Positions 1 through 64,000 of a stretch of 64,000 nucleotides of DNA are shown one piece after another. Every line of letters begins with the position of its first letter. The stretch's first letter is position 1. Where the stretch lies: sequence record OK283619.1, one strand, 5' to 3'. The position numbers were made by a program, and so were the translations under genes. The DNA is from Escherichia phage LPEK22. The notes under the pieces were generated by a model, which did not search any database, had not been told where the DNA came from, and saw only the letters and a list, made by a program, of their open reading frames with translations.

Positions 1-24
1 CTATTATCAAAATTTGGTTCGCTG

Positions 25-2319
25 TTGAAAGAAGCGGACACTCCTGTTTCTGTTGAAGCACCATTTGAAATCCGTGGGGAAATTACCCACAAACTGACTT
101 TCCATCGCGGTCGCGCTAAAAACTTTCGTTCTATCGGTAATGAATTCATGGAAATTGATTACCAACGCAACCCTGCAACCTTGGTTACATCCGATGACAA
201 TGGCGCTGGTAAATCCACCATGCTTGTCTGGCTGCTGTTCTTCGTTCTGTATAATGACACATATAGCAAGAAAGAAAAGAAAGCCGGATTAGTCAATTCC
301 CAAAACAAAAAGGAATGCGTGGGTGAAGTTGAGTTCTCCACTCGAGGAAGTGAATGGAAAGTCCGTCGTGGTATCAAACCTGATTTCGTAGAAGTCTATC
401 AGATGGTAGACGGTGAGTGGAAGCAGGTCGTGAATGATGCGGCCAAAGCCGACATGAACAAATATATTGTGAACCTGATTGGCGTAGACCAGAAGATGTT
501 TGAGAACTCCCTGGTTCTGGGCAAAGAGAAGTTCATCCCATTCACGGAAATGTACACTGCCGACCGTCGCGCTATGGTAGAGACAATCTGGGATTTGGGG
601 TTCTTCAGTCTGATGAATGAAGATGTAAAAGCATCTATCAAGACAGTAACGAATGAACTCACGACGGTCACCAATGATTACGCCTTTCATGATGTAAATT
701 TAAAAGGCCAGCAATCGCAGTTGGAACAGATCAATAATTCCAATGCGATGATCCAGCAACAATCTGCTGATATCCTTGTCCAAGAGAAGGAACGTCTGAA
801 TAGCCTGAATTCAGATATCAGCGCAGTGCAGGAACAACTGACAGAGTCCCGTGCTCAAGACTCTAAATTGGAATCAGAATTATCAGAAGTCCGTAATCGC
901 CTGAATGCCGAAATGAAAGGGGATATCGATGCCATCAATGAAGAGTATGCGGCCAAAATCCAAGCAGTTCAGGATGAAGCCGATACCAAGGCTGAAGATT
1001 ATGAACGCATAGAAGTATCCGACGGCGAAAGGTCGTTACAAGAAATCCGCGAAAGAATGGCGGTGGTCACAGAACGCAAAAACGAACTAGTCGGTCAGAG
1101 GAATGCTAATCTCGACGAACTGAATAAAGCGTTGGCGCGGCGTCAACAGGGAGAGAACTTCCGTATCAAATTCGTAACAGAAATGGAAGGACATGAATCT
1201 GCCATCAAACGTTTCCACGATATGGGCACTTGCCCTACGTGTACGCAATTAGTGTCGGACGATACCAAATCACGCATTGAAAGTCAATATTATCCACAAA
1301 TCAGTGAACTGACTGACAAGATTCTTCAGGTTGATACAGCCCTAGAAGAAGTGAATTCCCTGATTGAGAATTACAATGTCAGAGATTCAGAATTATCTTC
1401 TCAGATTTCGGTTATTGACAAAGAACTGGATGCTTTGCGCAATGAAATCCGAGAAGCGGAATCGGCGATCGCTACATTAAAACGCGACATCCAAGGATTC
1501 TATGATGTCGCTGCTGTTGAGAAAACATCTTTACAGCGGGAACAACAGTCCAAAATTAACGACGTCCTCAAGGCCGTAGACACCCGTTACGAAGATATCA
1601 CGACGTCAATCCGTCAAGCGCGTGAGCAGCTCTCTAAGAGTATCAACGACACGGCTGATAAACTCACCAGCCTGAAATCACGCCGTGCCCCTCTAGAGGC
1701 ATCCATTGCCGATTTAGAGCGTAAATTGGCGGTTAAGCCGACACCAACTGAAGCCCTGGAAGGAGAGATCGCTCGCATCACGGCATTAATGGAAGATCTG
1801 AATGCGCGGCGCGTAGAGTTGGATGAGAAATTGCAAGACCTGAACCATCTTCTGTTCTTCCTAAAAGATGATCAGACCAAGGCTCGAATTATCAGCCTGT
1901 ATTTGCCTTTCCTCAATAGTAAAATAAACGAGTATCTTGAAGCACTCAATATGTTCTTGGATATTGCTGTTGATGATACATTTGAAATCACCATGAGCGC
2001 TGCAGGTCGTAAAGGGCAAAGCATATTCTCCCTGTCTACAGGACAACGCAGCCGACTCAATCTGGCTGTGACATTAGCCCTACGGGACGTGGCCAACCTC
2101 AAGGCGTCGGTGCAATGTAACCTGTTTGTGTTAGATGAAATCCTTGAGAACATGAGCGAGCGTGGCGTACAAGAATCGGTTGAGATGCTGAAACATAAAT
2201 TTGGTGGGAACAATCTATTTGTCATCAGTCAGCGTGAGCAGGAGTTCCAAGAATATTTCCAACATAACATTCGTTATGGTCTGCGTAATGGCATGACCGA
2301 AGTGATTAAGAAGGATTGA
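25..2319 (+). CDS. SbcC/Rad50-like recombination endonuclease ATPase subunit (T4 gp46-like); 5' end uncertain, frame is open to window start
   Basis: Walker A DDNGAGKST, long coiled-coil middle, zinc-hook CPTC, C-terminal LFVLDE / FVISQ motifs; collinear with T4 gp46 as recalled (LVNSQNKKE, VRRGIKPDFVEV). Confidence 0.8.
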   Translation: MKEADTPVSVEAPFEIRGEITHKLTFHRGRAKNFRSIGNEFMEIDYQRNPATLVTSDDNGAGKSTMLVWLLFFVLYNDTYSKKEKKAGLVNSQNKKECVGEVEFSTRGSEWKVRRGIKPDFVEVYQMVDGEWKQVVNDAAKADMNKYIVNLIGVDQKMFENSLVLGKEKFIPFTEMYTADRRAMVETIWDLGFFSLMNEDVKASIKTVTNELTTVTNDYAFHDVNLKGQQSQLEQINNSNAMIQQQSADILVQEKERLNSLNSDISAVQEQLTESRAQDSKLESELSEVRNRLNAEMKGDIDAINEEYAAKIQAVQDEADTKAEDYERIEVSDGERSLQEIRERMAVVTERKNELVGQRNANLDELNKALARRQQGENFRIKFVTEMEGHESAIKRFHDMGTCPTCTQLVSDDTKSRIESQYYPQISELTDKILQVDTALEEVNSLIENYNVRDSELSSQISVIDKELDALRNEIREAESAIATLKRDIQGFYDVAAVEKTSLQREQQSKINDVLKAVDTRYEDITTSIRQAREQLSKSINDTADKLTSLKSRRAPLEASIADLERKLAVKPTPTEALEGEIARITALMEDLNARRVELDEKLQDLNHLLFFLKDDQTKARIISLYLPFLNSKINEYLEALNMFLDIAVDDTFEITMSAAGRKGQSIFSLSTGQRSRLNLAVTLALRDVANLKASVQCNLFVLDEILENMSERGVQESVEMLKHKFGGNNLFVISQREQEFQEYFQHNIRYGLRNGMTEVIKKD

Positions 2320-2630
2320 TCATGGGTAGCCTGATTCGTGTATCAAAGAAATCCAAGGGCGCTGAAAAGCGCCTGTACAAAGCCGTTCGCCTGATGATCC
2401 TCTACAAGTACAAAGCGGAGAATCAATGCTGGCGCAAGAAGACACGCGCCCGATATCAGTTGGCTCAGTACAATATGAGGCGCCATGTCGTCCGACTAGC
2501 ATTGAAGATCGCAGGGAATTACAGTTATTGGACATGTGAGGCTGTGGGTAGCCGCAAGGCCATTGACCTCATATATGACCGGAACCTGTCCTTCTTGATC
2601 AATCTATCTAATTATGAGGATATGTCATGA
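2316..2630 (+). CDS. hypothetical basic protein (104 aa)
   Basis: ORF with ATGA overlap to upstream gene; no recognisable motif. Confidence 0.4.
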   Translation: MIMGSLIRVSKKSKGAEKRLYKAVRLMILYKYKAENQCWRKKTRARYQLAQYNMRRHVVRLALKIAGNYSYWTCEAVGSRKAIDLIYDRNLSFLINLSNYEDMS

Positions 2631-2785
2631 TGGCTACTATTTGTTTGGTATTTTTGATTTTAATCACAATTTGTTCTGTGAATATGTGTTTACGCCACAT
2701 AAACTCTGGAGAAATTATCTATGGTTTTATGTACGGTGGTGTAAGCGTTTGGGCAGCATACTGGTTAGCTGATACAATCATATGA
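2630..2785 (+). CDS. small hydrophobic membrane protein (51 aa, MATICLVFLILITICSV...), not in ORF track
   Basis: Fits exactly between flanking genes with TGATG and ATGA overlaps; hydrophobic segments. Confidence 0.3.
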   Translation: MATICLVFLILITICSVNMCLRHINSGEIIYGFMYGGVSVWAAYWLADTII

Positions 2786-3111
2786 AAGTCGTCCACTTCA
2801 AGAAGGAACCACACGACGTCTACATTGGCCGTCCTGGCAAATGGGGAAACCCGTTCGAGGTCAAAGACCACGGGCGGGGAAACTGTATTGAGTTGTTTGA
2901 AGACGACTTGTATGTGCGCCTGATTGAAGGGGATATCACCGAAGATGAACTCCTTGAATTAGATGGAAAGACCTTGGGATGCTGGTGTAAGCCGCGCCCA
3001 TGTCATGGAGATGTTTATGTCAAAGTGATCGGTCGTATTAAACTATTCCGTAAGTTGGGTAAATCTTTTACTGAATATTTGAGACAAACATATGTCAGAA
3101 GAGAAAGATGA
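2782..3111 (+). CDS. DUF4326-like protein
   Basis: Motifs GRPGKWGNPF and CWCKPRPCHGDV recalled as DUF4326 signature. Confidence 0.5.
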   Translation: MKVVHFKKEPHDVYIGRPGKWGNPFEVKDHGRGNCIELFEDDLYVRLIEGDITEDELLELDGKTLGCWCKPRPCHGDVYVKVIGRIKLFRKLGKSFTEYLRQTYVRRER

Positions 3112-3376
3112 AATTCAGATTGCTTGTGATATCGCTGTCGAGTTATGGAATCAGCGAAACAAACATTATCAGGTGACGTTGACCCCAAAGCGTTATCTAG
3201 AGCAAGGTGGCTTAATAGTCGTTGATGCCGTGTTAGGTTTCAACAAATATACTGACATGCAAATCTTGGACGGGAATTTCACTATTGCTTCCAATACAGC
3301 TTGGGATGATCCTATGGAATTTGTCTACGGTTGGTTGGAATGCATCGAGGAATCATACCATCTGATCTACGAATAA
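3092..3376 (+). CDS. hypothetical protein (94 aa)
   Basis: ORF overlapping upstream gene end by 20 nt; followed by terminator hairpin. Confidence 0.4.
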   Translation: MSEEKDEIQIACDIAVELWNQRNKHYQVTLTPKRYLEQGGLIVVDAVLGFNKYTDMQILDGNFTIASNTAWDDPMEFVYGWLECIEESYHLIYE

Positions 3377-3381
3377 GGTGA

Positions 3382-3414
3382 AGGGCACTAAATATCACGT
3401 GCCCTTTATCTTTT
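3382..3414 (+). terminator. rho-independent terminator-like hairpin
   Basis: AGGGCAC / GTGCCCT stem followed by TTATCTTTT. Confidence 0.5.
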
Positions 3415-3472
3415 AACCCTGTCAGGAGGCTCCAGCGAGCTGCAAGTCGACAAACACATAAGGAACGCCATC

Positions 3473-4090
3473 ATGACGATGACAACGTTGAAGGCCATGG
3501 CCTTGTCCGTGACCTTTACCATTGCCAGCGGGAGTGTGCACGCTTCCCAAAGTACCACCCAATGTGATTACGAATTTTCTGATCAACAACTTTCAACCAT
3601 GGCCACAGCCTATCACATAGGCAAACAACAAGACCTTGGTTTCACCCTCGCCGCGATATCATGGAGGGAAAGCCGCGCCGGAGAAGATGTTGTATCCATG
3701 CGGAATAACCTCAAATCGGCTAATATGGGGGCATTTCAAAATCGCGTCCAAACCGTCGGGAAACGGGAGGGATGCAAAACACAGAAGTGTTACGCCAATG
3801 TCGCGATCAAATTACTGGTCAATCAAGAGTACGCAGCCAATGCTGCCCTTGATGAAATGAATTTCTGGCTAGAATATCATAACCAAAACATCCGCAAATC
3901 CCTTTCCTCTTACAATGCCGGTTTCAGTCGTAACCAAAAATCCAATTCATACGCTGCTGATGTCGTGAAGAAGGCTAAATATCTTCAACGATGTGTGTCT
4001 TTCAAAGGCATGGCAATAAACCCAAAGGTCGACCCAGGAGTGATCGCCATGAATAAGCGCACGATTGAGAAACTCAAGAGGACCAGATAA
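3473..4090 (+). CDS. secreted lytic-transglycosylase-like (SLT domain) protein with N-terminal signal peptide
   Basis: Hydrophobic N-terminus ending ...VHASQ; SLT-like motifs WRESRAG (Glu-Ser), GAFQ, SYNAGFS. Confidence 0.5.
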   Translation: MTMTTLKAMALSVTFTIASGSVHASQSTTQCDYEFSDQQLSTMATAYHIGKQQDLGFTLAAISWRESRAGEDVVSMRNNLKSANMGAFQNRVQTVGKREGCKTQKCYANVAIKLLVNQEYAANAALDEMNFWLEYHNQNIRKSLSSYNAGFSRNQKSNSYAADVVKKAKYLQRCVSFKGMAINPKVDPGVIAMNKRTIEKLKRTR

Positions 4091-4728
4091 TGAATATCAC
4101 TCCATCTCAGACCGGATACGAGCACTTAATGGTGTTTATTGCGATTCAGGGGGCAAAAGAAGGCATCATTACTTCAGAATATTCCGGTACAATGCGCCTT
4201 GCGGATTATGTCGCGCCTGAAGCATTCATCAAGAAATGCATTGACGCTTGGTGCCTTTATGCGCTCGGCACGTATCCATCCCCTCCTGCTGGTGAGTTAT
4301 TGTTTACCATACCGACTCCGGCAACTGGTGACACAGACGCGATATTCGCTGATATGCTGTCAAAGGGTTATCTGACATATGACAGTGCTCACGGCGTGTA
4401 TGATTTTTCTGCGCTGAATCGTATCTTCGGATTCACCATAACTTCTGAAGCCAATATTCCTGATTATGGAATACTAGCATGGGGCGTCGACGGTTTGGGG
4501 GCAACATATGCATCTTCGGATGTCGGTCCTGTGTTGATAGACCCAGGGGTGACGATGGAGCAATACATGTCACAATTCCCTCAGCATAATGTTACCGGAA
4601 GCGACATCATTATTGTCTATCCTGGTTCTAATGCGTTGTCCCGCCTGGTGGACGGCTGGAAGCCTCAGCTGAAGGACATTGTCTCTGGAATCAGGTTCCA
4701 TATTCCCGTTGTCAATCCAACACCTTAA
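4090..4728 (+). CDS. hypothetical protein (212 aa)
   Basis: ORF, TAATG overlap with upstream gene. Confidence 0.5.
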   Translation: MNITPSQTGYEHLMVFIAIQGAKEGIITSEYSGTMRLADYVAPEAFIKKCIDAWCLYALGTYPSPPAGELLFTIPTPATGDTDAIFADMLSKGYLTYDSAHGVYDFSALNRIFGFTITSEANIPDYGILAWGVDGLGATYASSDVGPVLIDPGVTMEQYMSQFPQHNVTGSDIIIVYPGSNALSRLVDGWKPQLKDIVSGIRFHIPVVNPTP

Positions 4729-4742
4729 AATATTCAATAAAA

Positions 4743-4760
4743 GGGGCAAAAGCCCCTTTA
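4743..4760 (+). terminator. terminator hairpin merging into promoter -35
   Basis: GGGGC-AAAA-GCCCC followed by TTTAC. Confidence 0.5.
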
Positions 4761-4784
4761 CTTCTTCAATAACCCACGTATAAT
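4757..4784 (+). promoter_or_regulatory. sigma70-like early promoter TTTAC-N17-TATAAT
   Basis: TTTAC (about 4757) and TATAAT (about 4779), then conserved leader before ATG 4833. Confidence 0.5.
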
Positions 4785-4832
4785 TCTAAACATAAGCAGT
4801 ACGACACCAACTTGAAAAGCAGGAACTACATT

Positions 4833-5108
4833 ATGAAAATCATCCTCGACGCATATATCCGTTACGGCAGCAAATGGTTGATGGCCAAAGTTTACGACGG
4901 TGAAGAATTAGTCCACGCCCAAACCGCCCCTTCTGAACAATTGCGTGAAATTATGAAACGCGATTTTCCTACTGCTGAAATGATTGAACCTGCCAACCAA
5001 ACCGAAGTTGACAAAGAATGGGAACGCGAATGGAGTCCGGCGGCGTTGGCACAATTTGATAAGAATTACAACAATCGCCAAAACGCGTCTCGCCCGTTCC
5101 GTCGTTAA
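4833..5108 (+). CDS. hypothetical small protein; start placed at ATG after conserved leader AGCAGGAACTACATTATG
   Basis: Downstream of terminator-promoter cassette; AGGA Shine-Dalgarno 8 nt upstream. Confidence 0.5.
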   Translation: MKIILDAYIRYGSKWLMAKVYDGEELVHAQTAPSEQLREIMKRDFPTAEMIEPANQTEVDKEWEREWSPAALAQFDKNYNNRQNASRPFRR

Positions 5109-5186
5109 GAATAAAGGGGTGTTAGCATCCCTTTCTTTTCGCTAATTAAGGGAAACCGCACCGATTTTATAATCAGGAGAATTACA

Positions 5187-7568
5187 ATGGCCATCCCATC
5201 TTTCTTGAACTTTCTTGAAGAGTCTAAACAATTAGACGAAGCGTTTAACTCATCCCCGTATGAATTGACATTCGGCAAGAAGAACGCTGGCGACATTTTC
5301 TTCACATTTGTTGATGAAGACGAAAAAGAATTCCGCATCCAATTTTATACCCCGCAGGGGCTGGGCAAGAACGTTCGTCAGGTCTTCATAGGCCAGAAAC
5401 GTGGTTCGACCTATCCAGACGCAATCGGTCGTTTCAAAAACCCAATGCGTGTCATCGCATCCATGATCGAAGCAACAAAGCAATTCATGGCGACGCCTTT
5501 GGGGAAAACCATTGACGGCTTTGCAATTAACTTCTCCAAGAAAGCATTGGAACGTGGTGTTACCCTCCTGCCGAAGATCATCCGTCAGTCCGGCCTGAAG
5601 CAGAAGCTCAATGTCATGGACCTGACGTATACCCCTATCCCTGATCGTGCATTCGTATGGGTTGTGCGTAAAGGTAAGGATCCTGCTCAGGTATTCGATG
5701 GTCCGAAAATGAAAGGCGTGACTTGGGACGACCCAGACAAAGTCGGTGACGTTCCTGACCAGAAAAATAATCCTGATGTGGGTGTATCATCTTCTGTTGA
5801 TGATTCCAACGGCTGGAAATTAACTTCAGACGGGAATCAGCCTATGATGATATGGAGTGGTAGAGAGAAAGGTCGCTTAGTCACGGCAAATATCGCCCCT
5901 CACTACAATGAGCCTGGTGTGTATGTTGGTGCCTACATGAATGAGAAATCTGTGCGCGGACAAAGTGCTGATTTTATTGCTCGTCAGTTGAAATTACCGC
6001 AAGTCCCTATCAGTATCCTGAATGATTTTACCACGGCGTCCACAAAATTCTGGAAAGGTTCTCAACAGAAATCTGCGCCTGTAGATTCCAACACCACAAT
6101 CGGTGCAACCAGCATCGAACAACTGATCGACAGCGGTTTCGTCGCCCGTGTGTTGGGTATCATTGATACCAACATTGATCAGAAAGCAAGCTACCTCCCA
6201 GGAGAAAGCATTAAGAAAATCGGACAGGCGCGTTATCAAACCAAAGGCGGTCTAGTGATCATTGTCAGCTTCGATTCGGTCGACGGTAAGAATCTGAAGT
6301 ACAGCGTGTTCTCTGAGATCGAAACTCAACCTGGTGTCATCTCTGGTGATGCTCGTCGGGTGGCAAACGAAGTCATGGAAACCATCACATACGTGGCTGA
6401 ACATCAGTATCGCGGTGAATGGGAAATCAACGCAGTGCCGATGAGCGCTCCATACCCTATCAAGTCCATCCGTCATTCTCGGGGCTGGGGCTATGTAGAG
6501 ACCGCAAATTGGACTCTGAAAATAGCCGATGCGGTTCTGAATCGCGTGAAACCAGGGAATACCGCTCTGTTGGAACTCAACAAAGAGCCTCTGCGCGGCA
6601 AGCACCTTCTGGAAATCATTCCAGAGAAGGGCGACAAGACTCTGATGCTAAAAGATCGCAGCGGAGCCATCTACGGTTCCATTGATCTGAATGCTCAGGG
6701 TGCGGATCTGGTCAACTCCGGAACCCTGAAAATCCCGAGCAACGCCATGGTATTTGGTGAGACTGTTAATGGTATGTCTGTCACATGGACTGGCGTCAAT
6801 TTCCCGAAAGGCGGGAAGTATGACGGCGCGGTGTTGACAACTAATGTGACCTATTACTACGACAAAGGTAAAGTAGCATTCACTCCGATGGTCTCTAACA
6901 AAGGTCGCACCCTGAACAATCCGAAAACATATGAACTTCCTTTGAAGAAAGAATTTGTTCAAGGTGTTCTTGATGATACCTCTGACGAGATGAGTATGGT
7001 GACGAGGAACATGCAGACCCTCGTCAGCACGAATTACAACCCGAAACAAGTCTTCCTCAATGATATCTACGTGGACGACAGCGGCGCGGTGCTCTGGCGC
7101 GGCCACAACATGGGTGATCGCCGTACGACAGAGATCATGCTAAACGCCATAAGCAAAGAAACCGAACGTCTGGAAAAAGAACCAGGGACTACCAAGAAGA
7201 CGGGTGTCGACCTCGCAACATATGCTGGTTCTATCCGCGACAATGCTCCGAAAGGGCGCGATCTGGATTGGCAGATCTATGCAAGCCGTGATGGTCAAAC
7301 ACTGAACGTGGACTGGGATATCACTTTCCGTCGCAATACGACCGAAGGAGCATATCGTGAATTCAAGGATCAGATCAACCGTGCCAACCAATACCTGCAA
7401 ACGGTATACAACGACGCGAAATCTAAAGGCTATAATCCTACCGTGCCAAATCTCATGACTCTTGAACGCGCTCGCCAATCCGACGAATGGGCTGTGAGTA
7501 ATGGTGATAGTGCATACAGTGAATATGAACAATCGCTGGGTGGTAATCTTCAGATTAGTCTGAAATAA
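5187..7568 (+). CDS. large hypothetical protein (793 aa)
   Basis: Long ORF with AGGAGA SD; no motif recognised. Confidence 0.6.
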   Translation: MAIPSFLNFLEESKQLDEAFNSSPYELTFGKKNAGDIFFTFVDEDEKEFRIQFYTPQGLGKNVRQVFIGQKRGSTYPDAIGRFKNPMRVIASMIEATKQFMATPLGKTIDGFAINFSKKALERGVTLLPKIIRQSGLKQKLNVMDLTYTPIPDRAFVWVVRKGKDPAQVFDGPKMKGVTWDDPDKVGDVPDQKNNPDVGVSSSVDDSNGWKLTSDGNQPMMIWSGREKGRLVTANIAPHYNEPGVYVGAYMNEKSVRGQSADFIARQLKLPQVPISILNDFTTASTKFWKGSQQKSAPVDSNTTIGATSIEQLIDSGFVARVLGIIDTNIDQKASYLPGESIKKIGQARYQTKGGLVIIVSFDSVDGKNLKYSVFSEIETQPGVISGDARRVANEVMETITYVAEHQYRGEWEINAVPMSAPYPIKSIRHSRGWGYVETANWTLKIADAVLNRVKPGNTALLELNKEPLRGKHLLEIIPEKGDKTLMLKDRSGAIYGSIDLNAQGADLVNSGTLKIPSNAMVFGETVNGMSVTWTGVNFPKGGKYDGAVLTTNVTYYYDKGKVAFTPMVSNKGRTLNNPKTYELPLKKEFVQGVLDDTSDEMSMVTRNMQTLVSTNYNPKQVFLNDIYVDDSGAVLWRGHNMGDRRTTEIMLNAISKETERLEKEPGTTKKTGVDLATYAGSIRDNAPKGRDLDWQIYASRDGQTLNVDWDITFRRNTTEGAYREFKDQINRANQYLQTVYNDAKSKGYNPTVPNLMTLERARQSDEWAVSNGDSAYSEYEQSLGGNLQISLK

Positions 7569-7619
7569 GTCATAGCCCCTTCGGGGGCTAAATACATCAA
7601 AATCCTTAGGAGATCCACG

Positions 7620-8189
7620 ATGAAACCGTTTATCGAATATTTTAAAGAACAAGCTCAACAACCGCAAACTCATGGCGGCATACAAGGCAAAAGTGTAACC
7701 ATCACCAAACAGGCCGACGGAACCCAATGGTGTACTGGTGCCACCGTGACCCAGATCACTCCAGATAATCAGGCCGACATCTATAATCTGGAATTGACTA
7801 ACGGCAACACCACCAAAGTAAAACTCACACCGGACCAGGTTCATGCGGTTTCTGTGGGCAAAGATGTTGTTGCCGTTCATGACGGTTTTGAGTTCTTCTT
7901 TGGGAAAGATGCCAGCAAAGGTCAGGTCACAGAATCCTATGCCCAAGAATTGGCGAACATGGATAAGATGATCGGTAAAGCGCTGGGCGTTGGCAAATCT
8001 CGTAAAAGCGGTCGTACAGAGTTTGAATATTCCGGTATTCCTGGTATTGGAAAACCTGTCGCAATCGACTTCGGCGGAGAAGACGATCCATATGTAATTG
8101 TCACAGTCGCTGGCAAACAGCATGACATCAGTAAGGGGAAAACCCTAGCTGCGGACATTGCCAAATATATTGGCGTTAAACCTGTCTAA
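7620..8189 (+). CDS. hypothetical protein (189 aa)
   Basis: ORF with SD TAGGAGA. Confidence 0.55.
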   Translation: MKPFIEYFKEQAQQPQTHGGIQGKSVTITKQADGTQWCTGATVTQITPDNQADIYNLELTNGNTTKVKLTPDQVHAVSVGKDVVAVHDGFEFFFGKDASKGQVTESYAQELANMDKMIGKALGVGKSRKSGRTEFEYSGIPGIGKPVAIDFGGEDDPYVIVTVAGKQHDISKGKTLAADIAKYIGVKPV

Positions 8190-8198
8190 GGAGGTTGT

Positions 8199-8441
8199 AT
8201 GAAAGGATTCCAGGACTTCCTCTTGAAGGAAGCAAAGGTTGACCATCGCCGCCTTGGGCAGCAGGGCATGTACGACATCACGGATGTTGGTCGTCCAACC
8301 AAAGGCGAGCTGATCGATTACTACAATCGCAACGGTGATAAGCGGCAGGGGAAAGTGAAGTCCGTGAACGCGCAAGACATCATGACCCTGACAGACACCG
8401 ACACGGGTGAAACCGTCAAGATGACTCTGGTCAAGCCGTGA
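8199..8441 (+). CDS. hypothetical protein (80 aa)
   Basis: ORF with SD AGGAGG; terminator hairpin follows. Confidence 0.5.
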   Translation: MKGFQDFLLKEAKVDHRRLGQQGMYDITDVGRPTKGELIDYYNRNGDKRQGKVKSVNAQDIMTLTDTDTGETVKMTLVKP

Positions 8442-8447
8442 TTACAA

Positions 8448-8478
8448 TCCCCCTAAATACAGGGGGATTTTCTTTTTA
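8448..8478 (+). terminator. rho-independent terminator
   Basis: ATCCCCCT / GGGGGAT stem followed by TTTCTTTTT. Confidence 0.6.
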
Positions 8479-8490
8479 GGGGTAAATATC

Positions 8491-8844
8491 ATGGTCAATG
8501 CGAGTATATTCATCAACCGTGGACTGCTTGCTATAGCCCACTCTCATGCCCTCCACTTCGTTACAACGTCCTATGCCAAGCACAAGGCACTCGGGGAGTT
8601 CTACGGGGAACTGGAGGACTTGCTAGACACCTTTACGGAAGCGTATATTGGTGCGGGTGGTATATACATTCCAGGATTCGAGAACATCAAATTGTACAAT
8701 CCTGAACCGATATCGTATATCAACAGCGTGGTCATCGACGTTAATGGGATCTACAATCAGTGTGATAGCCATTTACAAAACACGCTTGACGAAATCAAAA
8801 CTTTGTGCTATCAAACGATTTACAAACTGAAGCAATTGTCCTAA
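8491..8844 (+). CDS. hypothetical protein (117 aa)
   Basis: ORF. Confidence 0.45.
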   Translation: MVNASIFINRGLLAIAHSHALHFVTTSYAKHKALGEFYGELEDLLDTFTEAYIGAGGIYIPGFENIKLYNPEPISYINSVVIDVNGIYNQCDSHLQNTLDEIKTLCYQTIYKLKQLS

Positions 8845-8907
8845 CTCAATAGGATCATCGTCAGGTTATAATTTTGCCCATTCGTCATCAATAGGATACA
8901 GATAACA

Positions 8908-9525
8908 ATGGGCAAAATCTTTATACCTTCTCACTCAGAAGGTTGTCAAATCGCTGCAAAATTTCTACACAAACAAATGAATTGTGGTGCTGTGTTCGTA
9001 GAACCAAATTCATTCGATAATCGTGAATCCCCTGACGCCATCGGGTTCAGACCTGGGGGTTGTTCTATATTAATGGAAGTTAAAGTCTCCCGCGCCGACT
9101 TCCTGACAGACAAAAAGAAACCTCATCGCATGAATCCTTCCATAGGCATGGGAGCATATCGTTTCTATGTTTGCCCAGCAGATGTTATTAAAATTGAAGA
9201 CCTCCCTCCCAAGTGGGGTTTGTTGTACTTCACCCCTAGAAAATCTTTGAAGCCCGTTCACGTTCCGAATATGCAATATTCCTCTTTGTCTTCACCGGAA
9301 CATTATGCATCATATTTGTCTAAATCTTTGGACAAAAGAAGACCTACAGATATCCCTCATTATCTATTAGGGTACAAACAGATGCTGGAAGAATTCGCCC
9401 ACTTTGAACGCAATCAGGTTGCGGAACAAAATATTTTGTATGGGGCTTGGCGACAGCTTTGCATAGCTCAAAGTCGCGGGGTGGATTATAATGTGACAGA
9501 AGTGTTCCAGAGGCCAAATATCTAA
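8908..9525 (+). CDS. PD-(D/E)xK nuclease-like protein (MmcB-like fold suspected)
   Basis: Motif DAIGFRPGG...ILMEVKVSRADF resembles D...E-x-K nuclease core. Confidence 0.4.
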   Translation: MGKIFIPSHSEGCQIAAKFLHKQMNCGAVFVEPNSFDNRESPDAIGFRPGGCSILMEVKVSRADFLTDKKKPHRMNPSIGMGAYRFYVCPADVIKIEDLPPKWGLLYFTPRKSLKPVHVPNMQYSSLSSPEHYASYLSKSLDKRRPTDIPHYLLGYKQMLEEFAHFERNQVAEQNILYGAWRQLCIAQSRGVDYNVTEVFQRPNI

Positions 9526-10589
9526 TGAAATTCTTGGACGAACAATACATCAATTTTCTCGCCCCCCGACTTGATAAATTCAGCTGGGAACGTGTTGGCG
9601 CTGTCGCCAAATTTCGTTGCCCATTATGCGGGGATTCTAAGAAGAGTGCCAACAAGCGTCGTGGTCACTTCTTTTATGATCGTGATGACGATGTGTTTCG
9701 TTTCAAGTGCCACAACTGTAATGAAATGAGCGGTTGGGCGTTTGAATTCTGGTTGAAGAAGTTTGACGAGCGTCTGTATAATGAATACAACCTTGAAAAA
9801 TTCAGGATCATGGGGGATACCAGTTCCCGCCCGTTACAAAAACTCAAACCATTACAGCGCCTGACCCAGACAGCACGTATCGGTTCTCAGGTCGCCAAAC
9901 GGGATGAAGAGCACCTTGGGAATATGATACGCCTTGATCTTCTTGACCGTGATCATATCGCCCGTCGTTATGTTGAAGGCAGGGGAATGCCGGAGAGCAC
10001 GTTATCTTTGTTGTATTACAGCAGAAATTTTCGTCAAGATCTTCTGAGTTTTGAAACGGATGTTGAGAAGCAAAAGAAGATACCCGAAGATGAGCGGCTG
10101 GTAATCCCATTCTGGACCCAAGACGGGCGCATGAAGATAGTTCAGGGGCGCGCATTCGGCGATAACCTTCCTGATGGGGTATTACGGTATGCCACTGTCA
10201 AGCCTAAGAACGAAGACACTAAAATCTACGGGGAAGAGCGCATCATTTGGAACAAAACAAAGTTGGTAGTAGAAGGTCCAATTGATAGCTTGTTTCTACC
10301 TAATTGTCTTGCGACTGCCGATGCCGACTTATTAAGTGCTAAGGGAGACATCTATATCCCCGATAACCAATACAGGAACAAACAAGTTTGTGACGGTATA
10401 CAGAAGATGATAGACAGCGGAGTCAAAGTCGTTCTGTTTCCACCGGAAATACCGTGGAAGGATATCAATGATATGGTTCGCCCCGACAAGGGAAATATCC
10501 CGATACGTGATCTGCTTCAGATCATAGCCAAGAACGTATATCAGGGACTGTCGGCGTCCTTACGATTTTCTGACTTGAGGAAGATATGA
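9525..10589 (+). CDS. DNA primase (T4 gp61-like): zinc ribbon plus Toprim domain
   Basis: N-terminal CPLCGDS...CHNC zinc ribbon, Toprim-like VVEGPIDSLFL, size 354 aa. Confidence 0.7.
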   Translation: MKFLDEQYINFLAPRLDKFSWERVGAVAKFRCPLCGDSKKSANKRRGHFFYDRDDDVFRFKCHNCNEMSGWAFEFWLKKFDERLYNEYNLEKFRIMGDTSSRPLQKLKPLQRLTQTARIGSQVAKRDEEHLGNMIRLDLLDRDHIARRYVEGRGMPESTLSLLYYSRNFRQDLLSFETDVEKQKKIPEDERLVIPFWTQDGRMKIVQGRAFGDNLPDGVLRYATVKPKNEDTKIYGEERIIWNKTKLVVEGPIDSLFLPNCLATADADLLSAKGDIYIPDNQYRNKQVCDGIQKMIDSGVKVVLFPPEIPWKDINDMVRPDKGNIPIRDLLQIIAKNVYQGLSASLRFSDLRKI

Positions 10590-10795
10590 TGGATTTGAAA
10601 GAACTGAATAGTATGGACGATGAAGAGATTCTTCGCGGGTATATGCAAGCCCGTGAAGGATATGTCCTATCTGGCTTAGAATCTAAGAGTTTCATCCATG
10701 GTTGGAGGAATGGAATGGTGGACTTCGGCGGTTGTCCTATCACTGAAGAACAAATGGATTTGGCTCGCCAGTATTTGAAAAAGAAGCCGACCTAA
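10586..10795 (+). CDS. hypothetical protein (69 aa)
   Basis: ATGA-coupled to primase gene. Confidence 0.4.
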   Translation: MMDLKELNSMDDEEILRGYMQAREGYVLSGLESKSFIHGWRNGMVDFGGCPITEEQMDLARQYLKKKPT

Positions 10796-10823
10796 AACTT
10801 TTTAACTCAAATTATTTCCCTTC

Positions 10824-10848
10824 AGGCCTCATTCTACGAGGCCTTTTA
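10824..10848 (+). terminator. rho-independent terminator
   Basis: AGGCCTC / GAGGCCT stem followed by TTTT. Confidence 0.6.
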
Positions 10849-10888
10849 AAATACTTCAAAAATAATTTAAAAATTTATTGAAAAAGAC

Positions 10889-10917
10889 TTTACTCTTCAA
10901 TAATCATGCACTATTAT
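10889..10917 (+). promoter_or_regulatory. sigma70-like promoter TTTAC-N18-TATTAT with AT-rich upstream element
   Basis: AT-rich tract 10850-10888, TTTAC, TATTAT; drives gene 10995. Confidence 0.5.
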
Positions 10918-10994
10918 AGTTCACATAGGGCGGTACACAACACCCCGCCGAATGAAAAGTGAAACGACCCAACTACATTATGAGGAATTACATC

Positions 10995-11483
10995 ATGGCT
11001 ACTACCAAAACTCTGATCACCAACGGCACCATCTCTTTTGAACTGAACACCGAAGTTGCAAAAGTTGAAATGTTCCGCATCGCTCAGGCAGCTGGCTTCA
11101 CTGGTGGCAAAACTTCCTTCATGAATCTGCTGAACGGCAAAGTGAAAGCGACCAACGGCTTCACCCTGGTAGAGCAGGTTGTCGTAGACAAAGCCGTGGT
11201 TGCCAAAACTGCTGACAAGGTTGGCATGCTGAAAGACCTGGGCCATGACATCCACGTTGTCGAAGCGAACACCGAAACTTACGGCACCATCGTAGTCGGC
11301 AAAGGCCGCATTCAGCTGAACCCGCTGAACAACGGAACCTTCTCCGTGATGGTATTCCCGAAAAAGGGTTATGACAACAGTGATATCGTGAAAGCGGCTG
11401 GTGGCGAAGCAAAAGCTCAGTACGTCAAAATGGGTAAACTGACCGCCAAAGACGTTCAGACCCTGGTAAGCAAACTGGCTTAA
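10995..11483 (+). CDS. hypothetical protein (163 aa), likely abundantly expressed
   Basis: Strong promoter with AT-rich upstream element, GAGGA SD, host-optimal codons (ctg, ggc, aaa, ccg), terminator immediately downstream. Confidence 0.55.
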   Translation: MATTKTLITNGTISFELNTEVAKVEMFRIAQAAGFTGGKTSFMNLLNGKVKATNGFTLVEQVVVDKAVVAKTADKVGMLKDLGHDIHVVEANTETYGTIVVGKGRIQLNPLNNGTFSVMVFPKKGYDNSDIVKAAGGEAKAQYVKMGKLTAKDVQTLVSKLA

Positions 11484-11489
11484 TCGAAA

Positions 11490-11518
11490 GGGGGGGGGGG
11501 GAAACTCCCCTCCTTATT
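11490..11518 (+). terminator. poly-G (12 nt) / CCCCTCC hairpin, terminator-like
   Basis: G12 tract, AAACT loop, CCCCTCC, then TTATTC. Confidence 0.45.
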
Positions 11519-11542
11519 CAGATTTTTGGTAGGAGATTCAAA

Positions 11543-11665
11543 ATGGACGAAGAAGTTCTGTATTGCCCGCATTGTGGTTCGGAAATGGAATTTGAAGACG
11601 GTGATTGCCCGCATTGCGGTGAGCACATGGACTCCTGGAAAGATAGTGAAGGAGACGACGAATGA
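11543..11665 (+). CDS. small zinc-ribbon protein (40 aa, MDEEVLYCPHCGSEMEFEDGDCPHCGEH...), not in ORF track
   Basis: Two CPHCG motifs; AGGAGA SD 6 nt upstream; ATGA overlap with next ORF. Confidence 0.4.
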   Translation: MDEEVLYCPHCGSEMEFEDGDCPHCGEHMDSWKDSEGDDE

Positions 11666-11859
11666 CCGCATACGAAATGTGCATCAACAACATCGCATTC
11701 ACTTTGTTCAACCGCAACCCGAACATGGTGAACTCAAGCCCCCCGAGCGCATTCGATTTCTCCCTCGGGCTGGCAGTGGGGTTCTGTAAGGACGCTCAGG
11801 AAGTGGTGATGGACATCGCCGCTGCCGTCGCTAAACTCCAGAGGGAGGAAGCAGCATGA
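11662..11859 (+). CDS. hypothetical protein (65 aa)
   Basis: ATGA-coupled chain. Confidence 0.35.
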   Translation: MTAYEMCINNIAFTLFNRNPNMVNSSPPSAFDFSLGLAVGFCKDAQEVVMDIAAAVAKLQREEAA

Positions 11860-12044
11860 GCCGGGCAGTCATTCAAGCCTCTTCAGGCGCTCTATGGGTT
11901 GCCGACCGAATTCCCAACGCGCACTTTCCTCAGTTCCAAGAGGAACTGGAACAAGCGATGTTGAAAATATTTGAAAAATATGGGTATGATTCCGAAGTTA
12001 GGACTTCCTTCAAAGAAATCATGCCTGTCGTCGTAGTCAGATAA
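11856..12044 (+). CDS. hypothetical protein (62 aa)
   Basis: ATGA-coupled chain. Confidence 0.35.
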   Translation: MSRAVIQASSGALWVADRIPNAHFPQFQEELEQAMLKIFEKYGYDSEVRTSFKEIMPVVVVR

Positions 12045-12113
12045 TCGACACTAAATCCTCAAGTTCGACTTTCACTTTAAATACCTTCGCATACATTGCG
12101 GAGGTATTTTCTT

Positions 12114-12908
12114 ATGGCCATTCTAAAACTTGGCAACCGAGGTTCTGAAGTCAAAGCACTTCAACAAAGCCTCAACAAAATCGGTTTCTCCCTTACAGCC
12201 GATGGCATATTTGGTAAGGCAACAGAGAATGCTGTCAAATCCGTTCAGGCAGGTGCTGGATTGGTTATTGATGGTATTGCTGGACCAAAGACCTTCTATG
12301 CTATCCGCAACGCTGGAGACGCTCATCAGGAACATCTGACCGAAGCGGACTTGGTTGACGCAGCACGTGAACTTGGTGTTGAGCTGGCCAGTATGAAAGC
12401 GGTGAACCAGGTAGAATCCCGTGGCACGGGTTTTACCAAAACTGGCAAGATCAAAACTCTGTTTGAGCGCCACATCATGTACAAAAAGGTGACGGCCAAA
12501 TTCGGGCAAGCAAGAGCCAATGCTCTGTACCAACTCTACCCAACATTGGTTAACCCCAATTCTGGCGGGTATATCGGCGGAGACGCGGAGTTGGAACGCC
12601 TTCAGGGTGCAATCACCCTTGACGAGGACTGCGCTTACGAGAGTGCTTCCTACGGCCTATTCCAGATCATGGGGTTCAACTGCCAAATCTGTGGATATCC
12701 AAATGCCAAAGAGATGTTCACTGATTTCCTGACTGGTGAACGCGCTCACCTTCTGGCATTTGTCAAGTTCATCAAGGCTGATGCCAATATGTGGAAAGCC
12801 CTGAAGAACAAGAATTGGGCCGAGTTTGCTCGTCGGTACAATGGTCCGGCATATGCGAAAAACCAGTATGATACTAAACTGGCGGCAGCATACAAGAGTT
12901 TCTGCTAA
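12114..12908 (+). CDS. endolysin: N-terminal peptidoglycan-binding domain plus C-terminal muramidase-like (DUF3380-type) domain
   Basis: PG_binding_1-like LKLGNRGSEVKALQQSLNKIGF...DGIFGKATENAV; C-terminal NWAEFARRYNGPAYAKNQYD; GGAGG SD; terminator downstream. Confidence 0.7.
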   Translation: MAILKLGNRGSEVKALQQSLNKIGFSLTADGIFGKATENAVKSVQAGAGLVIDGIAGPKTFYAIRNAGDAHQEHLTEADLVDAARELGVELASMKAVNQVESRGTGFTKTGKIKTLFERHIMYKKVTAKFGQARANALYQLYPTLVNPNSGGYIGGDAELERLQGAITLDEDCAYESASYGLFQIMGFNCQICGYPNAKEMFTDFLTGERAHLLAFVKFIKADANMWKALKNKNWAEFARRYNGPAYAKNQYDTKLAAAYKSFC

Positions 12909-12914
12909 TTCTCA

Positions 12915-12939
12915 AGGCCGGAAACGGCCTTTTTCTTTA
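12915..12939 (+). terminator. rho-independent terminator after endolysin gene
   Basis: AGGCCG-GAAA-CGGCCT followed by TTTTTCTTT. Confidence 0.65.
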
Positions 12940-13012
12940 TCTGATATACAGGTATGCTGGGCGTGTCGCTTAATTAAAGGTGTCGACAACCCCTGTAGAT
13001 ATAGGAAGGTTC

Positions 13013-13855
13013 AACATGCAATCTGCGTCTAAAGTTGTATCCATGAAGCCAGCGAAGACAAAATCTGCTCGTAAGAAAGAAACCATCCAGAAGGAAGAAG
13101 ACTGGATGAAATTTTCTAAAGGTGATTTCAAAATTGCTCCGTTCAATGGCCTCTCAGAAAATCAGAACCTCGCATATCAATCCGCATTAAACGAACACCT
13201 CACTATCGCTATCGGTCCGGCAGGTACAGGCAAATCCTATTGTGGTGCATCTGCTGCAGCAAAACATCTGATAGACAAAACCATCAACAAGATTATCATC
13301 ACACGTTCTCCCCTTCCAACTGGCACCACAGCAGGGTTCCGGCCTGGTGACACATATGAAAAGCTGATGCCTTATTTGATGCCGCTCATACAGACATTCA
13401 AAAAGGTTCTCAAAACAGATACGGGTTCCGACGGTTTCTTCAACTATCTGTGGGAGAAACGCATCATAGAAATTCAAGACCTTGAAACTGTAAAAGGGAT
13501 GACTTTCGATGATTGTTTCCTGATTATCGAAGAGGCGCAGGAATGCGATATGGAGCAGCTGAAGAACTTGTTGACTCGCGCTTCAGATTCTTCGTACATC
13601 TTCGTGAATGGAGATATCAAACAGTCTAACAAGCGACTGCGTGATAGTGCGTTACAGACGTATGTGGATTCCTTTAAAGACTTCAACAACAAGCTGGAAA
13701 CAGGTTCCTTGCAAATTGACGGTGTAGAAATCGGGGATGAATATCCAGAGTGGGTTCAACCATTCAGCATCATCGAATTCGATAAGTCTGATCGTAATGG
13801 TCGCGGCAACTTCACCCGCCTGATGTTAGAAATTAACGACCTGTACAACATTTAA
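13013..13855 (+). CDS. phoH: PhoH-like ATPase
   Basis: Walker A GPAGTGKS, IIEEAQ, FVNGDIKQ motifs. Confidence 0.8.
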   Translation, partial: NMQSASKVVSMKPAKTKSARKKETIQKEEDWMKFSKGDFKIAPFNGLSENQNLAYQSALNEHLTIAIGPAGTGKSYCGASAAAKHLIDKTINKIIITRSPLPTGTTAGFRPGDTYEKLMPYLMPLIQTFKKVLKTDTGSDGFFNYLWEKRIIEIQDLETVKGMTFDDCFLIIEEAQECDMEQLKNLLTRASDSSYIFVNGDIKQSNKRLRDSALQTYVDSFKDFNNKLETGSLQIDGVEIGDEYPEWVQPFSIIEFDKSDRNGRGNFTRLMLEINDLYNI

Positions 13856-13939
13856 ATACCACACGAACTTCCCCGCCGCCTTCAATCCATGGAGGCGGCG
13901 TATAATAACAGCCTGCATAAACACAAACCGAGGATCGCT

Positions 13940-16216
13940 ATGATTAACATCATAAAGCGGGACGGATCTTCTGTCCCCTTTGACATTGAAAAACTCCATA
14001 CCGTTATTGAACGAGCATGTGACGGCCTTGAAGGAGTATCGGTGTCTGAGGTGGAAGCTGCATCGAAGATCCAATTCACCGATAACATGAAAACCGAACG
14101 CATTCAGGATATCATTATCCAAGCTGCGGCCACCTTAATTTCTGTTGATAAACCCAACTATCAATATGTTGCTGCCCGCCTGAAGTCGTATGACCTGCGC
14201 AAGGTTGTCTATGGTCAGTACAAGCCACCTCATTTGCTGGATATCTTTGCAAAGAACACCAAGCTGGGTGTTTATGACCGCGAATTCCTCGAACTTTACT
14301 CTAAAGAAGAATTCGAAGAACTTAACACAGTCATCAACCACAAACGCGACAAGAATTTCACTTGGGCAGCAATGGGCCAGCTGACTCAAAAATATCTTTT
14401 GCGTGATCGTTCTTCTGACAGCAAAGTGTATTATGAAACCCCTCAAGTCATGTACATGGCAATCGCTATGGCATTATTCTCAGCGTGGGATAAAGAAAGC
14501 AGACTGACAATGGTGAAGAAGTTCTATGAATACGCCAGTACAGGCAAATTCAGTCTTCCAACACCTATTATGTCCGGCGTCCGCACCCCGACCCGACAGT
14601 TCAGCTCTTGTGTATTGATCAAAACTGGTGACACATTGGACTCAATTAATGCCACTGCGAAAAGCATCGTGGATTATGTTTCCAAACGTGCTGGCATCGG
14701 ATTCGATGTTGGGGCAATTCGTGGCATCGGTAGCCCTATCCGTAAAGGGGAAATGGTCCATACAGGTCTGGTTCCATTCATCAAGTATTTGACTGGTGCC
14801 CTGAAGTCTTGCTCTCAAGGCGGTATCCGTGGTGGATCGGCAACATGCTATGTTCCCATCTGGCATTATCAATTTGATGATGTCGTTGTTCTCAAAAACA
14901 ACCGTGGATTGGAAGAGAACCGTGAACGCCGTATCGACTATGGGATTCAGATTAACCGCGTCATGTTCGAGCGCCTGGTGAACAAACAGCCTCTATACCT
15001 GTTTGATCCAAAAGACAACCGCGAAATGTATGAAGCATTTTTCGCAGACGTCAATAAATTCCGCGAAATGTACGACAATATGATCAAGGCCGCCGACGCC
15101 GGGTTATGTCGTTCCAAAAAGCTGCAAGCTGAAGAAGTGTTCCAAATGCTACTAGACCAGCGTTCTGACACTGGACGGATCTACATCGCATTCGTTGATC
15201 ACATGAACGAGTATAGTCCGTTCAATTTGGACACGATTTATAGCTCTAATCTGTGTTTAGAAATCGCGCTTCCGACTCGTGAGTTCCAACAGTATGATGA
15301 TGAAGATGGTCGCATTGCCCTGTGTACACTCGCATCATTTAACCTGACGGCGTTTGAAGATCCAACAGAAATGGAAGATGTTGCTTTCGTTCTGGTTTCA
15401 GCTTTGGATATGTTGTTGGAATATCAGGACTACCCAGCTCGCCAAGCCCGTTTGGCCGTAGAAGAATATCGTCCTCTGGGTATCGGTATCGTCAACGTCG
15501 CACATTTCCTGGCCAAGAATTTCACGGGTTATGGATCGCCTATCGGATTAGAACTTCTAGACAAGTGGATGGCGCATCTTCATTTCTACTTGGTCAAAGC
15601 GTCCAACCGTCTGGCCATGCGTTTCGGATCTTGTAAGAAATCAACTATCCATGATTCCGGATTTGTAACAGCCGACCTTCAGCCTCTCCCGCTGGACATC
15701 CTACCCAATGGCAAAAAGCCTGTTGGGCAAGCCTATGGTCTTGACTGGGAAGGTCTTAAGCAGAACCTATCCGAGTATGGGATCCGTAACGCCACGTTGT
15801 TAGCCGTAGCACCAACTGAAAGCTCCTCTCAGGTGCTGAACGCAACGAACGGTATAGAGCCACCCAAAGGCCTCATCAGTATCAAAGGCAGCAAGGATGG
15901 CGTCTACAAGCAGATCGTTCCGGACGTTGAAACCCTTGGTCCTCTATATGACCTGAAATGGAATCTGGATTGTATTGAATACCTGAAGACGGCTGCGGTC
16001 ATACAACGTTGGGTAGATCAATCTATCAGTACCAACACATGGTATGACCCAGAGAAATATCCAGAAGGCAAGATCCCGCGCTCTCTTATGATGCAGGATA
16101 TTCTGTCTTTCTACATGTGGGGTGGTAAAACTCTGTATTACAACACCAACAAAGACTCCAAGGAAGATGAAGAGTTGAAACAAGTTGAAGAAATTTGTGA
16201 TACCTGTGTTGTTTGA
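13940..16216 (+). CDS. nrdA: ribonucleoside-diphosphate reductase large subunit (class Ia)
   Basis: ATP-cone N-terminus (IIKRDGSSVPFDIEKL), catalytic core NLCLEIALP, C-terminal CDTCVV; about 758 aa. Confidence 0.9.
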   Translation: MINIIKRDGSSVPFDIEKLHTVIERACDGLEGVSVSEVEAASKIQFTDNMKTERIQDIIIQAAATLISVDKPNYQYVAARLKSYDLRKVVYGQYKPPHLLDIFAKNTKLGVYDREFLELYSKEEFEELNTVINHKRDKNFTWAAMGQLTQKYLLRDRSSDSKVYYETPQVMYMAIAMALFSAWDKESRLTMVKKFYEYASTGKFSLPTPIMSGVRTPTRQFSSCVLIKTGDTLDSINATAKSIVDYVSKRAGIGFDVGAIRGIGSPIRKGEMVHTGLVPFIKYLTGALKSCSQGGIRGGSATCYVPIWHYQFDDVVVLKNNRGLEENRERRIDYGIQINRVMFERLVNKQPLYLFDPKDNREMYEAFFADVNKFREMYDNMIKAADAGLCRSKKLQAEEVFQMLLDQRSDTGRIYIAFVDHMNEYSPFNLDTIYSSNLCLEIALPTREFQQYDDEDGRIALCTLASFNLTAFEDPTEMEDVAFVLVSALDMLLEYQDYPARQARLAVEEYRPLGIGIVNVAHFLAKNFTGYGSPIGLELLDKWMAHLHFYLVKASNRLAMRFGSCKKSTIHDSGFVTADLQPLPLDILPNGKKPVGQAYGLDWEGLKQNLSEYGIRNATLLAVAPTESSSQVLNATNGIEPPKGLISIKGSKDGVYKQIVPDVETLGPLYDLKWNLDCIEYLKTAAVIQRWVDQSISTNTWYDPEKYPEGKIPRSLMMQDILSFYMWGGKTLYYNTNKDSKEDEELKQVEEICDTCVV

Positions 16217-16247
16217 TTAGGTCTATACAACACAAACGTTTAATATC

Positions 16248-16272
16248 AGGGGTGATTCGTCACCCCTTATTC
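16248..16272 (+). terminator. hairpin between nrdA and nrdB (terminator / attenuator-like)
   Basis: AGGGGTGA-TTCG-TCACCCCT followed by TATTCATC. Confidence 0.45.
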
Positions 16273-16286
16273 ATCAGGAAAGAAAC

Positions 16287-17390
16287 ATGAACGAACAAAA
16301 GCAATTCTCAGTATTCGATCCATCTTCAAATAATACAGGACTGCCATTCTTTGGCGACCCTGTAAGTATCCAGCGTTATGACAAAGTGGCTTGGCCTTTT
16401 GTTCAAAAATGGTATGAAAAAGGCCTCAGCCAATTCTGGCGTCCGGAAGAAGTGGATGTCACCAAAGACAAAGCAGACTTTGCCACTCTATCCGCTGCGG
16501 AACAACACATCTACTTCAGCAACCTGAAACGACAGACCATGCTGGATTCTATCCAGGGTGCTGCTCCGTTCGAAGCGTTTGGCCCATGGGCATCAACACC
16601 AGAAGCGCAATTTGCTATTCTGGAGTGGACGCGCCAAGAAGCCATCCACTCACTATCTTACACGCATATCCTTCGTAACACAGTGAATGATCCTGGTATC
16701 GTTTTTGACCATGTTCTGGACGTTCAGGAGATCGTCGATTGCGCCGGACAGATCAGCGTATACTACGACGACATGGTGCGTTACAGCGGGATGCGTATGG
16801 CTGGACGCGCGTTCACCCGTGAAGACATCATGAACGCCAAGCGTGCATTCTGGCGTGCTCTGTTTGCCGCCAACTCCCTCGAAGGCGTCCGTTTCTATGT
16901 TTCATTTGCGTGTTCTTGGGCATTCATGCAATTCCTCAACAAAATGGAAGGCAACGCTAAAATCATCCGTCAGATTGCTCGTGATGAGCAAGATCACCTC
17001 ATCCTGACCCAGACTTTCCTGAACCGTCTGCCACTGATGGACCCTGATTTTGCCATTATTAGAGAAGAACTGCGCGGCGAAATGACCCAGATGTATGTCG
17101 ACGTTGTCAACCAAGAAAAAGAATGGGCGAATTATCTGTTCAAAGACGGCTCAATGCTGGGACTGAATGCAAATATCCTTCATCAAATGGTGGACTGGTT
17201 GGCAACACACCGTATGGGAGCTATTGGCCACCCATATCCAGGACAAGCCCGTAAAGACAATCCGGTGCCATGGATAAATGAGTGGCTAGATAATAAAACA
17301 ATGCAATATGCATTACAGGAAGCGGAAGCCCCTGATTATCTGACTGGTGTCCTTACTGGATCAGTCTCCGACGGTCTGAAATTTGCCTAA
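16287..17390 (+). CDS. nrdB: ribonucleoside-diphosphate reductase small subunit
   Basis: 367 aa protein directly downstream of nrdA, separated by hairpin; size and acidic C-terminus as in NrdB. Confidence 0.85.
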   Translation: MNEQKQFSVFDPSSNNTGLPFFGDPVSIQRYDKVAWPFVQKWYEKGLSQFWRPEEVDVTKDKADFATLSAAEQHIYFSNLKRQTMLDSIQGAAPFEAFGPWASTPEAQFAILEWTRQEAIHSLSYTHILRNTVNDPGIVFDHVLDVQEIVDCAGQISVYYDDMVRYSGMRMAGRAFTREDIMNAKRAFWRALFAANSLEGVRFYVSFACSWAFMQFLNKMEGNAKIIRQIARDEQDHLILTQTFLNRLPLMDPDFAIIREELRGEMTQMYVDVVNQEKEWANYLFKDGSMLGLNANILHQMVDWLATHRMGAIGHPYPGQARKDNPVPWINEWLDNKTMQYALQEAEAPDYLTGVLTGSVSDGLKFA

Positions 17391-17399
17391 AGGTGAGAA

Positions 17400-17624
17400 A
17401 TGATTACGATTTATTCCAAACAAGGTTGTGCGCAATGTTTACAAGCTGAAAACATCTGTCGCATTCGCGGTATTGAACATAAGATTCTGAAACTTGATAA
17501 AGATTACAAGCTGGAAGAATTACAGAAAATCACTGGTAAACAGCGCATGTCTATGCCCGTGATTGTCCTGGCTGATCAAACCGTGACCGACGTTACTGGA
17601 CTCGCCGCAAGTTTGAAACGCTGA
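17400..17624 (+). CDS. glutaredoxin-like protein (NrdH / T4 NrdC-like redoxin)
   Basis: 74 aa, CAQC redox motif at N-terminus, immediately downstream of nrdB. Confidence 0.7.
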   Translation: MITIYSKQGCAQCLQAENICRIRGIEHKILKLDKDYKLEELQKITGKQRMSMPVIVLADQTVTDVTGLAASLKR

Positions 17625-17633
17625 TCTTTCAAA

Positions 17634-17660
17634 GCCCCTCAATGAGGGGCTTTACTTTTG
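17634..17660 (+). terminator. terminator hairpin merging into promoter
   Basis: GCCCCTC-AAT-GAGGGGC followed by TTTACTTTT. Confidence 0.55.
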
Positions 17661-17679
17661 AAACCTTTCCGCCTATACT
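17651..17679 (+). promoter_or_regulatory. sigma70-like early promoter TTTAC-N18-TATACT
   Basis: TTTAC and TATACT spaced 18 nt; conserved leader follows. Confidence 0.45.
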
Positions 17680-17730
17680 TCCCAGTAATTTATTGGCAAA
17701 CGCCACAAATTGAATAGCAGGAACTATATC

Positions 17731-17964
17731 ATGACCAACTCTGAAATATATCATGCTTCTATGCATTATCACGACCTACGCGCCCGTCCAGGACACGCAA
17801 AACAAAAAGCATTCTGGGTGGCAGAACTCAGATTACGCCGTGCTGTCGTTAACCACCAAATAATCATGAATCGGAAAAACGACAAATCACCGTTGTTGGC
17901 AGATTCTTATCTTGAACTCCGCACAGCCTATGAACAAGCCAAACAGCACGTAATAGGAGCATAA
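17731..17964 (+). CDS. hypothetical small protein behind conserved leader AGCAGGAACTATATCATG
   Basis: Terminator-promoter cassette upstream; leader near-identical to that of the 4833 gene. Confidence 0.45.
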   Translation: MTNSEIYHASMHYHDLRARPGHAKQKAFWVAELRLRRAVVNHQIIMNRKNDKSPLLADSYLELRTAYEQAKQHVIGA

Positions 17965-17965
17965 C

Positions 17966-18427
17966 ATGTCCAACAAATTACTCACCAACCCTCGTCACAA
18001 CTTCGGTTACATCCAATTGCCTGAAGTGATCGATACGTTATTCCCAGAAGACAAGGAAGAAGTTTGTTGGGCACCAGCGACTCTTATTGAACGCGAAATT
18101 TTCAAATCTGAAGTAGACGTGATGTTCCGCATCGGTTCATCCGGAGACCTCCATTATTTGGGGAAAGTGACCGAGTTAAAGACCTGCCATGCTCAAAGAT
18201 TTTTGCGCATTGACACCACTCAATGTGAAGACTTTTCATTCAGCATTCTGCGTGAATATGTTCAGGTCAACCGTCCTGTGTATCAACACCGTCCTTATTT
18301 GACGTCGATGCATATAGACAATTATATTTCTGACATTCATTTACGTGCATCAACTATCCATGAAGAAGATTCTGGTGTCGCGGTTGATACAGTACTCAAT
18401 ATGATCGTCATTACTTTGGTGCCGTGA
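17966..18427 (+). CDS. hypothetical protein (153 aa)
   Basis: ORF, tightly coupled. Confidence 0.45.
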   Translation: MSNKLLTNPRHNFGYIQLPEVIDTLFPEDKEEVCWAPATLIEREIFKSEVDVMFRIGSSGDLHYLGKVTELKTCHAQRFLRIDTTQCEDFSFSILREYVQVNRPVYQHRPYLTSMHIDNYISDIHLRASTIHEEDSGVAVDTVLNMIVITLVP

Positions 18428-18428
18428 T

Positions 18429-18767
18429 ATGTACAAATTCCCGATATTAGAAACAGTGTACTCTGTTCACAAAAAGGAAGGTCCATTATTTGAAAATTTG
18501 GATATTCTGTTAAAGGAAAATGTCCGTATCCCTCTGGTTCTAAAGGGAAAGCAAATAGGATATAGCCATGACTGCCAAATAATGCGTTCTGAAGGCACCA
18601 ACGTCTTACGCATCCGTCTGACATTTGTGTTGACAGGTAATCTGGACGGTATGGTGGTTAATCTGAAACCAACCACCATAGTCCACAGAACGGGTGGGAA
18701 AATATTATATCGTTTATTAACTCATTTTGAGTTGGTGACAAAATGCTCTGCCACGGACGTTCTTTAA
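18429..18767 (+). CDS. hypothetical protein (112 aa)
   Basis: ORF, tightly coupled. Confidence 0.4.
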   Translation: MYKFPILETVYSVHKKEGPLFENLDILLKENVRIPLVLKGKQIGYSHDCQIMRSEGTNVLRIRLTFVLTGNLDGMVVNLKPTTIVHRTGGKILYRLLTHFELVTKCSATDVL

Positions 18768-19181
18768 TCAATTTGTCCGTTTCAACCATATGGTGTCTGT
18801 TATCGGCTCTGGGTTGTTGACCACATAGAACGTGATGGTTACGCCCAGAGAATGATAATCGTCCGACAATGATACATCAACAGATTGCAATTCAGCTCTT
18901 GGCTCAAAAAGAGCAATGGCATCTTCAACTTTGTTCTTCACGTCGACCTGTATCGTGGGATTTGTGTTTTCTCCCAACATGGTATACAACCCCGCCCCAA
19001 TACTCGGATACGTCGGCCAATCACCTACCGTCGACATTACTATATTACGCACAGATTGTAGTACAGCATAAATGCCTGTTTTCTTAGTGACATCTTTGGT
19101 GACCGGATGCATGCCAAACTTCAGGTCAATGTCCTTGTACTCTTTCATGTTAAACCCCTTTGGATATTGCCTCTCCAGCAC
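18768..19181 (-). CDS. baseplate wedge protein (T4 gp25 / GPW family)
   Basis: 137 aa; pattern ...DWPTYPSIGAGLY...LFEPRAELQSVDVSL...ITFYVVNNPEP parallels T4 gp25 as recalled. Confidence 0.6.
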   Translation of the reverse strand: MLERQYPKGFNMKEYKDIDLKFGMHPVTKDVTKKTGIYAVLQSVRNIVMSTVGDWPTYPSIGAGLYTMLGENTNPTIQVDVKNKVEDAIALFEPRAELQSVDVSLSDDYHSLGVTITFYVVNNPEPITDTIWLKRTN

Positions 19182-19212
19182 GAGAGGGCATTATCTGCCC
19201 TCACCAGTGTAA

Positions 19213-20838
19213 TCATGCGCCTTTACCACCAAAATTGCCGCCGTTATCCTCTAACTCCGGTTTTATATCAATTGGACCTGGGCCTGTAGTTGTTACAGGA
19301 GTTGCCCCCGCACGTGAGGCGGCGCGACCAGCGCCTTCAGCATATTTGATGTTGCCTTCAATAGTCTGCGCCACCGACAACTTATCACAAACTATTTCAC
19401 TAGCCAGTATTTTAGGCACTTTCAAAGTATTGGAAACTTCCAACATTTCACAGATGAGACGCAACACGTTCTGTGCCTGTATCTCAGCCAATTGGGAAAA
19501 TTTCATCAACGCTGTTCCAGCGACCACATTGGAATAGTTAGAAGAGTGTAAGTGGTAAACTTCTCCTTTCTTGCGCTGTACTTCAGTCCCACCAATTGTC
19601 AGGTTATGATCACCCCCCACATAATAACGTTTGTCGAACATCGTCAGGTCATAATGATCTTTGACTGATTTATTAACAACATCACCGTCAGGAAGCATTT
19701 GCTTGTAAGACCCAGAAGAGTGCATCCAATGCAAACGTTCCCCGCCTGGAGTGTCATCGACCTCCATAATATGCCCAGCGCGAGAAGCCATAACATTGTT
19801 GTATGGATAACGAGACCCCCCAGCCGAAGGAACCGATACCTCTCCTGTGTTGTCAATATCCTGAACACGACCAGAAGGAGGCGGTGTTTCTTGGACTTTC
19901 GGGGTACGATCCGGAATAGGTTCAGACCATTTACCATTTTGTTGTGCCGGAGCTGCTGAAGCTGTAGTTGCTGGACCTGGCCAACGATAACCCAACACGG
20001 ATGAGCGGCTAAAACGGCTCACCTTCACAGAATCGGATTGGTTTCCCCCGATACACCAAACGTAGTTGGCGTCAAATTTCTGAACGAATGCAACGTGACC
20101 GAATGTCGGGTTGTTCCCGCGCCGGAACACTACAACAGCGCCGTAACGTGGTTCTGACAGAGGAGACCCCCATTGTAAATATGAACGAGCCAAAGCAGAA
20201 CGTGTTGATGTATATCCGGCCTGTATCAGAACCCATCCGACAAACGACGCACACCAACTAACTTCATCTTCTGACGCCCCCAGGGAAGTTGTCTTATGAT
20301 ATTCCAATATCCTTGGGTTGTTATTGAACTTACCAGAATATTCTTTGACACCCAATTCCCCACGAGCCACGGTCATCCACTTCTCAGGATCATATCCGTC
20401 TACTGGTGGTTGTGGATCCGGTTGCGGTTCATCCTCAATCTTAACAGGAACATTCTCGACGGCATTATACTTCTGCCTTTCTATAGATTGAACGACCTGA
20501 CCCAGCGCCAATGGGTTTGTATCTGACCCATCTGTTGGTGTTGCTGCTGGCCATACCCATGCAATACGGATGTTCTGATATGCTTCATCCAAAGCAAACC
20601 CCATGACGTCAGAGCCGACAGTGATACCCGTCGGAGACCAGCCTAAACCTGCCGAGGAGGCGTTAGATGCTGGCATAAGCATTTTACCCCAAGGCAATAA
20701 TTCGGTAGGCAGGAGAGTGGTATCCTCCGTGTGTACCCCATAGATGCGTACTGCGACGCGCCCGTTTTGATCGGGATCATTCACGTCTTCAACGCGCCCG
20801 TAAAACCAACGCAAGTTGTCTAACATATTGAAACCCAT
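19213..20838 (-). CDS. baseplate hub / cell-puncturing protein (gp5-like) with internal Cys/His peptidoglycan-hydrolase-like domain
   Basis: N-terminal gp5 OB-domain signature WFYGRVEDVNDPDQNGRVAVRIYGVH...LPWG; central SWCASFVGWVL...FGHVAFVQ (CHAP / NlpC-P60-like). Confidence 0.6.
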   Translation of the reverse strand: MGFNMLDNLRWFYGRVEDVNDPDQNGRVAVRIYGVHTEDTTLLPTELLPWGKMLMPASNASSAGLGWSPTGITVGSDVMGFALDEAYQNIRIAWVWPAATPTDGSDTNPLALGQVVQSIERQKYNAVENVPVKIEDEPQPDPQPPVDGYDPEKWMTVARGELGVKEYSGKFNNNPRILEYHKTTSLGASEDEVSWCASFVGWVLIQAGYTSTRSALARSYLQWGSPLSEPRYGAVVVFRRGNNPTFGHVAFVQKFDANYVWCIGGNQSDSVKVSRFSRSSVLGYRWPGPATTASAAPAQQNGKWSEPIPDRTPKVQETPPPSGRVQDIDNTGEVSVPSAGGSRYPYNNVMASRAGHIMEVDDTPGGERLHWMHSSGSYKQMLPDGDVVNKSVKDHYDLTMFDKRYYVGGDHNLTIGGTEVQRKKGEVYHLHSSNYSNVVAGTALMKFSQLAEIQAQNVLRLICEMLEVSNTLKVPKILASEIVCDKLSVAQTIEGNIKYAEGAGRAASRAGATPVTTTGPGPIDIKPELEDNGGNFGGKGA

Positions 20839-20892
20839 TAGTCAATTAGAATCATGTGATATTTATGGCGGGGATTTGAAATCTGTCGAATA

Positions 20893-20925
20893 ATATATTA
20901 TAGGAAGCTCTGCTTCCGTTCAACC
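20893..20925 (-). promoter_or_regulatory. candidate promoter for gp5-like gene with palindrome in spacer
   Basis: Minus strand TTGAAC-GGAAGCAGAGCTTCC-TATAAT about 45-75 nt upstream of ATG 20838. Confidence 0.35.
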
Positions 20926-21165
20926 TTTATTCTTTTCGTTCCTACTCGCTGAAGCTCGTAACACCGCCTTGACAGGCAGTCCCATTCCAATGCCATGGAG
21001 GCATAAAGGCGAGGAAAATACTGTACACCTCAGAACATGCGTAGAAAAGGATTATTTTTGCTTCAAAACAAATTCAAACCCCAATTACACAACACTTACT
21101 TCAGCAACAACGGTGTTATAGCAATTTAAGGTTAAACGTTCCTGTCTTAACCTATAAAACAGGTA

Positions 21166-21193
21166 AGCAAAGAAAACCCCACATTACGTGGGG
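21166..21193 (-). terminator. rho-independent terminator (minus strand)
   Basis: Minus strand CCCCAC-loop-GTGGGG followed by TTTTCTTTG. Confidence 0.55.
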
Positions 21194-21344
21194 TTGGAAG
21201 ATTTCTTAGACAATCTAATTTTCAGTGTCTCGGTAAGCAAATCAAGATGCCACGGCATCGATTCACTGATTTCAAATATGCTATAGCCGTGTGCCTTTAA
21301 TTCGTCACACATCACAAAATAGGAGAGTAAATCAATTTCAAAAA

Positions 21345-22151
21345 TTAAATGAAAATCTCGGTGACACTGTTAAATTTGACTTCGTGTTCTTTCCCACACG
21401 AAGGGCATTTAATTTTTGTCGCGTAACGAATACGCGGAATCTTTTTAAAGAAATCATTCGAAATGTCCTGAACAATCTCAGATTCAATATTGTCCCCGAC
21501 CCATTTGACAAATTCATCCTTAATGCGTTGGCGTTCTTTAGCAACTTCTGGATCGATACCAGGTTCAGCCGGATTTTCCACCTTCCAAACCTGACCATCG
21601 TCGTCATACAGACAATCGATAAAGGTGGCAATCATTTGTTCAACAGAGGATGCTTCATTAAGCACTGAGGCATCCGAGAAGGACGGCTGGCGCATCTTTA
21701 TATGATAACCACCTGGTAGATCAAACGTCTCCCTGAAGCCTTCTGGGGACACGCATTTTACCTGATTGAGCGGGATCGGTAACACAAGCTCTTGACCACA
21801 ATCTTTAAGGCCAGAAACTGGTTCTTCACCACCTTCATTGGTTTCGGCTTGAACTTTGTTATTACATTTGTAACGTATCTTCATGACCTCGCCGATAGAT
21901 ATACAGCGCATCTTTAAAAATACTTCTTCAGTAACACCGATTGGCAGTTTACTAAAGGGAACGCCAGCATCAACACAACTGTCAAATAGTTGCTCCAATG
22001 TTGCCACGCGCTCACTCATAGGAGTGTTCGGATCAGCAACCTGAAGTAACATGGTCTGTTGCCCTGCTGTAAAGGCGCGGTATTTGATCACAGTCGGCCA
22101 GAAATCACTTTTATGTGTTCTCTCAGTTTTGGGCAATGATGGTAAATTCAT
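21345..22151 (-). CDS. late-expressed hypothetical structural protein with C-terminal zinc ribbon (possibly baseplate-associated)
   Basis: Exact TATAAATA late-promoter box about 28 nt upstream of ATG plus GGAGA SD; C-terminal CPSCGKEH; adjacent to gp5-like gene. Confidence 0.5.
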   Translation of the reverse strand: MNLPSLPKTERTHKSDFWPTVIKYRAFTAGQQTMLLQVADPNTPMSERVATLEQLFDSCVDAGVPFSKLPIGVTEEVFLKMRCISIGEVMKIRYKCNNKVQAETNEGGEEPVSGLKDCGQELVLPIPLNQVKCVSPEGFRETFDLPGGYHIKMRQPSFSDASVLNEASSVEQMIATFIDCLYDDDGQVWKVENPAEPGIDPEVAKERQRIKDEFVKWVGDNIESEIVQDISNDFFKKIPRIRYATKIKCPSCGKEHEVKFNSVTEIFI

Positions 22152-22179
22152 AATGTATCTCCACGGTATATTGTAATTG

Positions 22180-22187
22180 TATTTATA
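22180..22187 (-). promoter_or_regulatory. T4-type late promoter box TATAAATA
   Basis: Exact TATAAATA on minus strand about 28 nt upstream of ATG of gene 21345..22151, with GGAGA SD between. Confidence 0.55.
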
Positions 22188-22200
22188 ACGAGGACTGAAA

Positions 22201-22725
22201 ATGCACGCGTTCTGTTTCAGTAAAGTGGGGGAGCAACTCGCAATTAATTATCCGGATGCAAACACGGACTTTTTTGTATTACTCACAGATTTTGCAAATA
22301 AATTGGGGATAAAGAATGTCGCCATGACCGTGTCCGATATGAAATTCGGGTGGCTGGGAGTTAAAGATTTATTGAATTATGGATTCAATGTGATTATCGT
22401 TGATCCAACGTACAGCCCAATTGACGAGGAAGATGTTATTCCAGTTTGGGTTCAACGAGACATAAACACTCTGGATAAGCATTATCCCGATTGTGTCATC
22501 ATTGGCGAATTAATACCGTATTTTCATAAACGTCGTCGCCTTGAAACAATTAAAAGTTATTTTCAAGATAATGATTGTGGATATAAAATGGATGTCCTTA
22601 CGAGCGGTTGGGTTGTGAAGAATACCACAGGCAATGCCGACCGAATTACTTCTCGTCTTTATGAATATGTTAAAGAACGGGATTATGAACTGGAGAACAA
22701 TAATGCCAAACGTAGAACGCGCTGA
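22201..22725 (+). CDS. hypothetical protein (174 aa)
   Basis: ORF with GAGGA SD. Confidence 0.45.
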   Translation: MHAFCFSKVGEQLAINYPDANTDFFVLLTDFANKLGIKNVAMTVSDMKFGWLGVKDLLNYGFNVIIVDPTYSPIDEEDVIPVWVQRDINTLDKHYPDCVIIGELIPYFHKRRRLETIKSYFQDNDCGYKMDVLTSGWVVKNTTGNADRITSRLYEYVKERDYELENNNAKRRTR

Positions 22726-23188
22726 TATTCAGCAGGTACAAGACGTCATCCTTCAACGCCTTCGCGCTGTGATCACAAATGAAAAGGGAGAAATTGCGCC
22801 AGGGTTTGAAGGCGCATTCGACGGTTTCGTTGCTGATGATCAGGGGAACCCCGTTGTACAAACGATCGCTGGCATGATTATGCTGAATAGCGAATTTATG
22901 GCTGATGGTAAAATCCATTATTCACCCAATCTCAGTGTTGACGGAGAATCTTTGGCTTCCGAAGTGGTTGATTTAACGGTTGCCGTTGGTGAGTTGGGTT
23001 ATGTTTTGATGGTTTGCACCGCGCATTATGTGGACGCCAACGGCCATGTGTCATATGGTGATGAAGCGCGGGGGATCAAACGTCATGTGGACACTTCTGC
23101 ATTACTGCAACAGATACGTCAGATGCAAGAAGAAATGGACTCCAAACCTCGCCTGATTTTACCGGAAAGCAAAATCGTCACCAGATAA
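22703..23188 (+). CDS. hypothetical protein (161 aa); start at internal ATG with GGAGA SD
   Basis: ORF overlapping upstream gene by 23 nt. Confidence 0.45.
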   Translation: MPNVERADIQQVQDVILQRLRAVITNEKGEIAPGFEGAFDGFVADDQGNPVVQTIAGMIMLNSEFMADGKIHYSPNLSVDGESLASEVVDLTVAVGELGYVLMVCTAHYVDANGHVSYGDEARGIKRHVDTSALLQQIRQMQEEMDSKPRLILPESKIVTR

Positions 23189-23237
23189 TCCGGTCTAAAT
23201 ACCCATAACACAATGAAACTTCGTTATGGGTATTTTT

Positions 23238-23837
23238 ATGAAATTTTGCGGAATCGACTATTCTTACGGCTGTCCAGCCATGTGCTTCTGGGACGACAAA
23301 GATCCTCTGGATTTTGATCATCTTCATTTCTATGCACATCATACCGTTGAGAAGCACTGTCGTCAAGTGCGACACAATATTCTTATTTTACGTCAACCCA
23401 AATATGAATCCCCCGAAGAACGGTTTTATAACATTTCCAAATGGGCTGAAGCCGTACTTCTTACAGAGAAGCCGGATTTCATCACCCTAGAAGGCTATGC
23501 TATGGGGAATTCAAAAAACTCCAACAACATATGCCAAACCGCCGAGAACACATCTCTATTGAAACAAGCGATGCGCCGTAACAATATGGAATTTCAGATT
23601 GTTACCCCGTCTTTTGTTAAGAAACATTTTTGTGGTAAAGGAAATGCCGACAAATTGGTCATGATAGATCACTTTGAGAAGCTGTTCAACGTTAAGATGC
23701 GCGGTATAATGGACATGTTGGATGTGAAGGATCCAAAGCCAATCGATGACCTCGTGGATTCGTTTGCAAATATGGTTTCTGGTCCTTACTTCATAGAAAA
23801 TTATCCTGATTTCAATAGAGGTGTAAGAAATGATTAA
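23238..23837 (+). CDS. RuvC-like Holliday junction resolvase (putative)
   Basis: N-terminus MKFCGIDYSYG (RuvC-like GIDxG), ITLEGYAMG, GKGNADKLVMID; start choice uncertain (23226 or 23238). Confidence 0.45.
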   Translation: MKFCGIDYSYGCPAMCFWDDKDPLDFDHLHFYAHHTVEKHCRQVRHNILILRQPKYESPEERFYNISKWAEAVLLTEKPDFITLEGYAMGNSKNSNNICQTAENTSLLKQAMRRNNMEFQIVTPSFVKKHFCGKGNADKLVMIDHFEKLFNVKMRGIMDMLDVKDPKPIDDLVDSFANMVSGPYFIENYPDFNRGVRND

Positions 23838-24126
23838 TTACTGGCTGCTGGCAGATATACTGCTTTTCGCCTTGCTGTTGATGACGGCGTTTGTTTGGAT
23901 TAAGGGATTCTTGACATTCCTTCATTCATTAAGTGCCATGGTATCTTTCTATGCGGTTTCGCCACATAGTGACGTCAATGTAAGAGCTGCAAATCAATCT
24001 GATATGTTGGCCGAATATGTTTTGCTGCGTGATAAAGCAAGCAGGATTGTCCTGTTTTCTACGCTGGTGGGAGCAGTTATTATATTTCTACGACACGTAT
24101 TGGAGGCGATTCATGCCGTTTTATGA
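23830..24126 (+). CDS. small membrane protein (98 aa)
   Basis: Hydrophobic segments LLADILLFALLLMTAFVWI and VLFSTLVGAVIIFL. Confidence 0.4.
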   Translation: MINYWLLADILLFALLLMTAFVWIKGFLTFLHSLSAMVSFYAVSPHSDVNVRAANQSDMLAEYVLLRDKASRIVLFSTLVGAVIIFLRHVLEAIHAVL

Positions 24127-24358
24127 TTATGCCTGTACAGGTTGTGGAAATTCGTTTAGTGCTCGAAAATCTTGTGCTGAACGTCATACACCTGAATTAG
24201 AGCCATGTTCTGAATGTGGCGGTGAAATAAAAATGATTATTGGAGCACCAAAGATCGTATCTGGTGTTCGTGGTCCTCAGTCCGCGCCTGATGGCTTCAA
24301 AGACGTTTTGCGTCATATTAAGAAGCAATCAGGGAAGGGGAATACAATCGATGTCTGA
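24113..24358 (+). CDS. FmdB-family zinc-ribbon protein
   Basis: MPFYDYACTGCGNSF...CSECGG pattern. Confidence 0.55.
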   Translation: MPFYDYACTGCGNSFSARKSCAERHTPELEPCSECGGEIKMIIGAPKIVSGVRGPQSAPDGFKDVLRHIKKQSGKGNTIDV

Positions 24359-24593
24359 TCAACAAATAGCACAAGTGCTCACACCAGATTCTTTTTCCGA
24401 ATTGGTGTTGATGAGAGCAAGCCAACGCAAGGAATCAATCCTTGAAACGATGGCCAGTGTTTGTGAAGAGTATGACATCGAAGAAGCAAAGGTCAAAAAA
24501 TTGATCACGCCTCCTCTTTTGTCAAGGCTAACAGCTGAATGTTCTGATGCTCGGTTGTTGAAGGGTGAATTGAAATCTAAAAAACTCATTTAA
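24351..24593 (+). CDS. hypothetical protein (80 aa)
   Basis: ORF, internal start with overlap to upstream gene. Confidence 0.4.
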   Translation: MSDQQIAQVLTPDSFSELVLMRASQRKESILETMASVCEEYDIEEAKVKKLITPPLLSRLTAECSDARLLKGELKSKKLI

Positions 24594-24602
24594 GGTTGTA
24601 AC

Positions 24603-24842
24603 ATGAGCAAAGAGCAAATCTATAAAATGTTGAAGGCGCAAGAGTATCTGCCAGGTTCTATCCGCTGGCGTCACGGTAGCCTCAATGAACATGCTGATGA
24701 TATGGATCGTGTACGTTACACGACGCCGGAAGGTAAATCCTATGTCATCGAATACCATACATTCTTGGAAGGACACAAAACCTTCTCGGATGTGTACGAC
24801 ATTATTGAAATAGACCCAGCAAAACAAATGATTGCGGGTTAA
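24603..24842 (+). CDS. hypothetical protein (79 aa)
   Basis: ORF. Confidence 0.4.
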   Translation: MSKEQIYKMLKAQEYLPGSIRWRHGSLNEHADDMDRVRYTTPEGKSYVIEYHTFLEGHKTFSDVYDIIEIDPAKQMIAG

Positions 24843-24938
24843 CTCAATAGCAAAACGCAGTATAATTACACCGTCGGAATAATTGACAAATACATTTACA
24901 GAATAGCCCGAAGGGGCGGATTATAGAGGAATATTAAA

Positions 24939-25976
24939 ATGGGTAATTTATTTGATCGTCTTAAACAATCTCGTGGCCAACAAGCCGAAGCTATGCAACA
25001 GCGACTCGCTCAGCAAGGCCAGCGTGTTGGTGGCGGTCGTGACCCACGCATCTGGAAGTGGACCTGGAATGATAAGGGTACTTCTGAAAACATCATTCGT
25101 TTCCTGTCGATCCCTTTGGTGGACATGAAGGCTAAAGAAGAAGGCACCATCCCTGAAGATGCTGTGTTAACTCCGTGTGCCATGATCATGAAACACGCAT
25201 TCCAGGGCGCTGGTGGTTGGTATATCGAAAACTCTCCTCAGACTTTCGGTAACGATGATCCTGTTCGTGACCATGACCGTCCTCTGTGGGCACAACAGAA
25301 AGAAACGAATGATGAAAAGCTGAAAACAGTTCTCAAAAAACGTCTGCCGGACACCAAATACTACGCCAACATCCTGGTGATCAAAGATGGCAACAATCCG
25401 GAAAACAACGGCAAGGTCTTCTTGCTTGAGTTCGGTAATGCCGTCAAGAAAATCCTGGATTCGGCTCAGAATCCTAAGTTCTCAACTGACCCTAAATTCG
25501 ACCCGTTCGATATGTGGGAAGGCGCGAACCTGATTCTGAACCTCTTTGGTGAAGAGAAAGAGTTCGGAAACTGGAAAGGTCTGGTGGCCAACTTCACCAA
25601 TGTGAAGTGGGATAGTCCGGCACCGCTGGGAACCGACGAATACATTGAAGAGATCTGGGAAAAAGAGCACAGCTTGTTTGAGTTCTTTAATCCGGCCAAC
25701 TTCAAATCGTACGAAGATCTGGAAAAACGTTTGCGCAAAGTTCTGGCCATCCCTGATAATCAGCCTCTGGTTGAAGGTGGTGCTTCTACTATGGCACATG
25801 CGCCTACCCAGTCTCAGGAACCCCAGCGCCCGACAGCGCAGGAAAGTCTGAACCAACAACAATCTCAGCCTTCTAATGCACAGCAATCTGTTCCAGCCAA
25901 TAATGGTGGTGCGGGTGCCGATGCGAAACAGACGGCTTCCATTGATGAGTTCGAGCAGTTCCTGAAGCAAGACTAA
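24939..25976 (+). CDS. single-stranded DNA-binding protein (T4 gp32-like)
   Basis: Collinear with T4 gp32 as recalled: IRFLSIPL, WYIENS, YYANILVIKD, PENNGKVF, DMWEGANLIL, SYEDLEKRLRKVL; acidic C-terminal tail; strong terminator downstream. Confidence 0.85.
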   Translation: MGNLFDRLKQSRGQQAEAMQQRLAQQGQRVGGGRDPRIWKWTWNDKGTSENIIRFLSIPLVDMKAKEEGTIPEDAVLTPCAMIMKHAFQGAGGWYIENSPQTFGNDDPVRDHDRPLWAQQKETNDEKLKTVLKKRLPDTKYYANILVIKDGNNPENNGKVFLLEFGNAVKKILDSAQNPKFSTDPKFDPFDMWEGANLILNLFGEEKEFGNWKGLVANFTNVKWDSPAPLGTDEYIEEIWEKEHSLFEFFNPANFKSYEDLEKRLRKVLAIPDNQPLVEGGASTMAHAPTQSQEPQRPTAQESLNQQQSQPSNAQQSVPANNGGAGADAKQTASIDEFEQFLKQD

Positions 25977-25984
25977 TTTCACTA

Positions 25985-26011
25985 AAGCCCCTTCGGGGGC
26001 TTTTTAGTTTT
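25985..26011 (+). terminator. strong rho-independent terminator after gp32 gene (likely bidirectional)
   Basis: AAGCCCC-TTCG-GGGGCTT followed by TTTTAGTTTTT. Confidence 0.75.
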
Positions 26012-26948
26012 TAACGACGTCCTGCAACAATCCGAGTAAACTACTCTTCTCAGACGCCGTCAGGTTATCATTGCCTAATATATCCCTCTGGATGCCGATA
26101 GAGATCCTTTCGAAGTCTGCCAGGCTGATACCCGCCAAATTATTTACAAGCTGATCGAGTTGCTTGTAGGCCAGTAGGGCTTCACCTGTAAAGTTTCCTT
26201 CCTTAATCTTTTTATACAGCTGTCCGGCTTTTGACGCTGCGGTTTCCCAATCTCCGGAAGCAAGAGCATCAGCAATGCCCAAAGGAAGAAAGTCGCTGGC
26301 GAGGCTGCGCGTTTCATATTCAGTCTCCGATAATACTTTATTGTAAGAGAACGATATATTGTACTGGTTAAATTGGTCGGCGGCACTTTTGTCTAGGTCG
26401 ATGGAACTGAAGTTAATAGGATGAGCCTCAGTCACATAAACGCGATGAACAACCTGATCTTCCGTATCCATCTGCTCTATACAAATGTCTGTAACGAAGT
26501 CTTCATAATAACCCATCTTGGTTGTGTATGGGTCGAATATCAGGTTCTTCCATTTGTCCATGACCGACTTTTCATAATAATCGTTGGCGAGGAGGAACGA
26601 CAACTCCAGATCAACGTTCGTCTTGTTATTTGGCATTTTAATGTGGTTGCCGTTGTTGGTCATGGGAGTAGTGTCAATCCCTGTACCAGGTAAAGATGCG
26701 ACCATACACATCATTTGTAAGGAACGAGACGTCTGGTTTGTCCCTCCAAAGAAAGCGTTTACAATACGGGCGCTTTGTTTGAACAGATCCCCAAATGATG
26801 AAGATGAAGGATATGCGTTCCCATCATTTGCTAGTGTTGCATTGGAATCAAATATTCCAGGCGGCAACGGAATTGTAACACGAAATCTGTTCTTGCGGGA
26901 AATACCCCGTTGAAGCAGTTGCGTTAGAAAATTGCGATAGTCTTCCAC
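26004..26948 (-). CDS. hypothetical protein; start uncertain (GTG at 26948 with GGAG SD proposed; ORF-track start at 27143 would overlap divergent gene)
   Basis: C-terminal two thirds look protein-like; N-terminal part of the track ORF is antisense to gene at 27003. Confidence 0.4.
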   Translation of the reverse strand: MEDYRNFLTQLLQRGISRKNRFRVTIPLPPGIFDSNATLANDGNAYPSSSSFGDLFKQSARIVNAFFGGTNQTSRSLQMMCMVASLPGTGIDTTPMTNNGNHIKMPNNKTNVDLELSFLLANDYYEKSVMDKWKNLIFDPYTTKMGYYEDFVTDICIEQMDTEDQVVHRVYVTEAHPINFSSIDLDKSAADQFNQYNISFSYNKVLSETEYETRSLASDFLPLGIADALASGDWETAASKAGQLYKKIKEGNFTGEALLAYKQLDQLVNNLAGISLADFERISIGIQRDILGNDNLTASEKSSLLGLLQDVVKN

Positions 26949-27002
26949 GATGAGGACTCCATTTAAATAATATATCTGTTGATATTTATAAGGAGTTGAC
27001 AA

Positions 27003-27707
27003 ATGGCTAAGAACGCTATGGGTGAAGAAGACCCGTTGTTGCTTCCCGCCGAGATGGACGCCCCAGAACTGGTCAAGCGTTACATCCGCAAATATCGTCA
27101 ACATTTTGGGCCGGAAGCGAAGCGTAATATTCGTCGTTCTCATGTATGGTTTATGGAGCGCGTATCGAAAGATGCCAATTTATCCCCCAACCACATGATG
27201 AAGGCGTTTGCTGAAAATAAACGTCCTGTCCAGGGTGTGCGCTATATTGTTGGTCGCATGTATTATTTCAAATATGATGCGCTGACCAAAGATGAACTCC
27301 CGTATTGGGATATGTATCCCCTGGTATTCTTCTTCAATTTTGTGAAGGGGGACGGGGTGAAATTCGGTGAACGTGGTGTAACCTATCTTTATGGTCTAAA
27401 CCTCCATTATTTACCGCCTAAACTCAGATTGTTGGTGTTTGAAGATCTTATCAAGTTGAGGAACGAAAGAGCGTACCGTTCTAAAACTCGTTTGAGACTT
27501 ACTTGGGATGCCCTGAAACGGTTCGCCAATCACCCTCTGTACAACCATTGTGTGAAACTGTACCGCGCTGATCAATTTCGTTCACAGCTTTATGAGATTG
27601 AGCCTCAATACTGGGAAGTTGTTTTGTTTATGCGCACTGCTCGATTCCAGAAACAGAGCCAGATGTCTGTTTGGAAAGACGCTCGTCGTAAACACAAAAA
27701 TGGTTAG
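27003..27707 (+). CDS. hypothetical protein (234 aa)
   Basis: ORF with AAGGAG SD. Confidence 0.5.
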   Translation: MAKNAMGEEDPLLLPAEMDAPELVKRYIRKYRQHFGPEAKRNIRRSHVWFMERVSKDANLSPNHMMKAFAENKRPVQGVRYIVGRMYYFKYDALTKDELPYWDMYPLVFFFNFVKGDGVKFGERGVTYLYGLNLHYLPPKLRLLVFEDLIKLRNERAYRSKTRLRLTWDALKRFANHPLYNHCVKLYRADQFRSQLYEIEPQYWEVVLFMRTARFQKQSQMSVWKDARRKHKNG

Positions 27708-27712
27708 TTCTA

Positions 27713-27750
27713 AAAGCCGTTCTATGGGATAATTCGCGAACGGCTTTCTA
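27713..27750 (+). terminator. terminator-like hairpin
   Basis: AAAGCCGTTC / GAACGGCTTT stem, weak T tract. Confidence 0.4.
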
Positions 27751-27768
27751 TAAACATGAGGTTATGAT

Positions 27769-28515
27769 ATGTCACAGCTACACCGTATTTTTGGTATTGA
27801 ATTCAGTTCTAATTGCGTTCGTTATGATCGCACTCATAAAGATTCGGGTGGTAAAACCGGATATGAACTCGGTAGCCAGTTGGGATATTCCAGGGAACAA
27901 TTGTTCAATCAATACAGGCTGAATGAAACGGATCTTCTTAGGGTTATGGGCATTGAACTTGATTCCGAAGCCAGCTTGGATCTGGGCGACGAAATTCGTT
28001 TTGGTAAACCAGAAGCATTGGAATTCATTGAAGATTTCGTTTCTGGTTATACCCAAGCCGCTACGAACCGCCGCGCTGCTAATGATGCAGTGGGTAAATT
28101 CTACTTTGCGGCGAAATATCTTGCCGACAAACGTATACAGATGGAAGCCGAATTCAGTAAAGAAAATCTGAAAGCAGTTTTCGGCGAAGAAGGCGATTTC
28201 CGTTTAATGCCAGAATCTGGCACTGAATCAGCTCGTGATTTCTTTGAAAAACCATTTGTGGTCAAAGGTTGTAAAATTCTTACCGACGAAGACCACGCTT
28301 TCGCAATCCATACTGAAGTCGTTTACAATGAAGAGAATTGCCTTGTTATTTCCAGATTGTTCAACAGTCTGTCATATACAGCGTATTCTTTGATTGAACG
28401 TTGTATGGAAGAAGAGCATCGTCAGGTGGTGGTGAACAAAATTCGCTTACACGTTGAGCAGAATTTTAACGGGTTTGGTTGTGAATCCGGCGAAATCCCT
28501 AATTTCTATCTGTAG
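27769..28515 (+). CDS. hypothetical protein (248 aa)
   Basis: ORF with GAGG SD preceded by hairpin. Confidence 0.5.
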   Translation: MSQLHRIFGIEFSSNCVRYDRTHKDSGGKTGYELGSQLGYSREQLFNQYRLNETDLLRVMGIELDSEASLDLGDEIRFGKPEALEFIEDFVSGYTQAATNRRAANDAVGKFYFAAKYLADKRIQMEAEFSKENLKAVFGEEGDFRLMPESGTESARDFFEKPFVVKGCKILTDEDHAFAIHTEVVYNEENCLVISRLFNSLSYTAYSLIERCMEEEHRQVVVNKIRLHVEQNFNGFGCESGEIPNFYL

Positions 28516-28532
28516 CACAAGCAGGGGGCTGT

Positions 28533-28820
28533 ATGAAGAAATATGTTCGCCTGAACACGGTACTGGAATCTGTAATCGAATATTTCATAATGCAGCACCT
28601 CAGAGCAGAAAATGATCATGTGAGCGATGCTTTGACTTATGACCACCGGATAGTGGTTCATTCCGTCGAAATAGTGGACGACGAATTGTTGATTGCCAAC
28701 ATAGAACATGCTCTCTGGGACGAAGTTTTGGACCAGTATGTTCAACCCAAATTCACACAAATCGAGTTGTCTGCCATGTGGCCACCTGAAACAGTTTTCA
28801 ATATTGATATACAAAGTTAA
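28533..28820 (+). CDS. hypothetical protein (95 aa)
   Basis: ORF with AGGGGG SD. Confidence 0.4.
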   Translation: MKKYVRLNTVLESVIEYFIMQHLRAENDHVSDALTYDHRIVVHSVEIVDDELLIANIEHALWDEVLDQYVQPKFTQIELSAMWPPETVFNIDIQS

Positions 28821-28898
28821 TATTCACGCCAGTCCGCGCTGATACAGCGTTCCGTTGTCTAACACAGAAGTGTTAACCAACTTTTCAATAAAAAGTGG

Positions 28899-28926
28899 TT
28901 TACATCTTCTAAAAAGGCAGTATATT
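28899..28926 (+). promoter_or_regulatory. sigma70-like promoter TTTAC-N17-TATATT
   Basis: Preceded by TTCAATAAAAA box; upstream of gene 28994. Confidence 0.45.
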
Positions 28927-28993
28927 AATGTTCCAGACGCACAGTTGAACATTAGACTGCCAAAGAAGGTTACTACACAAAAGGGTTTTTATT

Positions 28994-29953
28994 ATGTCCT
29001 ATATTCTTCATATCGAGTCCGGCCTGAAATTTGAAATTGATGGTAAAACCGCTGCTGATCTTCAAGCAGAAATCAAAGGTGCAGACCTTATCATCGGCAA
29101 CGTCACGTTACGCCGTATGATGGAAGGCGTCCTCCAGTCAGCCAATGGCTTTGAACTCATCGAAGGTCTGAGCCAGGAAGAGAAAGAAGAGACTCTCGAA
29201 GCTCTTGACCGCGCTGAAGCCGAAAAAGTTAAACCGACCGAAGATGCGGGGGTTAAACAGGGCGACGGTGAATCAAATCCGGTGATTGACGCCGAAGAAA
29301 CGGTTGGGCAACCTGTCGGTGATCAAAATTCCCAGACCGTCGAAGACGGTTCTCTTGAAGTCAACAAAGACGGTTCCATTTCCCTGGTAGTTGAAGGCGA
29401 AGAAGTTCTTGACGAAGAAGCGCAAGCCCGTGCTGAAGAAGTTCGCCGTCGTATGCTGGGCACAACCGTTGCTGAAGCAATCGCCGACGTTGAAAATCCG
29501 AAGGATGATCAGGCTTTAGCGAACGCGAAGGCGGTTCTGGCCAAGAAATCTTCTGAAATGCGCCCTGCATCTTCTACCGAAGAACGCAAGCGTCGTCATA
29601 ACAAGCGTGAAGAAATGGTTGAAGCGGCTCGCGCATCCAATTATGGTCCTATCCTGGCTGCGGTTGAATCAGGGGTTGTGCCTGGGGTTTATTTGAGCTA
29701 TGTGAATCCGGATATGCGCTGGTTCCAGTTCCCTGTTACCGAACTGGCAGATGAAGCCAATCCACACGCCCGCACCAATACTTATGTTGATCTGGCGCCA
29801 ATCGTTTCCGGCGGCTGGGGGTTCAGTCTGTATGTGAATGGTAAATCATTCACCAAACGCCAGAAAATCAAAGAAACCGATGCCGAATCTCTGGTGAAAG
29901 CAATCAATGAATGGTTGCCTCAGGCGTTGGCCGAAGCGAAAGCTGCTGCGTAA
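28994..29953 (+). CDS. acidic hypothetical protein (319 aa)
   Basis: ORF downstream of TTTAC-N17-TATATT promoter; Glu/Asp-rich central region. Confidence 0.5.
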   Translation: MSYILHIESGLKFEIDGKTAADLQAEIKGADLIIGNVTLRRMMEGVLQSANGFELIEGLSQEEKEETLEALDRAEAEKVKPTEDAGVKQGDGESNPVIDAEETVGQPVGDQNSQTVEDGSLEVNKDGSISLVVEGEEVLDEEAQARAEEVRRRMLGTTVAEAIADVENPKDDQALANAKAVLAKKSSEMRPASSTEERKRRHNKREEMVEAARASNYGPILAAVESGVVPGVYLSYVNPDMRWFQFPVTELADEANPHARTNTYVDLAPIVSGGWGFSLYVNGKSFTKRQKIKETDAESLVKAINEWLPQALAEAKAAA

Positions 29954-29974
29954 TTTAATTCAGAAGCGTTCAAT

Positions 29975-30008
29975 AGATAAAGGGGCTGCTATAATAGCAG
30001 CTCCTTTT
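29975..30008 (+). terminator. hairpin with TATAAT in loop, terminator-like
   Basis: GCTGCT-ATAAT-AGCAGC followed by TCCTTTTGTTTG. Confidence 0.45.
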
Positions 30009-30010
30009 GT

Positions 30011-30688
30011 TTGTTGGAGCATGTCATGTCTTATTCGCTCAAAGGGCTGTTGAAGCGCCCTGTGCATTTGTTTGTCAAACCACCTGCTGTAGAAGGGGAA
30101 TATTCGGCACGAGGAGAGTTGTATTACATTAAAGGCTCCAATGGTAGTGGTAAGTCTACTGTGCCTTCTTATTTGGCGGAGAATGATCCTCAGGCGTATG
30201 TCGTAACCCATAACAGTAAGATCATGCTCACGGTTTGTCCATCTTACAATATTGTCTGTGTCGGTAAATATGACAAGTCTAAGTCCAAAGGGGTTGATTC
30301 TCTGAAGGATACTGAGCAGATGTTGTTCGCGTTGTCTATTGCTGACCAACCAGAATACCTGAAATATGATGTGATTTTCGAAGGCATCATTCCGTCTACA
30401 TTATTGAGTTCTTGGATTCCCCGCCTGACACGCCCACCACGTGAATTGGTCGTCCTCTTTATGGATACCCCTCTTGAAACCTGTATTGCCCGTGTTAAAT
30501 CGCGTAACGGTGGCGCAGACTTCAATGAAAGTCTGGTGGTCGAGAAGTGGGAGAGAGTTCATGATCACCGTCAACGGCATAAAGGCTTGTTCCCTACCGT
30601 TCCCGCAGGTATGATGAAGTCCGATGGCCTGACTGTAGAGCAGGCTGTTTTTGCGTTTCTCAATCGTGATTTTGGGAGTATTTATTGA
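30011..30688 (+). CDS. P-loop NTPase, putative nucleotide or nucleic-acid kinase
   Basis: Walker A GSNGSGKST; first gene of ATGA-coupled operon with TS-fold enzyme and dNMP kinase; start may be 30011 or 30026. Confidence 0.55.
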   Translation: MLEHVMSYSLKGLLKRPVHLFVKPPAVEGEYSARGELYYIKGSNGSGKSTVPSYLAENDPQAYVVTHNSKIMLTVCPSYNIVCVGKYDKSKSKGVDSLKDTEQMLFALSIADQPEYLKYDVIFEGIIPSTLLSSWIPRLTRPPRELVVLFMDTPLETCIARVKSRNGGADFNESLVVEKWERVHDHRQRHKGLFPTVPAGMMKSDGLTVEQAVFAFLNRDFGSIY

Positions 30689-31734
30689 TGGAAATCAAAG
30701 CAATTAACAACAACGACATGCTGAAACAGGCTGTCTTGGCTATCCGTGAGCACGGGATTGAATCTGACCCTGGTAACGCGGAGATCAACACAGACGGCAC
30801 TCGTTTTATTGATGGCGTGACGATCACCGTCTCTGACATCCGCGACCGTTGGCTGTCTGTTGAAGGACGCAACTCATCGGCTATTGCTGCCATCGGCGAG
30901 ACCTTCTGGGTTCTGTCTGGGCGCGATGATGTGCGCTTCTTGTCCCGTGTCCTCCCTCGCGCCGCCAACTTCTCTGATAATGGCCATACATGGCGAGCCG
31001 CTTATGGTCCGCGTCTGTACGCCCATGGCCAGCTGGATAGCGTTATCAACCGCCTACGCAAGAACCCAAATACTCGTCAAGCGTACCTCACCATCTATGA
31101 TCCGGCTCTAGATTCGGATGCTGGTCTGGCGAAGTTCAGCGAGAGCGGCGAAGCAAAGACTAAGGACATGGTGTGTAACCTGGCTCTGTTGTTCGCCATC
31201 GTTGAAGGTCGTCTGAACCTGACGGTCATCAACCGCTCACAGGATGTTCTGTGGGGGATGAGTTCAATCAACTTCATTGAGTTCTCTATTCTTCAGGAAG
31301 TGATTGCTCAGGTGTTAGATGTTGATGTCGGTCAGTACAAGCTATTCTCTAACAATCTTCATTACTACAACAATGAAGTCAGCCAGAAGCAGCTTGGCAA
31401 GATCACCAAAGACACAAAAGTCACTGGTGGTTTCATCAACTCCATGATCTACTTCACGAACGTGACCAACCAGAACCATATCCGCAATCTGTTCACTGGT
31501 GTGCTTCATCACTGTGATATCGGCAGCCCGTGGGAAACTGTTGTCGCTCACCTGAAGGAGTACGGCGCGGATCGCGGCCTGATCGTGCAGATGGCGTACT
31601 GCCTGTACTGCAAACTGAACGACAAGCTCATCAACATGAACCTGATTCAGGATCATGGTTTGAACATCGCGCTCGCTCATTCTCCGATTGACCGCAAGAT
31701 CGTTGATCCCAAGTTCTTGGAAGGTGCAGTATGA
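30685..31734 (+). CDS. thymidylate-synthase-superfamily enzyme, divergent: putative pyrimidine (dUMP/dCMP) hydroxymethylase
   Basis: Collinear with TS / dCMP hydroxymethylase core as recalled: ETFWVLSG, NPNTRQAYLTIYDP (versus NPxSRR..SAWNP), Cys in DMVCNLALLF (versus PCH), RSQDVLWGMSSINFIEFS (versus RSxDxxLGxPFNIASY); 349 aa with N-terminal extension. Confidence 0.65.
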   Translation: MMEIKAINNNDMLKQAVLAIREHGIESDPGNAEINTDGTRFIDGVTITVSDIRDRWLSVEGRNSSAIAAIGETFWVLSGRDDVRFLSRVLPRAANFSDNGHTWRAAYGPRLYAHGQLDSVINRLRKNPNTRQAYLTIYDPALDSDAGLAKFSESGEAKTKDMVCNLALLFAIVEGRLNLTVINRSQDVLWGMSSINFIEFSILQEVIAQVLDVDVGQYKLFSNNLHYYNNEVSQKQLGKITKDTKVTGGFINSMIYFTNVTNQNHIRNLFTGVLHHCDIGSPWETVVAHLKEYGADRGLIVQMAYCLYCKLNDKLINMNLIQDHGLNIALAHSPIDRKIVDPKFLEGAV

Positions 31735-32300
31735 TGTATCCGAACCTTGAATTCTTTACGGGGCGCAAGCGCTCCGGCAAGGACTTCTGTTTGGAGTCCC
31801 TCATCAGCTATCACCATTTACAGGGTGATATGGACATCCAGCGCTTATCTTTCTCGGACGAGTTGCGTCGGGTGGCTCATTACATCTATCCTTGGTTGCC
31901 AGAGGAAGTAGAGGACGATATCAAGGACTTGCCATATGTTCACCCAGATAACCCCAAGGGATTAACCCCAAGGCAGATCTGGCTTCATCTCGGCAGCGAT
32001 ACGGGGCTTCGTTATGTCCAACCGGATCTGTTTTTGTCTTTCTTTAAGCGTTACCAACTCCCATTAGTTGAACAGAATCCTAACATTCATTATATTGTGA
32101 GTGATCTACGGACGCCTCAAGAATATGAATGGGCGCTGAGCACTAAATGTCCCATCACCCGCATTTCAAAGGCAGATCGCGGCGGTATCATAGAGGACGA
32201 CATAGAGGCTTTCATTGATGAGATGAAAGTTGATTATGAATTTGTTAACCCATTTGAAGGTTGGCAACCATTCGTCAAATTTTATAGGGAACGGAAATGA
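31731..32300 (+). CDS. deoxynucleoside monophosphate kinase (T4 gp1-like)
   Basis: P-loop FFTGRKRSGKDF (T4 gp1 recalled as FLSGVKRSGKDT) and IVSDLRTPQEYE. Confidence 0.65.
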   Translation: MMYPNLEFFTGRKRSGKDFCLESLISYHHLQGDMDIQRLSFSDELRRVAHYIYPWLPEEVEDDIKDLPYVHPDNPKGLTPRQIWLHLGSDTGLRYVQPDLFLSFFKRYQLPLVEQNPNIHYIVSDLRTPQEYEWALSTKCPITRISKADRGGIIEDDIEAFIDEMKVDYEFVNPFEGWQPFVKFYRERK

Positions 32301-32848
32301 TCACAGCAGAGCATATCAAAAGTCTGCTCGAACTTCAAAAGGCCACCAACGTGGCCTATTTTGGGGAAGAGTGGCGTAAACATTGGACTCATGTGGCGGT
32401 GGTGAACTCCATCTATCGTGAGTGGGCAGAGTTTCTTGACGAAACAACCCAGGACTGGAAAATCTATGGCGGTGGGATACAATATGACCGAGAAGCAGCT
32501 GTCTACGAATTGGTGGACGTGGTACATTTTATGTTGTCTTCCATTTTATCTGGATTTGGTTCTGCTTTCCCAGTTGAAATGCAGATTGACCTTTTCTTCA
32601 AGGACGGACGAGTGATAGACAAATCGGCCAATCTGGAATCGGTCACAGAATGTTTTACGTCATTTATGGTTCAACCAGATGTTATCCGTTTTGTGCGGTT
32701 TTTATCAAAGGCTTGTGGTTATTTGGATCTGGACACCGAAACCTATATGCTGGCCCACAAGCGCAAGAACGATCGCAATCGTCTACGTGCTGCTGGCGGT
32801 GCGAACTATGACAAGTCTGCCGAAACCCCTCTGACTCTGGAGTTCTAA
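32297..32848 (+). CDS. all-alpha NTP pyrophosphatase (T4 gp56 dCTPase/dUTPase-like)
   Basis: Acidic motifs EEWRKHWTH, EWAEFLDE, ELVDVVHFML resembling dimeric dUTPase/dCTPase family. Confidence 0.5.
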   Translation: MITAEHIKSLLELQKATNVAYFGEEWRKHWTHVAVVNSIYREWAEFLDETTQDWKIYGGGIQYDREAAVYELVDVVHFMLSSILSGFGSAFPVEMQIDLFFKDGRVIDKSANLESVTECFTSFMVQPDVIRFVRFLSKACGYLDLDTETYMLAHKRKNDRNRLRAAGGANYDKSAETPLTLEF

Positions 32849-33378
32849 TGTTTACAGTTGTCGTATCATATTATGCGGAACATGCCCCGTACATGGCAGA
32901 GAACTTCGCTGAGTTTATTAAACCAGGCGGTCATGTCGTTATTGCGACCAATTTCAAGAAAGAGCCAGATGGTGCGGCTACTGTAACACAACATATTACA
33001 ACCAAAGAGCCGGAAACACTTTTTAAACGCATTGAAGATTTTGCTTTTGGCGGGGAAGAAATTCCAGAGTCATTACAGCATATCTATTTTGAAGATGCGA
33101 TATATTATGTTCATGCTATTCCAAAGGATGTTACAACTGAACAAATGATGTATATCCTGAATATCGCATTGAATGTTTCTTGTGTCAACAGGGCACAGCA
33201 CAATCGTCTGCGTAATATGTATTTAACAGAACGCGGGGGTTCCGAAATTAACGATGAAAAACTCCCGTCAATAATGGCGATTCACGAAGCAATCAATATA
33301 TTGTCCAAGAAAGTCTTGGGCACCGATTTATTAATTACGATCAACAAGCAAGAGGAAACGAAATGGCCGATTCATTGA
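32848..33378 (+). CDS. hypothetical protein (176 aa)
   Basis: ORF coupled within nucleotide-metabolism operon. Confidence 0.45.
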   Translation: MFTVVVSYYAEHAPYMAENFAEFIKPGGHVVIATNFKKEPDGAATVTQHITTKEPETLFKRIEDFAFGGEEIPESLQHIYFEDAIYYVHAIPKDVTTEQMMYILNIALNVSCVNRAQHNRLRNMYLTERGGSEINDEKLPSIMAIHEAINILSKKVLGTDLLITINKQEETKWPIH

Positions 33379-34448
33379 TGGCTCGCATGCTCAAGACAGC
33401 AAAGAAACTGGACCCGAATGCCGAAGTGCTGTCAAAGACCGATGCGCTGAAGCCTGACATTATTTGCAGTACGGGTATTCCTATTCTGAATTTGGCCTGG
33501 TCCGGTCGTATTGATGGTGGTCTGATATCAGGCATCAAACAGTTGGTGGGGGATTCTCGTACATTCAAAACCATGTTTGGGCTGGTGGATGTTAAGGCTT
33601 ACATGGATAAGTTTCCTGATGCAATTTGTATCTTCGCGGATTCAGAAGGCGGTGCGAATGAAAACTACTGGACATCTATGGGTATTGACATGGACCGTGT
33701 CTTGTATCTGCCGATTGAAAACGTTGAAAAGACGAAGATCAAGCTGACACAGCTTCTGAACGATGCACAGAAAGGTGACAAGATCATCGTATTCATTGAC
33801 TCAATCAGCCAGTTGCCGTCTACCAAAGAAGTTGATGATGCCATAGCGGGCAAAGACACACAAGATATGACCCGCGCTCGCGCTCTCAATAGTTTTTGGC
33901 GTGTTATCACCCCGTTGGTCACTGAAAAGAAATTCGTTTTGGTATGGATCAACTCGTACTATGATGAAATCGGGAACCAATACGCCGAGCCGAACATCAA
34001 AGGCGGTAAACAGGGGTTCCTGTCTTCTAACCAATTGTGGTTCATCACGCGTTCTCAAGTTAAAGAAGACAAAGACCTTTTGGGATGGCAGTTTACAGTC
34101 AACATTATGAAAGGCCGCTTTGTCCGTGAAAAAGCCAAGTTCCCTGTCACTGTGTTGTATGAAGGCGGTATTGACCGTTGGTCCGGTATGTTAGAAATTG
34201 CGCGCATGCTGGGGTATGTGGATTTGGTGAGTGGCTCTTGGTATCAACGCACTGCCAAAGGCGGGTTTGATCCAGAAAAAGAAAAGAAATATCGTAAGGC
34301 AGAGCTGGGGGATGACTTCTGGTATCCGCTGCTGGAAAACCCAGACTTTGTTGACGATGTGAACAACATGTTCGGTATCTCTCAGAGTTCGGTTATGCCT
34401 GCAGATATGCTGGAGCGCCTCGATAATGTCATCAAAACAACCGAGTAA
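33363..34448 (+). CDS. uvsX: UvsX recombinase (RecA-like)
   Basis: Collinear with T4 UvsX as recalled: ILNLAWSGRIDGG, GDSRTFKTMFGL, VFIDSISQLPSTKEVDDA, DMTRARALNSFWR, GGIDRWSGMLE. Confidence 0.85.
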   Translation: MADSLMARMLKTAKKLDPNAEVLSKTDALKPDIICSTGIPILNLAWSGRIDGGLISGIKQLVGDSRTFKTMFGLVDVKAYMDKFPDAICIFADSEGGANENYWTSMGIDMDRVLYLPIENVEKTKIKLTQLLNDAQKGDKIIVFIDSISQLPSTKEVDDAIAGKDTQDMTRARALNSFWRVITPLVTEKKFVLVWINSYYDEIGNQYAEPNIKGGKQGFLSSNQLWFITRSQVKEDKDLLGWQFTVNIMKGRFVREKAKFPVTVLYEGGIDRWSGMLEIARMLGYVDLVSGSWYQRTAKGGFDPEKEKKYRKAELGDDFWYPLLENPDFVDDVNNMFGISQSSVMPADMLERLDNVIKTTE

Positions 34449-34755
34449 TATTGCAGGGGGAGGAGACTCCCCCGTTAATTACAAAATCATCGACCCTGGT
34501 TCTGATCAGTTAGCAATAATCGAAATAACGGAAGGCAAATTCCGTGGCGTTCAATTTCGTATAGGGAAAGTGGGTGTCCATTTAGATAATGGAGAGCCTC
34601 GGTTATCCTTTACAACAGATATATTGAAGAAACCATGGCGTTTGTTATTTGTTAATTTGAAAGAAAATGACTTGTTCACTGTGGTGTCTGGGGATATCTT
34701 AGTTGATCTGATACAGCAAAATGCTCAGGATTACAACAAAATTTTGGTGGGGTAG
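34426..34755 (+). CDS. hypothetical protein (109 aa) between uvsX and helicase gene
   Basis: ORF. Confidence 0.45.
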   Translation: MSSKQPSNIAGGGDSPVNYKIIDPGSDQLAIIEITEGKFRGVQFRIGKVGVHLDNGEPRLSFTTDILKKPWRLLFVNLKENDLFTVVSGDILVDLIQQNAQDYNKILVG

Positions 34756-36186
34756 TTGCCAATGTTACTCGAATCTGTCGTGCTTTCCCAATTAATCTAT
34801 AACGAAGAATATCAAAGAAAGATCCAGCCGTATTTGAAAGCCGATTATTTCGATAACGAAGGCGAGAAAATTATATTCGGTCTCATTGACCATTACACTT
34901 GCGAATATAATGCTCGTCCTTCGGTTGAAGCGTTGTCTATTATGCTGGAAAAGACTTCGCTCAACGAACACGTATTTGAACAAGCTATTTCTGCTCTTGA
35001 GAATATCAATGACAACACATTCCATCAGGAATGGCTTGTAAAAGAAACAGAAAGTTGGGCGCGGCAGAAAGCTGTTCATAATGCGATCAAACACGCCGTC
35101 AACATCTATGGTGATGAGAAACGTAAAGATGAGATGAACACGATTCCAACTCTCCTACAAGAGGCGTTGGCGATAAGTTTTGATTCTTATCTTGGCCATA
35201 TCTATTGGGAAATGGCTGAACAACAATACGACCACATGAACTCTAATGAAGCGAAGATTCCTTTCGCTGTAGAGATATTCAACAAAGCGACTCGTGGTGG
35301 TGTTGGTAAGAAAACGCTGAACATCGTGACGGGTGCAATTAATGCGGGTAAGACAACAACTCTGATTGATTTGGCTGCTGGTTACTCCGAGCAAGGGTTG
35401 AACGTATTCGTATTCACCCTAGAAGTGGCTGAGAACGTCTGGCGTCACCGCCTTGATGCCCGTATGATGCGCAGGGACTTCGAGTCCTTAGAGAAGCTCT
35501 CACGACATGAATATGTCGCCACGATACAAAAGTTGCGAACTCGTCAAGACGGTTCCATGAAGGGTGATATTGTTATCAAGGAATATCCTTCAGGCGCTGG
35601 GCATACAGGACTATATCGCCGCGATATCCTTGATTATGCGACATCCACGGGAATTACGCCGGACGTCATTATTATAGACTACTTGGGTGAATCAGCGTCT
35701 TCTCGCCTTCCTGCCCATTTAATGCAGAACACCAACGTGTATTATACGTCGGTGGCGCGTGAATTCCGTGCGCTTGGATTTGAATTTGATTGCCCTGTAT
35801 GGACAGGTATGCAATTTAACCGTGAAAAACAATCGGCGACTGATGGTGATATTAGCGACCTGGCAGATGCTATCGGTATTCCGAAGGTTGCAGACTTCAT
35901 CATGGCGTTCTATGCCCCTGATGAACTGGCGGCTGTTAAGAAAGCCCGAGCGTCTATCTTGAAAAACCGTTATGCCAATAAACAGAAACTCAAATCGTTC
36001 TTGTTCGGTATGGATCAAGATAAACAGATATTGTTTGACTTGGATTGGAATGAAGTCAAGCGAGACCTGACAGAAGAGGAAGCCCGTTATGTTGAGAATG
36101 TTCATATCAAACATGACTTAAACAAAACAGGCGACGTAAATGATGTCAAGAAAGCCGAGACCGTGAATAATTGGAATTTCGGTTAA
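34756..36186 (+). CDS. replicative DNA helicase (T4 gp41, DnaB-like)
   Basis: Walker A GAINAGKTT; EWLVKETE and ALAISFDSYLGH parallel T4 gp41 as recalled; 476 aa. Confidence 0.85.
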   Translation: MPMLLESVVLSQLIYNEEYQRKIQPYLKADYFDNEGEKIIFGLIDHYTCEYNARPSVEALSIMLEKTSLNEHVFEQAISALENINDNTFHQEWLVKETESWARQKAVHNAIKHAVNIYGDEKRKDEMNTIPTLLQEALAISFDSYLGHIYWEMAEQQYDHMNSNEAKIPFAVEIFNKATRGGVGKKTLNIVTGAINAGKTTTLIDLAAGYSEQGLNVFVFTLEVAENVWRHRLDARMMRRDFESLEKLSRHEYVATIQKLRTRQDGSMKGDIVIKEYPSGAGHTGLYRRDILDYATSTGITPDVIIIDYLGESASSRLPAHLMQNTNVYYTSVAREFRALGFEFDCPVWTGMQFNREKQSATDGDISDLADAIGIPKVADFIMAFYAPDELAAVKKARASILKNRYANKQKLKSFLFGMDQDKQILFDLDWNEVKRDLTEEEARYVENVHIKHDLNKTGDVNDVKKAETVNNWNFG

Positions 36187-36249
36187 CTTCAATAATGGTG
36201 ATCATAGGGTATAATCTCTATGATCTGAATATTAACCCAGGAGCACATC

Positions 36250-36582
36250 ATGTCGGATGTTGCATTTATAGCTGACCTGATTCGGGCGGCACAACAGGTG
36301 TGCCAGTCTGGAGAAACCAGTCTCAAACTCACTACAGAGCAGACTCTAGAATTTTATAAGAATCGTCGGTATTGGGGTAAGAATGTCAAGATACATTGCG
36401 AACCAGGTGAATTGGTTCAGCTTGATCTTCCGTCTTTTCCGTTGCCAGTACAGACCAACACTCAGGAATATTACAATGTTGAAGGCGTTGATATTATTCC
36501 TAAGTTTGGTTTTCACAGTATCGTTTATTTCTTCCTGCGCCGTTTGGGAACCAGTATCGGTCCACTCGGTTCTCGTCATTAA
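36250..36582 (+). CDS. hypothetical protein (110 aa)
   Basis: ORF with AGGAG SD. Confidence 0.45.
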   Translation: MSDVAFIADLIRAAQQVCQSGETSLKLTTEQTLEFYKNRRYWGKNVKIHCEPGELVQLDLPSFPLPVQTNTQEYYNVEGVDIIPKFGFHSIVYFFLRRLGTSIGPLGSRH

Positions 36583-36594
36583 TGAGGATATATT

Positions 36595-36897
36595 ATGTCA
36601 GTTGAACAAATTGGTTTTTATCAACTCCCTTCTGATCCAAAACTGCGTCAAAAGATGATGCAGACTTTAGAAAATTGTCGTGCCGCCCAGATCCGTATCA
36701 AGTCTGAACAGACCTTTGTTACCGAAGCCCTGGCTGAATTGGCAAAAGAAACAGGCATCAAAGCCGTTGATCTGCGCAAAGTCGTTACCGATCGCGCTGG
36801 TGGAACTTATACCAAGACCATCGAGACCAGCGCCAAATACCAAGATCTTTATGAGTCGCTGTATCCTAACGCCGCGCCTGATCGCACGGATGAATAA
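36595..36897 (+). CDS. hypothetical protein (100 aa)
   Basis: ORF with GAGGA SD; terminator downstream. Confidence 0.45.
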   Translation: MSVEQIGFYQLPSDPKLRQKMMQTLENCRAAQIRIKSEQTFVTEALAELAKETGIKAVDLRKVVTDRAGGTYTKTIETSAKYQDLYESLYPNAAPDRTDE

Positions 36898-36906
36898 TAT
36901 CGGTTA

Positions 36907-36930
36907 AAGCCCAACATTTGTTGGGCTTTA
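36907..36930 (+). terminator. terminator hairpin merging into promoter
   Basis: AAGCCCAAC-ATTT-GTTGGGCTT followed by TACTT. Confidence 0.5.
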
Positions 36931-36971
36931 CTTCAATAAAACTTTACTTCAATAAAACTTGCGGCTATCAT
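36926..36971 (+). promoter_or_regulatory. tandemly duplicated promoter -35 region: 2 x CTTTACTTCAATAAAA, then TATCAT
   Basis: Exact 16-bp direct repeat; second TTTAC is 18 nt from TATCAT. Confidence 0.45.
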
Positions 36972-37014
36972 TTAACCTACATTGAAAAGTTTCACTACAT
37001 CATGAGAGGCAAAA

Positions 37015-38208
37015 ATGAAAGCCAAGACCTTCAGCATCCCAATTGATAACATTGGTCGTGTCAAGGAACGTCTTGCCAAACTTGAAAGAACGGCAAACCG
37101 CCTGAAACTCGAGTTCCCTCTTGTTGAGTTCAGTGAACCATACAAAACACAACACCGCGATTCTATCACTGGCGAAAAATTTTATCGTTGGTGGCAAGAT
37201 TGTACTCTAACTGGTGAAGGCATCGACCGCCCCGTTTCTTATGGTGGGTGGAGTATCATTGGACAATTCAACCACCAGTATCCAAAAGTCATTCTGAATA
37301 AACTGTCAGATGACATCCACCCAAATTTCGTTCAAAGATTTGAAGCTGAAAACGTATCTTGGTGCGAGCATTGCAACAAATCTGTGCGTCGTCATAACAC
37401 ATATGTCGTTCGTAACGAACAATCTGGCGCACAGATGCTCGTGGGTAGCAGCTGTATGCATCATTATGTCCCGCATCAGAAATCCCTTGATGCGGTTATG
37501 TCTTATTACATGTCTATTCACGAAATGTTTACCCCCGATGAAGATGACCCAGAAGGGATTTATCGGGTTAATGAACCAGATTATGTTGACACAGAAGGAT
37601 ATTTGTGTAAATGTTTTCAGGTTTTGCTGTCCGGCCTGAGCATTAAAAGTGATGATTTTGGTCGGGTTCTTGGTCATATCTCTAGCGGCACTCGTCCGGA
37701 GAAAGGTTCTGACATTGAGATATTCTATAACAAGGCTGTTAAAGCCCGTGAAGATGCTCAATCAGAGATGTATCATATGATGCTTTTCATCGCATCGTTG
37801 TCTGAAAATAACGATTTCAACGTCCGGCTGAAACGTATGTGCGAACCTGGTTATCACCTTGTTAAAGACTCAACAACAGTTCGTTGGGGAGCAGCAAAGT
37901 ATTATGATTATATCCACACCCCCCGCCAAACGCGCACTGTATCAAATTGGGTTGGTGAAGTTGGTGAAATGTTAGAAGCACAGGTCAAATTTGAAGCAAG
38001 GATTTTCCTGTATTCATCTGATTATGGTGACACGTATCTGTATACTTTCAAAACCAAGGAAGGCAATACCATTACATGGAAGACTTCCTATATGGAAACC
38101 GAGTTTTTAGAAGGCGATATGATCATTCGAGGTCGTGTCAAAGAATTGACCGAATTCAAAGGTATTAAACAAACTCAGATTACAAGGGCAAAACTGAGGA
38201 AATTATGA
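37015..38208 (+). CDS. hypothetical protein (397 aa) with Cys/His cluster
   Basis: ORF after tandem promoter; WCEHCNKS...SSCMHHY. Confidence 0.55.
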   Translation: MKAKTFSIPIDNIGRVKERLAKLERTANRLKLEFPLVEFSEPYKTQHRDSITGEKFYRWWQDCTLTGEGIDRPVSYGGWSIIGQFNHQYPKVILNKLSDDIHPNFVQRFEAENVSWCEHCNKSVRRHNTYVVRNEQSGAQMLVGSSCMHHYVPHQKSLDAVMSYYMSIHEMFTPDEDDPEGIYRVNEPDYVDTEGYLCKCFQVLLSGLSIKSDDFGRVLGHISSGTRPEKGSDIEIFYNKAVKAREDAQSEMYHMMLFIASLSENNDFNVRLKRMCEPGYHLVKDSTTVRWGAAKYYDYIHTPRQTRTVSNWVGEVGEMLEAQVKFEARIFLYSSDYGDTYLYTFKTKEGNTITWKTSYMETEFLEGDMIIRGRVKELTEFKGIKQTQITRAKLRKL

Positions 38209-38321
38209 TTCTTTTACAATTTGTTTTGAAAGCATTTGCATTCGGTCTTATCGCATGCGGAGTGATCACAGCTATGCTGTTAATCATAGCCCTGATCATC
38301 CCATTTAAGAGGAAACGTTAA
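38205..38321 (+). CDS. small membrane peptide (38 aa, MILLQFVLKAFAFGLIACGVITAMLLIIALIIPFKRKR), not in ORF track
   Basis: ATGA overlap upstream and TAATG overlap downstream; single TM helix. Confidence 0.3.
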   Translation: MILLQFVLKAFAFGLIACGVITAMLLIIALIIPFKRKR

Positions 38322-38521
38322 TGAAACGGGAAATCTTGGATGTTTACTACCCTGGATCTTGTTGTCCAGGCCATGACAAGTACCCAGCGGACACATACAA
38401 AAATCGCCGCTCTAAATCAAAACGTTCAGACGGTATTAAAAAGGAGCATCGACATGTCCGCCGTGTCAAGCGCCAAAATCTGAAATCTGATTTGCTCTTC
38501 ATTACCAAGGAGGATTTCTAA
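38321..38521 (+). CDS. hypothetical basic protein (66 aa)
   Basis: Coupled chain. Confidence 0.4.
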   Translation: MKREILDVYYPGSCCPGHDKYPADTYKNRRSKSKRSDGIKKEHRHVRRVKRQNLKSDLLFITKEDF

Positions 38522-38733
38522 TGGAATGTTCATGCGGAGGGCAAGGCACAAGTGCATACTTGCCATTTAACACCGTGAAGGAAGCCGAAGAAGCCGGATA
38601 TGCCGTGGATAAGGCTCCCTGTGTAATTGCCACCAAGGATTGTCCGTGCTGTAAGAGGCACTCTCAGGACGTGCATTACTCACCAAACGCACGTTCAGAT
38701 AAAGTCAATCTTCTTTCACTGATGAGTAAATGA
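38521..38733 (+). CDS. Cys-rich small protein (70 aa)
   Basis: MECSCGG...DCPCCKRH. Confidence 0.4.
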   Translation: MECSCGGQGTSAYLPFNTVKEAEEAGYAVDKAPCVIATKDCPCCKRHSQDVHYSPNARSDKVNLLSLMSK

Positions 38734-38734
38734 C

Positions 38735-39088
38735 ATGCGCAAATATTTTAACTGGTTGTTGGGGAAACCCCTAAGCGTCGAAATCCGTTGTCTTATTGAT
38801 GCCATCGACGCTGATGACGTTGAATGGAATGGTGAACGCTTTGTCGGTATCGATGCTGTCATCTATAACGGCGTAAGGGTATGTGCATATACAGTCAATA
38901 GCAGCGCAGGGTATAGAGTCGATATCGGTTTTTGTTTCGATTGTCTGCCATACCATGAGGCCAAGGCCGTGTATAAAGCGCTCACCCGACATCACAGGCG
39001 TCGGATTAATCGTGAAGCAATTCAGGTCGATACATATGACCGTGAAAAAGTCCGCAAAGCTCTGGGGTGTCACAATGTCAAAAGTTGA
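38735..39088 (+). CDS. hypothetical protein (117 aa)
   Basis: Coupled chain. Confidence 0.45.
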   Translation: MRKYFNWLLGKPLSVEIRCLIDAIDADDVEWNGERFVGIDAVIYNGVRVCAYTVNSSAGYRVDIGFCFDCLPYHEAKAVYKALTRHHRRRINREAIQVDTYDREKVRKALGCHNVKS

Positions 39089-39494
39089 AATCCAATGCAA
39101 ATGCTGTCCGAACAAGAAGATGGTTCGCCAGGCCGACATTGACCGTGGCTGGGGGTTGTTCTGTTCTAAGTCTTGCGCCGCCTACTGGAAGACCTTTGGG
39201 TGTCGTAAAGATACCCCAACAGACCTGTCCCTGAATGGCAAGCGACCTAAATCGGCGCAGGCAATCCTTTCTGATTTGCGGAAAGAGTCTGTCCGCCTTT
39301 CTGCTGGCCTCACTGAAGAGCAGATGGACAAACTCAATAAGGCGGGTTGTGGTCATATCCGATTCGACGGAATGGACTATCCTCTGTTCAGTTCTCGCCA
39401 GCTCAGAGTCCTTGGGGCTTCAAAGGCTGAGATAAGAGAAGCTGAACGCGATGAAGCCGAAGAGGGCGCATACGGCCATCACGATTTTCAATAA
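39075..39494 (+). CDS. Cys-rich putative zinc-binding protein (139 aa)
   Basis: CKCCPNKK...CSKSCAAYW; internal ATG of track ORF 38883..39494. Confidence 0.45.
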   Translation: MSKVEIQCKCCPNKKMVRQADIDRGWGLFCSKSCAAYWKTFGCRKDTPTDLSLNGKRPKSAQAILSDLRKESVRLSAGLTEEQMDKLNKAGCGHIRFDGMDYPLFSSRQLRVLGASKAEIREAERDEAEEGAYGHHDFQ

Positions 39495-39541
39495 ACGATT
39501 TACCCATATAATGCATGGGAACTTTACAGAAGGATCAGACT

Positions 39542-39901
39542 ATGACCACACTTGTAGAAACATTATTCCCAGGATGCACCCTTGGGCGCGGCGGTAGCGA
39601 AGCCAACGGGCTGGCAATTGACGCCGAACCCCAGAACTGTGTTGTTATCGACAAATTCCATGACAATCATTATGCTCTGAATGATCGTCGCGATCATTAT
39701 TTGGTTTCTGTGGGAGAATCTTTGGTTCACCTTCGAATCTGTTCTGCTTTACCAGGATATGGGTATGACGCATTTGCTTATATCCATGATGTTTCCAACG
39801 GTGAGATGGGGAAAGAATCCCTGATTGAAAAATTCAAGAGTTGGAAGGAATCTTTCACCTCTGCCACACCACCGAACAACAGAAAAAGACGCAGCAAATA
39901 A
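39542..39901 (+). CDS. hypothetical protein
   Basis: Internal ATG with AAGGA SD within track ORF 39515..39901. Confidence 0.4.
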   Translation: MTTLVETLFPGCTLGRGGSEANGLAIDAEPQNCVVIDKFHDNHYALNDRRDHYLVSVGESLVHLRICSALPGYGYDAFAYIHDVSNGEMGKESLIEKFKSWKESFTSATPPNNRKRRSK

Positions 39902-39954
39902 ATCTATTGAAGTCTCTAGGGTTATAATAGCATGACGAATAACCCTGGAGACAC

Positions 39955-41382
39955 ATGATGCTTCCTCTTTTAGAAATAATTCAAAATCTTCGCGATACCA
40001 AAGGCACCAACGCCAAGAAAGCTGTGCTGACCGAGGCGTTCAGAAACAACCCAGAATTGGTTGATTTCCTTCAATACGTCTACGACCCGATGCGTTCTTA
40101 TTACCGCACTCAATTCAATCTAAACGCATTCCCTCGCATGCTTTCGCGCGGCGTTGTTGGTAGCTGGGATCAGGTTTATGACGTTCTCGATATGATGGCC
40201 GAACGCAAGATCGGTGGGATGAAGGCAGATCAAGAACTTGCGAAGGCCGCGACCAACATCCATCCGGATTACCATACCCTGATACAAATTATACTCGACA
40301 GAGACATCAAAGCGGGAATTGCCGAGAAAGGTATAAACGCAGCATTCAATGCGGCAGGTGGTACAGGGCGTCTGATTAATATCCTTCCATATCACCGTTA
40401 TGATAACATGACGATTGACTTGCTGAAGAAGATGGACTTCAAGCGCGGCGTCTTCAGCCAGCTGAAGTCAGATGGCATGTTCGCCAACATCATCTGTCGT
40501 TATGGAAGAGACCCAGAGATTCGTTCTCGTTCCGGTTCTCTTATTGCGGGTGGTTCCGTTGATAACCTGTCATTGGTTTTCAAAGACCTGATCTATGATG
40601 CGGGGATTGGTGAAAGCGTCTTCCATGGTGAACTGCTCGTCATTGATCTGAAAACGAATACAGTGTTGCCTCGGGCTATCGGCAATGGTAAGCTCAACAG
40701 TGTCATCCAAACGGGTGAACCCCTGGAAGATCGTTACAAGGTGATCTACCGAGTGTGGGACGTTGTGCCGTATGATAATTGGTTCAATGCTCAGCGTGTG
40801 GACACCCCATATGAGCGCCGTTTTGATATCATACAACAGTTGTTCGAAGGGGATGACGGACTGGTTCAGGTTCAAGAAACCCGTGTTGTTCATTCATTTG
40901 AAGAAGCTGTCGAACACTTCAAAGACGCTTTGGCTCGTCGGGAAGAAGGCACGATTTGTAAGGCCGCAGATATGCCTTGGGAAGATGGAACATCATCTGA
41001 AGGGTTAAAGCTAAAAATGGAAGTAGAATGTGACCTTGAAATCGTTGGCTTCAACGAGGCCGATAAGAAAGGGAAGCACGCCAAGACATTTGGATCTCTC
41101 CTCTGCAAGACCTCTGATAGCCTCTTAGTTGTTGGCGTATCGGGGATCTCAGATGAGTTGAGACTACGAATGTGGGAAAACCAAGAGGACTTCATTGGTA
41201 AGATTGCCGCCGTGCTCTCTAATGGCGTACAGGATAAAACCGATGACGCCATGAAGTCTCTATTCCTTCCACGTCTCGTTGAAGTACGCACAGACAAGAA
41301 AGTCGCTAATACACTGGCTGAAGTCTATGCTATCCAGAAAGCATATATCGAAAATATTTTGGTGTTGTTGGAAGCGGCATGA
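39955..41382 (+). CDS. ATP-dependent DNA ligase (T4 gp30-like)
   Basis: Adenylation motif QLKSDGMF (KxDG), 475 aa. Confidence 0.8.
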   Translation: MMLPLLEIIQNLRDTKGTNAKKAVLTEAFRNNPELVDFLQYVYDPMRSYYRTQFNLNAFPRMLSRGVVGSWDQVYDVLDMMAERKIGGMKADQELAKAATNIHPDYHTLIQIILDRDIKAGIAEKGINAAFNAAGGTGRLINILPYHRYDNMTIDLLKKMDFKRGVFSQLKSDGMFANIICRYGRDPEIRSRSGSLIAGGSVDNLSLVFKDLIYDAGIGESVFHGELLVIDLKTNTVLPRAIGNGKLNSVIQTGEPLEDRYKVIYRVWDVVPYDNWFNAQRVDTPYERRFDIIQQLFEGDDGLVQVQETRVVHSFEEAVEHFKDALARREEGTICKAADMPWEDGTSSEGLKLKMEVECDLEIVGFNEADKKGKHAKTFGSLLCKTSDSLLVVGVSGISDELRLRMWENQEDFIGKIAAVLSNGVQDKTDDAMKSLFLPRLVEVRTDKKVANTLAEVYAIQKAYIENILVLLEAA

Positions 41383-41386
41383 AAAT

Positions 41387-41410
41387 CGGGGTTCTTCGGA
41401 ACCCCATTCA
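41387..41410 (+). terminator. terminator-like hairpin after ligase gene
   Basis: GGGGTTC-TTCG-GAACCCC followed by ATTCAATAAA. Confidence 0.45.
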
Positions 41411-41459
41411 ATAAAGACAGTAGCAGTATAATTCCAAGAAATCATTACCAGGTGTTATT

Positions 41460-41723
41460 ATGAAACTTATTGATAAGAAACCAAGGAAAGACAATGATTC
41501 TCTTAATCTCATAAACATTATGAGGGAATTGGGAGTTTCTGAATTACAGATGATGAAGATGATGAATTGTTCTGACGTTGTCTATAATTGGACAAACGGT
41601 TATCGTCTTATCCCAAAATCTTTTCGGCGTTTTATTCTGGCGTTGGTTTTTATTCACCGACAAGGGAAGACAGAAGAGTTTCAACGTTTCGTTCGCACAG
41701 AGGAGAGATCACGTGGTTGGTAA
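41460..41723 (+). CDS. hypothetical protein (87 aa), possible HTH
   Basis: ORF. Confidence 0.4.
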   Translation: MKLIDKKPRKDNDSLNLINIMRELGVSELQMMKMMNCSDVVYNWTNGYRLIPKSFRRFILALVFIHRQGKTEEFQRFVRTEERSRGW

Positions 41724-41866
41724 AAATCCGCCGTCATATGCCAAGATTGGAATTGCTTTTCGAAACGCCATTCTCTTTATAAAGGAGAAAGGCTTGGTGA
41801 CGGAGTTCAATCAGTTCTGTTCTGAACGCCGCAGATTACAGAAACAGAAAAGCAGGGAGAAACGCC

Positions 41867-42529
41867 ATGATAACTGAGTGGGAGAAAATGCAATATGAAA
41901 GGGCATTCAACGTTTATTGCATCTATATGGCGATCAAATTGCATTTCACCACAAAAGACTTTGATTATGGCCTGTATGGGCCGATGAACAATTACAAGTT
42001 TGAAACGTTCTATTCTAAACAGGGCGTGGCCAAACAATTTGCTAAACTTGCTCGTCGGTTCGAATCTTCCCAAGGTGAAGTGGTGGAAAATTATATTATT
42101 GCCAACTTTGTTAAATCACCAAAGACGTGGGTGACAACATTACTTACAAGACAGGCTCAAGAAAATTATAATGAATATCGCCGCCTGTATGACAACTTCT
42201 CATATAATTTTCTTGAACATTTTGAGAGATATATGATCCCTGAGATAAAAGAAAGAGGCGTGAATTTTATCCAATATATCAAAGGAAATGGTAATGGGCA
42301 TCCACCTTTACTGACAGATATTATTGTTAAACGCTATCCAATTTGGTTTCTCGTTGGATTGAATAAAGTAGTGGGGTTCATCCATTTATATGATACAATA
42401 CTCAAGGATGACATCTATTGGAACTCTGAGTCCTTTTTATTAAAGAAAACCAATTCAGTTGTTCCTGATGAAAACACAGAATACACAAAAGGAAAACTCC
42501 GTGAGCTAATCCTTGCCCACGGAATTTGA
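41867..42529 (+). CDS. putative helicase loader (T4 gp59-like)
   Basis: Weak resemblance to T4 gp59 N-terminus as recalled (YMAIKLHF...DFDYGLYGPMNNYKFETFYSK). Confidence 0.35.
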   Translation: MITEWEKMQYERAFNVYCIYMAIKLHFTTKDFDYGLYGPMNNYKFETFYSKQGVAKQFAKLARRFESSQGEVVENYIIANFVKSPKTWVTTLLTRQAQENYNEYRRLYDNFSYNFLEHFERYMIPEIKERGVNFIQYIKGNGNGHPPLLTDIIVKRYPIWFLVGLNKVVGFIHLYDTILKDDIYWNSESFLLKKTNSVVPDENTEYTKGKLRELILAHGI

Positions 42530-44470
42530 TTACCAATCCCAGAGAATGCGCCCTGTATCAGTACGGTTGGACGGCTCCAACTGTGAACTATTGAAGTTGT
42601 TCGTCGTACTGACTTTCTTCGAGTTGTCCACATTTTGTTGTACTGGAACCACAACACTGGCTGGCGGGTTAGCATAGGCGGATTTAACTTCTTCGATGTT
42701 ATTGGCTGCTCTTCCTTGAACCGGATAAGCCCCGCCCAGAGTACCTCCCCCAATCCCTGCGTATGCGTCTTTCAATTGTGAAGTTCTATCCGTAACGTTG
42801 ACAGCGTCTGAGGACACCCCAGAAGGCATTGGAGTTAACGTGCTGATATTGGCATTGGGTTGTGCTGGTGATTGGCTGCTTGGCGGCGTAGACGCATTCT
42901 CAGGAGCCTTATCGTCTTGGCTGATTAGCATAGACTGTCTTGCTTCCGCCATTTTGTTCCTGGCTGCTTCACCACCCAGAGCATCAGGTATGATACTCAC
43001 GAATTTATCCACGATATCAAACATGGCATTGGTTATGGCATTCAACATATTAAAGAATGGTTTCTTCACGTTTTCCGCAAATCCTTTCTTCATATCTTCA
43101 ACGACTTTATTTGCAGCCGCCATGCCATCATCAATCAATCCTGATATCCCGCCCGTTACCCAATCAACCAATTTTATCAATTGGCCTTGTAAGTTGTCTG
43201 CAAGTTTACCAGGGATTTCGGTCAGTGATGTACTCTTCCCGATACCCGCAAACAAATCGTTGGTGACCCAATCAACAATCGAGTTCAACCAACGCACGGG
43301 CGCTTCGGTCATTTTCAGCACTTGTTCACGGAACGCCTTTCCAAACCCAGCATTGTTCCATCCGAATATTTCAGCAACCCAATCAGCGAGATCCCCGAAA
43401 CTACCGACCAGCTCTGTTATCCCTGCCTGAACCCGATCAACGATCGATACTTGCGCTTTACCAAGGATTTCTTTAGCATTAAAGAAACCTTTACCGAATT
43501 CAAATACAGATGTTATTAACGCCAGAGGTCCAACTCGAAGCATCTTGGTTGCTGCTTTCAGAGGCGCAAGCAACCCGCCGATCCCAGCACCAAACCCCAT
43601 GAATAATTTAATGAAGCCACCAACAAGTTTTAATGGGGACATCAGGAGTTTTAACGCGCCCAGTCCAAGGAGTGCCCCCAGCGCCGCGCCTAACCCAGAA
43701 GATTGACCATCTTGTTTAGGCTCAGACGGAGGGATAGAACCAGCCTCTGGGTTGTTCTTGTTTTCCTTACCTTCTTCGCCACGACGGAATTTCTCTTCTT
43801 CTCTATATTTTTGATCACTTTCATAGATACGTGTCAGAGTATCATTAAGATCTTCGTTCATGTATCCCAATTTGTCATCAATGCTGTCGAGGCGGGTAAC
43901 AGTTTCGTTACTGGCATCTTTATTGAAATCCAGCGTGTCCTTATGTGTTTGAAGCATTATGTCAGTCAGGTTTACGATCTCCCCTCCGACCAACGCCAGC
44001 TTATCCTTTAATCCATCAAGGCGTTCAAGACTATCTTCGTTGGCCGCACCTAATTGATCTGATATCATGTCAAGATATTCAACTGACATGTCGTCAACCG
44101 GACCATTCGCCGCTTCACCAAATTTTTCGATCTTGGTGGCGATACGCATCAGTTCTTCATTGCCATCCTTTGTTAGACTGACGGTGTCTTTCATCCAAGT
44201 GCTGTAATCCCTTGTGAAAATAGGACTGACGCGGACAAACCCACCAACAATATCATTCACCGATGGGAATTTAATTGGCGGGACTTTCTGCTCCTGATTA
44301 GACGCCTGGCGTGTCTTCAGAGATTGCAGTTGTTTGTTGACATCGGCGAGCTGTTTATTCGTCTCGGATTGGGCGCGCAATTGCTTGCGCTCCATCATTT
44401 CTTTTTTGATTTTATCCAAAACCTTGACGATGTCTTGCTGCCCTGGTGTCGGTTGATTGTTATCTGCCAT
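42530..44470 (-). CDS. tail tape-measure-like / baseplate hub length-determining protein (gp29-like)
   Basis: 646 aa, N-terminal coiled coil, Gly-rich hydrophobic stretch GLGAALGALLGLGALKLL...GFGAGIGGLLAPL. Confidence 0.5.
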   Translation of the reverse strand: MADNNQPTPGQQDIVKVLDKIKKEMMERKQLRAQSETNKQLADVNKQLQSLKTRQASNQEQKVPPIKFPSVNDIVGGFVRVSPIFTRDYSTWMKDTVSLTKDGNEELMRIATKIEKFGEAANGPVDDMSVEYLDMISDQLGAANEDSLERLDGLKDKLALVGGEIVNLTDIMLQTHKDTLDFNKDASNETVTRLDSIDDKLGYMNEDLNDTLTRIYESDQKYREEEKFRRGEEGKENKNNPEAGSIPPSEPKQDGQSSGLGAALGALLGLGALKLLMSPLKLVGGFIKLFMGFGAGIGGLLAPLKAATKMLRVGPLALITSVFEFGKGFFNAKEILGKAQVSIVDRVQAGITELVGSFGDLADWVAEIFGWNNAGFGKAFREQVLKMTEAPVRWLNSIVDWVTNDLFAGIGKSTSLTEIPGKLADNLQGQLIKLVDWVTGGISGLIDDGMAAANKVVEDMKKGFAENVKKPFFNMLNAITNAMFDIVDKFVSIIPDALGGEAARNKMAEARQSMLISQDDKAPENASTPPSSQSPAQPNANISTLTPMPSGVSSDAVNVTDRTSQLKDAYAGIGGGTLGGAYPVQGRAANNIEEVKSAYANPPASVVVPVQQNVDNSKKVSTTNNFNSSQLEPSNRTDTGRILWDW

Positions 44471-44480
44471 TTGTCACCTC

Positions 44481-45869
44481 TCAGACCTTCTGGGCTTGTC
44501 CTTTCTCTATTGGCGTCGGAGTTGGTGTAGAAGCCACAGTTTGACCAGTCTGAGGCGGTAAGACCTTCTGGATCATACTATCTTTGGCAATCTCGGCGAC
44601 GCATTGATAATCATTTGTCAGGCGTGAAATCTTATGGCGTATCTTTGTGACGATATAATGGCCTGTTGATAACTTACTTAACTCGGCAATGTTTTCATTA
44701 GATTTCGGGCGGTTCGACAAATCTTCAATATAATAAACCTGCCCAACATTCAGACGGTTATCCCCCACGACCAGTAAACGCATAACCGTTGACGCGAGGC
44801 TGAATTCTATAACGCGTCGTGCGTAATCTATTTGTTCGGCACCATCCGGTTGCGCTTCAATGTACCTAACGTTCTCGCGGTCGAATTGATCAGAGAACAA
44901 AGGGAACGGATCAAGGTGAGCAGTGCTGTCAAACCATTCTGAATAAATGCGTTGGGTCGCTGTCGTGGATTTTGTACTAAAGTCATACACGCGCTCGTTC
45001 ACTGCCAAGATATCCCGATAATTCGCCATGTACTGATCACGCGCCAGTTTCTTTTCAGCCTTGATGATCGTCCGCATAAAACGTTCGGAGTTGAAGTTAT
45101 TGTCTTGCATTAACGGGGCATCTTGAGGATCACGGAAGAATTTCTTTTCCGCGCTTGCCTCTTGTTTCTCTTCAGCAGTCATAGACTGGTTGCCCTGGTT
45201 GAACAATGTTGTCATGCTTTTGAAGTGATAACCCGTAAAGTCTTCATAGAAAACGAACGGCATGAATAATTCGTCATATGCACGGCTGGCCATATAATCT
45301 ATGGAGCGGAGTACAGGCCAAAGAGGGGTAGCGAACCTTTCTTGTATCCCATATGAAGGATCTATGTCTTCAAATTTGGTGCGTGAATTCAGTTGCTCAA
45401 AGATCTTAGCTGCCATCTCAGAATAAGAACCGCTTAATCCAACAGATTTACGCAACATGCTATCTCGATACGCGTCTGTTGTCACCAAGTGTAACCAAAA
45501 TGCCTTTTTCGAAGAAGAGTTCGATTCGTCAGCAACTCTCCCCACCCGACTGACTCGTAATGAAAGTGTAGTGTAATCAGAAGCTGCAGGCGATTTGAAC
45601 GATACCACTACTTCCTCACCTCCGAGGATTGGCATCGTATCCAATATATCCCAGCCTTCTTTGATCAGAATATTAGCTGTCAGCGACGGTGAAGCATTCC
45701 CTTCCAGACCAAGATCCTGATATACGTTGAATTCTTGAAACAACGATGAAAGGTCATAAGGCTTGGGAGTACCGCCTTCAGGCGTGTGTGGTAATATCGC
45801 CATATATTTCAAATCAAATGTTGTGGACGGAGTTAAAATTCCGTCCTGGGATTCTTTATTTTCGATCAT
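44481..45869 (-). CDS. baseplate hub-like structural protein (gp27-like?)
   Basis: Position in tail/baseplate block; product name is a guess. Confidence 0.35.
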   Translation of the reverse strand: MIENKESQDGILTPSTTFDLKYMAILPHTPEGGTPKPYDLSSLFQEFNVYQDLGLEGNASPSLTANILIKEGWDILDTMPILGGEEVVVSFKSPAASDYTTLSLRVSRVGRVADESNSSSKKAFWLHLVTTDAYRDSMLRKSVGLSGSYSEMAAKIFEQLNSRTKFEDIDPSYGIQERFATPLWPVLRSIDYMASRAYDELFMPFVFYEDFTGYHFKSMTTLFNQGNQSMTAEEKQEASAEKKFFRDPQDAPLMQDNNFNSERFMRTIIKAEKKLARDQYMANYRDILAVNERVYDFSTKSTTATQRIYSEWFDSTAHLDPFPLFSDQFDRENVRYIEAQPDGAEQIDYARRVIEFSLASTVMRLLVVGDNRLNVGQVYYIEDLSNRPKSNENIAELSKLSTGHYIVTKIRHKISRLTNDYQCVAEIAKDSMIQKVLPPQTGQTVASTPTPTPIEKGQAQKV

Positions 45870-46423
45870 TTGGTCAGCTCCTGTTCCAGCTGATTAACAA
45901 AGGAAGAAACATAATCTGGGTCTAGAACCTGAATATTCCGTTTGGCTTCGTTTTTGTTTATAGCATCATCATGATATGTAATACCTGTCAGACCATAGTT
46001 GGCGATAATCGTGGAATCATCCATAGAACCAAGGCCATATGCTAAACGTATTGCTCTAGGATCTGTTTCATGACCGAATTCGTCAACGTAGTATTTCACA
46101 TCCCACATTCCGTCAAGGCCGTATCGATCCGTCAGTTCTTCAATGATACGGCGCTCTGGTTTTGGCCAGTCCTCTGCGATGTCCATGATACCATTGATAA
46201 GACATGGGATCCAAAACAGCTCGAAGGAACCGTAGACGCGTTCGGCAAAAGACCTTGGGGTTTCCCCATCGAAAACAGTATACGGCAGGAGAAGCCCTTC
46301 TATGTCCCTAATTTTCTTAACAACCATAACCCGTCGTGTTAAGTTCTGTAACAGGACTTGGTCATCCTCTTTGACACCAATTAATTGATGCCACACGAGT
46401 GGAAATTTCTCAAAATATTTCAT
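45866..46423 (-). CDS. baseplate/tail structural protein (185 aa)
   Basis: Start at internal ATG with AAGGAG SD; within structural block. Confidence 0.4.
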   Translation of the reverse strand: MKYFEKFPLVWHQLIGVKEDDQVLLQNLTRRVMVVKKIRDIEGLLLPYTVFDGETPRSFAERVYGSFELFWIPCLINGIMDIAEDWPKPERRIIEELTDRYGLDGMWDVKYYVDEFGHETDPRAIRLAYGLGSMDDSTIIANYGLTGITYHDDAINKNEAKRNIQVLDPDYVSSFVNQLEQELTK

Positions 46424-46436
46424 GGCATCTTTCTCC

Positions 46437-47405
46437 TTAGAAGCTGTCGCCTTCGGTATCAAAGCGGCCTTTGTGCAACGGTTCTAGTTCTATAAACGTC
46501 ATGTCGATTTGTGTCGACACGATGCTGTCATCTTTGTGTACAGCATATGAAGAGTCAGGCGTCTCGTTGACAAACATATTTGATAGGACGCAAGTCGATA
46601 TCCGATGCAACCATTTGTTGCGTTCTCCCTGGACCATGAACGTGATATCAAACGTGGATGGATGAAGATAGAATGCGCTGGAATTCTTGTTGTATTTGTA
46701 TTCTGGATACATGTGCATCTTGAATAAACGGATAATCTCCCGCACCATTTTCGCCTCTTTTTGCGATCTTGGAGTGAATTTGAATGTGAACGGGATTTCT
46801 CGGTTGCGCACCCCTTGGAAAATCATTTCCACATACGGGTTGGTCATCGTACCTGTAAACAATTCTAATGTGTCATGAGCATTAATTGTCGGCAAGAAAG
46901 GAATTGCTTCCGAAGCAGATTGAATGGCCTTTGTTGCCGCAAATCTCCCCATTTCTTTCCCAACATTCAAAGCATCCCCAAGTTTGAATTGACTCATATC
47001 TTGGGCGGCGCGTGATAAGAATTGGGCACCCATACCTGCTAATCCCAACTCGGAGCCGTTCCAGCCAACGCCATAGTTGGTTGTAATGGATTCGGGCATA
47101 CACAACACAATTGACTCGTTAGAGCGGACATGACGCGCCCAAGCATATTTGCTAATAGAACCCGATTTAGAGCCGTAAACCACAGGAGTCTTACCCAATG
47201 GATTTTGTATCGGATTTTCGACGGTTTGGGTTGTGGTGTCTCCATATGAAGAACCAGATATTCGGTTGATGTTGAATAGAACATAATGGCCGAGGGTTTT
47301 ACCCCCTGTTATGTCTAAAGGATAGACCAATTGCTTCTGAGACTTGGCCAAGCCTTTTGTGTTCAGAACTTTGATCTTATCGATGGTCGACTTGAAATTC
47401 GCCAT
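46437..47405 (-). CDS. baseplate tail-tube-associated protein (gp48/gp54-like?)
   Basis: 322 aa, first gene of minus-strand structural block; family assignment tentative. Confidence 0.35.
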   Translation of the reverse strand: MANFKSTIDKIKVLNTKGLAKSQKQLVYPLDITGGKTLGHYVLFNINRISGSSYGDTTTQTVENPIQNPLGKTPVVYGSKSGSISKYAWARHVRSNESIVLCMPESITTNYGVGWNGSELGLAGMGAQFLSRAAQDMSQFKLGDALNVGKEMGRFAATKAIQSASEAIPFLPTINAHDTLELFTGTMTNPYVEMIFQGVRNREIPFTFKFTPRSQKEAKMVREIIRLFKMHMYPEYKYNKNSSAFYLHPSTFDITFMVQGERNKWLHRISTCVLSNMFVNETPDSSYAVHKDDSIVSTQIDMTFIELEPLHKGRFDTEGDSF

Positions 47406-47458
47406 GGTCTGAAGCCCTTTAATTAGAATAGAGTGATGACACTATTTAGGACTAGAAT

Positions 47459-48079
47459 ATGGCTATGTATTTGCAGGGGAAGTATGTTCCCGTAAATCCC
47501 AAGAAATATAAAGGCGACGTGAACAAAATAGTATTTCGTTCTTCGCTAGAACTTGTCGCCTTTAAATTTTGTGATATGAATCCTGCTATCGTCTATTGGT
47601 CTTCAGAAGAAACTGTAATCCCTTACATATCTCCGGTTGATGGCCGCGCCCATCGTTATTTCATGGATTTGAAGGTTTGGACTCGTCGGCAGGATTCCGA
47701 TGAATTACAAATTACTCTTATTGAAATAAAACCCAAAGACCAGATTAAAGAACCTCGCAAAACTAAAACGATGAAGGAATCAACATTCAATAATTCAATG
47801 CGCACTTGGTTGGTAAATCAGGCAAAGTGGACAGCAACTAAAGAACATTGTGCAAAGGTGGGTTGGAAATTCATTATCTGGACAGAAGAACATTTGGTGC
47901 CAGGTGAAGACCCAGAAGTTAAAAAACAATTTGCTCTTCGTTCTAAGAAAAAGCGCGAAGTCGAAATGGAAGATCGACGCCGCGCTCAAAGGATTAATGC
48001 GTTGAAAGAGCAAATGAAGAAGGAAACTGCTAATAAACAACCAACGCAATCGGAAGATGATGGTTTGTTATTACCCTGA
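47459..48079 (+). CDS. head completion protein (T4 gp4 family, PD-(D/E)xK-like)
   Basis: KYKGDVNKIVFRSSLEL...WSSEETVIPYISPVDGRAHRYFMD...LIEIKPKDQ matches recalled gp4-family signature. Confidence 0.55.
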   Translation: MAMYLQGKYVPVNPKKYKGDVNKIVFRSSLELVAFKFCDMNPAIVYWSSEETVIPYISPVDGRAHRYFMDLKVWTRRQDSDELQITLIEIKPKDQIKEPRKTKTMKESTFNNSMRTWLVNQAKWTATKEHCAKVGWKFIIWTEEHLVPGEDPEVKKQFALRSKKKREVEMEDRRRAQRINALKEQMKKETANKQPTQSEDDGLLLP

Positions 48080-48289
48080 TTTCCTTGGATGTCCAGGGGC
48101 AAAGCAAGTTTGTTTGTCCCTGCATATCATCCACCCATCAGCACGGGCTTGTCTAGCACAGTCTCCCCAAGATTCACCAGCATAAGACTTCATCCCACAT
48201 CTGGGGTGATGTTCTTCCCAAGCCCAATTACAAGATTTGCATTCAACACACTCACAATACAAATCGACGGTGTATCCTGCAGTAATCAT
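48071..48289 (-). CDS. Cys-rich small protein (72 aa)
   Basis: CECVECKSC...CGMKS...CARQ...CRDKQTC. Confidence 0.4.
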   Translation of the reverse strand: MITAGYTVDLYCECVECKSCNWAWEEHHPRCGMKSYAGESWGDCARQARADGWMICRDKQTCFAPGHPRKSG

Positions 48290-48697
48290 TTAGTCACCCA
48301 GATGATCATAAATTTTTTGACGGAATTCGTTCCCTTTAGCACAACCTGTAGCCAACAGGCGAGTACCGCCCGTGCCAATAACACTGATGGTTGAAAACTT
48401 CAGGATACGGCCTGTAATAGACTGGTCCACCTTAATGGTTTCTACTTTACCAAGACGAAGTTCATCAGCATCACGACGAATAAATCCCCGTTTGACAATA
48501 ACACGCTTGTTGGTGACTGCGAATTCAGTTGTCAATACATTTAAAATTGTTGGTATCAGAAATAACAAGCTGAATCCAAATGTTGGGATAATCGTTAAAA
48601 TAACCAGAACATAAATCCAAAAACCGCTCCACCAAGTCGGGCGGGTGAAAGCGATGACATGTTCATTTTCGCCGAGCATGCGGTCTACATAACGCAT
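48290..48697 (-). CDS. membrane protein with bacterial PH domain (bPH_2 / DUF304-like)
   Basis: Two TM helices (FWIYVLVILTIIPTFGFSLLFLIPTIL) then YAVTNKRVIVKRG...LRLGKVETIKVDQS...ISVIGTGG. Confidence 0.55.
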   Translation of the reverse strand: MRYVDRMLGENEHVIAFTRPTWWSGFWIYVLVILTIIPTFGFSLLFLIPTILNVLTTEFAVTNKRVIVKRGFIRRDADELRLGKVETIKVDQSITGRILKFSTISVIGTGGTRLLATGCAKGNEFRQKIYDHLGD

Positions 48698-48698
48698 T

Positions 48699-49226
48699 TT
48701 AATTCCTTACTTTGTCTGGGTTGGATAAGATTTGTTCGTATCCGACTTCGCCTTGATCGTCGAAAACGTGTTTAAGGATCGCCATATCGTCTACCATCCG
48801 ATAAACTTCAATTCCAGCGTTCATCAATTTTTTGATTCCATCCATGATACGATATGGCTCTTGATAATATACTTTATCGATCTTGCCGTTGTCGATGATC
48901 TTCTGAGTGCAATCAGGGCATGGGCTATGTGTCACAAACATAACCAACCCTGTGAAATCATCTGCATTTTCGGGGATACGCATTAGAGCATTTTCCTCCG
49001 CATGAATGACACACGGGTTTGTAACAATTTGCCCGTGTTGTTCCATCTCACAAACATTCGGCATGCCAGGAGGCGTTCCGTTCCATCCGATAGCCACAGG
49101 CTGATCAGTTTCAGGGTTTACGATAACACAACCGACTTGCAGACGCCGAGCATAACTGGTTACACCATATGCTGCAGCTGATCGCATATGGGCGAACATC
49201 ATACGTGGTTTAATCATTTTTAACAC
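48699..49226 (-). CDS. dCMP deaminase
   Basis: Zinc-binding HAEENAL and SPCPDC motifs. Confidence 0.8.
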   Translation of the reverse strand: MLKMIKPRMMFAHMRSAAAYGVTSYARRLQVGCVIVNPETDQPVAIGWNGTPPGMPNVCEMEQHGQIVTNPCVIHAEENALMRIPENADDFTGLVMFVTHSPCPDCTQKIIDNGKIDKVYYQEPYRIMDGIKKLMNAGIEVYRMVDDMAILKHVFDDQGEVGYEQILSNPDKVRN

Positions 49227-49617
49227 CCTTTAATTTGTTCATGAAACGGCGGAAAATGCTTGGTTTGTTATTTTCCATATTTTCTGTCAAGGTCAATTTC
49301 ATCACATAATTCGTTGCCATATCAACTTTAGATTCACGGATGAAGATATGTTCCCCTGGTAGATCTATGGCTATCGCTTCAGACACTATTTCTAAAGCTG
49401 AACCAATCATGGCCGCGACTCGAAGATGACCAAAACTTAATACTCCTTTGGCGTCCTTTTCAATGGCACGGTATACTTTATCGACTTCACCAGCCAATAT
49501 TATCTTCAGCCATTCAGTGTATTCCGTATCATAAGGATCATATATGAAAATTTCCCCATATATGAGTTCGTTGTCTTCCCTTCGAGTTAACTCAAACTTC
49601 AGGCGATAACGTTTCAT
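49210..49617 (-). CDS. hypothetical protein (135 aa)
   Basis: ORF. Confidence 0.45.
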   Translation of the reverse strand: MKRYRLKFELTRREDNELIYGEIFIYDPYDTEYTEWLKIILAGEVDKVYRAIEKDAKGVLSFGHLRVAAMIGSALEIVSEAIAIDLPGEHIFIRESKVDMATNYVMKLTLTENMENNKPSIFRRFMNKLKGVKND

Positions 49618-49955
49618 TTGACCACCACATTTTTCTCAATGTAGAAAATAAGATCATCATGGTCCTGGCGACCAAATACTTGTCCCAACGCCAACATAGA
49701 GTTCACAACACCAGAGATAGCCGTGTGGACTTTATCCATACCCAATTTGTCATACGTGATTGGGGACAGTTTTTCCAGTTCAACGTTCACACGTTCAACA
49801 ATGTGAGGTGGGTGATTGATATAACGTTGAAGATACTTTTCACGCAACGCAATTTTTTCGATAAGATCTGACATTTCTGCATTCTCTTCTGAATACAGAC
49901 GTTCTTTAGATTTCAGTTCTTCGAGGCGTTCGTACATTTCTTTTAATGAAATCAT
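49614..49955 (-). CDS. hypothetical protein (113 aa)
   Basis: Start at internal ATG with GGGAGAG SD after terminator hairpin. Confidence 0.45.
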   Translation of the reverse strand: MISLKEMYERLEELKSKERLYSEENAEMSDLIEKIALREKYLQRYINHPPHIVERVNVELEKLSPITYDKLGMDKVHTAISGVVNSMLALGQVFGRQDHDDLIFYIEKNVVVK

Positions 49956-49987
49956 GTTTGTCTCTCCCAATAAATTAAGGGGAAGTA

Positions 49988-50015
49988 TACCTTCCCCTTT
50001 CTTCAATAACCTAAA
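49988..50015 (-). terminator. rho-independent terminator (minus strand)
   Basis: Minus strand GGGGAAG-loop-CTTCCCC followed by TTAATTTATT. Confidence 0.5.
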
Positions 50016-50018
50016 ATA

Positions 50019-50369
50019 TTATTCAGTACATGCTTTACCGAGGTCTGTAAGCCTATAGAATGTTACTTCAGACTTCGGCCAATGCTTATACTCTTCAGAG
50101 TTGTCATGAACCATTGTAAACGCAGGTTCTATCAGACCTTTAGACAACAAGGATTGACCTGAACGCGTATCCCATGGATCACCCTTTACAGAACGAAACC
50201 CGCCAGATATCGGTGGCGCATGAAAAGTCCAAACCGTTTTCCCTTTATCGTTCGTCCAAGATTTGGGATTGAAATACCAATGACAAAGGCGTCTAGCTTC
50301 ACCTTTTTCAAAATTCAACATTCCTAAAAGGACGCAGAGTTGATGTCCTGTGATGCGTGGCTTTTTCAT
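50019..50369 (-). CDS. hypothetical protein (116 aa)
   Basis: ORF. Confidence 0.45.
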   Translation of the reverse strand: MKKPRITGHQLCVLLGMLNFEKGEARRLCHWYFNPKSWTNDKGKTVWTFHAPPISGGFRSVKGDPWDTRSGQSLLSKGLIEPAFTMVHDNSEEYKHWPKSEVTFYRLTDLGKACTE

Positions 50370-50698
50370 AAGATCCCCAAGTCAGTAAGGTAACGATAAA
50401 ACAAGATTATAGACAGAAATCCAATTAACACCCAAGACGACAGGATGGGCTTGCAATTTAGCGTAGTCTTTCCATTGGGTATGTTGGGACTTCCGGTAAT
50501 AACGACGGAGTCTGTTTTGGCTCTCAGCGTCATGACAGAACCCATGAGGATGATTGGGCGCACATAATGCCCTTCATGATTGCGCTTCACGATACATGGT
50601 GAAGAAAATCGCAGGAACGGATCACCGCTTTTATAACCAAATAACTCGACCTTTTGTATTTCTTCGGGTACTTTCTGACCAGGAAAGAATATTCTCAT
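50366..50698 (-). CDS. hypothetical protein with C-terminal TM segment (110 aa)
   Basis: ORF; C-terminal [13 protein letters not shown]. Confidence 0.45.
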
Positions 50699-51255
50699 AA
50701 CACAATTCCTAAATTTGTGTATAATAACTCAGCCAGGGTTACAGGACGCTTGAATTGTTCCCAACTGCAGTTCAGGTATTCGCGCTCTTCGCGAATATTT
50801 TCGTGAAGATGACCATGGATATTATACGCCCAACGGTCTAATTGATAAGGAACATGTGTTGTCAACACACGGCCAACAGGCGTGTCACGTTCATACATAG
50901 CGCCGAAGGAGCTAATCCAGCCGTCCAGATACAGAGACAACAACATCTTAAAGCTGTCATGGTTGCCTTGTGCCACCTTGATGATAAAGTTCGGACGCCA
51001 GTCATCGGGAACGGGGCGTCGCTTAAACTCATCAATGTTTCGCTTGGCACCCTCCCGCATCAGGCGAATGAACCCTTCAGCCCCGATGAAGCATATATCA
51101 CCAGCCAGTTCAAGAACGTCCCGAGACTTCAACCCCTGAAAGATACTGTCAATGACCGCAGCGTCATGGGCTTCCTGTGTATCAAATCCACGCGGTTTAA
51201 AGACCTTCTTATGCCCAAGATGAGTGTCACCAAGGTGCTTTACAATTCCCGCCAT
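50695..51255 (-). CDS. calcineurin-like metallophosphoesterase
   Basis: Motifs [22 protein letters not shown]; start at internal ATG giving TGATG coupling. Confidence 0.6.
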
Positions 51256-51596
51256 TATGGTTTCCTCAGCCATTCTAAAATCGGCACGTTCACAAACCCT
51301 TTATGCCAACGATGCGGTTTGTGACCTCTATTATGTTCGAGCAAACACGTGTCTGGTGGGACACTGAAGTGGATGCCTTCGATGTCGTAGTAATGTCCGT
51401 CAATCAGAGTATACACATGACCTTCGATCTGGCTGTAATGGATCTCTGCTTGAGGATACACATGCTTCAGAACCAGAGCAACCTGATAGCACTTTCCGTT
51501 CTTCCCAACATACTCAACATCCACCTGTTGTGGGAAGACGTCTTTGATAAGATTTATCAATCTCGTGATGTCATTTACAACAACTGAACGTTTCAT
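51255..51596 (-). CDS. hypothetical protein (113 aa)
   Basis: ORF. Confidence 0.45.
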
Positions 51597-51598
51597 CT

Positions 51599-52261
51599 CT
51601 ATGATAACTCATGGCGATGTCGAACACACGCAGGGCAATCACAATTCTTTTTCAAAATTGGCAATTCACACCATGTCATTAAGTCATGTATTGGGGACAT
51701 GTGATGATAGAACCAAGATTTCTTGAGACTAATCAATGGATATAAAATTTCAATAGGTCTTTCCCCGTCTCTGGTCATCATGTTGTACCCTTCAATGACT
51801 TTATTAAAGGCGGGTATCCAGTGTATTGCGTCATCGCCGTTAACATATGCCAATATATACGTGGAAGGCAAGCTCCTGCCTTTAAATTGCGTGTTTAATA
51901 ACCATATCGGGGCTTGTGCTAAACAAGAGCGAAAACCACCGTTCGGGACGTTGATGCTACTGATAGGTTCTTGATGATGTGTCCAACGATACATGAGAAG
52001 TGGGGCATTTTTATTAATCCAGTTGTGTATTTTATTCCTCGCCCAATTTTCGCGCTTAGATTTAAATTTATTATTTTCGAGGTGGCAATACACAGTATGA
52101 ACTGAATATCCTTTCGATAACAACCAAATCAACATGTATGTGCTATCCACCCCACCAGACCAGAACAACGTCACTTCTTGATTATTCTCCGGTAATGGAG
52201 CATCCCCTTGAAGAACACGGTATACAAAATCACAATCAGATATTGAGACAACAATTTCCAT
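51599..52261 (-). CDS. QueC-like PP-loop ATPase (7-cyano-7-deazaguanine synthase family) with divergent active-site region
   Basis: PP-loop FWSGGVDST; C-terminal Cys cluster WCELPILKKNCDCPAC parallels QueC zinc site as recalled; central GVCETDFSGYPDCR-equivalent region replaced. Confidence 0.6.
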   Translation of the reverse strand: MEIVVSISDCDFVYRVLQGDAPLPENNQEVTLFWSGGVDSTYMLIWLLSKGYSVHTVYCHLENNKFKSKRENWARNKIHNWINKNAPLLMYRWTHHQEPISSINVPNGGFRSCLAQAPIWLLNTQFKGRSLPSTYILAYVNGDDAIHWIPAFNKVIEGYNMMTRDGERPIEILYPLISLKKSWFYHHMSPIHDLMTWCELPILKKNCDCPACVRHRHELS

Positions 52262-52557
52262 TAAAATATTCCTCTTAAAGAATCATTTATCCTGCGCAAT
52301 TCGTTTTCCACTTTTATCTTCATATTTTTATCGTCGTTCACGAAAATCATTTTATCTAAATCTTCGCCATTAATCTTTGTATAAAAATAAATGTCATGCT
52401 CAAAGAAAATCGTTTTTCCAACAGAACGCATGGCAAAGAACGTTGCGATAGTTCTTGATAAAGGTTTGAATTTAATGGCATTGAAACGCAAAGCCTGATA
52501 GAGAGGTTTTAATGTTCCTAAGCGAATACAATGCTGGATAATTTCTTGCTCTTTCAT
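52261..52557 (-). CDS. hypothetical protein (98 aa)
   Basis: ORF. Confidence 0.45.
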   Translation of the reverse strand: MKEQEIIQHCIRLGTLKPLYQALRFNAIKFKPLSRTIATFFAMRSVGKTIFFEHDIYFYTKINGEDLDKMIFVNDDKNMKIKVENELRRINDSLRGIF

Positions 52558-52595
52558 TTGTTGTGCGCCATAAAGATATGATGGTACAATGATAA

Positions 52596-52630
52596 TACAT
52601 TATACAAATAGAAAAGCCCCTTTCGGGGCT
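52596..52630 (-). terminator. rho-independent terminator (minus strand)
   Basis: Minus strand AGCCCC-GAAA-GGGGCT followed by TTTCTATTTG. Confidence 0.55.
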
Positions 52631-52920
52631 TATTTGTCTTCAGATTCGTACAAACGCCAATTGCCGATGCTAAACCATTCCCCCACATTATTTGAATATC
52701 TGGTTGTTCGGACTCCTCCGACTTCATACGCCCATTTGAAGAATTTCCATTTGGACGATAAAGAAGGGCATTCGCTTCCGGATTTCAAAGAACACGCTGT
52801 GAGCCAACGCGTAATACTGAGAGCCTGAAAAATCGGATGGATAAATGAAGAATACAATATCCAAAGCGTTATGGCAACAAAAACAATGGTCGTGATCACC
52901 CCGACAATTTGAAAGAACAT
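52630..52920 (-). CDS. small membrane protein (96 aa)
   Basis: N-terminal TM VGVITTIVFVAITLWILYSSF. Confidence 0.4.
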   Translation of the reverse strand: MFFQIVGVITTIVFVAITLWILYSSFIHPIFQALSITRWLTACSLKSGSECPSLSSKWKFFKWAYEVGGVRTTRYSNNVGEWFSIGNWRLYESEDK

Positions 52921-52996
52921 TTAAGAACCTCCAAAATATTGAACACAGACTATGAAGAAAACTATGATTGTAAACAACCATGAAACAAGGAAAGAT

Positions 52997-53629
52997 TCAT
53001 CCTTCCACCTTCAGCCCCATCAGGTCTTCCATGGTTTTCTGAATGCGTAGCCAGTCAAGCGCCGCATCATAACGAGGGTCATGATAGATCATACCTTCCA
53101 GTTCCCACGCCTTGATACCAGCATATCGATCCTGCTGCCCAACACCCTTCAGCCAGCTTACGATGTCAAATGTGTGGTGATAGTCCCAAGGTTCGTTGGA
53201 ATCTTGCTTACACGTCACCTCAATGATGTGCTGAGCCTTGCGTAGGTCAAACAGATTCCTATCACACCAGTCAACCGATCGCGGGTCGATCCCAAGGCGA
53301 TGGCATCCCCTGCGAATTTCATCGGCCAATTTGAAAATAGAAATATCCTTGTCGGTCGGATATAGACTGATAGCTCGGGCGGCGTCGCACGGGTTGCGTT
53401 TACCTGTACCCAGCCACCATTCCACAGTGCCCTGGTCTTTCACACGGCCAAGTTCAATCTGTTCTTTGACATTCAGTTTGATAAATGTCGTGCGCTCTAC
53501 AACAAGCTGCTGAAGAGTATAACGCTTGGTCAGGTCGGCGATAGTCTGTGCCCAAGACAACATGACAGCATCATCCCAACGACCGAGAGTTTCGCTATCA
53601 GCGACGGCCAAGAAATTAGATTTATACAT
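52997..53629 (-). CDS. DEDDh-type 3'-5' exonuclease-like protein (DexA-like?)
   Basis: Candidate Exo I motif VADSET and Exo III-like YHHTFD. Confidence 0.4.
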   Translation of the reverse strand: MYKSNFLAVADSETLGRWDDAVMLSWAQTIADLTKRYTLQQLVVERTTFIKLNVKEQIELGRVKDQGTVEWWLGTGKRNPCDAARAISLYPTDKDISIFKLADEIRRGCHRLGIDPRSVDWCDRNLFDLRKAQHIIEVTCKQDSNEPWDYHHTFDIVSWLKGVGQQDRYAGIKAWELEGMIYHDPRYDAALDWLRIQKTMEDLMGLKVEG

Positions 53630-53966
53630 CAGTTTCCCCTGCTTTCTCTAAAAGAAGTTTCAAAGGATATGTCCCACAAGCGGTGGCATACTCGACTTTG
53701 AAATATGAATTATCGTTCATGGCGAAATTTCGATGTGGGAAATATTCCCCGTCATCCAACCCGCCTAATCCCCCGCCGACGCGATATTGTTTTAACTCGA
53801 CTTCGCCGCCATAACGGAGTTGGGCATATAGGCCGATAGGAGCGCGAACATAATGCTCCAGCCATACCCAATTTCCATCGTGTAAACGTGTAGGGATAAA
53901 TGCAAAACGCACCTTGGGATGAAGAACGGCTTTGGCGAGCATCTCTTCTGTTATTTCACGCTTCAT
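53622..53966 (-). CDS. hypothetical protein (114 aa)
   Basis: ORF. Confidence 0.45.
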   Translation of the reverse strand: MKREITEEMLAKAVLHPKVRFAFIPTRLHDGNWVWLEHYVRAPIGLYAQLRYGGEVELKQYRVGGGLGGLDDGEYFPHRNFAMNDNSYFKVEYATACGTYPLKLLLEKAGETDV

Positions 53967-54568
53967 CCAATACCTTCCTCTTCGATGATATCTTCTTCAC
54001 TAGCGACGACAGAGATTCCGTAGTCTACCATCTGGGAAAGTTCTTGTAAATCTTGTTCAAACCCGTCACCCTGTCGGATATAAAAGACGGGTACGACACG
54101 ACGCCTGGTATCTTCGAAGATAGTATCTGCGATTTTATTAATCTGGCTCACCACATGAAACAGTTTCAATCCACCGATGCCACAGCCGATGGCGGGTAAA
54201 CCAACATAGACTGTTTCGTCAGTTTTTGCCTCAATGATATCGTGAACTTGTTCAAACATAATCTGAACTGAACTGATAATGGAAGGCATGCGTGCGTTAG
54301 GACCAGGGTAGAACTGAGTGTACAAATTGAATCCCCAGACACCAGTGTCATGATCAAACGCATAGGACATGTTCCCCAAACGTTGTTCCGGACCACGTTC
54401 ATCTAATTGGTCGGCTCGGTAAATTTCTGGGAAATCTAATCGAACATGGTTGGCGATACCTGCGCCCATCACAGACCAACAATTTGCGCCATGAGCGAAA
54501 GCATTGATGAGATTAAAACTCGTAGCGGCTTTCAGTAAATCGCCGTTTGTGATAACATATGTGGTCAT
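53963..54568 (-). CDS. macro-domain protein (ADP-ribose binding / hydrolase-like)
   Basis: INAFAHGANCWSVMGAGIA resembles macro-domain NAAN...GGGV motif; ATGA coupling at chosen start. Confidence 0.6.
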   Translation of the reverse strand: MTTYVITNGDLLKAATSFNLINAFAHGANCWSVMGAGIANHVRLDFPEIYRADQLDERGPEQRLGNMSYAFDHDTGVWGFNLYTQFYPGPNARMPSIISSVQIMFEQVHDIIEAKTDETVYVGLPAIGCGIGGLKLFHVVSQINKIADTIFEDTRRRVVPVFYIRQGDGFEQDLQELSQMVDYGISVVASEEDIIEEEGIG

Positions 54569-54801
54569 GCGTAACGTCTCCATTGTATAATTTCGTTGTT
54601 GACACAGCTAACCTGGATGATACACATATTCTGGCGATGGTCAGTGAGTGTCATAATAAAACTGTCTGTCTGTGCCATAACGCAATTGACAGATATTCCT
54701 CGCATTATCAAACGAACACAGATTTCTTGATATAATCGTTTCATGTATCCTGAAACTGAAGCGGACTCATACACGCGTTCAAATTCATATAACTCGTTCA
54801 T
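54565..54801 (-). CDS. hypothetical protein (78 aa)
   Basis: ORF. Confidence 0.4.
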   Translation of the reverse strand: MNELYEFERVYESASVSGYMKRLYQEICVRLIMRGISVNCVMAQTDSFIMTLTDHRQNMCIIQVSCVNNEIIQWRRYA

Positions 54802-55022
54802 TTATTCAGACCATCAATAGCGTGTTCAGAAATATATTCAACGAATTGGTTATCAGCTGCCATCTTTAAAAGTTCAAATAATTCCGTTCCAACGGTACTC
54901 CCAAACATCCCTTCCAATACACCCTGAACATCTTCATCTATTTCTTCGATGACGAGTCCATACGATTTCAGGCGGCGTGAAATAGCACGGAACTGGGCAA
55001 TATCACCAATTTCATTTGCCAT
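54798..55022 (-). CDS. hypothetical acidic protein (74 aa)
   Basis: ORF. Confidence 0.4.
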   Translation of the reverse strand: MANEIGDIAQFRAISRRLKSYGLVIEEIDEDVQGVLEGMFGSTVGTELFELLKMAADNQFVEYISEHAIDGLNK

Positions 55023-55071
55023 GTTATTTGTCTCATTATGGGGTTAGGCGGCAATTATACCGCCAATTTAT

Positions 55072-55485
55072 TCAATAGAGGTCTTCGGAAAAGAGTTCTT
55101 TGAAAGGAGTGTTCTTCAAACGGACCTGATTAGTTTGTCCGGCTTCACGAGCGACCACAGCAGCCTCTTCACGGGACATCCATTGCCCATAGTTATCAAT
55201 AAACCCTTGTTCACGAGTGTGGGTGGTTTCGATAATACCTGCTTCCTTCAATCGTTTGAGTTGCGTGTTCATCAATTTGTCGTGATGTCGGGCGCTTACA
55301 ACGATCACATCACCATATTTGTTGGCAGCAGCCACAACACGCCGATCAAACTTGGTTGGGTCAGGTATATCACGAGCATACAAGGCGATGTGAGTGTCGT
55401 TCACGTCCCCTTTCACTTCAGAGTATAATTGACACCCATTAGGAGATCCAGTAGGCAAAGAACGAAAATATCCAAGTAATTTCAT
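55072..55485 (-). CDS. hypothetical protein (137 aa)
   Basis: ORF. Confidence 0.45.
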   Translation of the reverse strand: MKLLGYFRSLPTGSPNGCQLYSEVKGDVNDTHIALYARDIPDPTKFDRRVVAAANKYGDVIVVSARHHDKLMNTQLKRLKEAGIIETTHTREQGFIDNYGQWMSREEAAVVAREAGQTNQVRLKNTPFKELFSEDLY

Positions 55486-55488
55486 AAT

Positions 55489-55800
55489 CTAATCTATCCA
55501 TATTTCAGGTTCAGGAATATCGACCATCTCCACGGTTTGATTCTTTAATTCGTGGAAACAATCTCCAAGGAATTGTAATTTGCCATCTGTCAAAAATAAA
55601 TGGCAACGGCTATTTGGATCAGAATGATTCACCAACAGACTAGGAGTGAAAGTCGGTGCTTCGAGATCGTGATTCCATTGCCATATTGGGCCAGGCGTTT
55701 GCCCTGAAATGCGATAAGGATGAAGCATATTACATCCAGGACAATGAAAATATATGGAACCACCCATTGATAATAATTTTGGGGTCAATAATTTTGACAT
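55489..55800 (-). CDS. hypothetical Cys/His-containing protein (103 aa)
   Basis: Internal ATG with GGAGG SD; motifs YFHCPGC...DCFH. Confidence 0.45.
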   Translation of the reverse strand: MSKLLTPKLLSMGGSIYFHCPGCNMLHPYRISGQTPGPIWQWNHDLEAPTFTPSLLVNHSDPNSRCHLFLTDGKLQFLGDCFHELKNQTVEMVDIPEPEIWID

Positions 55801-55801
55801 A

Positions 55802-56080
55802 TCACGCCTCCACTTCTTCATCAGGATTGTATGGGCGTAATTCTCCAATTAACTTAGGGAATAATGCGAATCCAAATAAATTAAATGAACGCATGGTGCC
55901 AACCATACCCACTTCATCCGATTCGGTTACATCAGAAAGAGCGCAAAGAGGTATCCATAAATCTTGTTGACCTTCATGATTGACAAAAGCAACTTCCTCT
56001 TTAATAAAACGAGGGCATAAGATATCGAACAACCAATAGAAGAAAGTCAGCAATGAGAGACTGCGGAAATATACAAACAT
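55802..56080 (-). CDS. small membrane protein (92 aa)
   Basis: Internal ATG with GAGGGG SD; N-terminal hydrophobic MFVYFRSLSLLTFFYWLF. Confidence 0.4.
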   Translation of the reverse strand: MFVYFRSLSLLTFFYWLFDILCPRFIKEEVAFVNHEGQQDLWIPLCALSDVTESDEVGMVGTMRSFNLFGFALFPKLIGELRPYNPDEEVEA

Positions 56081-56122
56081 GGTGAACCCCTCGCTTGTTT
56101 GGAGGGAATTCACCCTCCAGAT

Positions 56123-57454
56123 TTATAGGCCCAATGCCTTTTCAAGATCATCTAAATCTTCAGTATAAAGATCGATGTCTTGCTTATTATTTAATTCTTC
56201 TCGTTGAACTTCTAAATTCTTTATCTGGTTCAACAAACGTTCACGGGCATCTAGTGTAATTGATGATAAAGACATCTTGAATAAATCATCGAGATCGCCA
56301 TCAAAATCAGGATAGTCTGTCTGGAATAACGCTTTCAGTTCCGTGAGGCTCCGGCGCATATCTGTAACGACAGCCCACCCAATGAATATGGCACGATTGT
56401 TCAAACGGTGTATTTTGTCGGTCAATTCCTTGATAAGATACTGACGTCTATCTTCATAGCGACTCAGGCGATAATTGAAAAATGGAAGCAACATATCTTT
56501 CCAACCATCGTAACGGTGAATAACACCATCTTCATCCCAAGCTGTCCACACGGGCTTATTAGCTGAGTAGAGGCGGAACATTTGTTCAACCTGTTCGTCA
56601 TTCAACTTAGACAATTCACCCCGCTTGAATACAACAGTGATATCCCAACCATCTTCGGTCGTATCGTTAGCATATTCAGTGAGTATGCCGGATTTGTACA
56701 ACGGCAACAACACTTTGGTCTCATAGGTTTTAGAGAACCAACCAATAGGAACCTCGGTGATGTTCAGAGTGGTTGCATTGACGCGGGTGAACAAACCACG
56801 ACTGTATGCTCTTCCTTCCTCAGTATAGCCTGTCTCTCCTTTGAAACCATTCCAGTACGGTTTTAAGTCCTTCGGGTCTTCGCCACGGAGAAGTGCTCTC
56901 AGGGCACTGAGCACGGACTTAACGCAGTGGCATGGGGTGTCGGTGGCATAACCCGAGCCGATACCATTGATACCATTCACGAGAAACATGGGCAGGATGG
57001 GTAAAAAGAATTTCGGCTCCAGTTTCTCTTCCCCAAGATAATTGTATTCCAATATCCCATCGTCCTCCTTTCGGAAGATCTTACGGATAACTTCAGACAC
57101 TGCCACTGAAATATAACGAGCGGAAGACGCTTCGCGCCCCATGATTGAACCAAACTGGCCATCGCGGTCAAAGTATGGGATGTTGTTCGTACCTGGGAAC
57201 CCCTGAGCCATGTTCACGATCGTACCGCTCATGTTCTCACCACCAGATTTGTAATTCGTGCGAGCGGCGGCGAACATGCCAAGGCGGTCAACAATCTCCT
57301 CCTTGTTGTATTCAAGAGCAGCGAAGAGTATCTTGCGCTGGCTTGGCTTCAGGCTGTCAATCAGCTGAGGGATTTGACGGATGCTGTTGACCACGGAAAA
57401 CTCCTTGTGGTCGGTGTTGACAAAGTCCGTTACAGTAATGCTCTTGGCAACCAT
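56123..57454 (-). CDS. DNA topoisomerase II medium subunit (T4 gp52-like, GyrA-type catalytic domain)
   Basis: LKPSQRKILFA and active-site region SSARYISVAVSE parallel gp52 as recalled; start placed at ATG after gp39 stop (GAGGA SD). Confidence 0.85.
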   Translation of the reverse strand: MVAKSITVTDFVNTDHKEFSVVNSIRQIPQLIDSLKPSQRKILFAALEYNKEEIVDRLGMFAAARTNYKSGGENMSGTIVNMAQGFPGTNNIPYFDRDGQFGSIMGREASSARYISVAVSEVIRKIFRKEDDGILEYNYLGEEKLEPKFFLPILPMFLVNGINGIGSGYATDTPCHCVKSVLSALRALLRGEDPKDLKPYWNGFKGETGYTEEGRAYSRGLFTRVNATTLNITEVPIGWFSKTYETKVLLPLYKSGILTEYANDTTEDGWDITVVFKRGELSKLNDEQVEQMFRLYSANKPVWTAWDEDGVIHRYDGWKDMLLPFFNYRLSRYEDRRQYLIKELTDKIHRLNNRAIFIGWAVVTDMRRSLTELKALFQTDYPDFDGDLDDLFKMSLSSITLDARERLLNQIKNLEVQREELNNKQDIDLYTEDLDDLEKALGL

Positions 57455-57455
57455 C

Positions 57456-59369
57456 TTATTCATCCTCGGTTTCAAATAGGCAAACATCGCTAAACCAGGT
57501 TTTGCGGTAATCGGCGGCCTCATCACCGAAGCCATTCTTCAGTGACTGCTTGTATCCATCGTCCAGCGTGACCGTCGTAGTATACGCATCCAGGTTGTTT
57601 AGAATACGCTTGAAGTCTTCAGTGCTGTTACCGCCAAGACCTTTCAGATATTTCTTCTTCGTGATCTTCTTGGCGTCTGGTGTCTTCAGGAACTCCTCAT
57701 ATTCGGCATTGTTCATGAATTCATGCATTATATTACCACACCACACGCGCATGTATGGAGTACGAAGGAGCTTCAGCCTACCCTGACGAACGTATTCAGG
57801 CCAGAACGTACAATACAGAGTTATTAACAACCCACGGATGTGAATGCCGTCGTCATCCGCGTCTGTTGCCACGACGGTCTGTGGATAGCGACTGATATCA
57901 AGCGGCTGGCCTGGCACAGCACCGCCGTGAATGGTGCATAAATTCTTGAATTCTTCGTTCGCCATCACCTTTGAGCGCGGGGCGTTCAGGCAGTTGATGA
58001 ACTTACCACGAAGCGGGAACAAACCAATTTTCTTGGTATCACGAGCGTTCAGGATAGGGTTGGATGCGCTATCACCTTCTGTCAGTAGCAGAGAACACCC
58101 ACTGCGGTCGCCTCTGGCGGTCGCCGGATAATACTTCTCAATCTCACGATAATCCCGTTTGCTGATATCCTTCTTCGCCTTTTCAAATTCGGCATCTTCT
58201 TGTTCATTGCGTAATGAAGCCAGTTCTTTACTCAGCCCTGCTGTCACGAACTCAAGCGCCTTGCGAATCAGTTTATCGCTGGGCTTGTAGGACGTACCAA
58301 ACTGGCTCACAGGAGTCGTCATGCGCTCCTTGGTCTGGCTGTCAAAGCGAGGGTTGTTGATGTCGGCGGCGATGAACAATGACATGTGGTTCTTGATCAT
58401 CGCTGGCTTCAGTTCGGTCTTGAACTTCTTAACCAGCTGAGGGCGTATCGCCGCCACAATCTGGTCGGCAACATAATCAACGTGAGGTCCACCGATGTGC
58501 GTGGCGATTGAGTTCACGTATGACGCATGCATGAACACACCAGATGAGGGAGTGATAGCAACAGACCAATCATCCGTTTCATCAACAGCCGAGCCAGCGT
58601 AGAAGTAATCAACGAAATGACCAAATCGATCAATGCGGATTTGCTTGCCGTTGAGAACAACCTTCAGGCGCGGGTTGCATGCCGCCACTTCGAATGCACG
58701 ACGGTAAATCATGAGCAGGTTGTTCTGGTCAAGCCCCTTAACACCCAGGCGCGCATAATCAGGGATCCAGGCAATAGTGGTGCCGAACTCTTTCGGTGTA
58801 TTGCCGATGACCGGATTGGACTTCTTGCTCATGTTGTCTTCAAACAGCTGAGTATAAGACTTCTTGCCGTCACTGGTAGCAACGCGGAACCACTTTGAGA
58901 ACACGTTGACGAGCGAAGCCCCTTCACCGTTCTGGCCGCCGGACTTCTGGTTGTTGTACTCCTCGTCCTCATCGTTGAAGTTGCTGCCCGCATAGAGCGA
59001 GCCAAACAACATCTCAGGGAGCCACTCATTGGTGACGCCATGCTTGACCACAGGGATACCCCCGTTGTCGGAAACGATGATTTGACCGTTCATAGGGGAG
59101 ACCGTGACGGTGATTTCCGTCAAGCCTTTACCCTCAGGGGTCTTGCTGTGGTCAACACAGTTGGTGATGATTTCATCAAACTGTTTGATCAGCGCAGGGG
59201 AGTACTCAAAGTTGTCACGGAAGATGACTTTGTCTTTGGTTGGGTCATACACCCACACCGTCCCCACAGACGAACGGATACTGCCCAGATGACGCTCTGG
59301 GCGAAGTAGGATATGCTCTATGTGAGTGAGCTTTTTGTATTTGCGTTCAATATCAATTTTGTTGGACAT
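57456..59369 (-). CDS. DNA topoisomerase II large subunit (T4 gp39 with gp60 region fused; GyrB-type ATPase plus Toprim)
   Basis: GHKL ATPase N-terminus, Toprim LLTEGDSA, 637 aa. Confidence 0.85.
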   Translation of the reverse strand: MSNKIDIERKYKKLTHIEHILLRPERHLGSIRSSVGTVWVYDPTKDKVIFRDNFEYSPALIKQFDEIITNCVDHSKTPEGKGLTEITVTVSPMNGQIIVSDNGGIPVVKHGVTNEWLPEMLFGSLYAGSNFNDEDEEYNNQKSGGQNGEGASLVNVFSKWFRVATSDGKKSYTQLFEDNMSKKSNPVIGNTPKEFGTTIAWIPDYARLGVKGLDQNNLLMIYRRAFEVAACNPRLKVVLNGKQIRIDRFGHFVDYFYAGSAVDETDDWSVAITPSSGVFMHASYVNSIATHIGGPHVDYVADQIVAAIRPQLVKKFKTELKPAMIKNHMSLFIAADINNPRFDSQTKERMTTPVSQFGTSYKPSDKLIRKALEFVTAGLSKELASLRNEQEDAEFEKAKKDISKRDYREIEKYYPATARGDRSGCSLLLTEGDSASNPILNARDTKKIGLFPLRGKFINCLNAPRSKVMANEEFKNLCTIHGGAVPGQPLDISRYPQTVVATDADDDGIHIRGLLITLYCTFWPEYVRQGRLKLLRTPYMRVWCGNIMHEFMNNAEYEEFLKTPDAKKITKKKYLKGLGGNSTEDFKRILNNLDAYTTTVTLDDGYKQSLKNGFGDEAADYRKTWFSDVCLFETEDE

Positions 59370-59418
59370 CGGCCTATCCCGTCAATGGTAAACACACAAG
59401 ATTATGTATGGGGTTGGC

Positions 59419-59997
59419 TTATAGACCAAATTTACCACGCCACTTTTCAACTTTGTGTTCTATGGCATGTTCTACTTTAACGATCGTGTTGATATGGTTT
59501 TGATTATACCCACACGCCAATTTGGCAGTATTGCGTATCAGATTTGAAACCAGGTCCACCATATTATCTTCTGAACGTTGAGGTTGGTTCAGTAAACGAG
59601 TGATGCGGCCTTTGTAATGATTAACCATCGCAAGATATTTGTCTATAGTTTCAACACCACTACAGAACCAATAATCTTCCAACGTATGTTGGCTGAGATC
59701 AGTTGTGTGATTGGCCGTAGCCAAAGCAAACACCATGGAGTCAAAGATTTCTTCTTTGGTCATAGACCCATGTTGTTGAACTTGTTGATAATCCACAACA
59801 TATAATAGATCCAGAGCCGAGATGATAACGTCCGCCACTTCACCGTTCAGGGGTTCGGATGCAGCGATTCCATAAAGCACATCTGATAGTTCACAAGACT
59901 CTTCCACGAGTTTGCAATATACAAACACAGGAGAACGATTAGGATCGCGCTGGCTGAGTTCATATGATGTATTGAAGATAGTTTTTAGAAAATTCAT
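59419..59997 (-). CDS. MazG-like all-alpha nucleotide pyrophosphohydrolase (putative)
   Basis: Acidic helix motifs KLVEESCELSDVL and EVADVIISALD. Confidence 0.4.
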   Translation of the reverse strand: MNFLKTIFNTSYELSQRDPNRSPVFVYCKLVEESCELSDVLYGIAASEPLNGEVADVIISALDLLYVVDYQQVQQHGSMTKEEIFDSMVFALATANHTTDLSQHTLEDYWFCSGVETIDKYLAMVNHYKGRITRLLNQPQRSEDNMVDLVSNLIRNTAKLACGYNQNHINTIVKVEHAIEHKVEKWRGKFGL

Positions 59998-60494
59998 TTC
60001 AAATATCCTTCTAGACGGAAGCGGTTAATATGCTGTATGATAAAATCCATAGAGTTTTGAAAACTGTATTTCCCCTGATGTTCATAAGCGTGAATCAGGG
60101 GAAGACGGCTGTGGGCCAATTGGAATCTCAACTTGGATGGCATTGTCAGCAATTTTTGACTCGTCGCTGCGATAATGTCTCGTTTAAATTTGGGATCATC
60201 AGGGGACAATACAACGATGCGTGACTTGGCCAGGGTTTGTCCAAATTGCTTGGCGTCGTTCCCGTAAAGACTACGCAAGTCGTCGTGGCGATATTTTAGC
60301 CAATACCAGTAGCCTTCTAACGAATTGAAATTACCATCAACAGTATCCATGGGATGGTATGCAAAATGGGAAAGGAATCTGCCTAGTTCTGTGCGGCTTC
60401 GACTGTATATGTTGTAATGGGTCTTGCCTTCACTATCCGGCGTCATACGTTCTTTTGGAACATTGAGTAATGGGAGCATGATATAGGGTCTCAA
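59994..60494 (-). CDS. hypothetical protein (166 aa)
   Basis: ORF. Confidence 0.45.
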   Translation of the reverse strand: MRPYIMLPLLNVPKERMTPDSEGKTHYNIYSRSRTELGRFLSHFAYHPMDTVDGNFNSLEGYWYWLKYRHDDLRSLYGNDAKQFGQTLAKSRIVVLSPDDPKFKRDIIAATSQKLLTMPSKLRFQLAHSRLPLIHAYEHQGKYSFQNSMDFIIQHINRFRLEGYLK

Positions 60495-60522
60495 ATCAAA
60501 ATTGCTGTGTGTGTGAGTTAAA

Positions 60523-60672
60523 TCAGATCTTTTTGTACGCTTTCAAAGCACTAATAACCGAGACACCGCCAAATAGAACTAACAATATGAATCGTTCCAT
60601 CCTGAAATCAGGAAGGGAAAGCAGTCCCACAAGGCTGTCTAAAGCAATCATGAACGTTACTCCAGTCAGCAT
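60523..60672 (-). CDS. small two-TM membrane peptide (49 aa), tentative
   Basis: MLTGVTFMIALDSLVGLLSL...FILLVLFGGVSVISAL; weak SD; competing plus-strand ORF looks less protein-like. Confidence 0.25.
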   Translation of the reverse strand: MLTGVTFMIALDSLVGLLSLPDFRMERFILLVLFGGVSVISALKAYKKI

Positions 60673-60761
60673 ACCCAACTTAAAGGAGTTGGAACCTCTC
60701 TTGCAACGTAACATAAATCACCTCCGATTCAAAATGGGGAGTTCTCTCCCCACACAGATAT

Positions 60762-61271
60762 CTAGCCCAGAAACACTACTAAAGTCAAATTTGTGAGACT
60801 GGTCCGAGCATCCTGCAACATTTCACGGGCAGCGGCTAAACGTTTTACATCATGTAGAGTGTCAGAGAACACGATTATGTTAGCCTTATCGATCCTGGTC
60901 CCCATGAAATGGGTGATTGTCGTCGTGCTCTCTTTCTTGTCGACATCAGGGATAAGTAATTCTTCGCCCGTCTGAGGGTTGCGGGAAGGATAGAAGAATG
61001 CATCACGTTCACGAGAAGTATGGAAGATGCCAAACACATATGCGTCGTTTTCGACCTGAAACTTTTTAGAAAGTAGTTTCTTCAGAGCGGCTGTATGTCC
61101 GGTCTGGCGGAGCATTCTGTAGTAGAGCATGTTGCCGGAGCAAATAGGGTCTATCACTCCCCTAATCTGACGTTCCTTTTGTATCTCATACGCATCTGCC
61201 ACAAGCTGCTGGATCATATCGACATGGGCATTCATGGAGATTTCTATTTTACGTTTGATCATAGATTGCAT
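60762..61271 (-). CDS. hypothetical protein (169 aa)
   Basis: ORF. Confidence 0.45.
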   Translation of the reverse strand: MQSMIKRKIEISMNAHVDMIQQLVADAYEIQKERQIRGVIDPICSGNMLYYRMLRQTGHTAALKKLLSKKFQVENDAYVFGIFHTSRERDAFFYPSRNPQTGEELLIPDVDKKESTTTITHFMGTRIDKANIIVFSDTLHDVKRLAAAREMLQDARTSLTNLTLVVFLG

Positions 61272-61332
61272 TTGGTATATCCTCAGTTAGGTTCCGCTCA
61301 TGGGGAACGGGTCCATTATACACCCAATGCTG

Positions 61333-61358
61333 GAAATGAAAAAGAGGCCGAAGCCTCT
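61333..61358 (-). terminator. rho-independent terminator (minus strand)
   Basis: Minus strand AGAGGC-TTCG-GCCTCT followed by TTTTTCATTT. Confidence 0.55.
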
Positions 61359-61580
61359 TTAATCGTCGTATTGGCCTGTCCTGAAATTCCATTTTCGTGC
61401 CTTGGATAAATCCAAATCTTTGAAAATGTTGCCAAAGATCTTTTTAAAATCAGACTCTTCTTCAAGATCTTTTGGTTTTTTGACAGGCTCCTTGACCATA
61501 CCGCCTTCGGGTTTCCCCACATCGGCGGTCGTGGTTGCCGGAGCAGAAGAGTCTTCAAGGAAATCCTGGAAGCTCTTCAT
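61359..61580 (-). CDS. hypothetical acidic/basic small protein (73 aa)
   Basis: ORF followed by terminator hairpin. Confidence 0.4.
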   Translation of the reverse strand: MKSFQDFLEDSSAPATTTADVGKPEGGMVKEPVKKPKDLEEESDFKKIFGNIFKDLDLSKARKWNFRTGQYDD

Positions 61581-61583
61581 AAA

Positions 61584-62405
61584 TTACACCACAGCCATTT
61601 CACAACGAGTAGACGTGACAGAATGGCCATCTGCATCAGAAACAACACACCAATATTCGCCTTCATTTGCGGCTTCAACTGCTGTGATAACCAGGTTAGC
61701 AGTGGCGGCGGTGGCATTAGTGCCAGCATCGATAACTGACCCCGCACCCCCAGGAGTATCAGAGAAATGCCACACATAAGTGTATGGAGTTGTACCACCC
61801 GCAGCAACAACACTAAAGGTTCCGTCTTGTCCGGAAGTTACGTCTTTGGTGGCAGGTAAATCAGTAGACAAAGACAGAGCGCCTGCAACTGTAATAACCG
61901 TAGAATCTGTGTGATTCCCTTCAACCGTGACACCATAAACCGTTACAGTTCCTGAAGCCAGCAATTTGAATTTACCACCACCGACATGTACAGCTTTCGT
62001 AATATCACCAGAATACCAATTAACGCCTTGATATGTGGCATTGGCAGGGGATACCGTCGCTAGCAATTCAACAAATTGTCCGATCTCCCCGCTGGCTGTA
62101 GCTGGAGTAATCACAAGTCCGGTGGTTAAAATGGCATTCGGATCGTGGATTTCATAAGATACTTGAAAGCCGATAGGCTTGGTGGGATCCACTTTGGTGA
62201 CACCGTCCGCTTGTAAATTGCTCTTGGTGAGCAGAGCGTCAAGACCTTTACATTCGGTCAGGATCTCATCAGGATCTTGGTTGAGGCTGGTCTTTTGCCA
62301 ACCCTTTGCAACACCCGTCACGACATGATTGCGTTCGGTTTCGGGTTTGTTGCGGACAACTTCCGGTGCGACTAATACTGTGATTGTTGGCATGGTTTCC
62401 TCCAC
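61584..62405 (-). CDS. Ig-like domain-containing virion protein (Hoc-like?)
   Basis: Ig-like signatures (TVYGVTVEG, EGEYWCVVSDADGHSVTS), Thr/Ala/Gly-rich repeats. Confidence 0.5.
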   Translation of the reverse strand: MEETMPTITVLVAPEVVRNKPETERNHVVTGVAKGWQKTSLNQDPDEILTECKGLDALLTKSNLQADGVTKVDPTKPIGFQVSYEIHDPNAILTTGLVITPATASGEIGQFVELLATVSPANATYQGVNWYSGDITKAVHVGGGKFKLLASGTVTVYGVTVEGNHTDSTVITVAGALSLSTDLPATKDVTSGQDGTFSVVAAGGTTPYTYVWHFSDTPGGAGSVIDAGTNATAATANLVITAVEAANEGEYWCVVSDADGHSVTSTRCEMAVV

Positions 62406-62764
62406 TCATCCAAATCGTTGTTCAGAGCCATCATCAGCTCGTTATCTGGTTCGTATGAACCGGAACATAAATCATCTCGCCAAACACCTAACGTCAACAG
62501 TGCTGCTTTAAGACGAGGATGTTGGTTCTTATCCGTTTTCAACACCAACATTCGACACACGGCTTCGGTTTCAAAGGTATTGAAAAGAATAATCAATTGA
62601 TTGATAAGTACTCGAGGACTTTTCCCTGGCACAAATCTTTTCAATGATTGATTAATTAGCGAAATTCGCTGAATGTCTACCATCAAATCATCTCTTGAGA
62701 CACCAGGGGTGATATAATGTCTTAGAGCGTACTCCATCAAATTGCTTTCGTCAACGATAGCCAT
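62372..62764 (-). CDS. hypothetical protein (130 aa)
   Basis: ORF. Confidence 0.45.
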   Translation of the reverse strand: MAIVDESNLMEYALRHYITPGVSRDDLMVDIQRISLINQSLKRFVPGKSPRVLINQLIILFNTFETEAVCRMLVLKTDKNQHPRLKAALLTLGVWRDDLCSGSYEPDNELMMALNNDLDEWRKPCQQSQY

Positions 62765-62796
62765 ATTGAATTATAATCAGCAGTTATACACTGGGA

Positions 62797-63210
62797 TTAT
62801 TTAATCTGCAGTTTTTCAGCCAATTGCGAGATTATTTCATTACGGTCAGTCGCGTCGATACCCAGGGGTTCCGCAAGTGTTTTAAGATCATTGATATCGA
62901 GCAAAAGAAGAACTTCAACTGTAATATCGGTTGATACCACAGTACCTGGTTTCATCGGCTTACCGAATTTATCTAACCCATAACGGCGCAAAGTTCCGGC
63001 AAGTCCGGTGAGTTCCTCTAGAAGCTCCTTAGAGCCGTCTTTATATTCACACACCCAACCGTAGTCACCAGCGTAGACAATACCGCCGTCGCCGCCCTGA
63101 GGCACGTTATCCACCACGCGTTGCAGATAACTGGGAAGTTTATTTTCTTCCTGTGCAGTGATTTCTTGAATGGTTTGGGTGTTTTCAATTTTCTTTTGTG
63201 TCTTCGCCAT
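62797..63210 (-). CDS. hypothetical protein (137 aa)
   Basis: Internal ATG with AGGAGA SD. Confidence 0.45.
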   Translation of the reverse strand: MAKTQKKIENTQTIQEITAQEENKLPSYLQRVVDNVPQGGDGGIVYAGDYGWVCEYKDGSKELLEELTGLAGTLRRYGLDKFGKPMKPGTVVSTDITVEVLLLLDINDLKTLAEPLGIDATDRNEIISQLAEKLQIK

Positions 63211-63484
63211 GATCAGTTCTCCTATAGACTGTAATATATTTACCACAACAATTGCAGCAATAAACATGCATGGAATATCCGTCGTCGTTAAAGTCACAGC
63301 CGCCACAACGACAAAATAATTTCACGAACTGGTCGCCTATGACTTCTCTCGGAGGAAAATTCCTGAACGAGTATTCCTTGAGTTCTCCATCAAATTGGAA
63401 TGAATCAACAAGGAACTTTGTTTTTCGGCGCAGTGATCCAAATGCCTGTTGCTCATACACGAAGTAAACATCTCTGGTTTCCAT
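63185..63484 (-). CDS. Cys-rich small protein (99 aa)
   Basis: FCRCGGCDF...YCCNCCGKY; terminator hairpin upstream. Confidence 0.4.
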   Translation of the reverse strand: METRDVYFVYEQQAFGSLRRKTKFLVDSFQFDGELKEYSFRNFPPREVIGDQFVKLFCRCGGCDFNDDGYSMHVYCCNCCGKYITVYRRTDHGEDTKEN

Positions 63485-63494
63485 ATCGACCTCA

Positions 63495-63525
63495 AAGAAA
63501 AGGAGGCCGAAGCCCCCTCTTTTAT
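63495..63525 (-). terminator. terminator-like hairpin (minus strand)
   Basis: Minus strand GAGGGGGC-TTCG-GCCTCC followed by TTTTCTTTG. Confidence 0.5.
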
Positions 63526-63537
63526 GTCAGTTCGCGG

Positions 63538-63981
63538 TTACTTGTATAGACCTTCAACATCAATGGATTTATGTTGGCGGTTGTATTCCGTGGTATAGTC
63601 ATCCAACACGAGATATTCACAGCAGCGGATTTTACTGGAGCCATAATCATCAGTGATAGACACGATATCTTTCGGGTTCAGTTTGCAACGGACAACGCGT
63701 TGTCCCAGGCTACCAAAACATTGTTTCAGATAAGCCAGAGAACAAACGTGAAGACCGTAAGAGCACAGATCTTTGTTGTTATCGTTCACGAATGAGCGAG
63801 CCATCCGAACAATGGTGCCAGGAGCATTACTAACTTTTCCTGTGCGCTTGTCCATGTAGTTACCGCGAACGGATTTATACAGGATGATATCACCGTCTTC
63901 ATGAATTTCGATATCCGAATATGCCATGAATTCATAGATTCGACCGGACTGAACCAGCGCGGCGCTCGGGTTTTGGAACAT
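63538..63981 (-). CDS. hypothetical protein (147 aa)
   Basis: ORF near window end. Confidence 0.4.
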   Translation of the reverse strand: MFQNPSAALVQSGRIYEFMAYSDIEIHEDGDIILYKSVRGNYMDKRTGKVSNAPGTIVRMARSFVNDNNKDLCSYGLHVCSLAYLKQCFGSLGQRVVRCKLNPKDIVSITDDYGSSKIRCCEYLVLDDYTTEYNRQHKSIDVEGLYK

Positions 63982-64000
63982 TTTGTCCAGGAAACGACCC

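Follow-up and report, generated by a model that had tools for sequence, protein, structure and literature searches.

Why should inverted repeats placed 10–40 nt before gene starts carry a TATAAT hexamer in or beside their loops, several times over in a single phage genome? Four such palindromes had been pointed out in the DNA of Escherichia phage LPEK22 (sequence record OK283619.1), and the original prediction offered two readings of them, either dual-use elements that terminate or process transcripts arriving from upstream while serving as promoters, or binding sites for a dimeric regulator. Here we have followed both readings through the whole stretch of 64,000 nucleotides (hereafter the window) and through related genomes.

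Genomic context of the four sites

By its sequence, the window is a genome segment of a Kuttervirus (family Ackermannviridae, CBA120/ViI-like). Positions 28000–42000 show 99.7% identity to the Salmonella phages BPS6 and S117 and 99.4% to Escherichia phage CBA120, the annotation of which guided our gene map. Intergenic DNA makes up 6.5% of the window and the spacers are very short (50–65 nt). For comparison, we retrieved from IMG/VR the regions around the kinase gene, the helicase gene, nrdA, and the gene at 55072–55485 from about 20 Ackermannviridae genomes, and aligned their orthologous spacers. All four palindromes are present in the sequence, although the second lies at 36200–36225, about 7 nt to the left of the place first given (36207–36232). 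Following the CBA120 annotation, they are located as follows:

Site 1, + strand: between orf076 (28994–29953) and orf074 (ATG at 30026)
Site 2, + strand: between the gp41-type helicase gene and orf064 (ATG at 36250)
Site 3, + strand: upstream of the DNA ligase gene (ATG at 39958)
Site 4, + strand: upstream of nrdA (ATG at 13940)

orf074 encodes a 5-hmdU DNA kinase (match to Pfam PF18748, E 2.4e-113), so that the kinase operon of the original prediction marks the beginning of the thymidine-hypermodification cluster.

A putative terminator with a predicted promoter in its loop before the 5-hmdU DNA kinase gene

The spacer of site 1 contains the following features:

29969–29975, + strand: TTCAATA box, 14 nt upstream of the putative −10 (about −33 to −27)
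29979–30007, + strand: candidate terminator hairpin AAAGGGGCTGCT-ATAAT-AGCAGCTCCTTT, after orf076
29990–29995, + strand: TATAAT, putative −10 in the hairpin loop (TGCTATAAT, extended −10)
30005–30012, + strand: U-tract TTTTGTTT, then the SD GGAG (30016–30019) and the kinase ATG

The core of the palindrome, GCTGCTA[TAA]TAGCAGC at 29985–30001, can be extended to 13 pairs (29979–30007) and folds at −28.6 kcal/mol with a z of −6.3. It has the attributes of an intrinsic terminator, namely a G+C-rich stem of 12–13 bp, a short loop and a U-tract, and it was the top terminator-like site in a scan of 20–40 kb (13 pairs, six of them G-C, with the tail TTTTGTTTG). Its ortholog in Taipeivirus KWBSE43-6 (MK373783) is annotated as an ARNOLD terminator. 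Among near relatives the stem varies by G·U, G-C or A-U only, and the TTCAATA box is the same in every Ackermannviridae ortholog except L040 and L042. The distant genomes L039 and L040 have different stems (GGGACTGC/GCGGTCCC and AAAGGCCGC/GCGGCCTTT, respectively) and still keep TATAAT in the loop, with a T-tract behind it; these stems are in another register, no single structure string runs over all genera, and these two were judged by folding. The sole exception to TATAAT in the alignment is LIMEstone1, with TATTAT in its place.

Transcription usually starts 7±1 nt after the −10, which would put the start near 30000–30003, within the 3' arm. Site 1 thus appears to be a full intrinsic terminator with a promoter in its loop. 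An extended −10 (TGn) is present at this site only. We also observe that the loop itself is the consensus −10 hexamer, conserved across genera, unlike the loop of an ordinary intrinsic terminator.

Hairpins before orf064, DNA ligase and nrdA

At site 2 the palindrome at 36200–36225 consists of the arms GATCATAG and CTATGATC around GGTATAATCT, and the features are these:

36188–36194, + strand: TTCAATA box, 2 nt past the helicase stop codon
36200–36225, + strand: hairpin GATCATAGGG-TATAAT-CTCTATGATC, its loop being TATAAT (36210–36215), without a U-tract

The box is unchanged in 12 distinct orthologs and is found in L040 and L042 too; at the orthologous place L040 has GTGGTA-TAAT-TACCAC. The centroid hairpin has −13.5 kcal/mol, and the 71-nt fold is no more stable than its shuffles (z −0.66). 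In the alignment 97.4% of the cells are paired, against 33–54% in slid controls, and three pairs have been altered on both sides (nine cells), a covariation score matched by none of 500 shuffles, a control that overstates significance, the aligned sequences being related. The predicted start would lie near 36222, in the 3' arm. Dam methylation was considered and rejected, as the two GATC sites in the arms are not both conserved.

Site 3, before the ligase gene, is different in that its box is inverted and its hairpin reaches the translation signals:

39904–39911, + strand: inverted box CTATTGAA (reverse complement of TTCAATAG), 11 nt before TATAAT
39912–39952, + strand: 14-bp hairpin GTCTCTAGGGTTAT/ATAACCCTGGAGAC, pairing 39912–39925 with 39939–39952

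The palindrome (AGGGTTAT and ATAACCCT around AATAGCATGACGA) is at 39918–39946, TATAAT (39923–39928) lies across the junction of the 5' arm and the loop, the predicted start would fall in the loop near 39935, and the ligase SD GGAG (39947–39950) is inside the 3' arm. The fold has −21.6 kcal/mol, a z of −4.3 and an ensemble frequency of 0.43. All cells of the alignment are paired (100%, six distinct sequences), and where a pair varies (A-U, G·U, G-C) only one of its sides has changed. This hairpin probably masks the ligase Shine-Dalgarno sequence: around the translation start the predicted unpaired fraction is 0.30 in the read-through RNA and 0.49 in the promoter-proximal RNA, and the geometry fits a short transcript without the 5' arm, given a start 7±1 nt after the −10. 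The ligase leader of L039 folds into another hairpin, one that covers the AUG directly after a TAAAAT −10. The geometry CTATTGAA-N11-TATAAT is repeated on the − strand at 55059; there, the box and the stop codon of the preceding gene overlap.

The hairpin of site 4, before nrdA, precedes its TATAAT:

13852–13859, + strand: late-type box TTAAATAC, just upstream of the hairpin
13874–13900, + strand: hairpin CGCCGCCT-TCAATCCATGG-AGGCGGCG, with a TTCAAT box (13881–13886) in its loop
13901–13906, + strand: TATAAT, directly after the 3' arm, unchanged in 10 distinct orthologs

Here the predicted start, near 13913, would be downstream of the whole hairpin. Again 100% of the cells are paired; three pairs are altered on both sides and none of 500 shuffles reaches the score, with the same reservation about related sequences. 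The 83-nt fold has a z of −3.0, and L055 and L056, which belong to the most distant genus, have AACCGC...GCGGTT at this place. The box at 13852–13859 is probably a late promoter, similar boxes being found before structural genes (22179 and 47442, − strand), and another option is that RNA started there would bear the site 4 hairpin at its 5' end.

Predicted promoter architecture

TATAAT occurs 54 times in the window, compared with 32.7±6.1 expected, and TTCAATA 41 times compared with 14.5±3.9. The combination TCAATA-N5-17-TATAAT was found seven times against an expectation of 0.2, and TCAATA-N-TATAAT six to seven times against 0.1–0.2. Of the 77 TCAATA copies, 18 fall within intergenic DNA, which is 6.5% of the window. 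In L039 and L040, from distant genera, the composite of box and −10 appears three times per 21 kb (0.01–0.02 expected), and in L040 the TATAAT of all three such promoters is in the loop of a hairpin, the stems being unrelated. The distance from the end of TATAAT to the start codon is 29–35 nt at eight sites, with an SD in between, the exceptions being 4779 (47 nt) and ssb (72 nt). This spacing holds whatever the place of TATAAT relative to the stem, which may be the loop (sites 1 and 2, and 55059, see below), the arm-loop junction (site 3) or just outside the hairpin (site 4). All this suggests that TATAAT is a −10 promoter element rather than a mere loop sequence.

Sites 1–4 are absent from a consensus scan for −35 and −10 (at least 4/6 matches per hexamer) and have no acceptable −35. 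We tried TTCAATA as a −35 hexamer and discarded it, given that it matches TTGACA at only 2–3 of 6 positions at a spacing of 16–18 nt and that the scanner omits these sites. The centre of the box lies at about −27 to −31. Its distance to the −10 is 11–15 nt, or 7–11 nt when a TTTAC −35 is also present, and this overall range of 7–15 nt is loose for a fixed promoter element. At times the box is inverted, or located upstream of a TTTAC −35. Pfam searches of the small proteins encoded near the sites gave no regulator domains.

The predicted starts would fall within the 3' arm (sites 1 and 2, 39507 and 55059), within the loop (site 3) or past the hairpin (site 4). Because of a start in the loop or the 3' arm, promoter-proximal RNA would be unable to form the hairpin. 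In the Kuttervirus and Ackermannviridae literature that we searched there are no mapped RNA starts or ends and no relevant RNA-seq, and for CBA120 the early and middle promoters could not be identified (Kutter et al., 2011, PMC3184105).

Structure statistics and conservation

There are 233 perfect palindromes in the window (stem of at least 6 bp, loop of 3–14 nt), 37 of them intergenic. Compared with flank shuffles, the local fold z was −7.9 at 29990, −4.2 at 36210, −3.7 at 39923 and −2.8 at 55059. Of the ten TATAAT promoters that the window has in this class, about six bear a hairpin that lies on the −10 or adjoins it. When the 15 intergenic TATAAT sites were compared with the other TATAAT sites, the excess of structure was not significant (Mann-Whitney p = 0.12), and so the hairpin is to be seen as a frequent, not obligatory, feature of the promoter class. 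The Rfam scan of the whole window gave no family.

The palindromes at the four sites are not chance, and their hairpins are conserved across Ackermannviridae genera. In the aligned spacers the TTCAATA box, TATAAT and SD are nearly invariant (TATAAT is invariant in the alignments of sites 2–4), whereas drift is seen in the flanking spacer and at coding wobble positions. The −10 seems to be under selection of its own, being kept in loops with unrelated stems in L039 and L040. The stems of the four sites together have 300 Watson-Crick cells, 49 G·T, no A·C and three others. The presence of G·T and absence of A·C point to a structure of the sense strand, either RNA or non-template DNA, and not to a symmetric protein site in duplex DNA. 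If it is the RNA that folds, and transcripts start inside the hairpin, the stem would exist only on RNA that reads in from upstream.

Other promoter and hairpin combinations in the window

Two further cases resemble the four sites:

55047–55064, − strand: GGCGGTA[TAAT]TGCCGCC, enclosing TATAAT (55059–55054), 31 nt before orf019 (ATG at 55022)
39503–39519, + strand: CCCAT[ATAATGC]ATGGG, a weak case, with TATAAT at 39507–39512, TTCAATA at 39487–39493 and the orf053 ATG at 39542

The first of them is GGCGGTA-TTAT-TACCGCC in relatives, with TATTAT, and the gene downstream varies among relatives, making it a breakpoint in gene content. The hairpin of the second (−5.2 kcal/mol, z −0.3) is not significant alone.

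Promoter and stem elements are superimposed in other ways as well. The TTTACT-N16/17 arrangement is present at other promoters of the window (4757, 10889, 17651 and 36943), and the TTTACT −35 doubles as the T-tract of several terminators (4740–4762, 17631–17656 and 36905–36932). Late-type boxes ([C/T/A]TAAATA[C]) are found in terminator loops at 8446–8469 and 3381–3406, and overlapping a 3' arm at 7573–7595. At 23197–23235 there is a 13-bp hairpin the 5' arm of which is a late-type box, while the 3' arm holds an ATG of the RuvC-like resolvase gene; in relatives, one substitution and the insertion of one pair are both compensatory. Similarly, 8873–8882 pairs with 8906–8915 across the ATG of the orf107-primase operon, and in relatives a C-to-T change is matched by G-to-A. 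Thus, the SD or the start codon would be base-paired in the long transcript at three places, site 3, 8873–8915 and 23197–23235. The box with TATAAT is also found without any hairpin, at 41427 and 8867.

Proposed mechanism and alternative explanations

From this evidence we favor, as the probable explanation, composite promoter/stem-loop cassettes of an Ackermannviridae phage, in which a nested promoter would escape a hairpin that acts on read-through RNA. As duplex DNA, TATAAT would be the −10 of a host sigma-70-type promoter without a −35, with the TTCAATA box near −30. Such promoters would probably be of a delayed-early or middle class devoted to DNA metabolism (nrdA, ssb, the 5-hmdU kinase/thyA operon, ligase and the primase operon). 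In RNA coming from upstream, the inverted repeat that flanks the −10 would fold into a hairpin, and this could act in three ways: (i) by terminating transcription, as at site 1; (ii) by hiding the SD or the start codon, as at site 3 for ligase and likewise at 8873–8915 and 23197–23235; or (iii), which is a guess, as an attenuator or RNA-end-stabilising hairpin without a U-tract, at sites 2, 4 and 55047–55064. RNA from the embedded promoter, devoid of the 5' arm, would escape termination or masking. In this manner each downstream gene or operon would be shielded from transcription coming from upstream and have its expression driven by a promoter of its own.

The dual-use proposal of the original prediction is therefore the best fit to the evidence, partly supported as far as the sequences go. 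In its favor are the stems that preserve pairing, the G·T without A·C, the terminator at site 1 and the TATAAT kept despite stem replacement. Its terminating part is narrower than proposed, since only site 1 has a U-tract; none was found at sites 2, 3, 4 or 55047, and sites 2, 4 and 55047 would not pass as intrinsic terminators. The processing part fares worse: RNase III needs about two helical turns, and on these general grounds processing of stems of 8–14 bp is unlikely. Masking of translation is likewise restricted. The hairpins of sites 1, 2 and 4 and of 55047 leave the translation start unmasked, and at most sites the region around that start is predicted to open modestly or not at all. 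We have discarded RBS masking as a general explanation, a clear shift in predicted accessibility being confined to three genes (ligase, the kinase gene and orf019).

A wider suggestion, which we make tentatively and with some doubt, is that TTCAATA near −30 with a perfect TATAAT and no −35 might define an Ackermannviridae delayed-early/middle class served by a phage factor like MotA/AsiA but unrelated to them, the hairpins blocking early read-through until the factor acts.

The serious alternative is a plain overlap forced by the short spacers, in which ordinary terminators or stabilising stem-loops and ordinary promoters would be crowded into 50–65 nt and the −10 would have no benefit from being in a hairpin. 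The very short intergenic regions are in line with it, as are promoters of the same class that have a terminator upstream of the box (41388–41405 before 41427, 4740–4759 before 4779), a hairpin at 24861 that has decayed in the LPEK22 lineage while the promoter remains, and the roughly four out of ten promoters of the class in the window that have no hairpin on the −10. We nevertheless consider it unlikely, because the −10 in a loop recurs at non-orthologous promoters and survives full replacement of the stem (three of three in L040), and because at site 3, 8873–8915 and 23197–23235 the geometry ties the position of the promoter to a masked translation start. Moreover, A/U-rich loops of 6–13 nt weaken the hairpins, and their retention suggests joint selection of both functions.

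A structure-dependent promoter at the DNA level would have the non-template strand form the hairpin, by supercoil extrusion or in the single-stranded DNA of replication or recombination, and so show a single-stranded −10 to sigma. G·T without A·C fits the sense DNA strand as well as RNA, the −10 lies in the loop with G-rich and C-rich arms immediately flanking it, and the promoters have no −35. Stems of 7–10 bp with loops of 4–13 nt extrude poorly, however, at site 4 the −10 is outside the loop, and a U-tract (site 1) and pairing with the SD (site 3) are meaningful only for RNA; to our knowledge, going by the annotation, no hairpin-recognising polymerase is known for Ackermannviridae. We regard this possibility as very unlikely. 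Next in order, and scarcely probable, UAUAAU could be an RNA loop motif on polycistronic RNA, recognised by a protein that binds or cuts RNA (for instance a translational repressor or a processing enzyme), and no promoter at all. The loop sequence is indeed better conserved than the stems, but the hexamer is the exact sigma-70 −10 consensus, the upstream DNA box co-occurs with it far above chance, box and TATAAT go together without a hairpin at 41427 and 8867, and the place of TATAAT relative to the hairpin varies (loop, arm-loop junction or outside), yet the hexamer ends 29–35 nt before the start codon at eight sites. Finally, operators of a dimeric DNA-binding regulator overlapping the −10, the second reading of the original prediction, would account for a dyad symmetry centred on or near the −10, but hardly for arms without a common half-site (GCTGCT, GATCATAG, AGGGTTAT, CGCCGCC and GGCGG) that undergo compensatory substitutions whereas neither the loop nor TATAAT changes, with half-sites 3–13 nt apart and frequent G·T pairs, which in duplex DNA would be symmetry-breaking mismatches between half-sites, and we find this reading hardly credible.

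Comparison with known phage regulatory cassettes

Taken as composite cassettes, these sites are close to what has been described in T4-type phages. PeSL and PmSL stand for promoter-early and promoter-middle stem-loops, respectively, and such cassettes are known from the phages RB49/phi1, T4/PST and KVP40/nt-1. PeSL stem-loops of RB49/phi1 are mostly located between −35 and −10 or overlap the −10, their stems being often a G-run and a C-run (Arbiol, 2010, PMC2839356), and one of them cut lacZ expression like the rrnB T1 terminator (PMC2839356), in a study that used reporter assays for promoter and terminator activity and inverse PCR for recombination between cassettes (mini-circles). PmSL cassettes combine a Mot-box promoter, which has no −35, with a stem-loop (Comeau, 2014, PMC4122927). 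As in these, we find an intergenic host-type promoter and stem-loop followed by the SD and start codon, with a stable stem-loop in the promoter or adjoining it, which is read as a terminator or attenuator of upstream transcription. There is also a likeness to PmSLs as the middle-promoter version with a −30 box, and to both types in a single cassette, 55047–55064, situated at a breakpoint of gene content between relatives. On the other hand, sites 1–4 have neither a −35 of the TTGACA/TTTAC type nor a TGCTT Mot box, and have TTCAATA near −30 instead. The copies here share only the box, the −10 and the SD, with unrelated stems and no conserved block of ~100 bp. Sites 1–4 are at orthologous positions before core replication and nucleotide-metabolism genes, whereas PeSLs are mainly around ORFans and indels in hyperplastic regions.

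Hairpins that sequester the RBS and have an internal promoter are known in T4 for I-TevI, I-TevII, I-TevIII, segB, mobE, e, soc and others (PMC2988022). The arrangement is similar at site 3, 8873–8915 and 23197–23235, where the long transcript would hide the SD or AUG and the shorter RNA of an internal promoter would be unable to fold. The T4 internal promoters are late (gp55) and serve late genes, in contrast to site 3, with a sigma-70-type −10 and an early/middle gene.

T4 middle promoters have a MotA box, (a/t)(a/t)(a/t)TGCTTtA, at −30, separated by 12±1 bp from an excellent −10 (PMC2988021). The promoters described here are like them in the excellent −10 without a −35, the box near −30, the location before DNA-metabolism genes, and the coexistence of upstream read-through with a dedicated promoter. 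They differ in that TTCAATA is not a MotA box, its spacing is looser and it is sometimes inverted. A MotA-dependent middle promoter was rejected, as the box has another sequence and no MotA/AsiA homologues have been reported in the CBA120 family (Kutter et al., 2011, PMC3184105). With regard to intrinsic terminators, site 1 is alike, and sites 2, 3, 4 and 55047 differ in having no U-tract.

Biological significance

We did not find a PeSL-type description for Ackermannviridae in the literature searched, and what we have here appears to be a variant of the T4-type promoter/stem-loop regulatory cassette, a kind of element not previously described for this family. The promoter-in-hairpin principle of T4-type phages would thereby be extended to a distant family, with evidence from covariation added to it. 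For a family whose early and middle promoters have been reported as not identifiable, this provides a concrete and testable promoter model, i.e., TTCAATA near −30 and TATAAT, with the start inside a hairpin. On the practical side, it marks positions where an engineered insertion would disrupt a terminator and a promoter together. The model spans replication and nucleotide-metabolism genes, including the operon that opens with the 5-hmdU DNA kinase of the thymidine-hypermodification pathway, in a phage family widely used in biocontrol of Salmonella, E. coli O157, Klebsiella and Dickeya.

Predicted promoter boxes and terminators

The TTCAATA(A/G) box is in strong excess in the window, with 41 copies against 14.5 expected. 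The intergenic copies are mostly oriented with transcription, and lie at a variable distance (7 to 15 nt) from the TATAAT-type -10 hexamers of predicted promoters.

4733, 4765, 8846, 10896, 24844, 28884, 29969, 36188, 36932, 36948, 39487, 41407: intergenic examples of the TTCAATA(A/G) box
39905, 55071: inverted copies

The box is also found inside the spacer of TTTACT-type promoters, and at 28884 it is located upstream of a -35. At three terminator hairpins the T-tract runs directly into TTTACT which, judged from sequence, would correspond to a T4-early-like -35 in the layout TTTACT-N16/17-TATAAT, TATACT or TATCAT.

4740-4762, 17631-17656, 36905-36932: terminator hairpins with a T-tract continuous with TTTACT
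36925-36956: tandem duplication of CTTTACTTCAATAAAA (-35 plus TTCAATA box), present as a single copy in some relatives

Another motif, [C/T/A]TAAATA[C/G/T], probably represents the late (gp55-type) promoters of Ackermannviridae. It occurs, among other places, in minus-strand spacers ahead of baseplate genes, and three of the boxes form part of terminator hairpins.

3381-3406, 7573-7595, 8446-8469, 12051, 12077, 13852, 22179 (minus strand), 47442 (minus strand): intergenic late-type boxes

A run of 12 G, also intergenic (AAAGGGGGGGGGGGGAAACTCCCCTCC, 11484-11525), may be either a tract prone to slippage or an artefact of sequencing; base pairing with the CCCC just 3' of it is also conceivable.

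Hairpins over start codons and leader conservation

Two predicted structures cover start codons, both with compensatory changes among relatives.

23195-23235: 13-bp hairpin AAATACCCATAAC/GTTATGGGTATTT ahead of the RuvC-like resolvase gene
8873-8882 with 8906-8915: TTTGCCCATT pairing with AATGGGCAAA, spanning ATG 8908 of the orf107-primase operon

In the first, a late-type box (CTAAATAC) makes up the 5' arm, and the 3' arm covers ATG 23226 of the resolvase gene; the CBA120 annotation places the start of this gene at the second in-frame ATG, 23238. Relatives show one compensatory substitution and one compensatory inserted pair in this hairpin, whose arrangement resembles the control of T4 gene 49. 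In the second, TTTGCCCATT lies immediately 3' of the TATAAT at 8867; the predicted fold reaches -17.5 kcal/mol (z -3.6), and relatives carry TTTGCTCATT/AATGAGCAAA, a compensatory change. The orf064 leader (CTGAATATnAACCCAGGAGCACATCATG, 36226-36252) hardly varies from genus to genus, yet the adjoining coding sequence diverges, suggesting that this 5' UTR is under additional constraint.

Genes downstream of the promoter-hairpin cassettes

The hairpin with TATAAT in its loop at 29979-30007 precedes a 5-hmdU DNA kinase gene (PF18748), for which the name "terminase small subunit" in some records looks like a misannotation. A thymidylate-synthase-like gene comes next, and the 30026-31734 region is therefore a thymidine-hypermodification cluster. 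At 55023-55071 the promoter-hairpin cassette is conserved and the downstream gene varies among relatives (loci L130, L134, and L136-L138). This cassette marks a gene-content breakpoint, as described for the PeSLs, the promoter and stem-loop cassettes of the T4-type phages RB49 and phi1.

Follow-up and report, generated by a model that had tools for sequence, protein, structure and literature searches.

A coupled operon of Escherichia phage LPEK22 as the predicted front end of a ViI-type thymidine-hypermodification pathway

We analyze a run of coupled genes in Escherichia phage LPEK22 (sequence record OK283619.1), contained in a 64,000-nt stretch of its DNA, hereafter the window, and read it with high confidence as a Kuttervirus operon that encodes the front end of ViI-type thymidine hypermodification, with 5-(2-aminoethoxy)methyl-dU (5-NeOmdU) as its expected product. 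A first-pass annotation, made from the sequence alone, had proposed a dedicated pathway for a non-canonical pyrimidine, and that proposal coincides with the known ViI-type thymidine hypermodification, already published for this phage group in 2011, 2018 and 2021. For close orthologues, the kinase, serine-transfer and decarboxylation reactions have been shown, as has 5-NeOmdU itself in virion DNA; for LPEK22, we infer what the hydroxymethylase, the dNMP kinase and the NTP pyrophosphatase (NTPase) act on, as well as any role of an ACT-like protein.

Direct reading of the window recovered five open reading frames (ORF) on the plus strand, between positions 30026 and 33378, with the coordinates and the ATGA or 1-nt overlaps that the first-pass annotation had assigned to them. 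The kinase and thymidylate-synthase-like (TS-like) genes meet at TGATG, overlapping by 1 nt at 30688; ATGA is shared by the TS-like and dNMP kinase genes (31731-31734) and by the dNMP kinase and NTPase genes (32297-32300); and the NTPase gene meets a 176-aa ORF at TAATG, with a 1-nt overlap at 32848. A purine-rich, Shine-Dalgarno-like stretch lies 5′ of every junction among the five genes. Further overlaps join the 176-aa ORF to uvsX (16 nt) and uvsX to a 109-aa ORF (23 nt) that abuts the gp41 gene, and the coupled run, as judged from these boundaries, extends downstream through all three. UvsX recombinase (33363-34448, plus strand) matches Pfam RecA and T4_UVSX_C; the 109-aa ORF (34426-34755, plus strand) maps to phrog_3998, a family with no function assigned, and occupies the position of T4 gene 40, with no similarity to T4 gp40 detectable by direct comparison; and a gp41-type replicative helicase (34762-36186, plus strand; Pfam DnaB_C), 97.5% identical to ViI Gp41, closes the coupled block. 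Its upstream limit is a predicted terminator, a strong terminator-like hairpin on the plus strand (29979-30007) with 13 pairs, TATAAT in the loop and a T-rich run after it, which ends 18 nt 5′ of the kinase ATG; Klebsiella phage Magnus has an annotated terminator at the equivalent position.

The same gene order occurs in 266 phage records and is common to the three genera inspected directly (Kuttervirus ViI, Limestonevirus Coodle and Taipeivirus Magnus), and because of this recurrence we regard the arrangement as non-random. Placement next to uvsX is not a novelty: T4 gene 42 also lies just 5′ of uvsX-40-41, and this adjacency of the TS-fold gene is inherited synteny.

The first gene (30026-30688, plus strand; 220 aa) is, judging by sequence and position, a 5-hydroxymethyl-dU (5-hmdU) DNA kinase (5-HMUDK) and the syntenic orthologue of ViI gp67 (YP_004327432). 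Its likely start is the ATG at 30026, with GGAG 7 nt upstream, in agreement with the equivalent start in the public annotation of phage kage; the mechanical ORF call begins at a TTG at 30011. The translation matches Pfam PF18748 at full length (E 2.4e-113; 376.8 bits against a cut-off of 27), with residues 14-209 spanning positions 1-196 of the 196-position profile, and shares 94.5% amino acid identity over 219 aa with ViI gp67, which is Vi01_061c and occupies the same operon position. The Walker A motif already noted, GSNGSGKST, lies at residues 37-45. In vitro, ViI gp67 acts on DNA that contains 5-hmdU and phosphorylates its hydroxymethyl group (PMC8989533), and between the two roles first offered for this extra kinase, action on the modified nucleotide or on the hydroxymethyl group in DNA, the family match and the orthology favor the latter. 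The partners expected alongside such a kinase are a dUMP hydroxymethylase, predicted here from the adjacent gene, and an aGPT-Pplase acting on 5-PmdU, with aGPT-Pplases present in a phage of the same species, SFP10 (82% and 92% identity).

The second gene (30688-31734, plus strand) encodes a 348-aa TS-fold enzyme that matches PF00303 (59.3 bits against a cut-off of 24.3) and phrog_3676 (7e-185), and which we read as a putative dUMP hydroxymethylase converting dUMP and methylene-THF into 5-hmdUMP. Alignments identify E71, Y106, C163, R183, S184, D186, N195, H225 and Y227 as conserved residues, and the catalytic Cys163, together with E71, Y106, H225 and Y227, is invariant across two homologue alignments. 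The base-specificity position is occupied by Asn195, which all 30 homologues compared (28-94% identity) share, and corresponds to E. coli N177 (in an alignment that needs a 1-residue loop insertion), T4 D179 and MilA D186, while Arg130 and Ser184 align with MilA K133 and A176. According to the specificity rules put forward for the superfamily, Asn denotes uracil and Asp cytosine, whereas Arg/Ser denote deoxyribose and Lys/Ala ribose (PMC5175136). The AlphaFold2 (AF2) model (pLDDT 93.7) matches both TS and MilA structures at probability 1.00, covering MilA at full length with a TMq of 0.74, against 0.53 for canonical TS, and its C-terminal helical domain is of the MilA type. Neither equivalents of E. 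coli W80 and W83 nor the folate-closing C-terminal tail of TS were seen in the alignment or the model, and all NCBIfam thymidylate synthase models were missed (at most 56 bits against cut-offs of 108-427). The enzyme falls in phrog_3676/5131, the Yuavirus type, whereas T4 gp42 falls in phrog_160; dUMP hydroxymethyltransferase-type proteins of Yuavirus are its nearest relatives outside its own family, with 27% identity in alignment against 22% for E. coli ThyA. A published phylogeny (PMC3184105) likewise places the ViI-like TS-type enzyme nearer to those of hmU phages than to canonical ThyA. The initial guess of a hydroxymethylase-like TS fold is thus borne out by the dUMP-type residue pattern and by the hydroxymethylase architecture of the MilA match.

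The next two products had been likened to T4 gp1 and gp56, and both fall in the PHROG families of those proteins. The dNMP kinase (31731-32300, plus strand; 189 aa) matches phrog_139 with E 7.6e-49, a family that T4 gp1 matches at 1.8e-65. The motif first picked out, RKRSGKDF, lies at residues 12-19, within a P-loop (residues 11-18) that reads GRKRSGKD here and GVKRSGKD in T4 gp1; direct similarity to T4 gp1 is weak (blastp E 0.008 over 21 aa). By analogy, its probable substrate is 5-hmdUMP, which it would convert into 5-hmdUDP, an assignment made on the basis of the pathway logic in PMC8989533 and PMC3184105. The fourth product (32297-32848, plus strand; 183 aa) is an all-alpha NTP pyrophosphatase of the dimeric dUTPase/T4 gp56 type, matching PF08761 (31.6 bits against a cut-off of 22.9) and phrog_173 (6.9e-38), the family of T4 gp56, and its metal-binding motifs E42xxE45 and E71xxD74 align with C. 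jejuni dUTPase. We predict it to be a dUTPase/dTTPase that would exclude dTTP and dUTP and supply dUMP, a specificity assigned by analogy because phage CBA120 does not incorporate 3H-thymidine (PMC3184105). The same study proposed a dTTPase role for the ViI-like NTPase, for which we found no enzyme assay in the literature consulted; in those papers, the hydroxymethylase, dNMP kinase and NTPase of ViI-like phages are assigned by homology and physiology rather than by enzyme assay.

The fifth product (32848-33378, plus strand), initially an unknown 176-aa protein, is present as described and can be refined to an ACT-like protein restricted to Ackermannviridae, always encoded between the NTPase gene and uvsX and coupled to both by the overlaps given above. 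The defining features of an ACT domain are taken here to be a beta-alpha-beta-beta-alpha-beta fold and binding of a small-molecule ligand where the subunits of a dimer meet; the C-terminal half of this protein is modelled poorly. We consider it a speculative and unlikely proposition that the ACT-like protein is a ligand-sensing partner of the nucleotide-modification enzymes, which might tune 5-hmdU synthesis or modification by binding, for example, a pyrimidine nucleotide or serine, from which the side chain comes, and, separately, that exchange of hydroxymethylase and NTPase alleles reflects selection by host defenses. If true, ligand sensing could bear on the partial extent of modification (about 16-40% of T), and genus-level allele swaps could come from host defenses that sense the hydroxymethylase and the NTPase.

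The window shares 97.9-100% nucleotide identity with Kuttervirus phages SFP10, S117 and kage, and is assigned on this identity to a Kuttervirus of their type. Relative to ViI, the TS-like (77%), NTPase (69%) and UvsX (72%) alleles are far more diverged than their neighbors (91-99%). The TS-like allele is of the Limestonevirus type (94.8% amino acid identity to Dickeya phage Coodle; GC 0.51), and the hydroxymethylase and NTPase alleles appear to be swapped between genera inside an otherwise conserved operon. Outside the operon, the window encodes a dCMP deaminase on the minus strand (48699-49217; Pfam PF00383, 5e-17) that is identical (100%) to the putative deoxycytidylate deaminase of kage and belongs to an enzyme class with a described role in the pre-replicative hmU pathway (PMC8989533). 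A search of the 64-kb window for the later enzymes (serine transferase, PLP decarboxylase, second kinase and aGPT-Pplases) returned none of them. Since the closest public genomes carry them, these enzymes are probably present elsewhere in the LPEK22 genome: SFP10 has orthologues of ViI gp160, gp226, gp243 and gp247 (82-93% amino acid identity), with gp160 at 82%, and the gp247 serine transferase and gp226 decarboxylase at 92-93%. In ViI, CBA120 and CBA6, 5-NeOmdU replaces about 40% of T (PMC5889632), and in a Taipeivirus it accounts for 16% of T (bioRxiv 10.64898/2026.05.19.726188). Table 1 of PMC5889632 names SFP10 among the phages that encode 5-HMUDK.

In the pathway that we propose, the TS-fold enzyme would act before replication to turn dUMP, drawn from the phage dCMP deaminase (48.7-49.2 kb) and the NTPase, into 5-hmdUMP. 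The gp1-family kinase would then yield 5-hmdUDP, and host NDP kinase 5-hmdUTP, while the gp56-family pyrophosphatase would clear dUTP and probably dTTP too. As a result of 5-hmdUTP supply and dUTP/dTTP removal, the phage polymerase would insert 5-hmdU instead of T. After replication, 5-HMUDK would convert some of the 5-hmdU residues in DNA, by phosphorylation of their hydroxymethyl group, into 5-PmdU, on which a gp247-type serine:DNA transferase and then a gp226-type PLP decarboxylase, both encoded outside the window, would act to form O-serinyl-T and finally 5-NeOmdU, a base that blocks many restriction enzymes.

Two alternative readings place the operon in a different chemistry. The cluster could simply raise dTTP for canonical DNA if its products were an ordinary thymidylate synthase, a dUTPase with a house-keeping role and either a thymidylate/guanylate kinase or a terminase small subunit, as suggested by the labels in public records and PHROG, where thymidylate synthase, dUTPase and, for phrog_800, terminase small subunit are given, and by conservation of the TS fold and catalytic residues in the second product. 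We judge this extremely unlikely, given the full-length 376.8-bit match of the kinase to a 5-hmdU DNA kinase family in which its orthologue has that very activity, and a TS-like protein that scores far under every NCBIfam thymidylate synthase cut-off, has neither the W80/W83 equivalents nor the TS tail and ends in a MilA-type helical domain. Moreover, CBA120 incorporates no thymidine (PMC3184105) and ViI-like virion DNA contains 5-NeOmdU (PMC5889632), so that dTTP supply is already contradicted by kinase family, TS-like features, physiology and DNA chemistry; as for the first gene, Vi01 carries a separate small terminase adjoining TerL. A T4-like route, in which dCMP hydroxymethylase and dCTPase generate hydroxymethyl-C DNA, could invoke the cytidylate hydroxymethylase MilA as the top solved-structure match, the PHROG family shared with the T4 dCTPase gp56 and the matching position of T4 gene 42, yet its probability is close to nil. 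The invariant Asn195 is that of TS and SPO1 dUMP hydroxymethylase, not the Asp of the T4 enzyme and MilA; a phage-encoded dCMP deaminase would oppose a dCMP route; CBA120 has no hmC substitution (PMC3184105); the additional nucleoside of ViI-like DNA derives from thymidine (PMC5889632); and the first gene encodes a 5-hmdU-specific DNA kinase. The initial analogy with T4 points to cytosine, but the modified base is thymine/uracil.

A third reading keeps the pathway and changes its outcome, with the SFP10-type lineage ending, for instance, in unmodified 5-hmdU or in a different side chain. Divergence from ViI in the TS-like protein, the NTPase and the aGPT-Pplase gp160 of SFP10 would allow for this, as would the differing extent of modification among genera (about 40% versus 16%), and we found no LC-MS in the literature consulted for SFP10-type phages specifically. 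Nevertheless, the transferase and decarboxylase that set the side chain are the enzymes at 92-93% identity between SFP10 and ViI, 5-NeOmdU is found in both Kuttervirus and the far more distant Taipeivirus, and the authors of PMC5889632 predict it for all the ViI-like phages they list, SFP10 included, making a different end product very improbable. We hence retain 5-NeOmdU as the expected product.

These assignments have consequences for annotation, since public records widely mislabel the kinase as terminase small subunit and the hydroxymethylase as thymidylate synthase, and should be corrected. With 5-NeOmdU, Ackermannviridae DNA resists most type II restriction enzymes, a resistance relevant to the use of Kuttervirus phages in therapy and biocontrol, and to the sequencing and cloning of their DNA.

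Among known systems, the ViI (Vi01) operon Vi01_061c-057c (5-HMUDK, thyA-like, dnk, dUTPase and unknown), located 5′ of uvsX and gp41, is identical to that of the window in gene order and overlaps, with orthologues that are 69-95% identical, and its downstream enzymes also occur in the SFP10 species. The same pre-replicative hmU logic is found in the Bacillus phages SPO1, SP8 and phi-e, and in phiW-14, SP10, M6 and YuA; hmU phages combine dCMP deaminase, a TS-homologue dUMP hydroxymethylase, dNMP kinase and removal of dTTP/dUTP before incorporation of 5-hmdU (PMC8989533). Their enzymes are only 30-38% identical to those of the window, the Yuavirus enzyme representing the closest TS-type family outside Ackermannviridae, and their end products (hmU itself, putrescinyl-T, glutamyl-T or 5-NedU) are unlike that of ViI. 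In the one Yuavirus locus inspected (S218), neither the ACT-like gene nor linkage to uvsX/gp41 was seen. T4 shares with the window the strategy of excluding a canonical dNTP through gp42, gp1 and gp56, and the map position of gene 42, but its base is cytosine (Asp179) rather than uracil/thymine (Asn195), pairwise protein similarity is limited to short motifs, genes 56, 42 and 1 lie at 16, 25 and 75 kb, and its post-replicative step is glucosylation instead of phosphorylation followed by amino-acid transfer. Finally, MilA, the CMP 5-hydroxymethylase of Streptomyces rimofaciens (PDB 5b6d, 5jnh), is the best solved-structure match of the TS-fold enzyme by sequence (E 5.5e-17) and by fold; the two are about 20% identical, and MilA performs hydroxymethylase chemistry on a TS core, as predicted for the window enzyme, with Lys133, Ala176 and Asp186 making MilA ribo- and cytosine-specific, and Arg130, Ser184 and Asn195 pointing to a deoxy-, uracil-type enzyme in LPEK22.

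The ORF listing and the junction sequences bear out the first-pass description of 30011-33378 as five consecutive, translationally coupled genes on the plus strand. These encode a 5-hmdU DNA kinase (gene 1), a thymidylate synthase (TS)-like enzyme (gene 2), a gp1-family dNMP kinase (gene 3), a gp56-family NTPase (gene 4) and a 176-aa ACT-like protein (gene 5). Successive genes meet on that strand at TGATG (30686-30690, genes 1 and 2), at ATGA (31731-31734, genes 2 and 3; 32297-32300, genes 3 and 4) and at TAATG (32846-32850, genes 4 and 5), with a purine-rich ribosome-binding stretch 5′ of all four junctions. The true start of gene 1 is most likely the ATG at 30026, which has GGAG upstream, rather than the TTG at 30011, and the public annotation of phage kage uses the same start. 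Coupling extends beyond 33378 through a 16-nt overlap between gene 5 and uvsX and a 23-nt overlap between uvsX and a 109-aa ORF (orf109), which in turn adjoins the gp41 helicase gene ending at 36186.

On its 5′ side the coupled block is divided from an upstream gene by a 13-pair hairpin (29979-30007), followed by a T-rich run, whose 3′ end lies 18 nt before the kinase ATG; a terminator is annotated at the equivalent position in Klebsiella phage Magnus. The upstream gene (28994-29953) encodes a 319-aa protein of phrog_3905 with an acidic, low-complexity middle and no Pfam match. A sigma-70 promoter scan returned no convincing candidate for the operon, and the TATAAT in the hairpin loop is not accompanied by a good -35 element. 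Transcription might proceed by read-through, from a promoter lying within the hairpin itself, or from a phage-specific promoter.

Gene 1 matches the Pfam family PF18748, '5-hmdU DNA kinase', over its full length (E 2.4e-113, 376.8 bits against a cut-off of 27). Its orthologue at the same position in Salmonella phage ViI (94.5% identity) is Vi01_061c, also known as YP_004327432 or 'orf00067', and YP_004327432 is listed as ViI gp67 by Lee et al. 2021 (PMC8989533). Like ViI gp243, M6 gp54 and others, ViI gp67 is reported to phosphorylate 5-hmdU in DNA with the gamma-phosphate of ATP (PMC8989533). No solved structure related to this kinase by sequence was found in the PDB, and the PDB sequence searches with the dNMP kinase and the ACT-like protein were equally uninformative. 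PHROG (phrog_800) and many RefSeq and GenBank records give the gene 1 family the name 'terminase small subunit', and elsewhere it appears as 'thymidylate kinase' or 'polynucleotide kinase'. Vi01_061c (L002:8204-8866) is one example. The terminase label is wrong and represents a propagated misannotation, since the small terminase of Vi01 is encoded by a different gene, adjoining TerL.

The product of gene 2 scores above the Pfam thymidylate-synthase threshold, yet falls far under every NCBIfam thymidylate synthase cut-off. We aligned it with its ViI counterpart, a Yuavirus 'deoxyuridylate hydroxymethyltransferase', the T4 hydroxymethylase gp42, E. coli ThyA and, from HMMER output, MilA, the CMP 5-hydroxymethylase of Streptomyces rimofaciens. 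The catalytic set is kept in these alignments (Glu71, Tyr106, Cys163, Arg183, Ser184, Asp186, His225 and Tyr227), and nothing in gene 2 corresponds to E. coli Trp80 and Trp83. Residue rules for ribose or deoxyribose and for base specificity have been set out for MilA (PMC5175136). Arg130 and Ser184, where MilA has Lys and Ala, indicate that the substrate would carry deoxyribose; Asn195, where T4 gp42 and MilA have Asp, indicates that its base would be uracil. All 30 homologues compared, at 28-94% identity, keep Asn195.

An AlphaFold model of gene 2 (me1129b5e2be9), built from a homologue alignment with a pLDDT of 93.7, aligns with MilA from end to end, C-terminal helical domain included (TMq 0.74), and with canonical TS over a core of ~240 residues only (TMq about 0.53). 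In the model this MilA-like domain spans residues ~260-345, and, judged by length, it is also present in the Yuavirus enzyme. MilA and the T4 hydroxymethylase are without the C-terminal tail of TS, which leaves an open folate site (PMC5175136). Among the solved structures in the PDB copy searched, none was of a phage dUMP hydroxymethylase. In PHROG, gene 2 belongs to phrog_3676, beside the Yuavirus family phrog_5131, and T4 gp42 to phrog_160. The phylogeny of Kutter et al. 2011 groups the 'TS' of CBA120, ViI and AG3 with enzymes of hydroxymethyluracil (hmU) phages, and the same study reports no 3H-thymidine incorporation by CBA120 (PMC3184105). A search of the window found neither a second, canonical ThyA nor a paralogue of any operon gene. 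We read gene 2 as a putative dUMP hydroxymethylase, whose product would be 5-hmdUMP.

Genes 3 and 4 had been termed gp1-like and gp56-like, terms that hold only at the level of protein families. BLASTP and phmmer comparisons of the window proteins with T4 gp42, gp1, gp56 and gp40 gave motif-level matches only, so family membership was established through PHROG profiles. Gene 3 (189 aa) falls in phrog_139 (7.6e-49) together with T4 gp1 (1.8e-65), with which it shares a GxKRSGKD P-loop; gene 4 (183 aa) joins T4 gp56 in phrog_173, scores above the cut-off for PF08761 (dimeric dUTPase family) and carries the metal-binding motifs ExxE (residues 42-45) and ExxD (residues 71-74). The roles of the dNMP kinase and the pyrophosphatase have been described for hmU phages (PMC8989533), and roles of this type were proposed for CBA120 in 2011 (PMC3184105). 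By analogy, we propose the same roles here: the gene 3 kinase would phosphorylate 5-hmdUMP, and the gene 4 pyrophosphatase would remove dUTP and probably also dTTP.

Gene 5 matches PF24021, 'Phage ACT-like domain'. Its family spans 273 phage records, essentially all from Ackermannviridae, and always occupies the gap between the NTPase gene and uvsX. AlphaFold confidently predicts a beta-alpha-beta-beta-alpha-beta arrangement for residues 1-95 and models the helical C-terminal half poorly; a search of BFVD returned relatives only from Ackermannviridae. The other groups of thymidine-hypermodifying phages that were examined lack the gene, so its product is unlikely to be one of the core enzymes of the pathway.

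Taken together, these assignments support the first-pass proposal of a dedicated pathway to a non-canonical pyrimidine, with an additional kinase as a candidate for acting on the modified nucleotide or on DNA. The pathway is not new: it has been described in print for the SFP10 species group itself. Its product, 5-(2-aminoethoxy)methyl-dU (5-NeOmdU), takes the place of about 40% of T in ViI, CBA120 and CBA6 (PMC5889632) and of 16% in a Taipeivirus (2026 preprint, bioRxiv 10.64898/2026.05.19.726188). SFP10 (NC_016073) is named as a 5-HMUDK-encoding phage in Table 1 of PMC5889632, and 5-NeOmdU is predicted for all ViI-like phages of that table. The modification has been reconstituted on 5-hmdU DNA by five ViI proteins; gp247 and gp226 have been characterised as purified enzymes (PMC8989533). 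By tblastn, the window contains no homologue of ViI gp160 (aGPT-Pplase1), gp226 (PLP decarboxylase), gp243 (second kinase) or gp247 (serine:DNA transferase); all four are present in SFP10 at 82-93% identity, and in the source phage they presumably lie elsewhere in the genome. Genes assigned to dUMP supply lie within the window, namely a dCMP deaminase (48699-49217, minus strand) and NrdA, NrdB and glutaredoxin (13.9-17.6 kb).

By megablast, the window belongs to a Kuttervirus (Ackermannviridae) of the SFP10 species type. Against kage, S8, S117, BPS5/6 and SFP10, the operon region is 99.9-100% identical and its flanks 97.9-99.4%. The same gene order occurs in 266 phage records, and was inspected directly in ViI, Limestonevirus Coodle and Taipeivirus Magnus. 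Anomalies were noted in three records (OR844944.1, MN871475.1 and OQ660437.1), those of 'Enterococcus phage Efm 3-10', 'Pseudomonas phage Pa-sanjiao' and Salmonella phage D5lw. The first (38.5 kb) and second are probably mislabelled or contaminated, because they carry sequence 98-100% identical to the window Kuttervirus; in D5lw an HNH homing endonuclease is inserted inside the operon.

The operon is mosaic, and amino acid identity to ViI varies from gene to gene along the block: 99% for the upstream 319-aa protein (only 57-69% in other genera), 94.5% for the kinase, 76.8% for the TS-like enzyme, 91% for the dNMP kinase, 95.5% for the ACT-like protein, 95.4% for orf109 and 97.5% for gp41, with 68.9% for the NTPase, which evolves fast in all comparisons made (60-69%), and 72.5% for UvsX, of which the ViI copy is an outlier. 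With Dickeya phage Coodle, the TS-like allele shares 94.8% identity but the ACT-like protein of the same operon only 58%. GC content of the TS-like gene is 0.51, against a window mean of 0.449, and is 0.449 in the ViI allele and 0.52 in that of Coodle. This pattern is consistent with a hydroxymethylase allele replaced by that of an Ackermannviridae lineage with higher GC, and suggests allele exchange between genera within a translationally coupled operon.

The corresponding T4 enzymes had been described as scattered, fairly so, with genes 56, 42 and 1 at about 16, 25 and 75 kb. The T4 order 42 - beta-gt - segA - uvsX - 40 - 41 (T4 22049-26219) nevertheless parallels 30688-36186 of the window, and the location of a hydroxymethylase with the TS fold ahead of uvsX and gene 41 is therefore synteny shared with T4. 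Within this arrangement orf109 takes the position of T4 gene 40, with no detectable sequence similarity to gp40, and what is added in the window lineage is the siting of a DNA kinase, a dNMP kinase, an NTPase and an ACT-like gene around the hydroxymethylase.

Follow-up and report, generated by a model that had tools for sequence, protein, structure and literature searches.

The gene downstream of the 5-hmdU DNA kinase in Escherichia phage LPEK22 very probably encodes a Kuttervirus-type dUMP 5-hydroxymethyltransferase

The window analyzed here is a 64,000-nucleotide stretch of Escherichia phage LPEK22 (OK283619.1), in which a gene encoding a thymidylate synthase (TS)-fold protein lies directly downstream of a 5-hmdU DNA kinase gene. 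The TS-fold gene is translationally coupled on both sides, to the DNA kinase gene upstream and to dNMP kinase and NTP pyrophosphohydrolase genes downstream. The relevant features of the window are as follows:

29979..30007, plus strand: hairpin (13-bp stem, T-rich tail), a consensus match only, just 5' of the kinase gene
30026..30688, plus strand: 5-hmdU DNA kinase (5-HMUDK), orthologue of ViI gp67 (PF18748, E=3e-113; 95% identical to ViI YP_004327432)
30674..30678, plus strand: ribosome-binding site GGGAG as read from the sequence, nine bases 5' of ATG 30688
30688..31734, plus strand: gene assigned as dUMP 5-hydroxymethyltransferase through its identity to CBA120 orf073 and ViI Vi01_060c; 348 aa plus stop
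31731..32300, plus strand: dNMP kinase-like gene (PHROG 139, E=8e-49), its start overlapping the hydroxymethylase stop (ATGA)
32297..32848, plus strand: NTP pyrophosphohydrolase of the dimeric-dUTPase type (PF08761, E=2.5e-7; PHROG 173, E=7e-38)
48699..49226, minus strand: dCMP deaminase (PF00383, E=5e-17)

The terminator-like hairpin at 29979..30007 is the probable boundary of this tightly packed gene block. 5-hmdU DNA kinase activity has been shown for ViI gp67 (PMC8989533); several RefSeq records label this neighboring kinase "terminase small subunit." By context, the dNMP kinase-like product is a presumptive 5-hmdUMP kinase, and the pyrophosphohydrolase is predicted to act as a dTTPase/dUTPase that removes competing dTTP, an analogous pyrophosphohydrolase having been assayed in phage SH-Ab 15599 (PMC13458397). 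The dCMP deaminase would be the supplier of dUMP, consistent with its published pathway role (PMC8989533). A relative on a metagenome contig, 38% identical to the hydroxymethylase, adjoins a gene of the dUTPase_2 family and a P-loop (AAA_28) protein that may be a kinase.

A sequence-only reading of this DNA had placed the TS-fold gene at 30685-31734, with a product of 349 aa. While the open reading frame is real, the TTG at 30685 is only its mechanical start, and we prefer the ATG at 30688 because it shares a single base with the upstream TGA (TGATG, 30686-30690, read from the sequence), is preceded by GGGAG, and matches the start used in all annotated homologues, giving a likely product of 348 aa.

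Far from being the possibly unusual enzyme that this reading had allowed for, the protein is 100% identical, without any difference, to orf073 of Escherichia phage CBA120, a Kuttervirus (YP_004957758), for which the role of dUMP hydroxymethylase was put forward in 2011 (PMC3184105). It shares 77% identity with ViI Vi01_060c ("thyA," orf00066). These two proteins are the Kuttervirus "dU hmt" (Kutter et al. 2011; Lee et al. 2018), occupying the same slot beside the 5-hmdU DNA kinase gene and with the same proposed role. The only Pfam family matched is Thymidylat_synt (PF00303, E=4e-16, above the curated cut-off, aa 65-235), the ThyA fold is present, and the AF2 model has a pLDDT of 94. None of the seven NCBIfam equivalog models for thymidylate synthase nevertheless comes near its cut-off, with scores of only 19-57 bits against 108-427 (the best 56.5 bits against 327), and a tblastn search with E. 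coli ThyA left the gene undetected even at E<=10. No second TS-like gene was found in the window, either by tblastn with the LPEK22 protein and with E. coli ThyA, which gave chance matches only, or in Pfam scans of 40 further window ORFs. For a separate thyA or thyX elsewhere in a Kuttervirus genome, the analysis drew on the one tblastn location per record and on the published gene list of CBA120. Within the protein we distinguish the following features:

30688..31392, plus strand: catalytic TS-fold core, aa 1-235, over which ThyA structures align about 235-240 residues
30898..30900, plus strand: Glu71, equivalent to E. coli E58
31063..31104, plus strand: NPNTRQAYLTIYDP, in which R130 is equivalent to E. 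coli R126, the arginine that the partner subunit contributes to phosphate binding, and Q131 replaces R127
31165..31176, plus strand: D160-M-V-C163, with Cys163 the catalytic nucleophile and Asp160 at the E. coli L143 position
31234..31275, plus strand: RSQDVLWGMSSINF loop, with R183, S184, D186, and N195 equivalent to E. coli R166, S167, D169, and N177
31393..31731, plus strand: C-terminal helical domain, aa 236-348, with five predicted helices (AF2)

Residue equivalences were drawn from sequence alignment together with overall fold superposition, and residues were counted over 53 family members. C163, E71, Y106, R183, D186, H225, and Y227 are each invariant (53/53) and match the catalytic Cys, Glu58, Tyr94, Arg166, Asp169, His207, and Tyr209 of the E. 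coli enzyme, in which E58 serves as general acid/base and protonates the cofactor through water (PMC6400193). Against this conserved background, the residues that assign the product class differ in an informative way, and three E. coli positions, 143, 169, and 177, suffice for that assignment; the meaning of the diagnostic residues is taken from published work (PMC6400193, PMC13326640, PMC5175136). The position three before the catalytic Cys carries Asp in 51 of the 53 members and Glu in one, and an acidic residue at this site is a marker of hydroxymethylases (PMC6400193, PMC13326640), by which Asp160 points to hydroxymethylation. In the RSQDVLWGMSSINF loop the Arg and Asp are found in all members and the Asn in 52; Asn195, at the N177 position, points to uracil as the base, Asp186, at the D169 position, to folate rather than flavin, and Arg130 together with Ser184, at the ribose-selecting positions, to a deoxyribonucleotide substrate. 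All of these assignments are read from aligned residues.

The three motifs quoted by the sequence-only reading are all present where it had placed them, and its two central proposals, that this TS-fold enzyme hydroxymethylates rather than methylates and that the loop Asn favors uracil over cytosine, are both borne out by the alignments. Its concern that the Asn had been placed by eye and might be off by one residue traces to a one-residue insertion in the base loop that is shared with SPO1 gp29, with Asn at D+9 in both, and the placement stands. In the MAFFT alignment T4 D179 falls one column away from the Asn, a shift that we treat as an artefact of this insertion, since the Asn keeps a consistent position in the rows for E. 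coli, SPO1, and MilA and in a HMMER alignment with a ThyA. Alignment against E. coli ThyA, T4 gp42, and SPO1 gp29 shows no canonical TS active site, with Asn164 in place of His147 and Gln131 in place of R127. Of the two losses that had been offered as the mark of a hydroxymethylase, that of the His holds, since SPO1 gp29 (PCN), T4 gp42 (MCT), and MilA (ACT) lack it as well; the Arg pair, however, is no general mark, as T4 gp42 keeps SRRG, and the second position of the pair is Gln in 28 and Arg in 23 of the 53 family members. The stronger, published marker, Asp160, had been missed. Some residues count against the dUMP hydroxymethylase assignment. ThyA binds phosphate through four arginines, and two of these are substituted here, R21 by Gly29 and R127 by Gln131. 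Of the T4 dCMP hydroxymethylase signature, the protein lacks the Ser-x-Tyr half, having Ala104-Ala105-Tyr106 instead, although SPO1 gp29 lacks it too (Ala-Pro-Tyr).

The protein had further been described as carrying an N-terminal extension and as 80-100 aa longer than typical family members, and neither description survives comparison. Relative to E. coli ThyA the protein gains 13 residues ahead of the conserved Glu, 5 from there to HxY, and 66 after HxY (121 versus 55), such that 66 of the 84 extra residues belong to the C-terminal helical domain. The protein is long only next to ThyA (264 aa) and T4 gp42 (246 aa); its own subfamily spans 323-398 aa, and SPO1 gp29 has 383 aa. The protein lacks the C-terminal tail with which ThyA closes off its folate site, and the 121 helix-forming residues after HxY have no match to it; the helical domain takes the place of this tail. 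Fold superposition aligns 303 of the 318 residues of MilA, its C-terminal helical region included, while searches with the C-terminal domain alone returned no sequence family in Pfam at E<=10 and none among PDB sequences, and the fused extensions of relatives of 490-600 aa received no Pfam assignment. Identity to ViI is 88% in the core versus 53% in the C-terminal domain; synonymous sites are saturated in this comparison, and dN/dS is not computable.

The closest tested enzyme is the dUMP hydroxymethylase gp29 of the Bacillus phage SPO1, with 33% identity over 221 aa in the catalytic core (E=6e-32); it was biochemically characterized by Wilhelm & Rueger (1992), as cited in PMC8989533. The two proteins share TRQ, TKDxxCN, the Asp-to-Asn loop spacing, and a long C-terminal region, but in SPO1 gp29 the residue equivalent to E. 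coli R21 is still Arg and the Cys is preceded by Pro, and BLAST gives no alignment of the C-terminal regions. SPO1 DNA retains 5-hmdU without further processing. E. coli ThyA, at about 19% identity, shares the fold and, beyond the invariant residues, Asn177, and differs from the LPEK22 enzyme at L143 (Asp), H147 (Asn), R127 (Gln), and R21 (Gly), and through the absent tail and the added 113-aa helical domain. We conclude that the gene product is very probably the folate-dependent Kuttervirus dUMP 5-hydroxymethyltransferase of the ThyA superfamily, an activity assigned by homology and context. Our literature search returned no enzymatic assay of a Kuttervirus homologue, and it is from homology and context that we infer the catalytic activity of the LPEK22 protein itself.

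That the gene encodes an ordinary thymidylate synthase making dTMP for phage DNA is what the sole Pfam match, PHROG 3676, and most database records would suggest, and about 60% of the thymine positions in ViI-like DNA are indeed plain T (PMC5889632). We nonetheless regard this as very unlikely, given the Asp at L143, the Asn at H147, the missing folate-sealing tail, equivalog scores far under every cut-off, and the failure of E. coli ThyA to detect the gene; moreover, CBA120 does not incorporate 3H-thymidine (PMC3184105), and the plain T of related phages has been reported to derive from 5-hmdU after replication (PMC8989533). The mixture of T and 5-NeOmdU in virion DNA (PMC5889632), together with the absence of a second TS gene from the window and the description by Lee et al. 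(2018) of the route from 5-hmdU to thymidine as unknown, could also be accommodated by an enzyme with two products, 5-hmdUMP and some dTMP that feeds the plain T directly. Yet there is no sequence sign of hydride transfer, Asp160 and the missing tail speak against it, and the host has its own ThyA while labeled thymidine is kept out of CBA120 DNA, leaving a dual-product enzyme extremely improbable.

A hydroxymethylase acting on cytosine nucleotides, of the T4 gp42 (dCMP) or MilA (CMP) type, finds some encouragement in the structural comparisons, as Streptomyces MilA (PDB 5jnh, 5b6d) is the best solved-structure match by both sequence and fold, at about 20% identity and with the C-terminal helical domain shared at the fold level; matches in the April 2026 PDB copy included no dUMP hydroxymethylase. 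T4 gp42 shares the Asp at Cys-3, inferred to activate water in both enzymes through like chemistry, also lacks the ThyA tail, and has its gene in the same syntenic slot upstream of uvsX-40-41. The residues that select base and sugar argue otherwise: Asn195 stands where the cytosine enzymes carry Asp (D179 in T4 gp42, which also has Ser-x-Tyr; Asp186 in MilA), and the ribose-selecting Lys133 and Ala176 of MilA are Arg130 and Ser184 here (PMC5175136). With hydroxymethylcytosine absent from CBA120 DNA (PMC3184105) and SPO1 gp29 the closer relative, a cytosine specificity appears highly unlikely. Least probable of all would be membership in the recently described TS-fold 5-hydroxy-dCMP synthases (RB69 gp48 / 9iqc), which are flavin-dependent pyrimidine C5-hydroxylases: the diagnostic D169N change (PMC13326640) is missing, Asp186 being invariant, the base selector is Asn and not Asp, the protein matches the 9iqc sequence only weakly (E=3e-4), and the known phage modification has a one-carbon unit at C5 (PMC5889632).

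For the preferred dUMP hydroxymethylase, homology with ThyA and T4 dCMP hydroxymethylase suggests a mechanism in which Cys163 would attack C6 of dUMP, the uracil being chosen through Asn195 and the deoxyribonucleotide through Arg130 and Ser184. Activation through Glu71 would then allow the methylene of 5,10-methylene-tetrahydrofolate to pass to C5, and Tyr106 with a bound water would take the C5 proton to leave an exocyclic methylene intermediate. Instead of a hydride from the cofactor, a water activated by Asp160 would add to this methylene, yielding 5-hydroxymethyl-dUMP and tetrahydrofolate. Following the published ViI scheme, the product would be converted to 5-hmdUTP by the dNMP kinase of the next gene together with the NDP kinase of the host, with dTTP and dUTP cleared by the adjacent pyrophosphohydrolase, and 5-hmdU would enter DNA via the phage polymerase. 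There it would be phosphorylated by the 5-hmdU DNA kinase of the upstream gene, after which serine would be added and decarboxylated, by enzymes encoded outside the window, to give 5-(2-aminoethoxy)methyl-dU (5-NeOmdU). This scheme agrees with what is known of the DNA itself: 5-NeOmdU replaces about 40% of T in ViI and in CBA120, which encodes the identical protein (PMC5889632), and it derives from 5-hmdU in DNA (PMC8989533), the enzyme activities that follow 5-hmdU in DNA having been shown in published work.

Two further ideas, guesses drawn from alignment patterns only, go beyond this scheme, and we hold them jointly to be unlikely. With Gly at the R21 position, the Ackermannviridae enzyme may have rebuilt its nucleotide-phosphate site, for which a five-residue insert found only in this clade, D-G-T-R-F, could supply Arg39. 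The fast-evolving C-terminal domain may do more than aid folding and could dock the enzyme to the neighboring dNMP kinase, the pyrophosphohydrolase, or the replisome, and so channel 5-hmdUMP in the manner of the T4 dNTP-synthesizing complex.

The biology described here is not new, as the role of this gene was predicted in 2011 and has been part of the published pathway since 2018-2021 (Kutter 2011; Lee 2018, 2021). The practical value lies in annotation, with the label "thymidylate synthase" persisting in PHROG 3676 and in most GenBank/RefSeq entries for this gene. Several ViI/CBA120-like phages have been used or proposed as agents against Salmonella and E. coli O157, and the enzyme assigned here represents the first committed step of the DNA hypermodification by which these phages are protected against most restriction enzymes of type II.

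The open reading frame claimed at 30685..31734 (+ strand) is present, and its translation reproduces exactly the three motifs quoted from it in the sequence-only reading:

31063-31104, +, motif NPNTRQAYLTIYDP
31165-31179, +, motif DMVCN
31234-31275, +, motif RSQDVLWGMSSINF

Judged from its context, the TTG at 30685 is best taken as a mechanical ORF start only, and we prefer the ATG at 30688 as the start codon. This ATG shares one base with the preceding gene's stop codon (TGATG), with GGGAG nine bases 5' of it, and all annotated homologues begin at the equivalent ATG, giving a protein of 348 aa. The stop codon in turn overlaps the start of the next gene as ATGA.

Membership of the LPEK22 protein in the thymidylate synthase (TS) superfamily is not due to chance, because the Pfam Thymidylat_synt model matches aa 65-235 (E=4e-16) and PDB sequence matches include MilA (E=5e-17) and ThyA proteins (~1e-7 to 1e-9). 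The AlphaFold2 model, built from a 53-sequence alignment, is confident (pLDDT 94, pTM 0.93), and its top Foldseek match in the PDB is the CMP hydroxymethylase MilA (346 columns, TM 0.73/0.80), with ThyA structures covering ~240-270 columns. Counting residues between conserved anchors (the Glu and HxY) against E. coli ThyA, we found 13 additional residues before the Glu, 5 from Glu to HxY, and 66 after HxY. This places the extra length in a C-terminal domain, predicted in the model to consist of five helices and the counterpart of the five-helix C-terminal region of MilA (PMC5175136), rather than in the N-terminal extension described earlier. Nor is the protein longer than typical family members, as had also been suggested: relatives in its own subfamily span 323-398 aa, and at 383 aa the SPO1 dUMP hydroxymethylase, which has been characterised biochemically, exceeds the 348 aa here.

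Many actinophage and metagenome relatives, among them those designated P0050, P0065, P0070, P0073, P0089, P0113, and P0112, are 490-600 aa long, and their added C-terminal extension had no Pfam match; P0112 also carries a nucleoside 2-deoxyribosyltransferase domain fused N-terminal to the TS-like domain. In Enterobacter phage EspM4VN (Ackermannviridae), the gene is split into BFVD entries A0A2Z6C8G1, A0A2Z6C8D3, and A0A2Z6C8B5, fragments of 113, 88, and 53 aa that are each 96-100% identical to the LPEK22 protein, likely due to frameshifts or sequencing errors in the record.

When aligned with E. coli ThyA (reference sequence identical to PDB 1aob), SPO1 gp29, T4 gp42, a MilA fragment, and family members, the protein carries diagnostic residues that jointly indicate dUMP as substrate, methylene-THF as cofactor, and hydroxymethylation as the reaction.

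Diagnostic residues: E. coli ThyA position, LPEK22 equivalent, conservation across 53 relatives, and bearing.
C146, E58, Y94, R166, D169, H207, Y209: C163, E71, Y106, R183, D186, H225, Y227; 53/53 each; shared catalytic set
L143: D160, at position Cys-3; D 51/53, E 1/53; hydroxymethylation
N177: N195; N 52/53; uracil, not cytosine
D169: D186; D 53/53; folate-dependent, not flavin-dependent
R126, S167 (MilA K133, A176): R130, S184; R 47/53, S 47/53; deoxyribonucleotide preference

In T4 dCMP hydroxymethylase, the Asp at the L143 position activates the water attacking the exocyclic methylene, and D145N is inactive (PMC6400193); Asp at this position, where ThyA has Leu, has been proposed as a hydroxymethylase signature (PMC6400193; restated in PMC13326640). 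At the N177 position, Asn specifies uracil and Asp cytosine (PMC5175136, PMC13326640), while Asn at the D169 position marks flavin-dependent 5-hydroxy-dCMP synthases (PMC13326640), and K133 together with A176 underlies ribonucleotide choice in MilA (PMC5175136). The base loop has a one-residue insertion relative to ThyA, common to SPO1 gp29, which explains the earlier worry that its alignment might be off by one. Loss of the TS His147 holds up as a hydroxymethylase trait, being replaced in all hydroxymethylases examined (Asn in LPEK22 and SPO1, Thr in T4 and MilA). Loss of the Arg pair does not, as T4 gp42 keeps SRRG and the second position within the family is Gln in 28/53 and Arg in 23/53.

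An ordinary ThyA is rejected on the residues at the L143 and H147 positions, on the lack of a ThyA-type C-terminal tail, and on all seven NCBIfam equivalog models for thymidylate synthase, whose scores of 19-57 bits lie far below their cut-offs (108-427); tblastn of the window with E. coli ThyA did not recover the gene, and SPO1 gp29 matches the protein at 33% identity (E=6e-32). A cytosine hydroxymethylase is likewise rejected on Asn195, and CBA120 also lacks hmC. That the enzyme might yield some dTMP alongside 5-hmdUMP is very improbable, with no point in its support. Given D160, N195, D186, R130, and S184, a uracil hydroxymethylase rather than a methylating TS appears to be essentially the right call; the sequence-only reading had a real ORF, real motifs, and an essentially right interpretation, with a misplaced "extension".

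The gene belongs to a tightly packed block in which stop codons overlap the starts that follow, in the order 5-hmdU DNA kinase, hydroxymethylase, dNMP kinase, NTP pyrophosphohydrolase, phage ACT-like protein, UvsX, 109-aa ORF, and gp41 helicase:

29979-30007, strong hairpin with 13-bp stem and T-rich tail, between a 319-aa ORF and the kinase gene
30026-30688, +, 5-hmdU DNA kinase (Pfam HMUDK_HMUD1 E=3e-113; 95% identical to ViI gp67, YP_004327432)
31731-32300, +, dNMP kinase (PHROG 139 E=8e-49; orf072 equivalent)
32297-32848, +, dimeric-dUTPase-type NTP pyrophosphohydrolase (PF08761, PHROG 173; orf070 equivalent)
32848-33378, +, phage ACT-like protein, 176 aa (Pfam PF24021 E=3e-88)

The hairpin looks like a terminator, and would mark the start of the block. 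Purified ViI gp67 has 5-hmdU DNA kinase activity (PMC8989533). RefSeq records of ViI, CBA120, SFP10, and FEC14 label this kinase "terminase small subunit", a mislabel whose source is probably the name of PHROG 800, which the LPEK22 product matches at E=9e-70. The 2011 CBA120 paper placed the dNMP kinase at orf070, whereas PHROG and Pfam place it here at the orf072 equivalent. The ACT-like gene separates the nucleotide-pool genes from uvsX, and its product shares 95% identity with the ViI equivalent.

In T4, gene 42 (dCMP hydroxymethylase) occupies the equivalent slot, 5' of uvsX-40-41, and the order hydroxymethylase to uvsX, small ORF, and gp41 helicase at 30688-36186 mirrors the T4 record (L002, 2613-8220). 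The gap holds beta-glucosyltransferase and segA in T4, but the dNMP kinase, NTP pyrophosphohydrolase, and ACT-like genes in LPEK22. On a 110-kb metagenomic contig, a relative with 38% identity adjoins genes for dUTPase_2, a P-loop (AAA_28) protein (possibly a kinase), dCTP deaminase, and DNA polymerase. Elsewhere in the window, a 220-aa ORF (51599-52261, -) weakly matches PP-loop ATPases (QueC E=3e-5, ThiI E=1e-4), and a 206-aa ORF (47459-48079, +) contains a TnsA-like endonuclease N-terminal domain (E=6e-17).

The window is from a Kuttervirus (Ackermannviridae), with DNA 99% identical over 24 kb to Salmonella phages vB_SalM-ps4, S117, and S8. For Escherichia phage CBA120, whose orf073 product is 100% identical to the LPEK22 protein, the DNA identity is 98.8%. 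Identity to ViI Vi01_060c (annotated thyA) is 77%, with the core at 88% and the C-terminal domain at 53%, which points to weaker constraint on the latter. Synonymous sites are saturated relative to ViI beside flanking genes at 91-99% identity, a pattern pointing to allele replacement by recombination. Divergence from the ViI record (L004) is patchy across 27769-36186, where the NTP pyrophosphohydrolase (69%), UvsX (72%), and the ORF at 27769-28515 (79%) are interleaved with genes at 91-99%; the synonymous saturation in the hydroxymethylase suggests that whole alleles were replaced by recombination among Kutterviruses. At 30772-30807 (aa 29-40), Ackermannviridae members have Gly where E. coli ThyA (an R21-type phosphate arginine) and 28/53 relatives have Arg, and a five-residue insert, D-G-T-R-F, with conserved Arg39 is confined to this clade among the 53 relatives; the two may represent a compensating swap.

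In the DNA of ViI, CBA120, CBA6, and 1.255.O, 5-NeOmdU, a 301-Da nucleoside, replaces ~40% of T (PMC5889632). Three enzymes make it on 5-hmdU in DNA: the kinase, then a serine:DNA transferase and PLP decarboxylase (PMC8989533). The pre-replicative route published in the same work comprises dCMP deaminase, dUMP hydroxymethylase, dNMP kinase, and dTTPase/dUTPase; a dTTPase/dUTPase of analogous function has been assayed from phage SH-Ab 15599 (PMC13458397). The window, which also encodes ribonucleotide reductase and dCMP deaminase, has a predicted gene set that matches this route. CBA120 does not incorporate 3H-thymidine (PMC3184105), and the 5-NeOmdU genes listed for another Ackermannviridae phage in a 2026 preprint (10.64898/2026.05.19.726188) include the dUMP hydroxymethyltransferase; our literature search found no direct assay of any Kuttervirus enzyme. 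The case for reading the CBA120 orf073 "thymidylate synthase" as a dUMP hydroxymethyltransferase was made in 2011 (PMC3184105), and a later pathway paper labels the gene adjoining the 5-HMUDK gene "dU hmt" in its drawing (PMC5889632); both the enzyme and its role in the phage are already in the literature.
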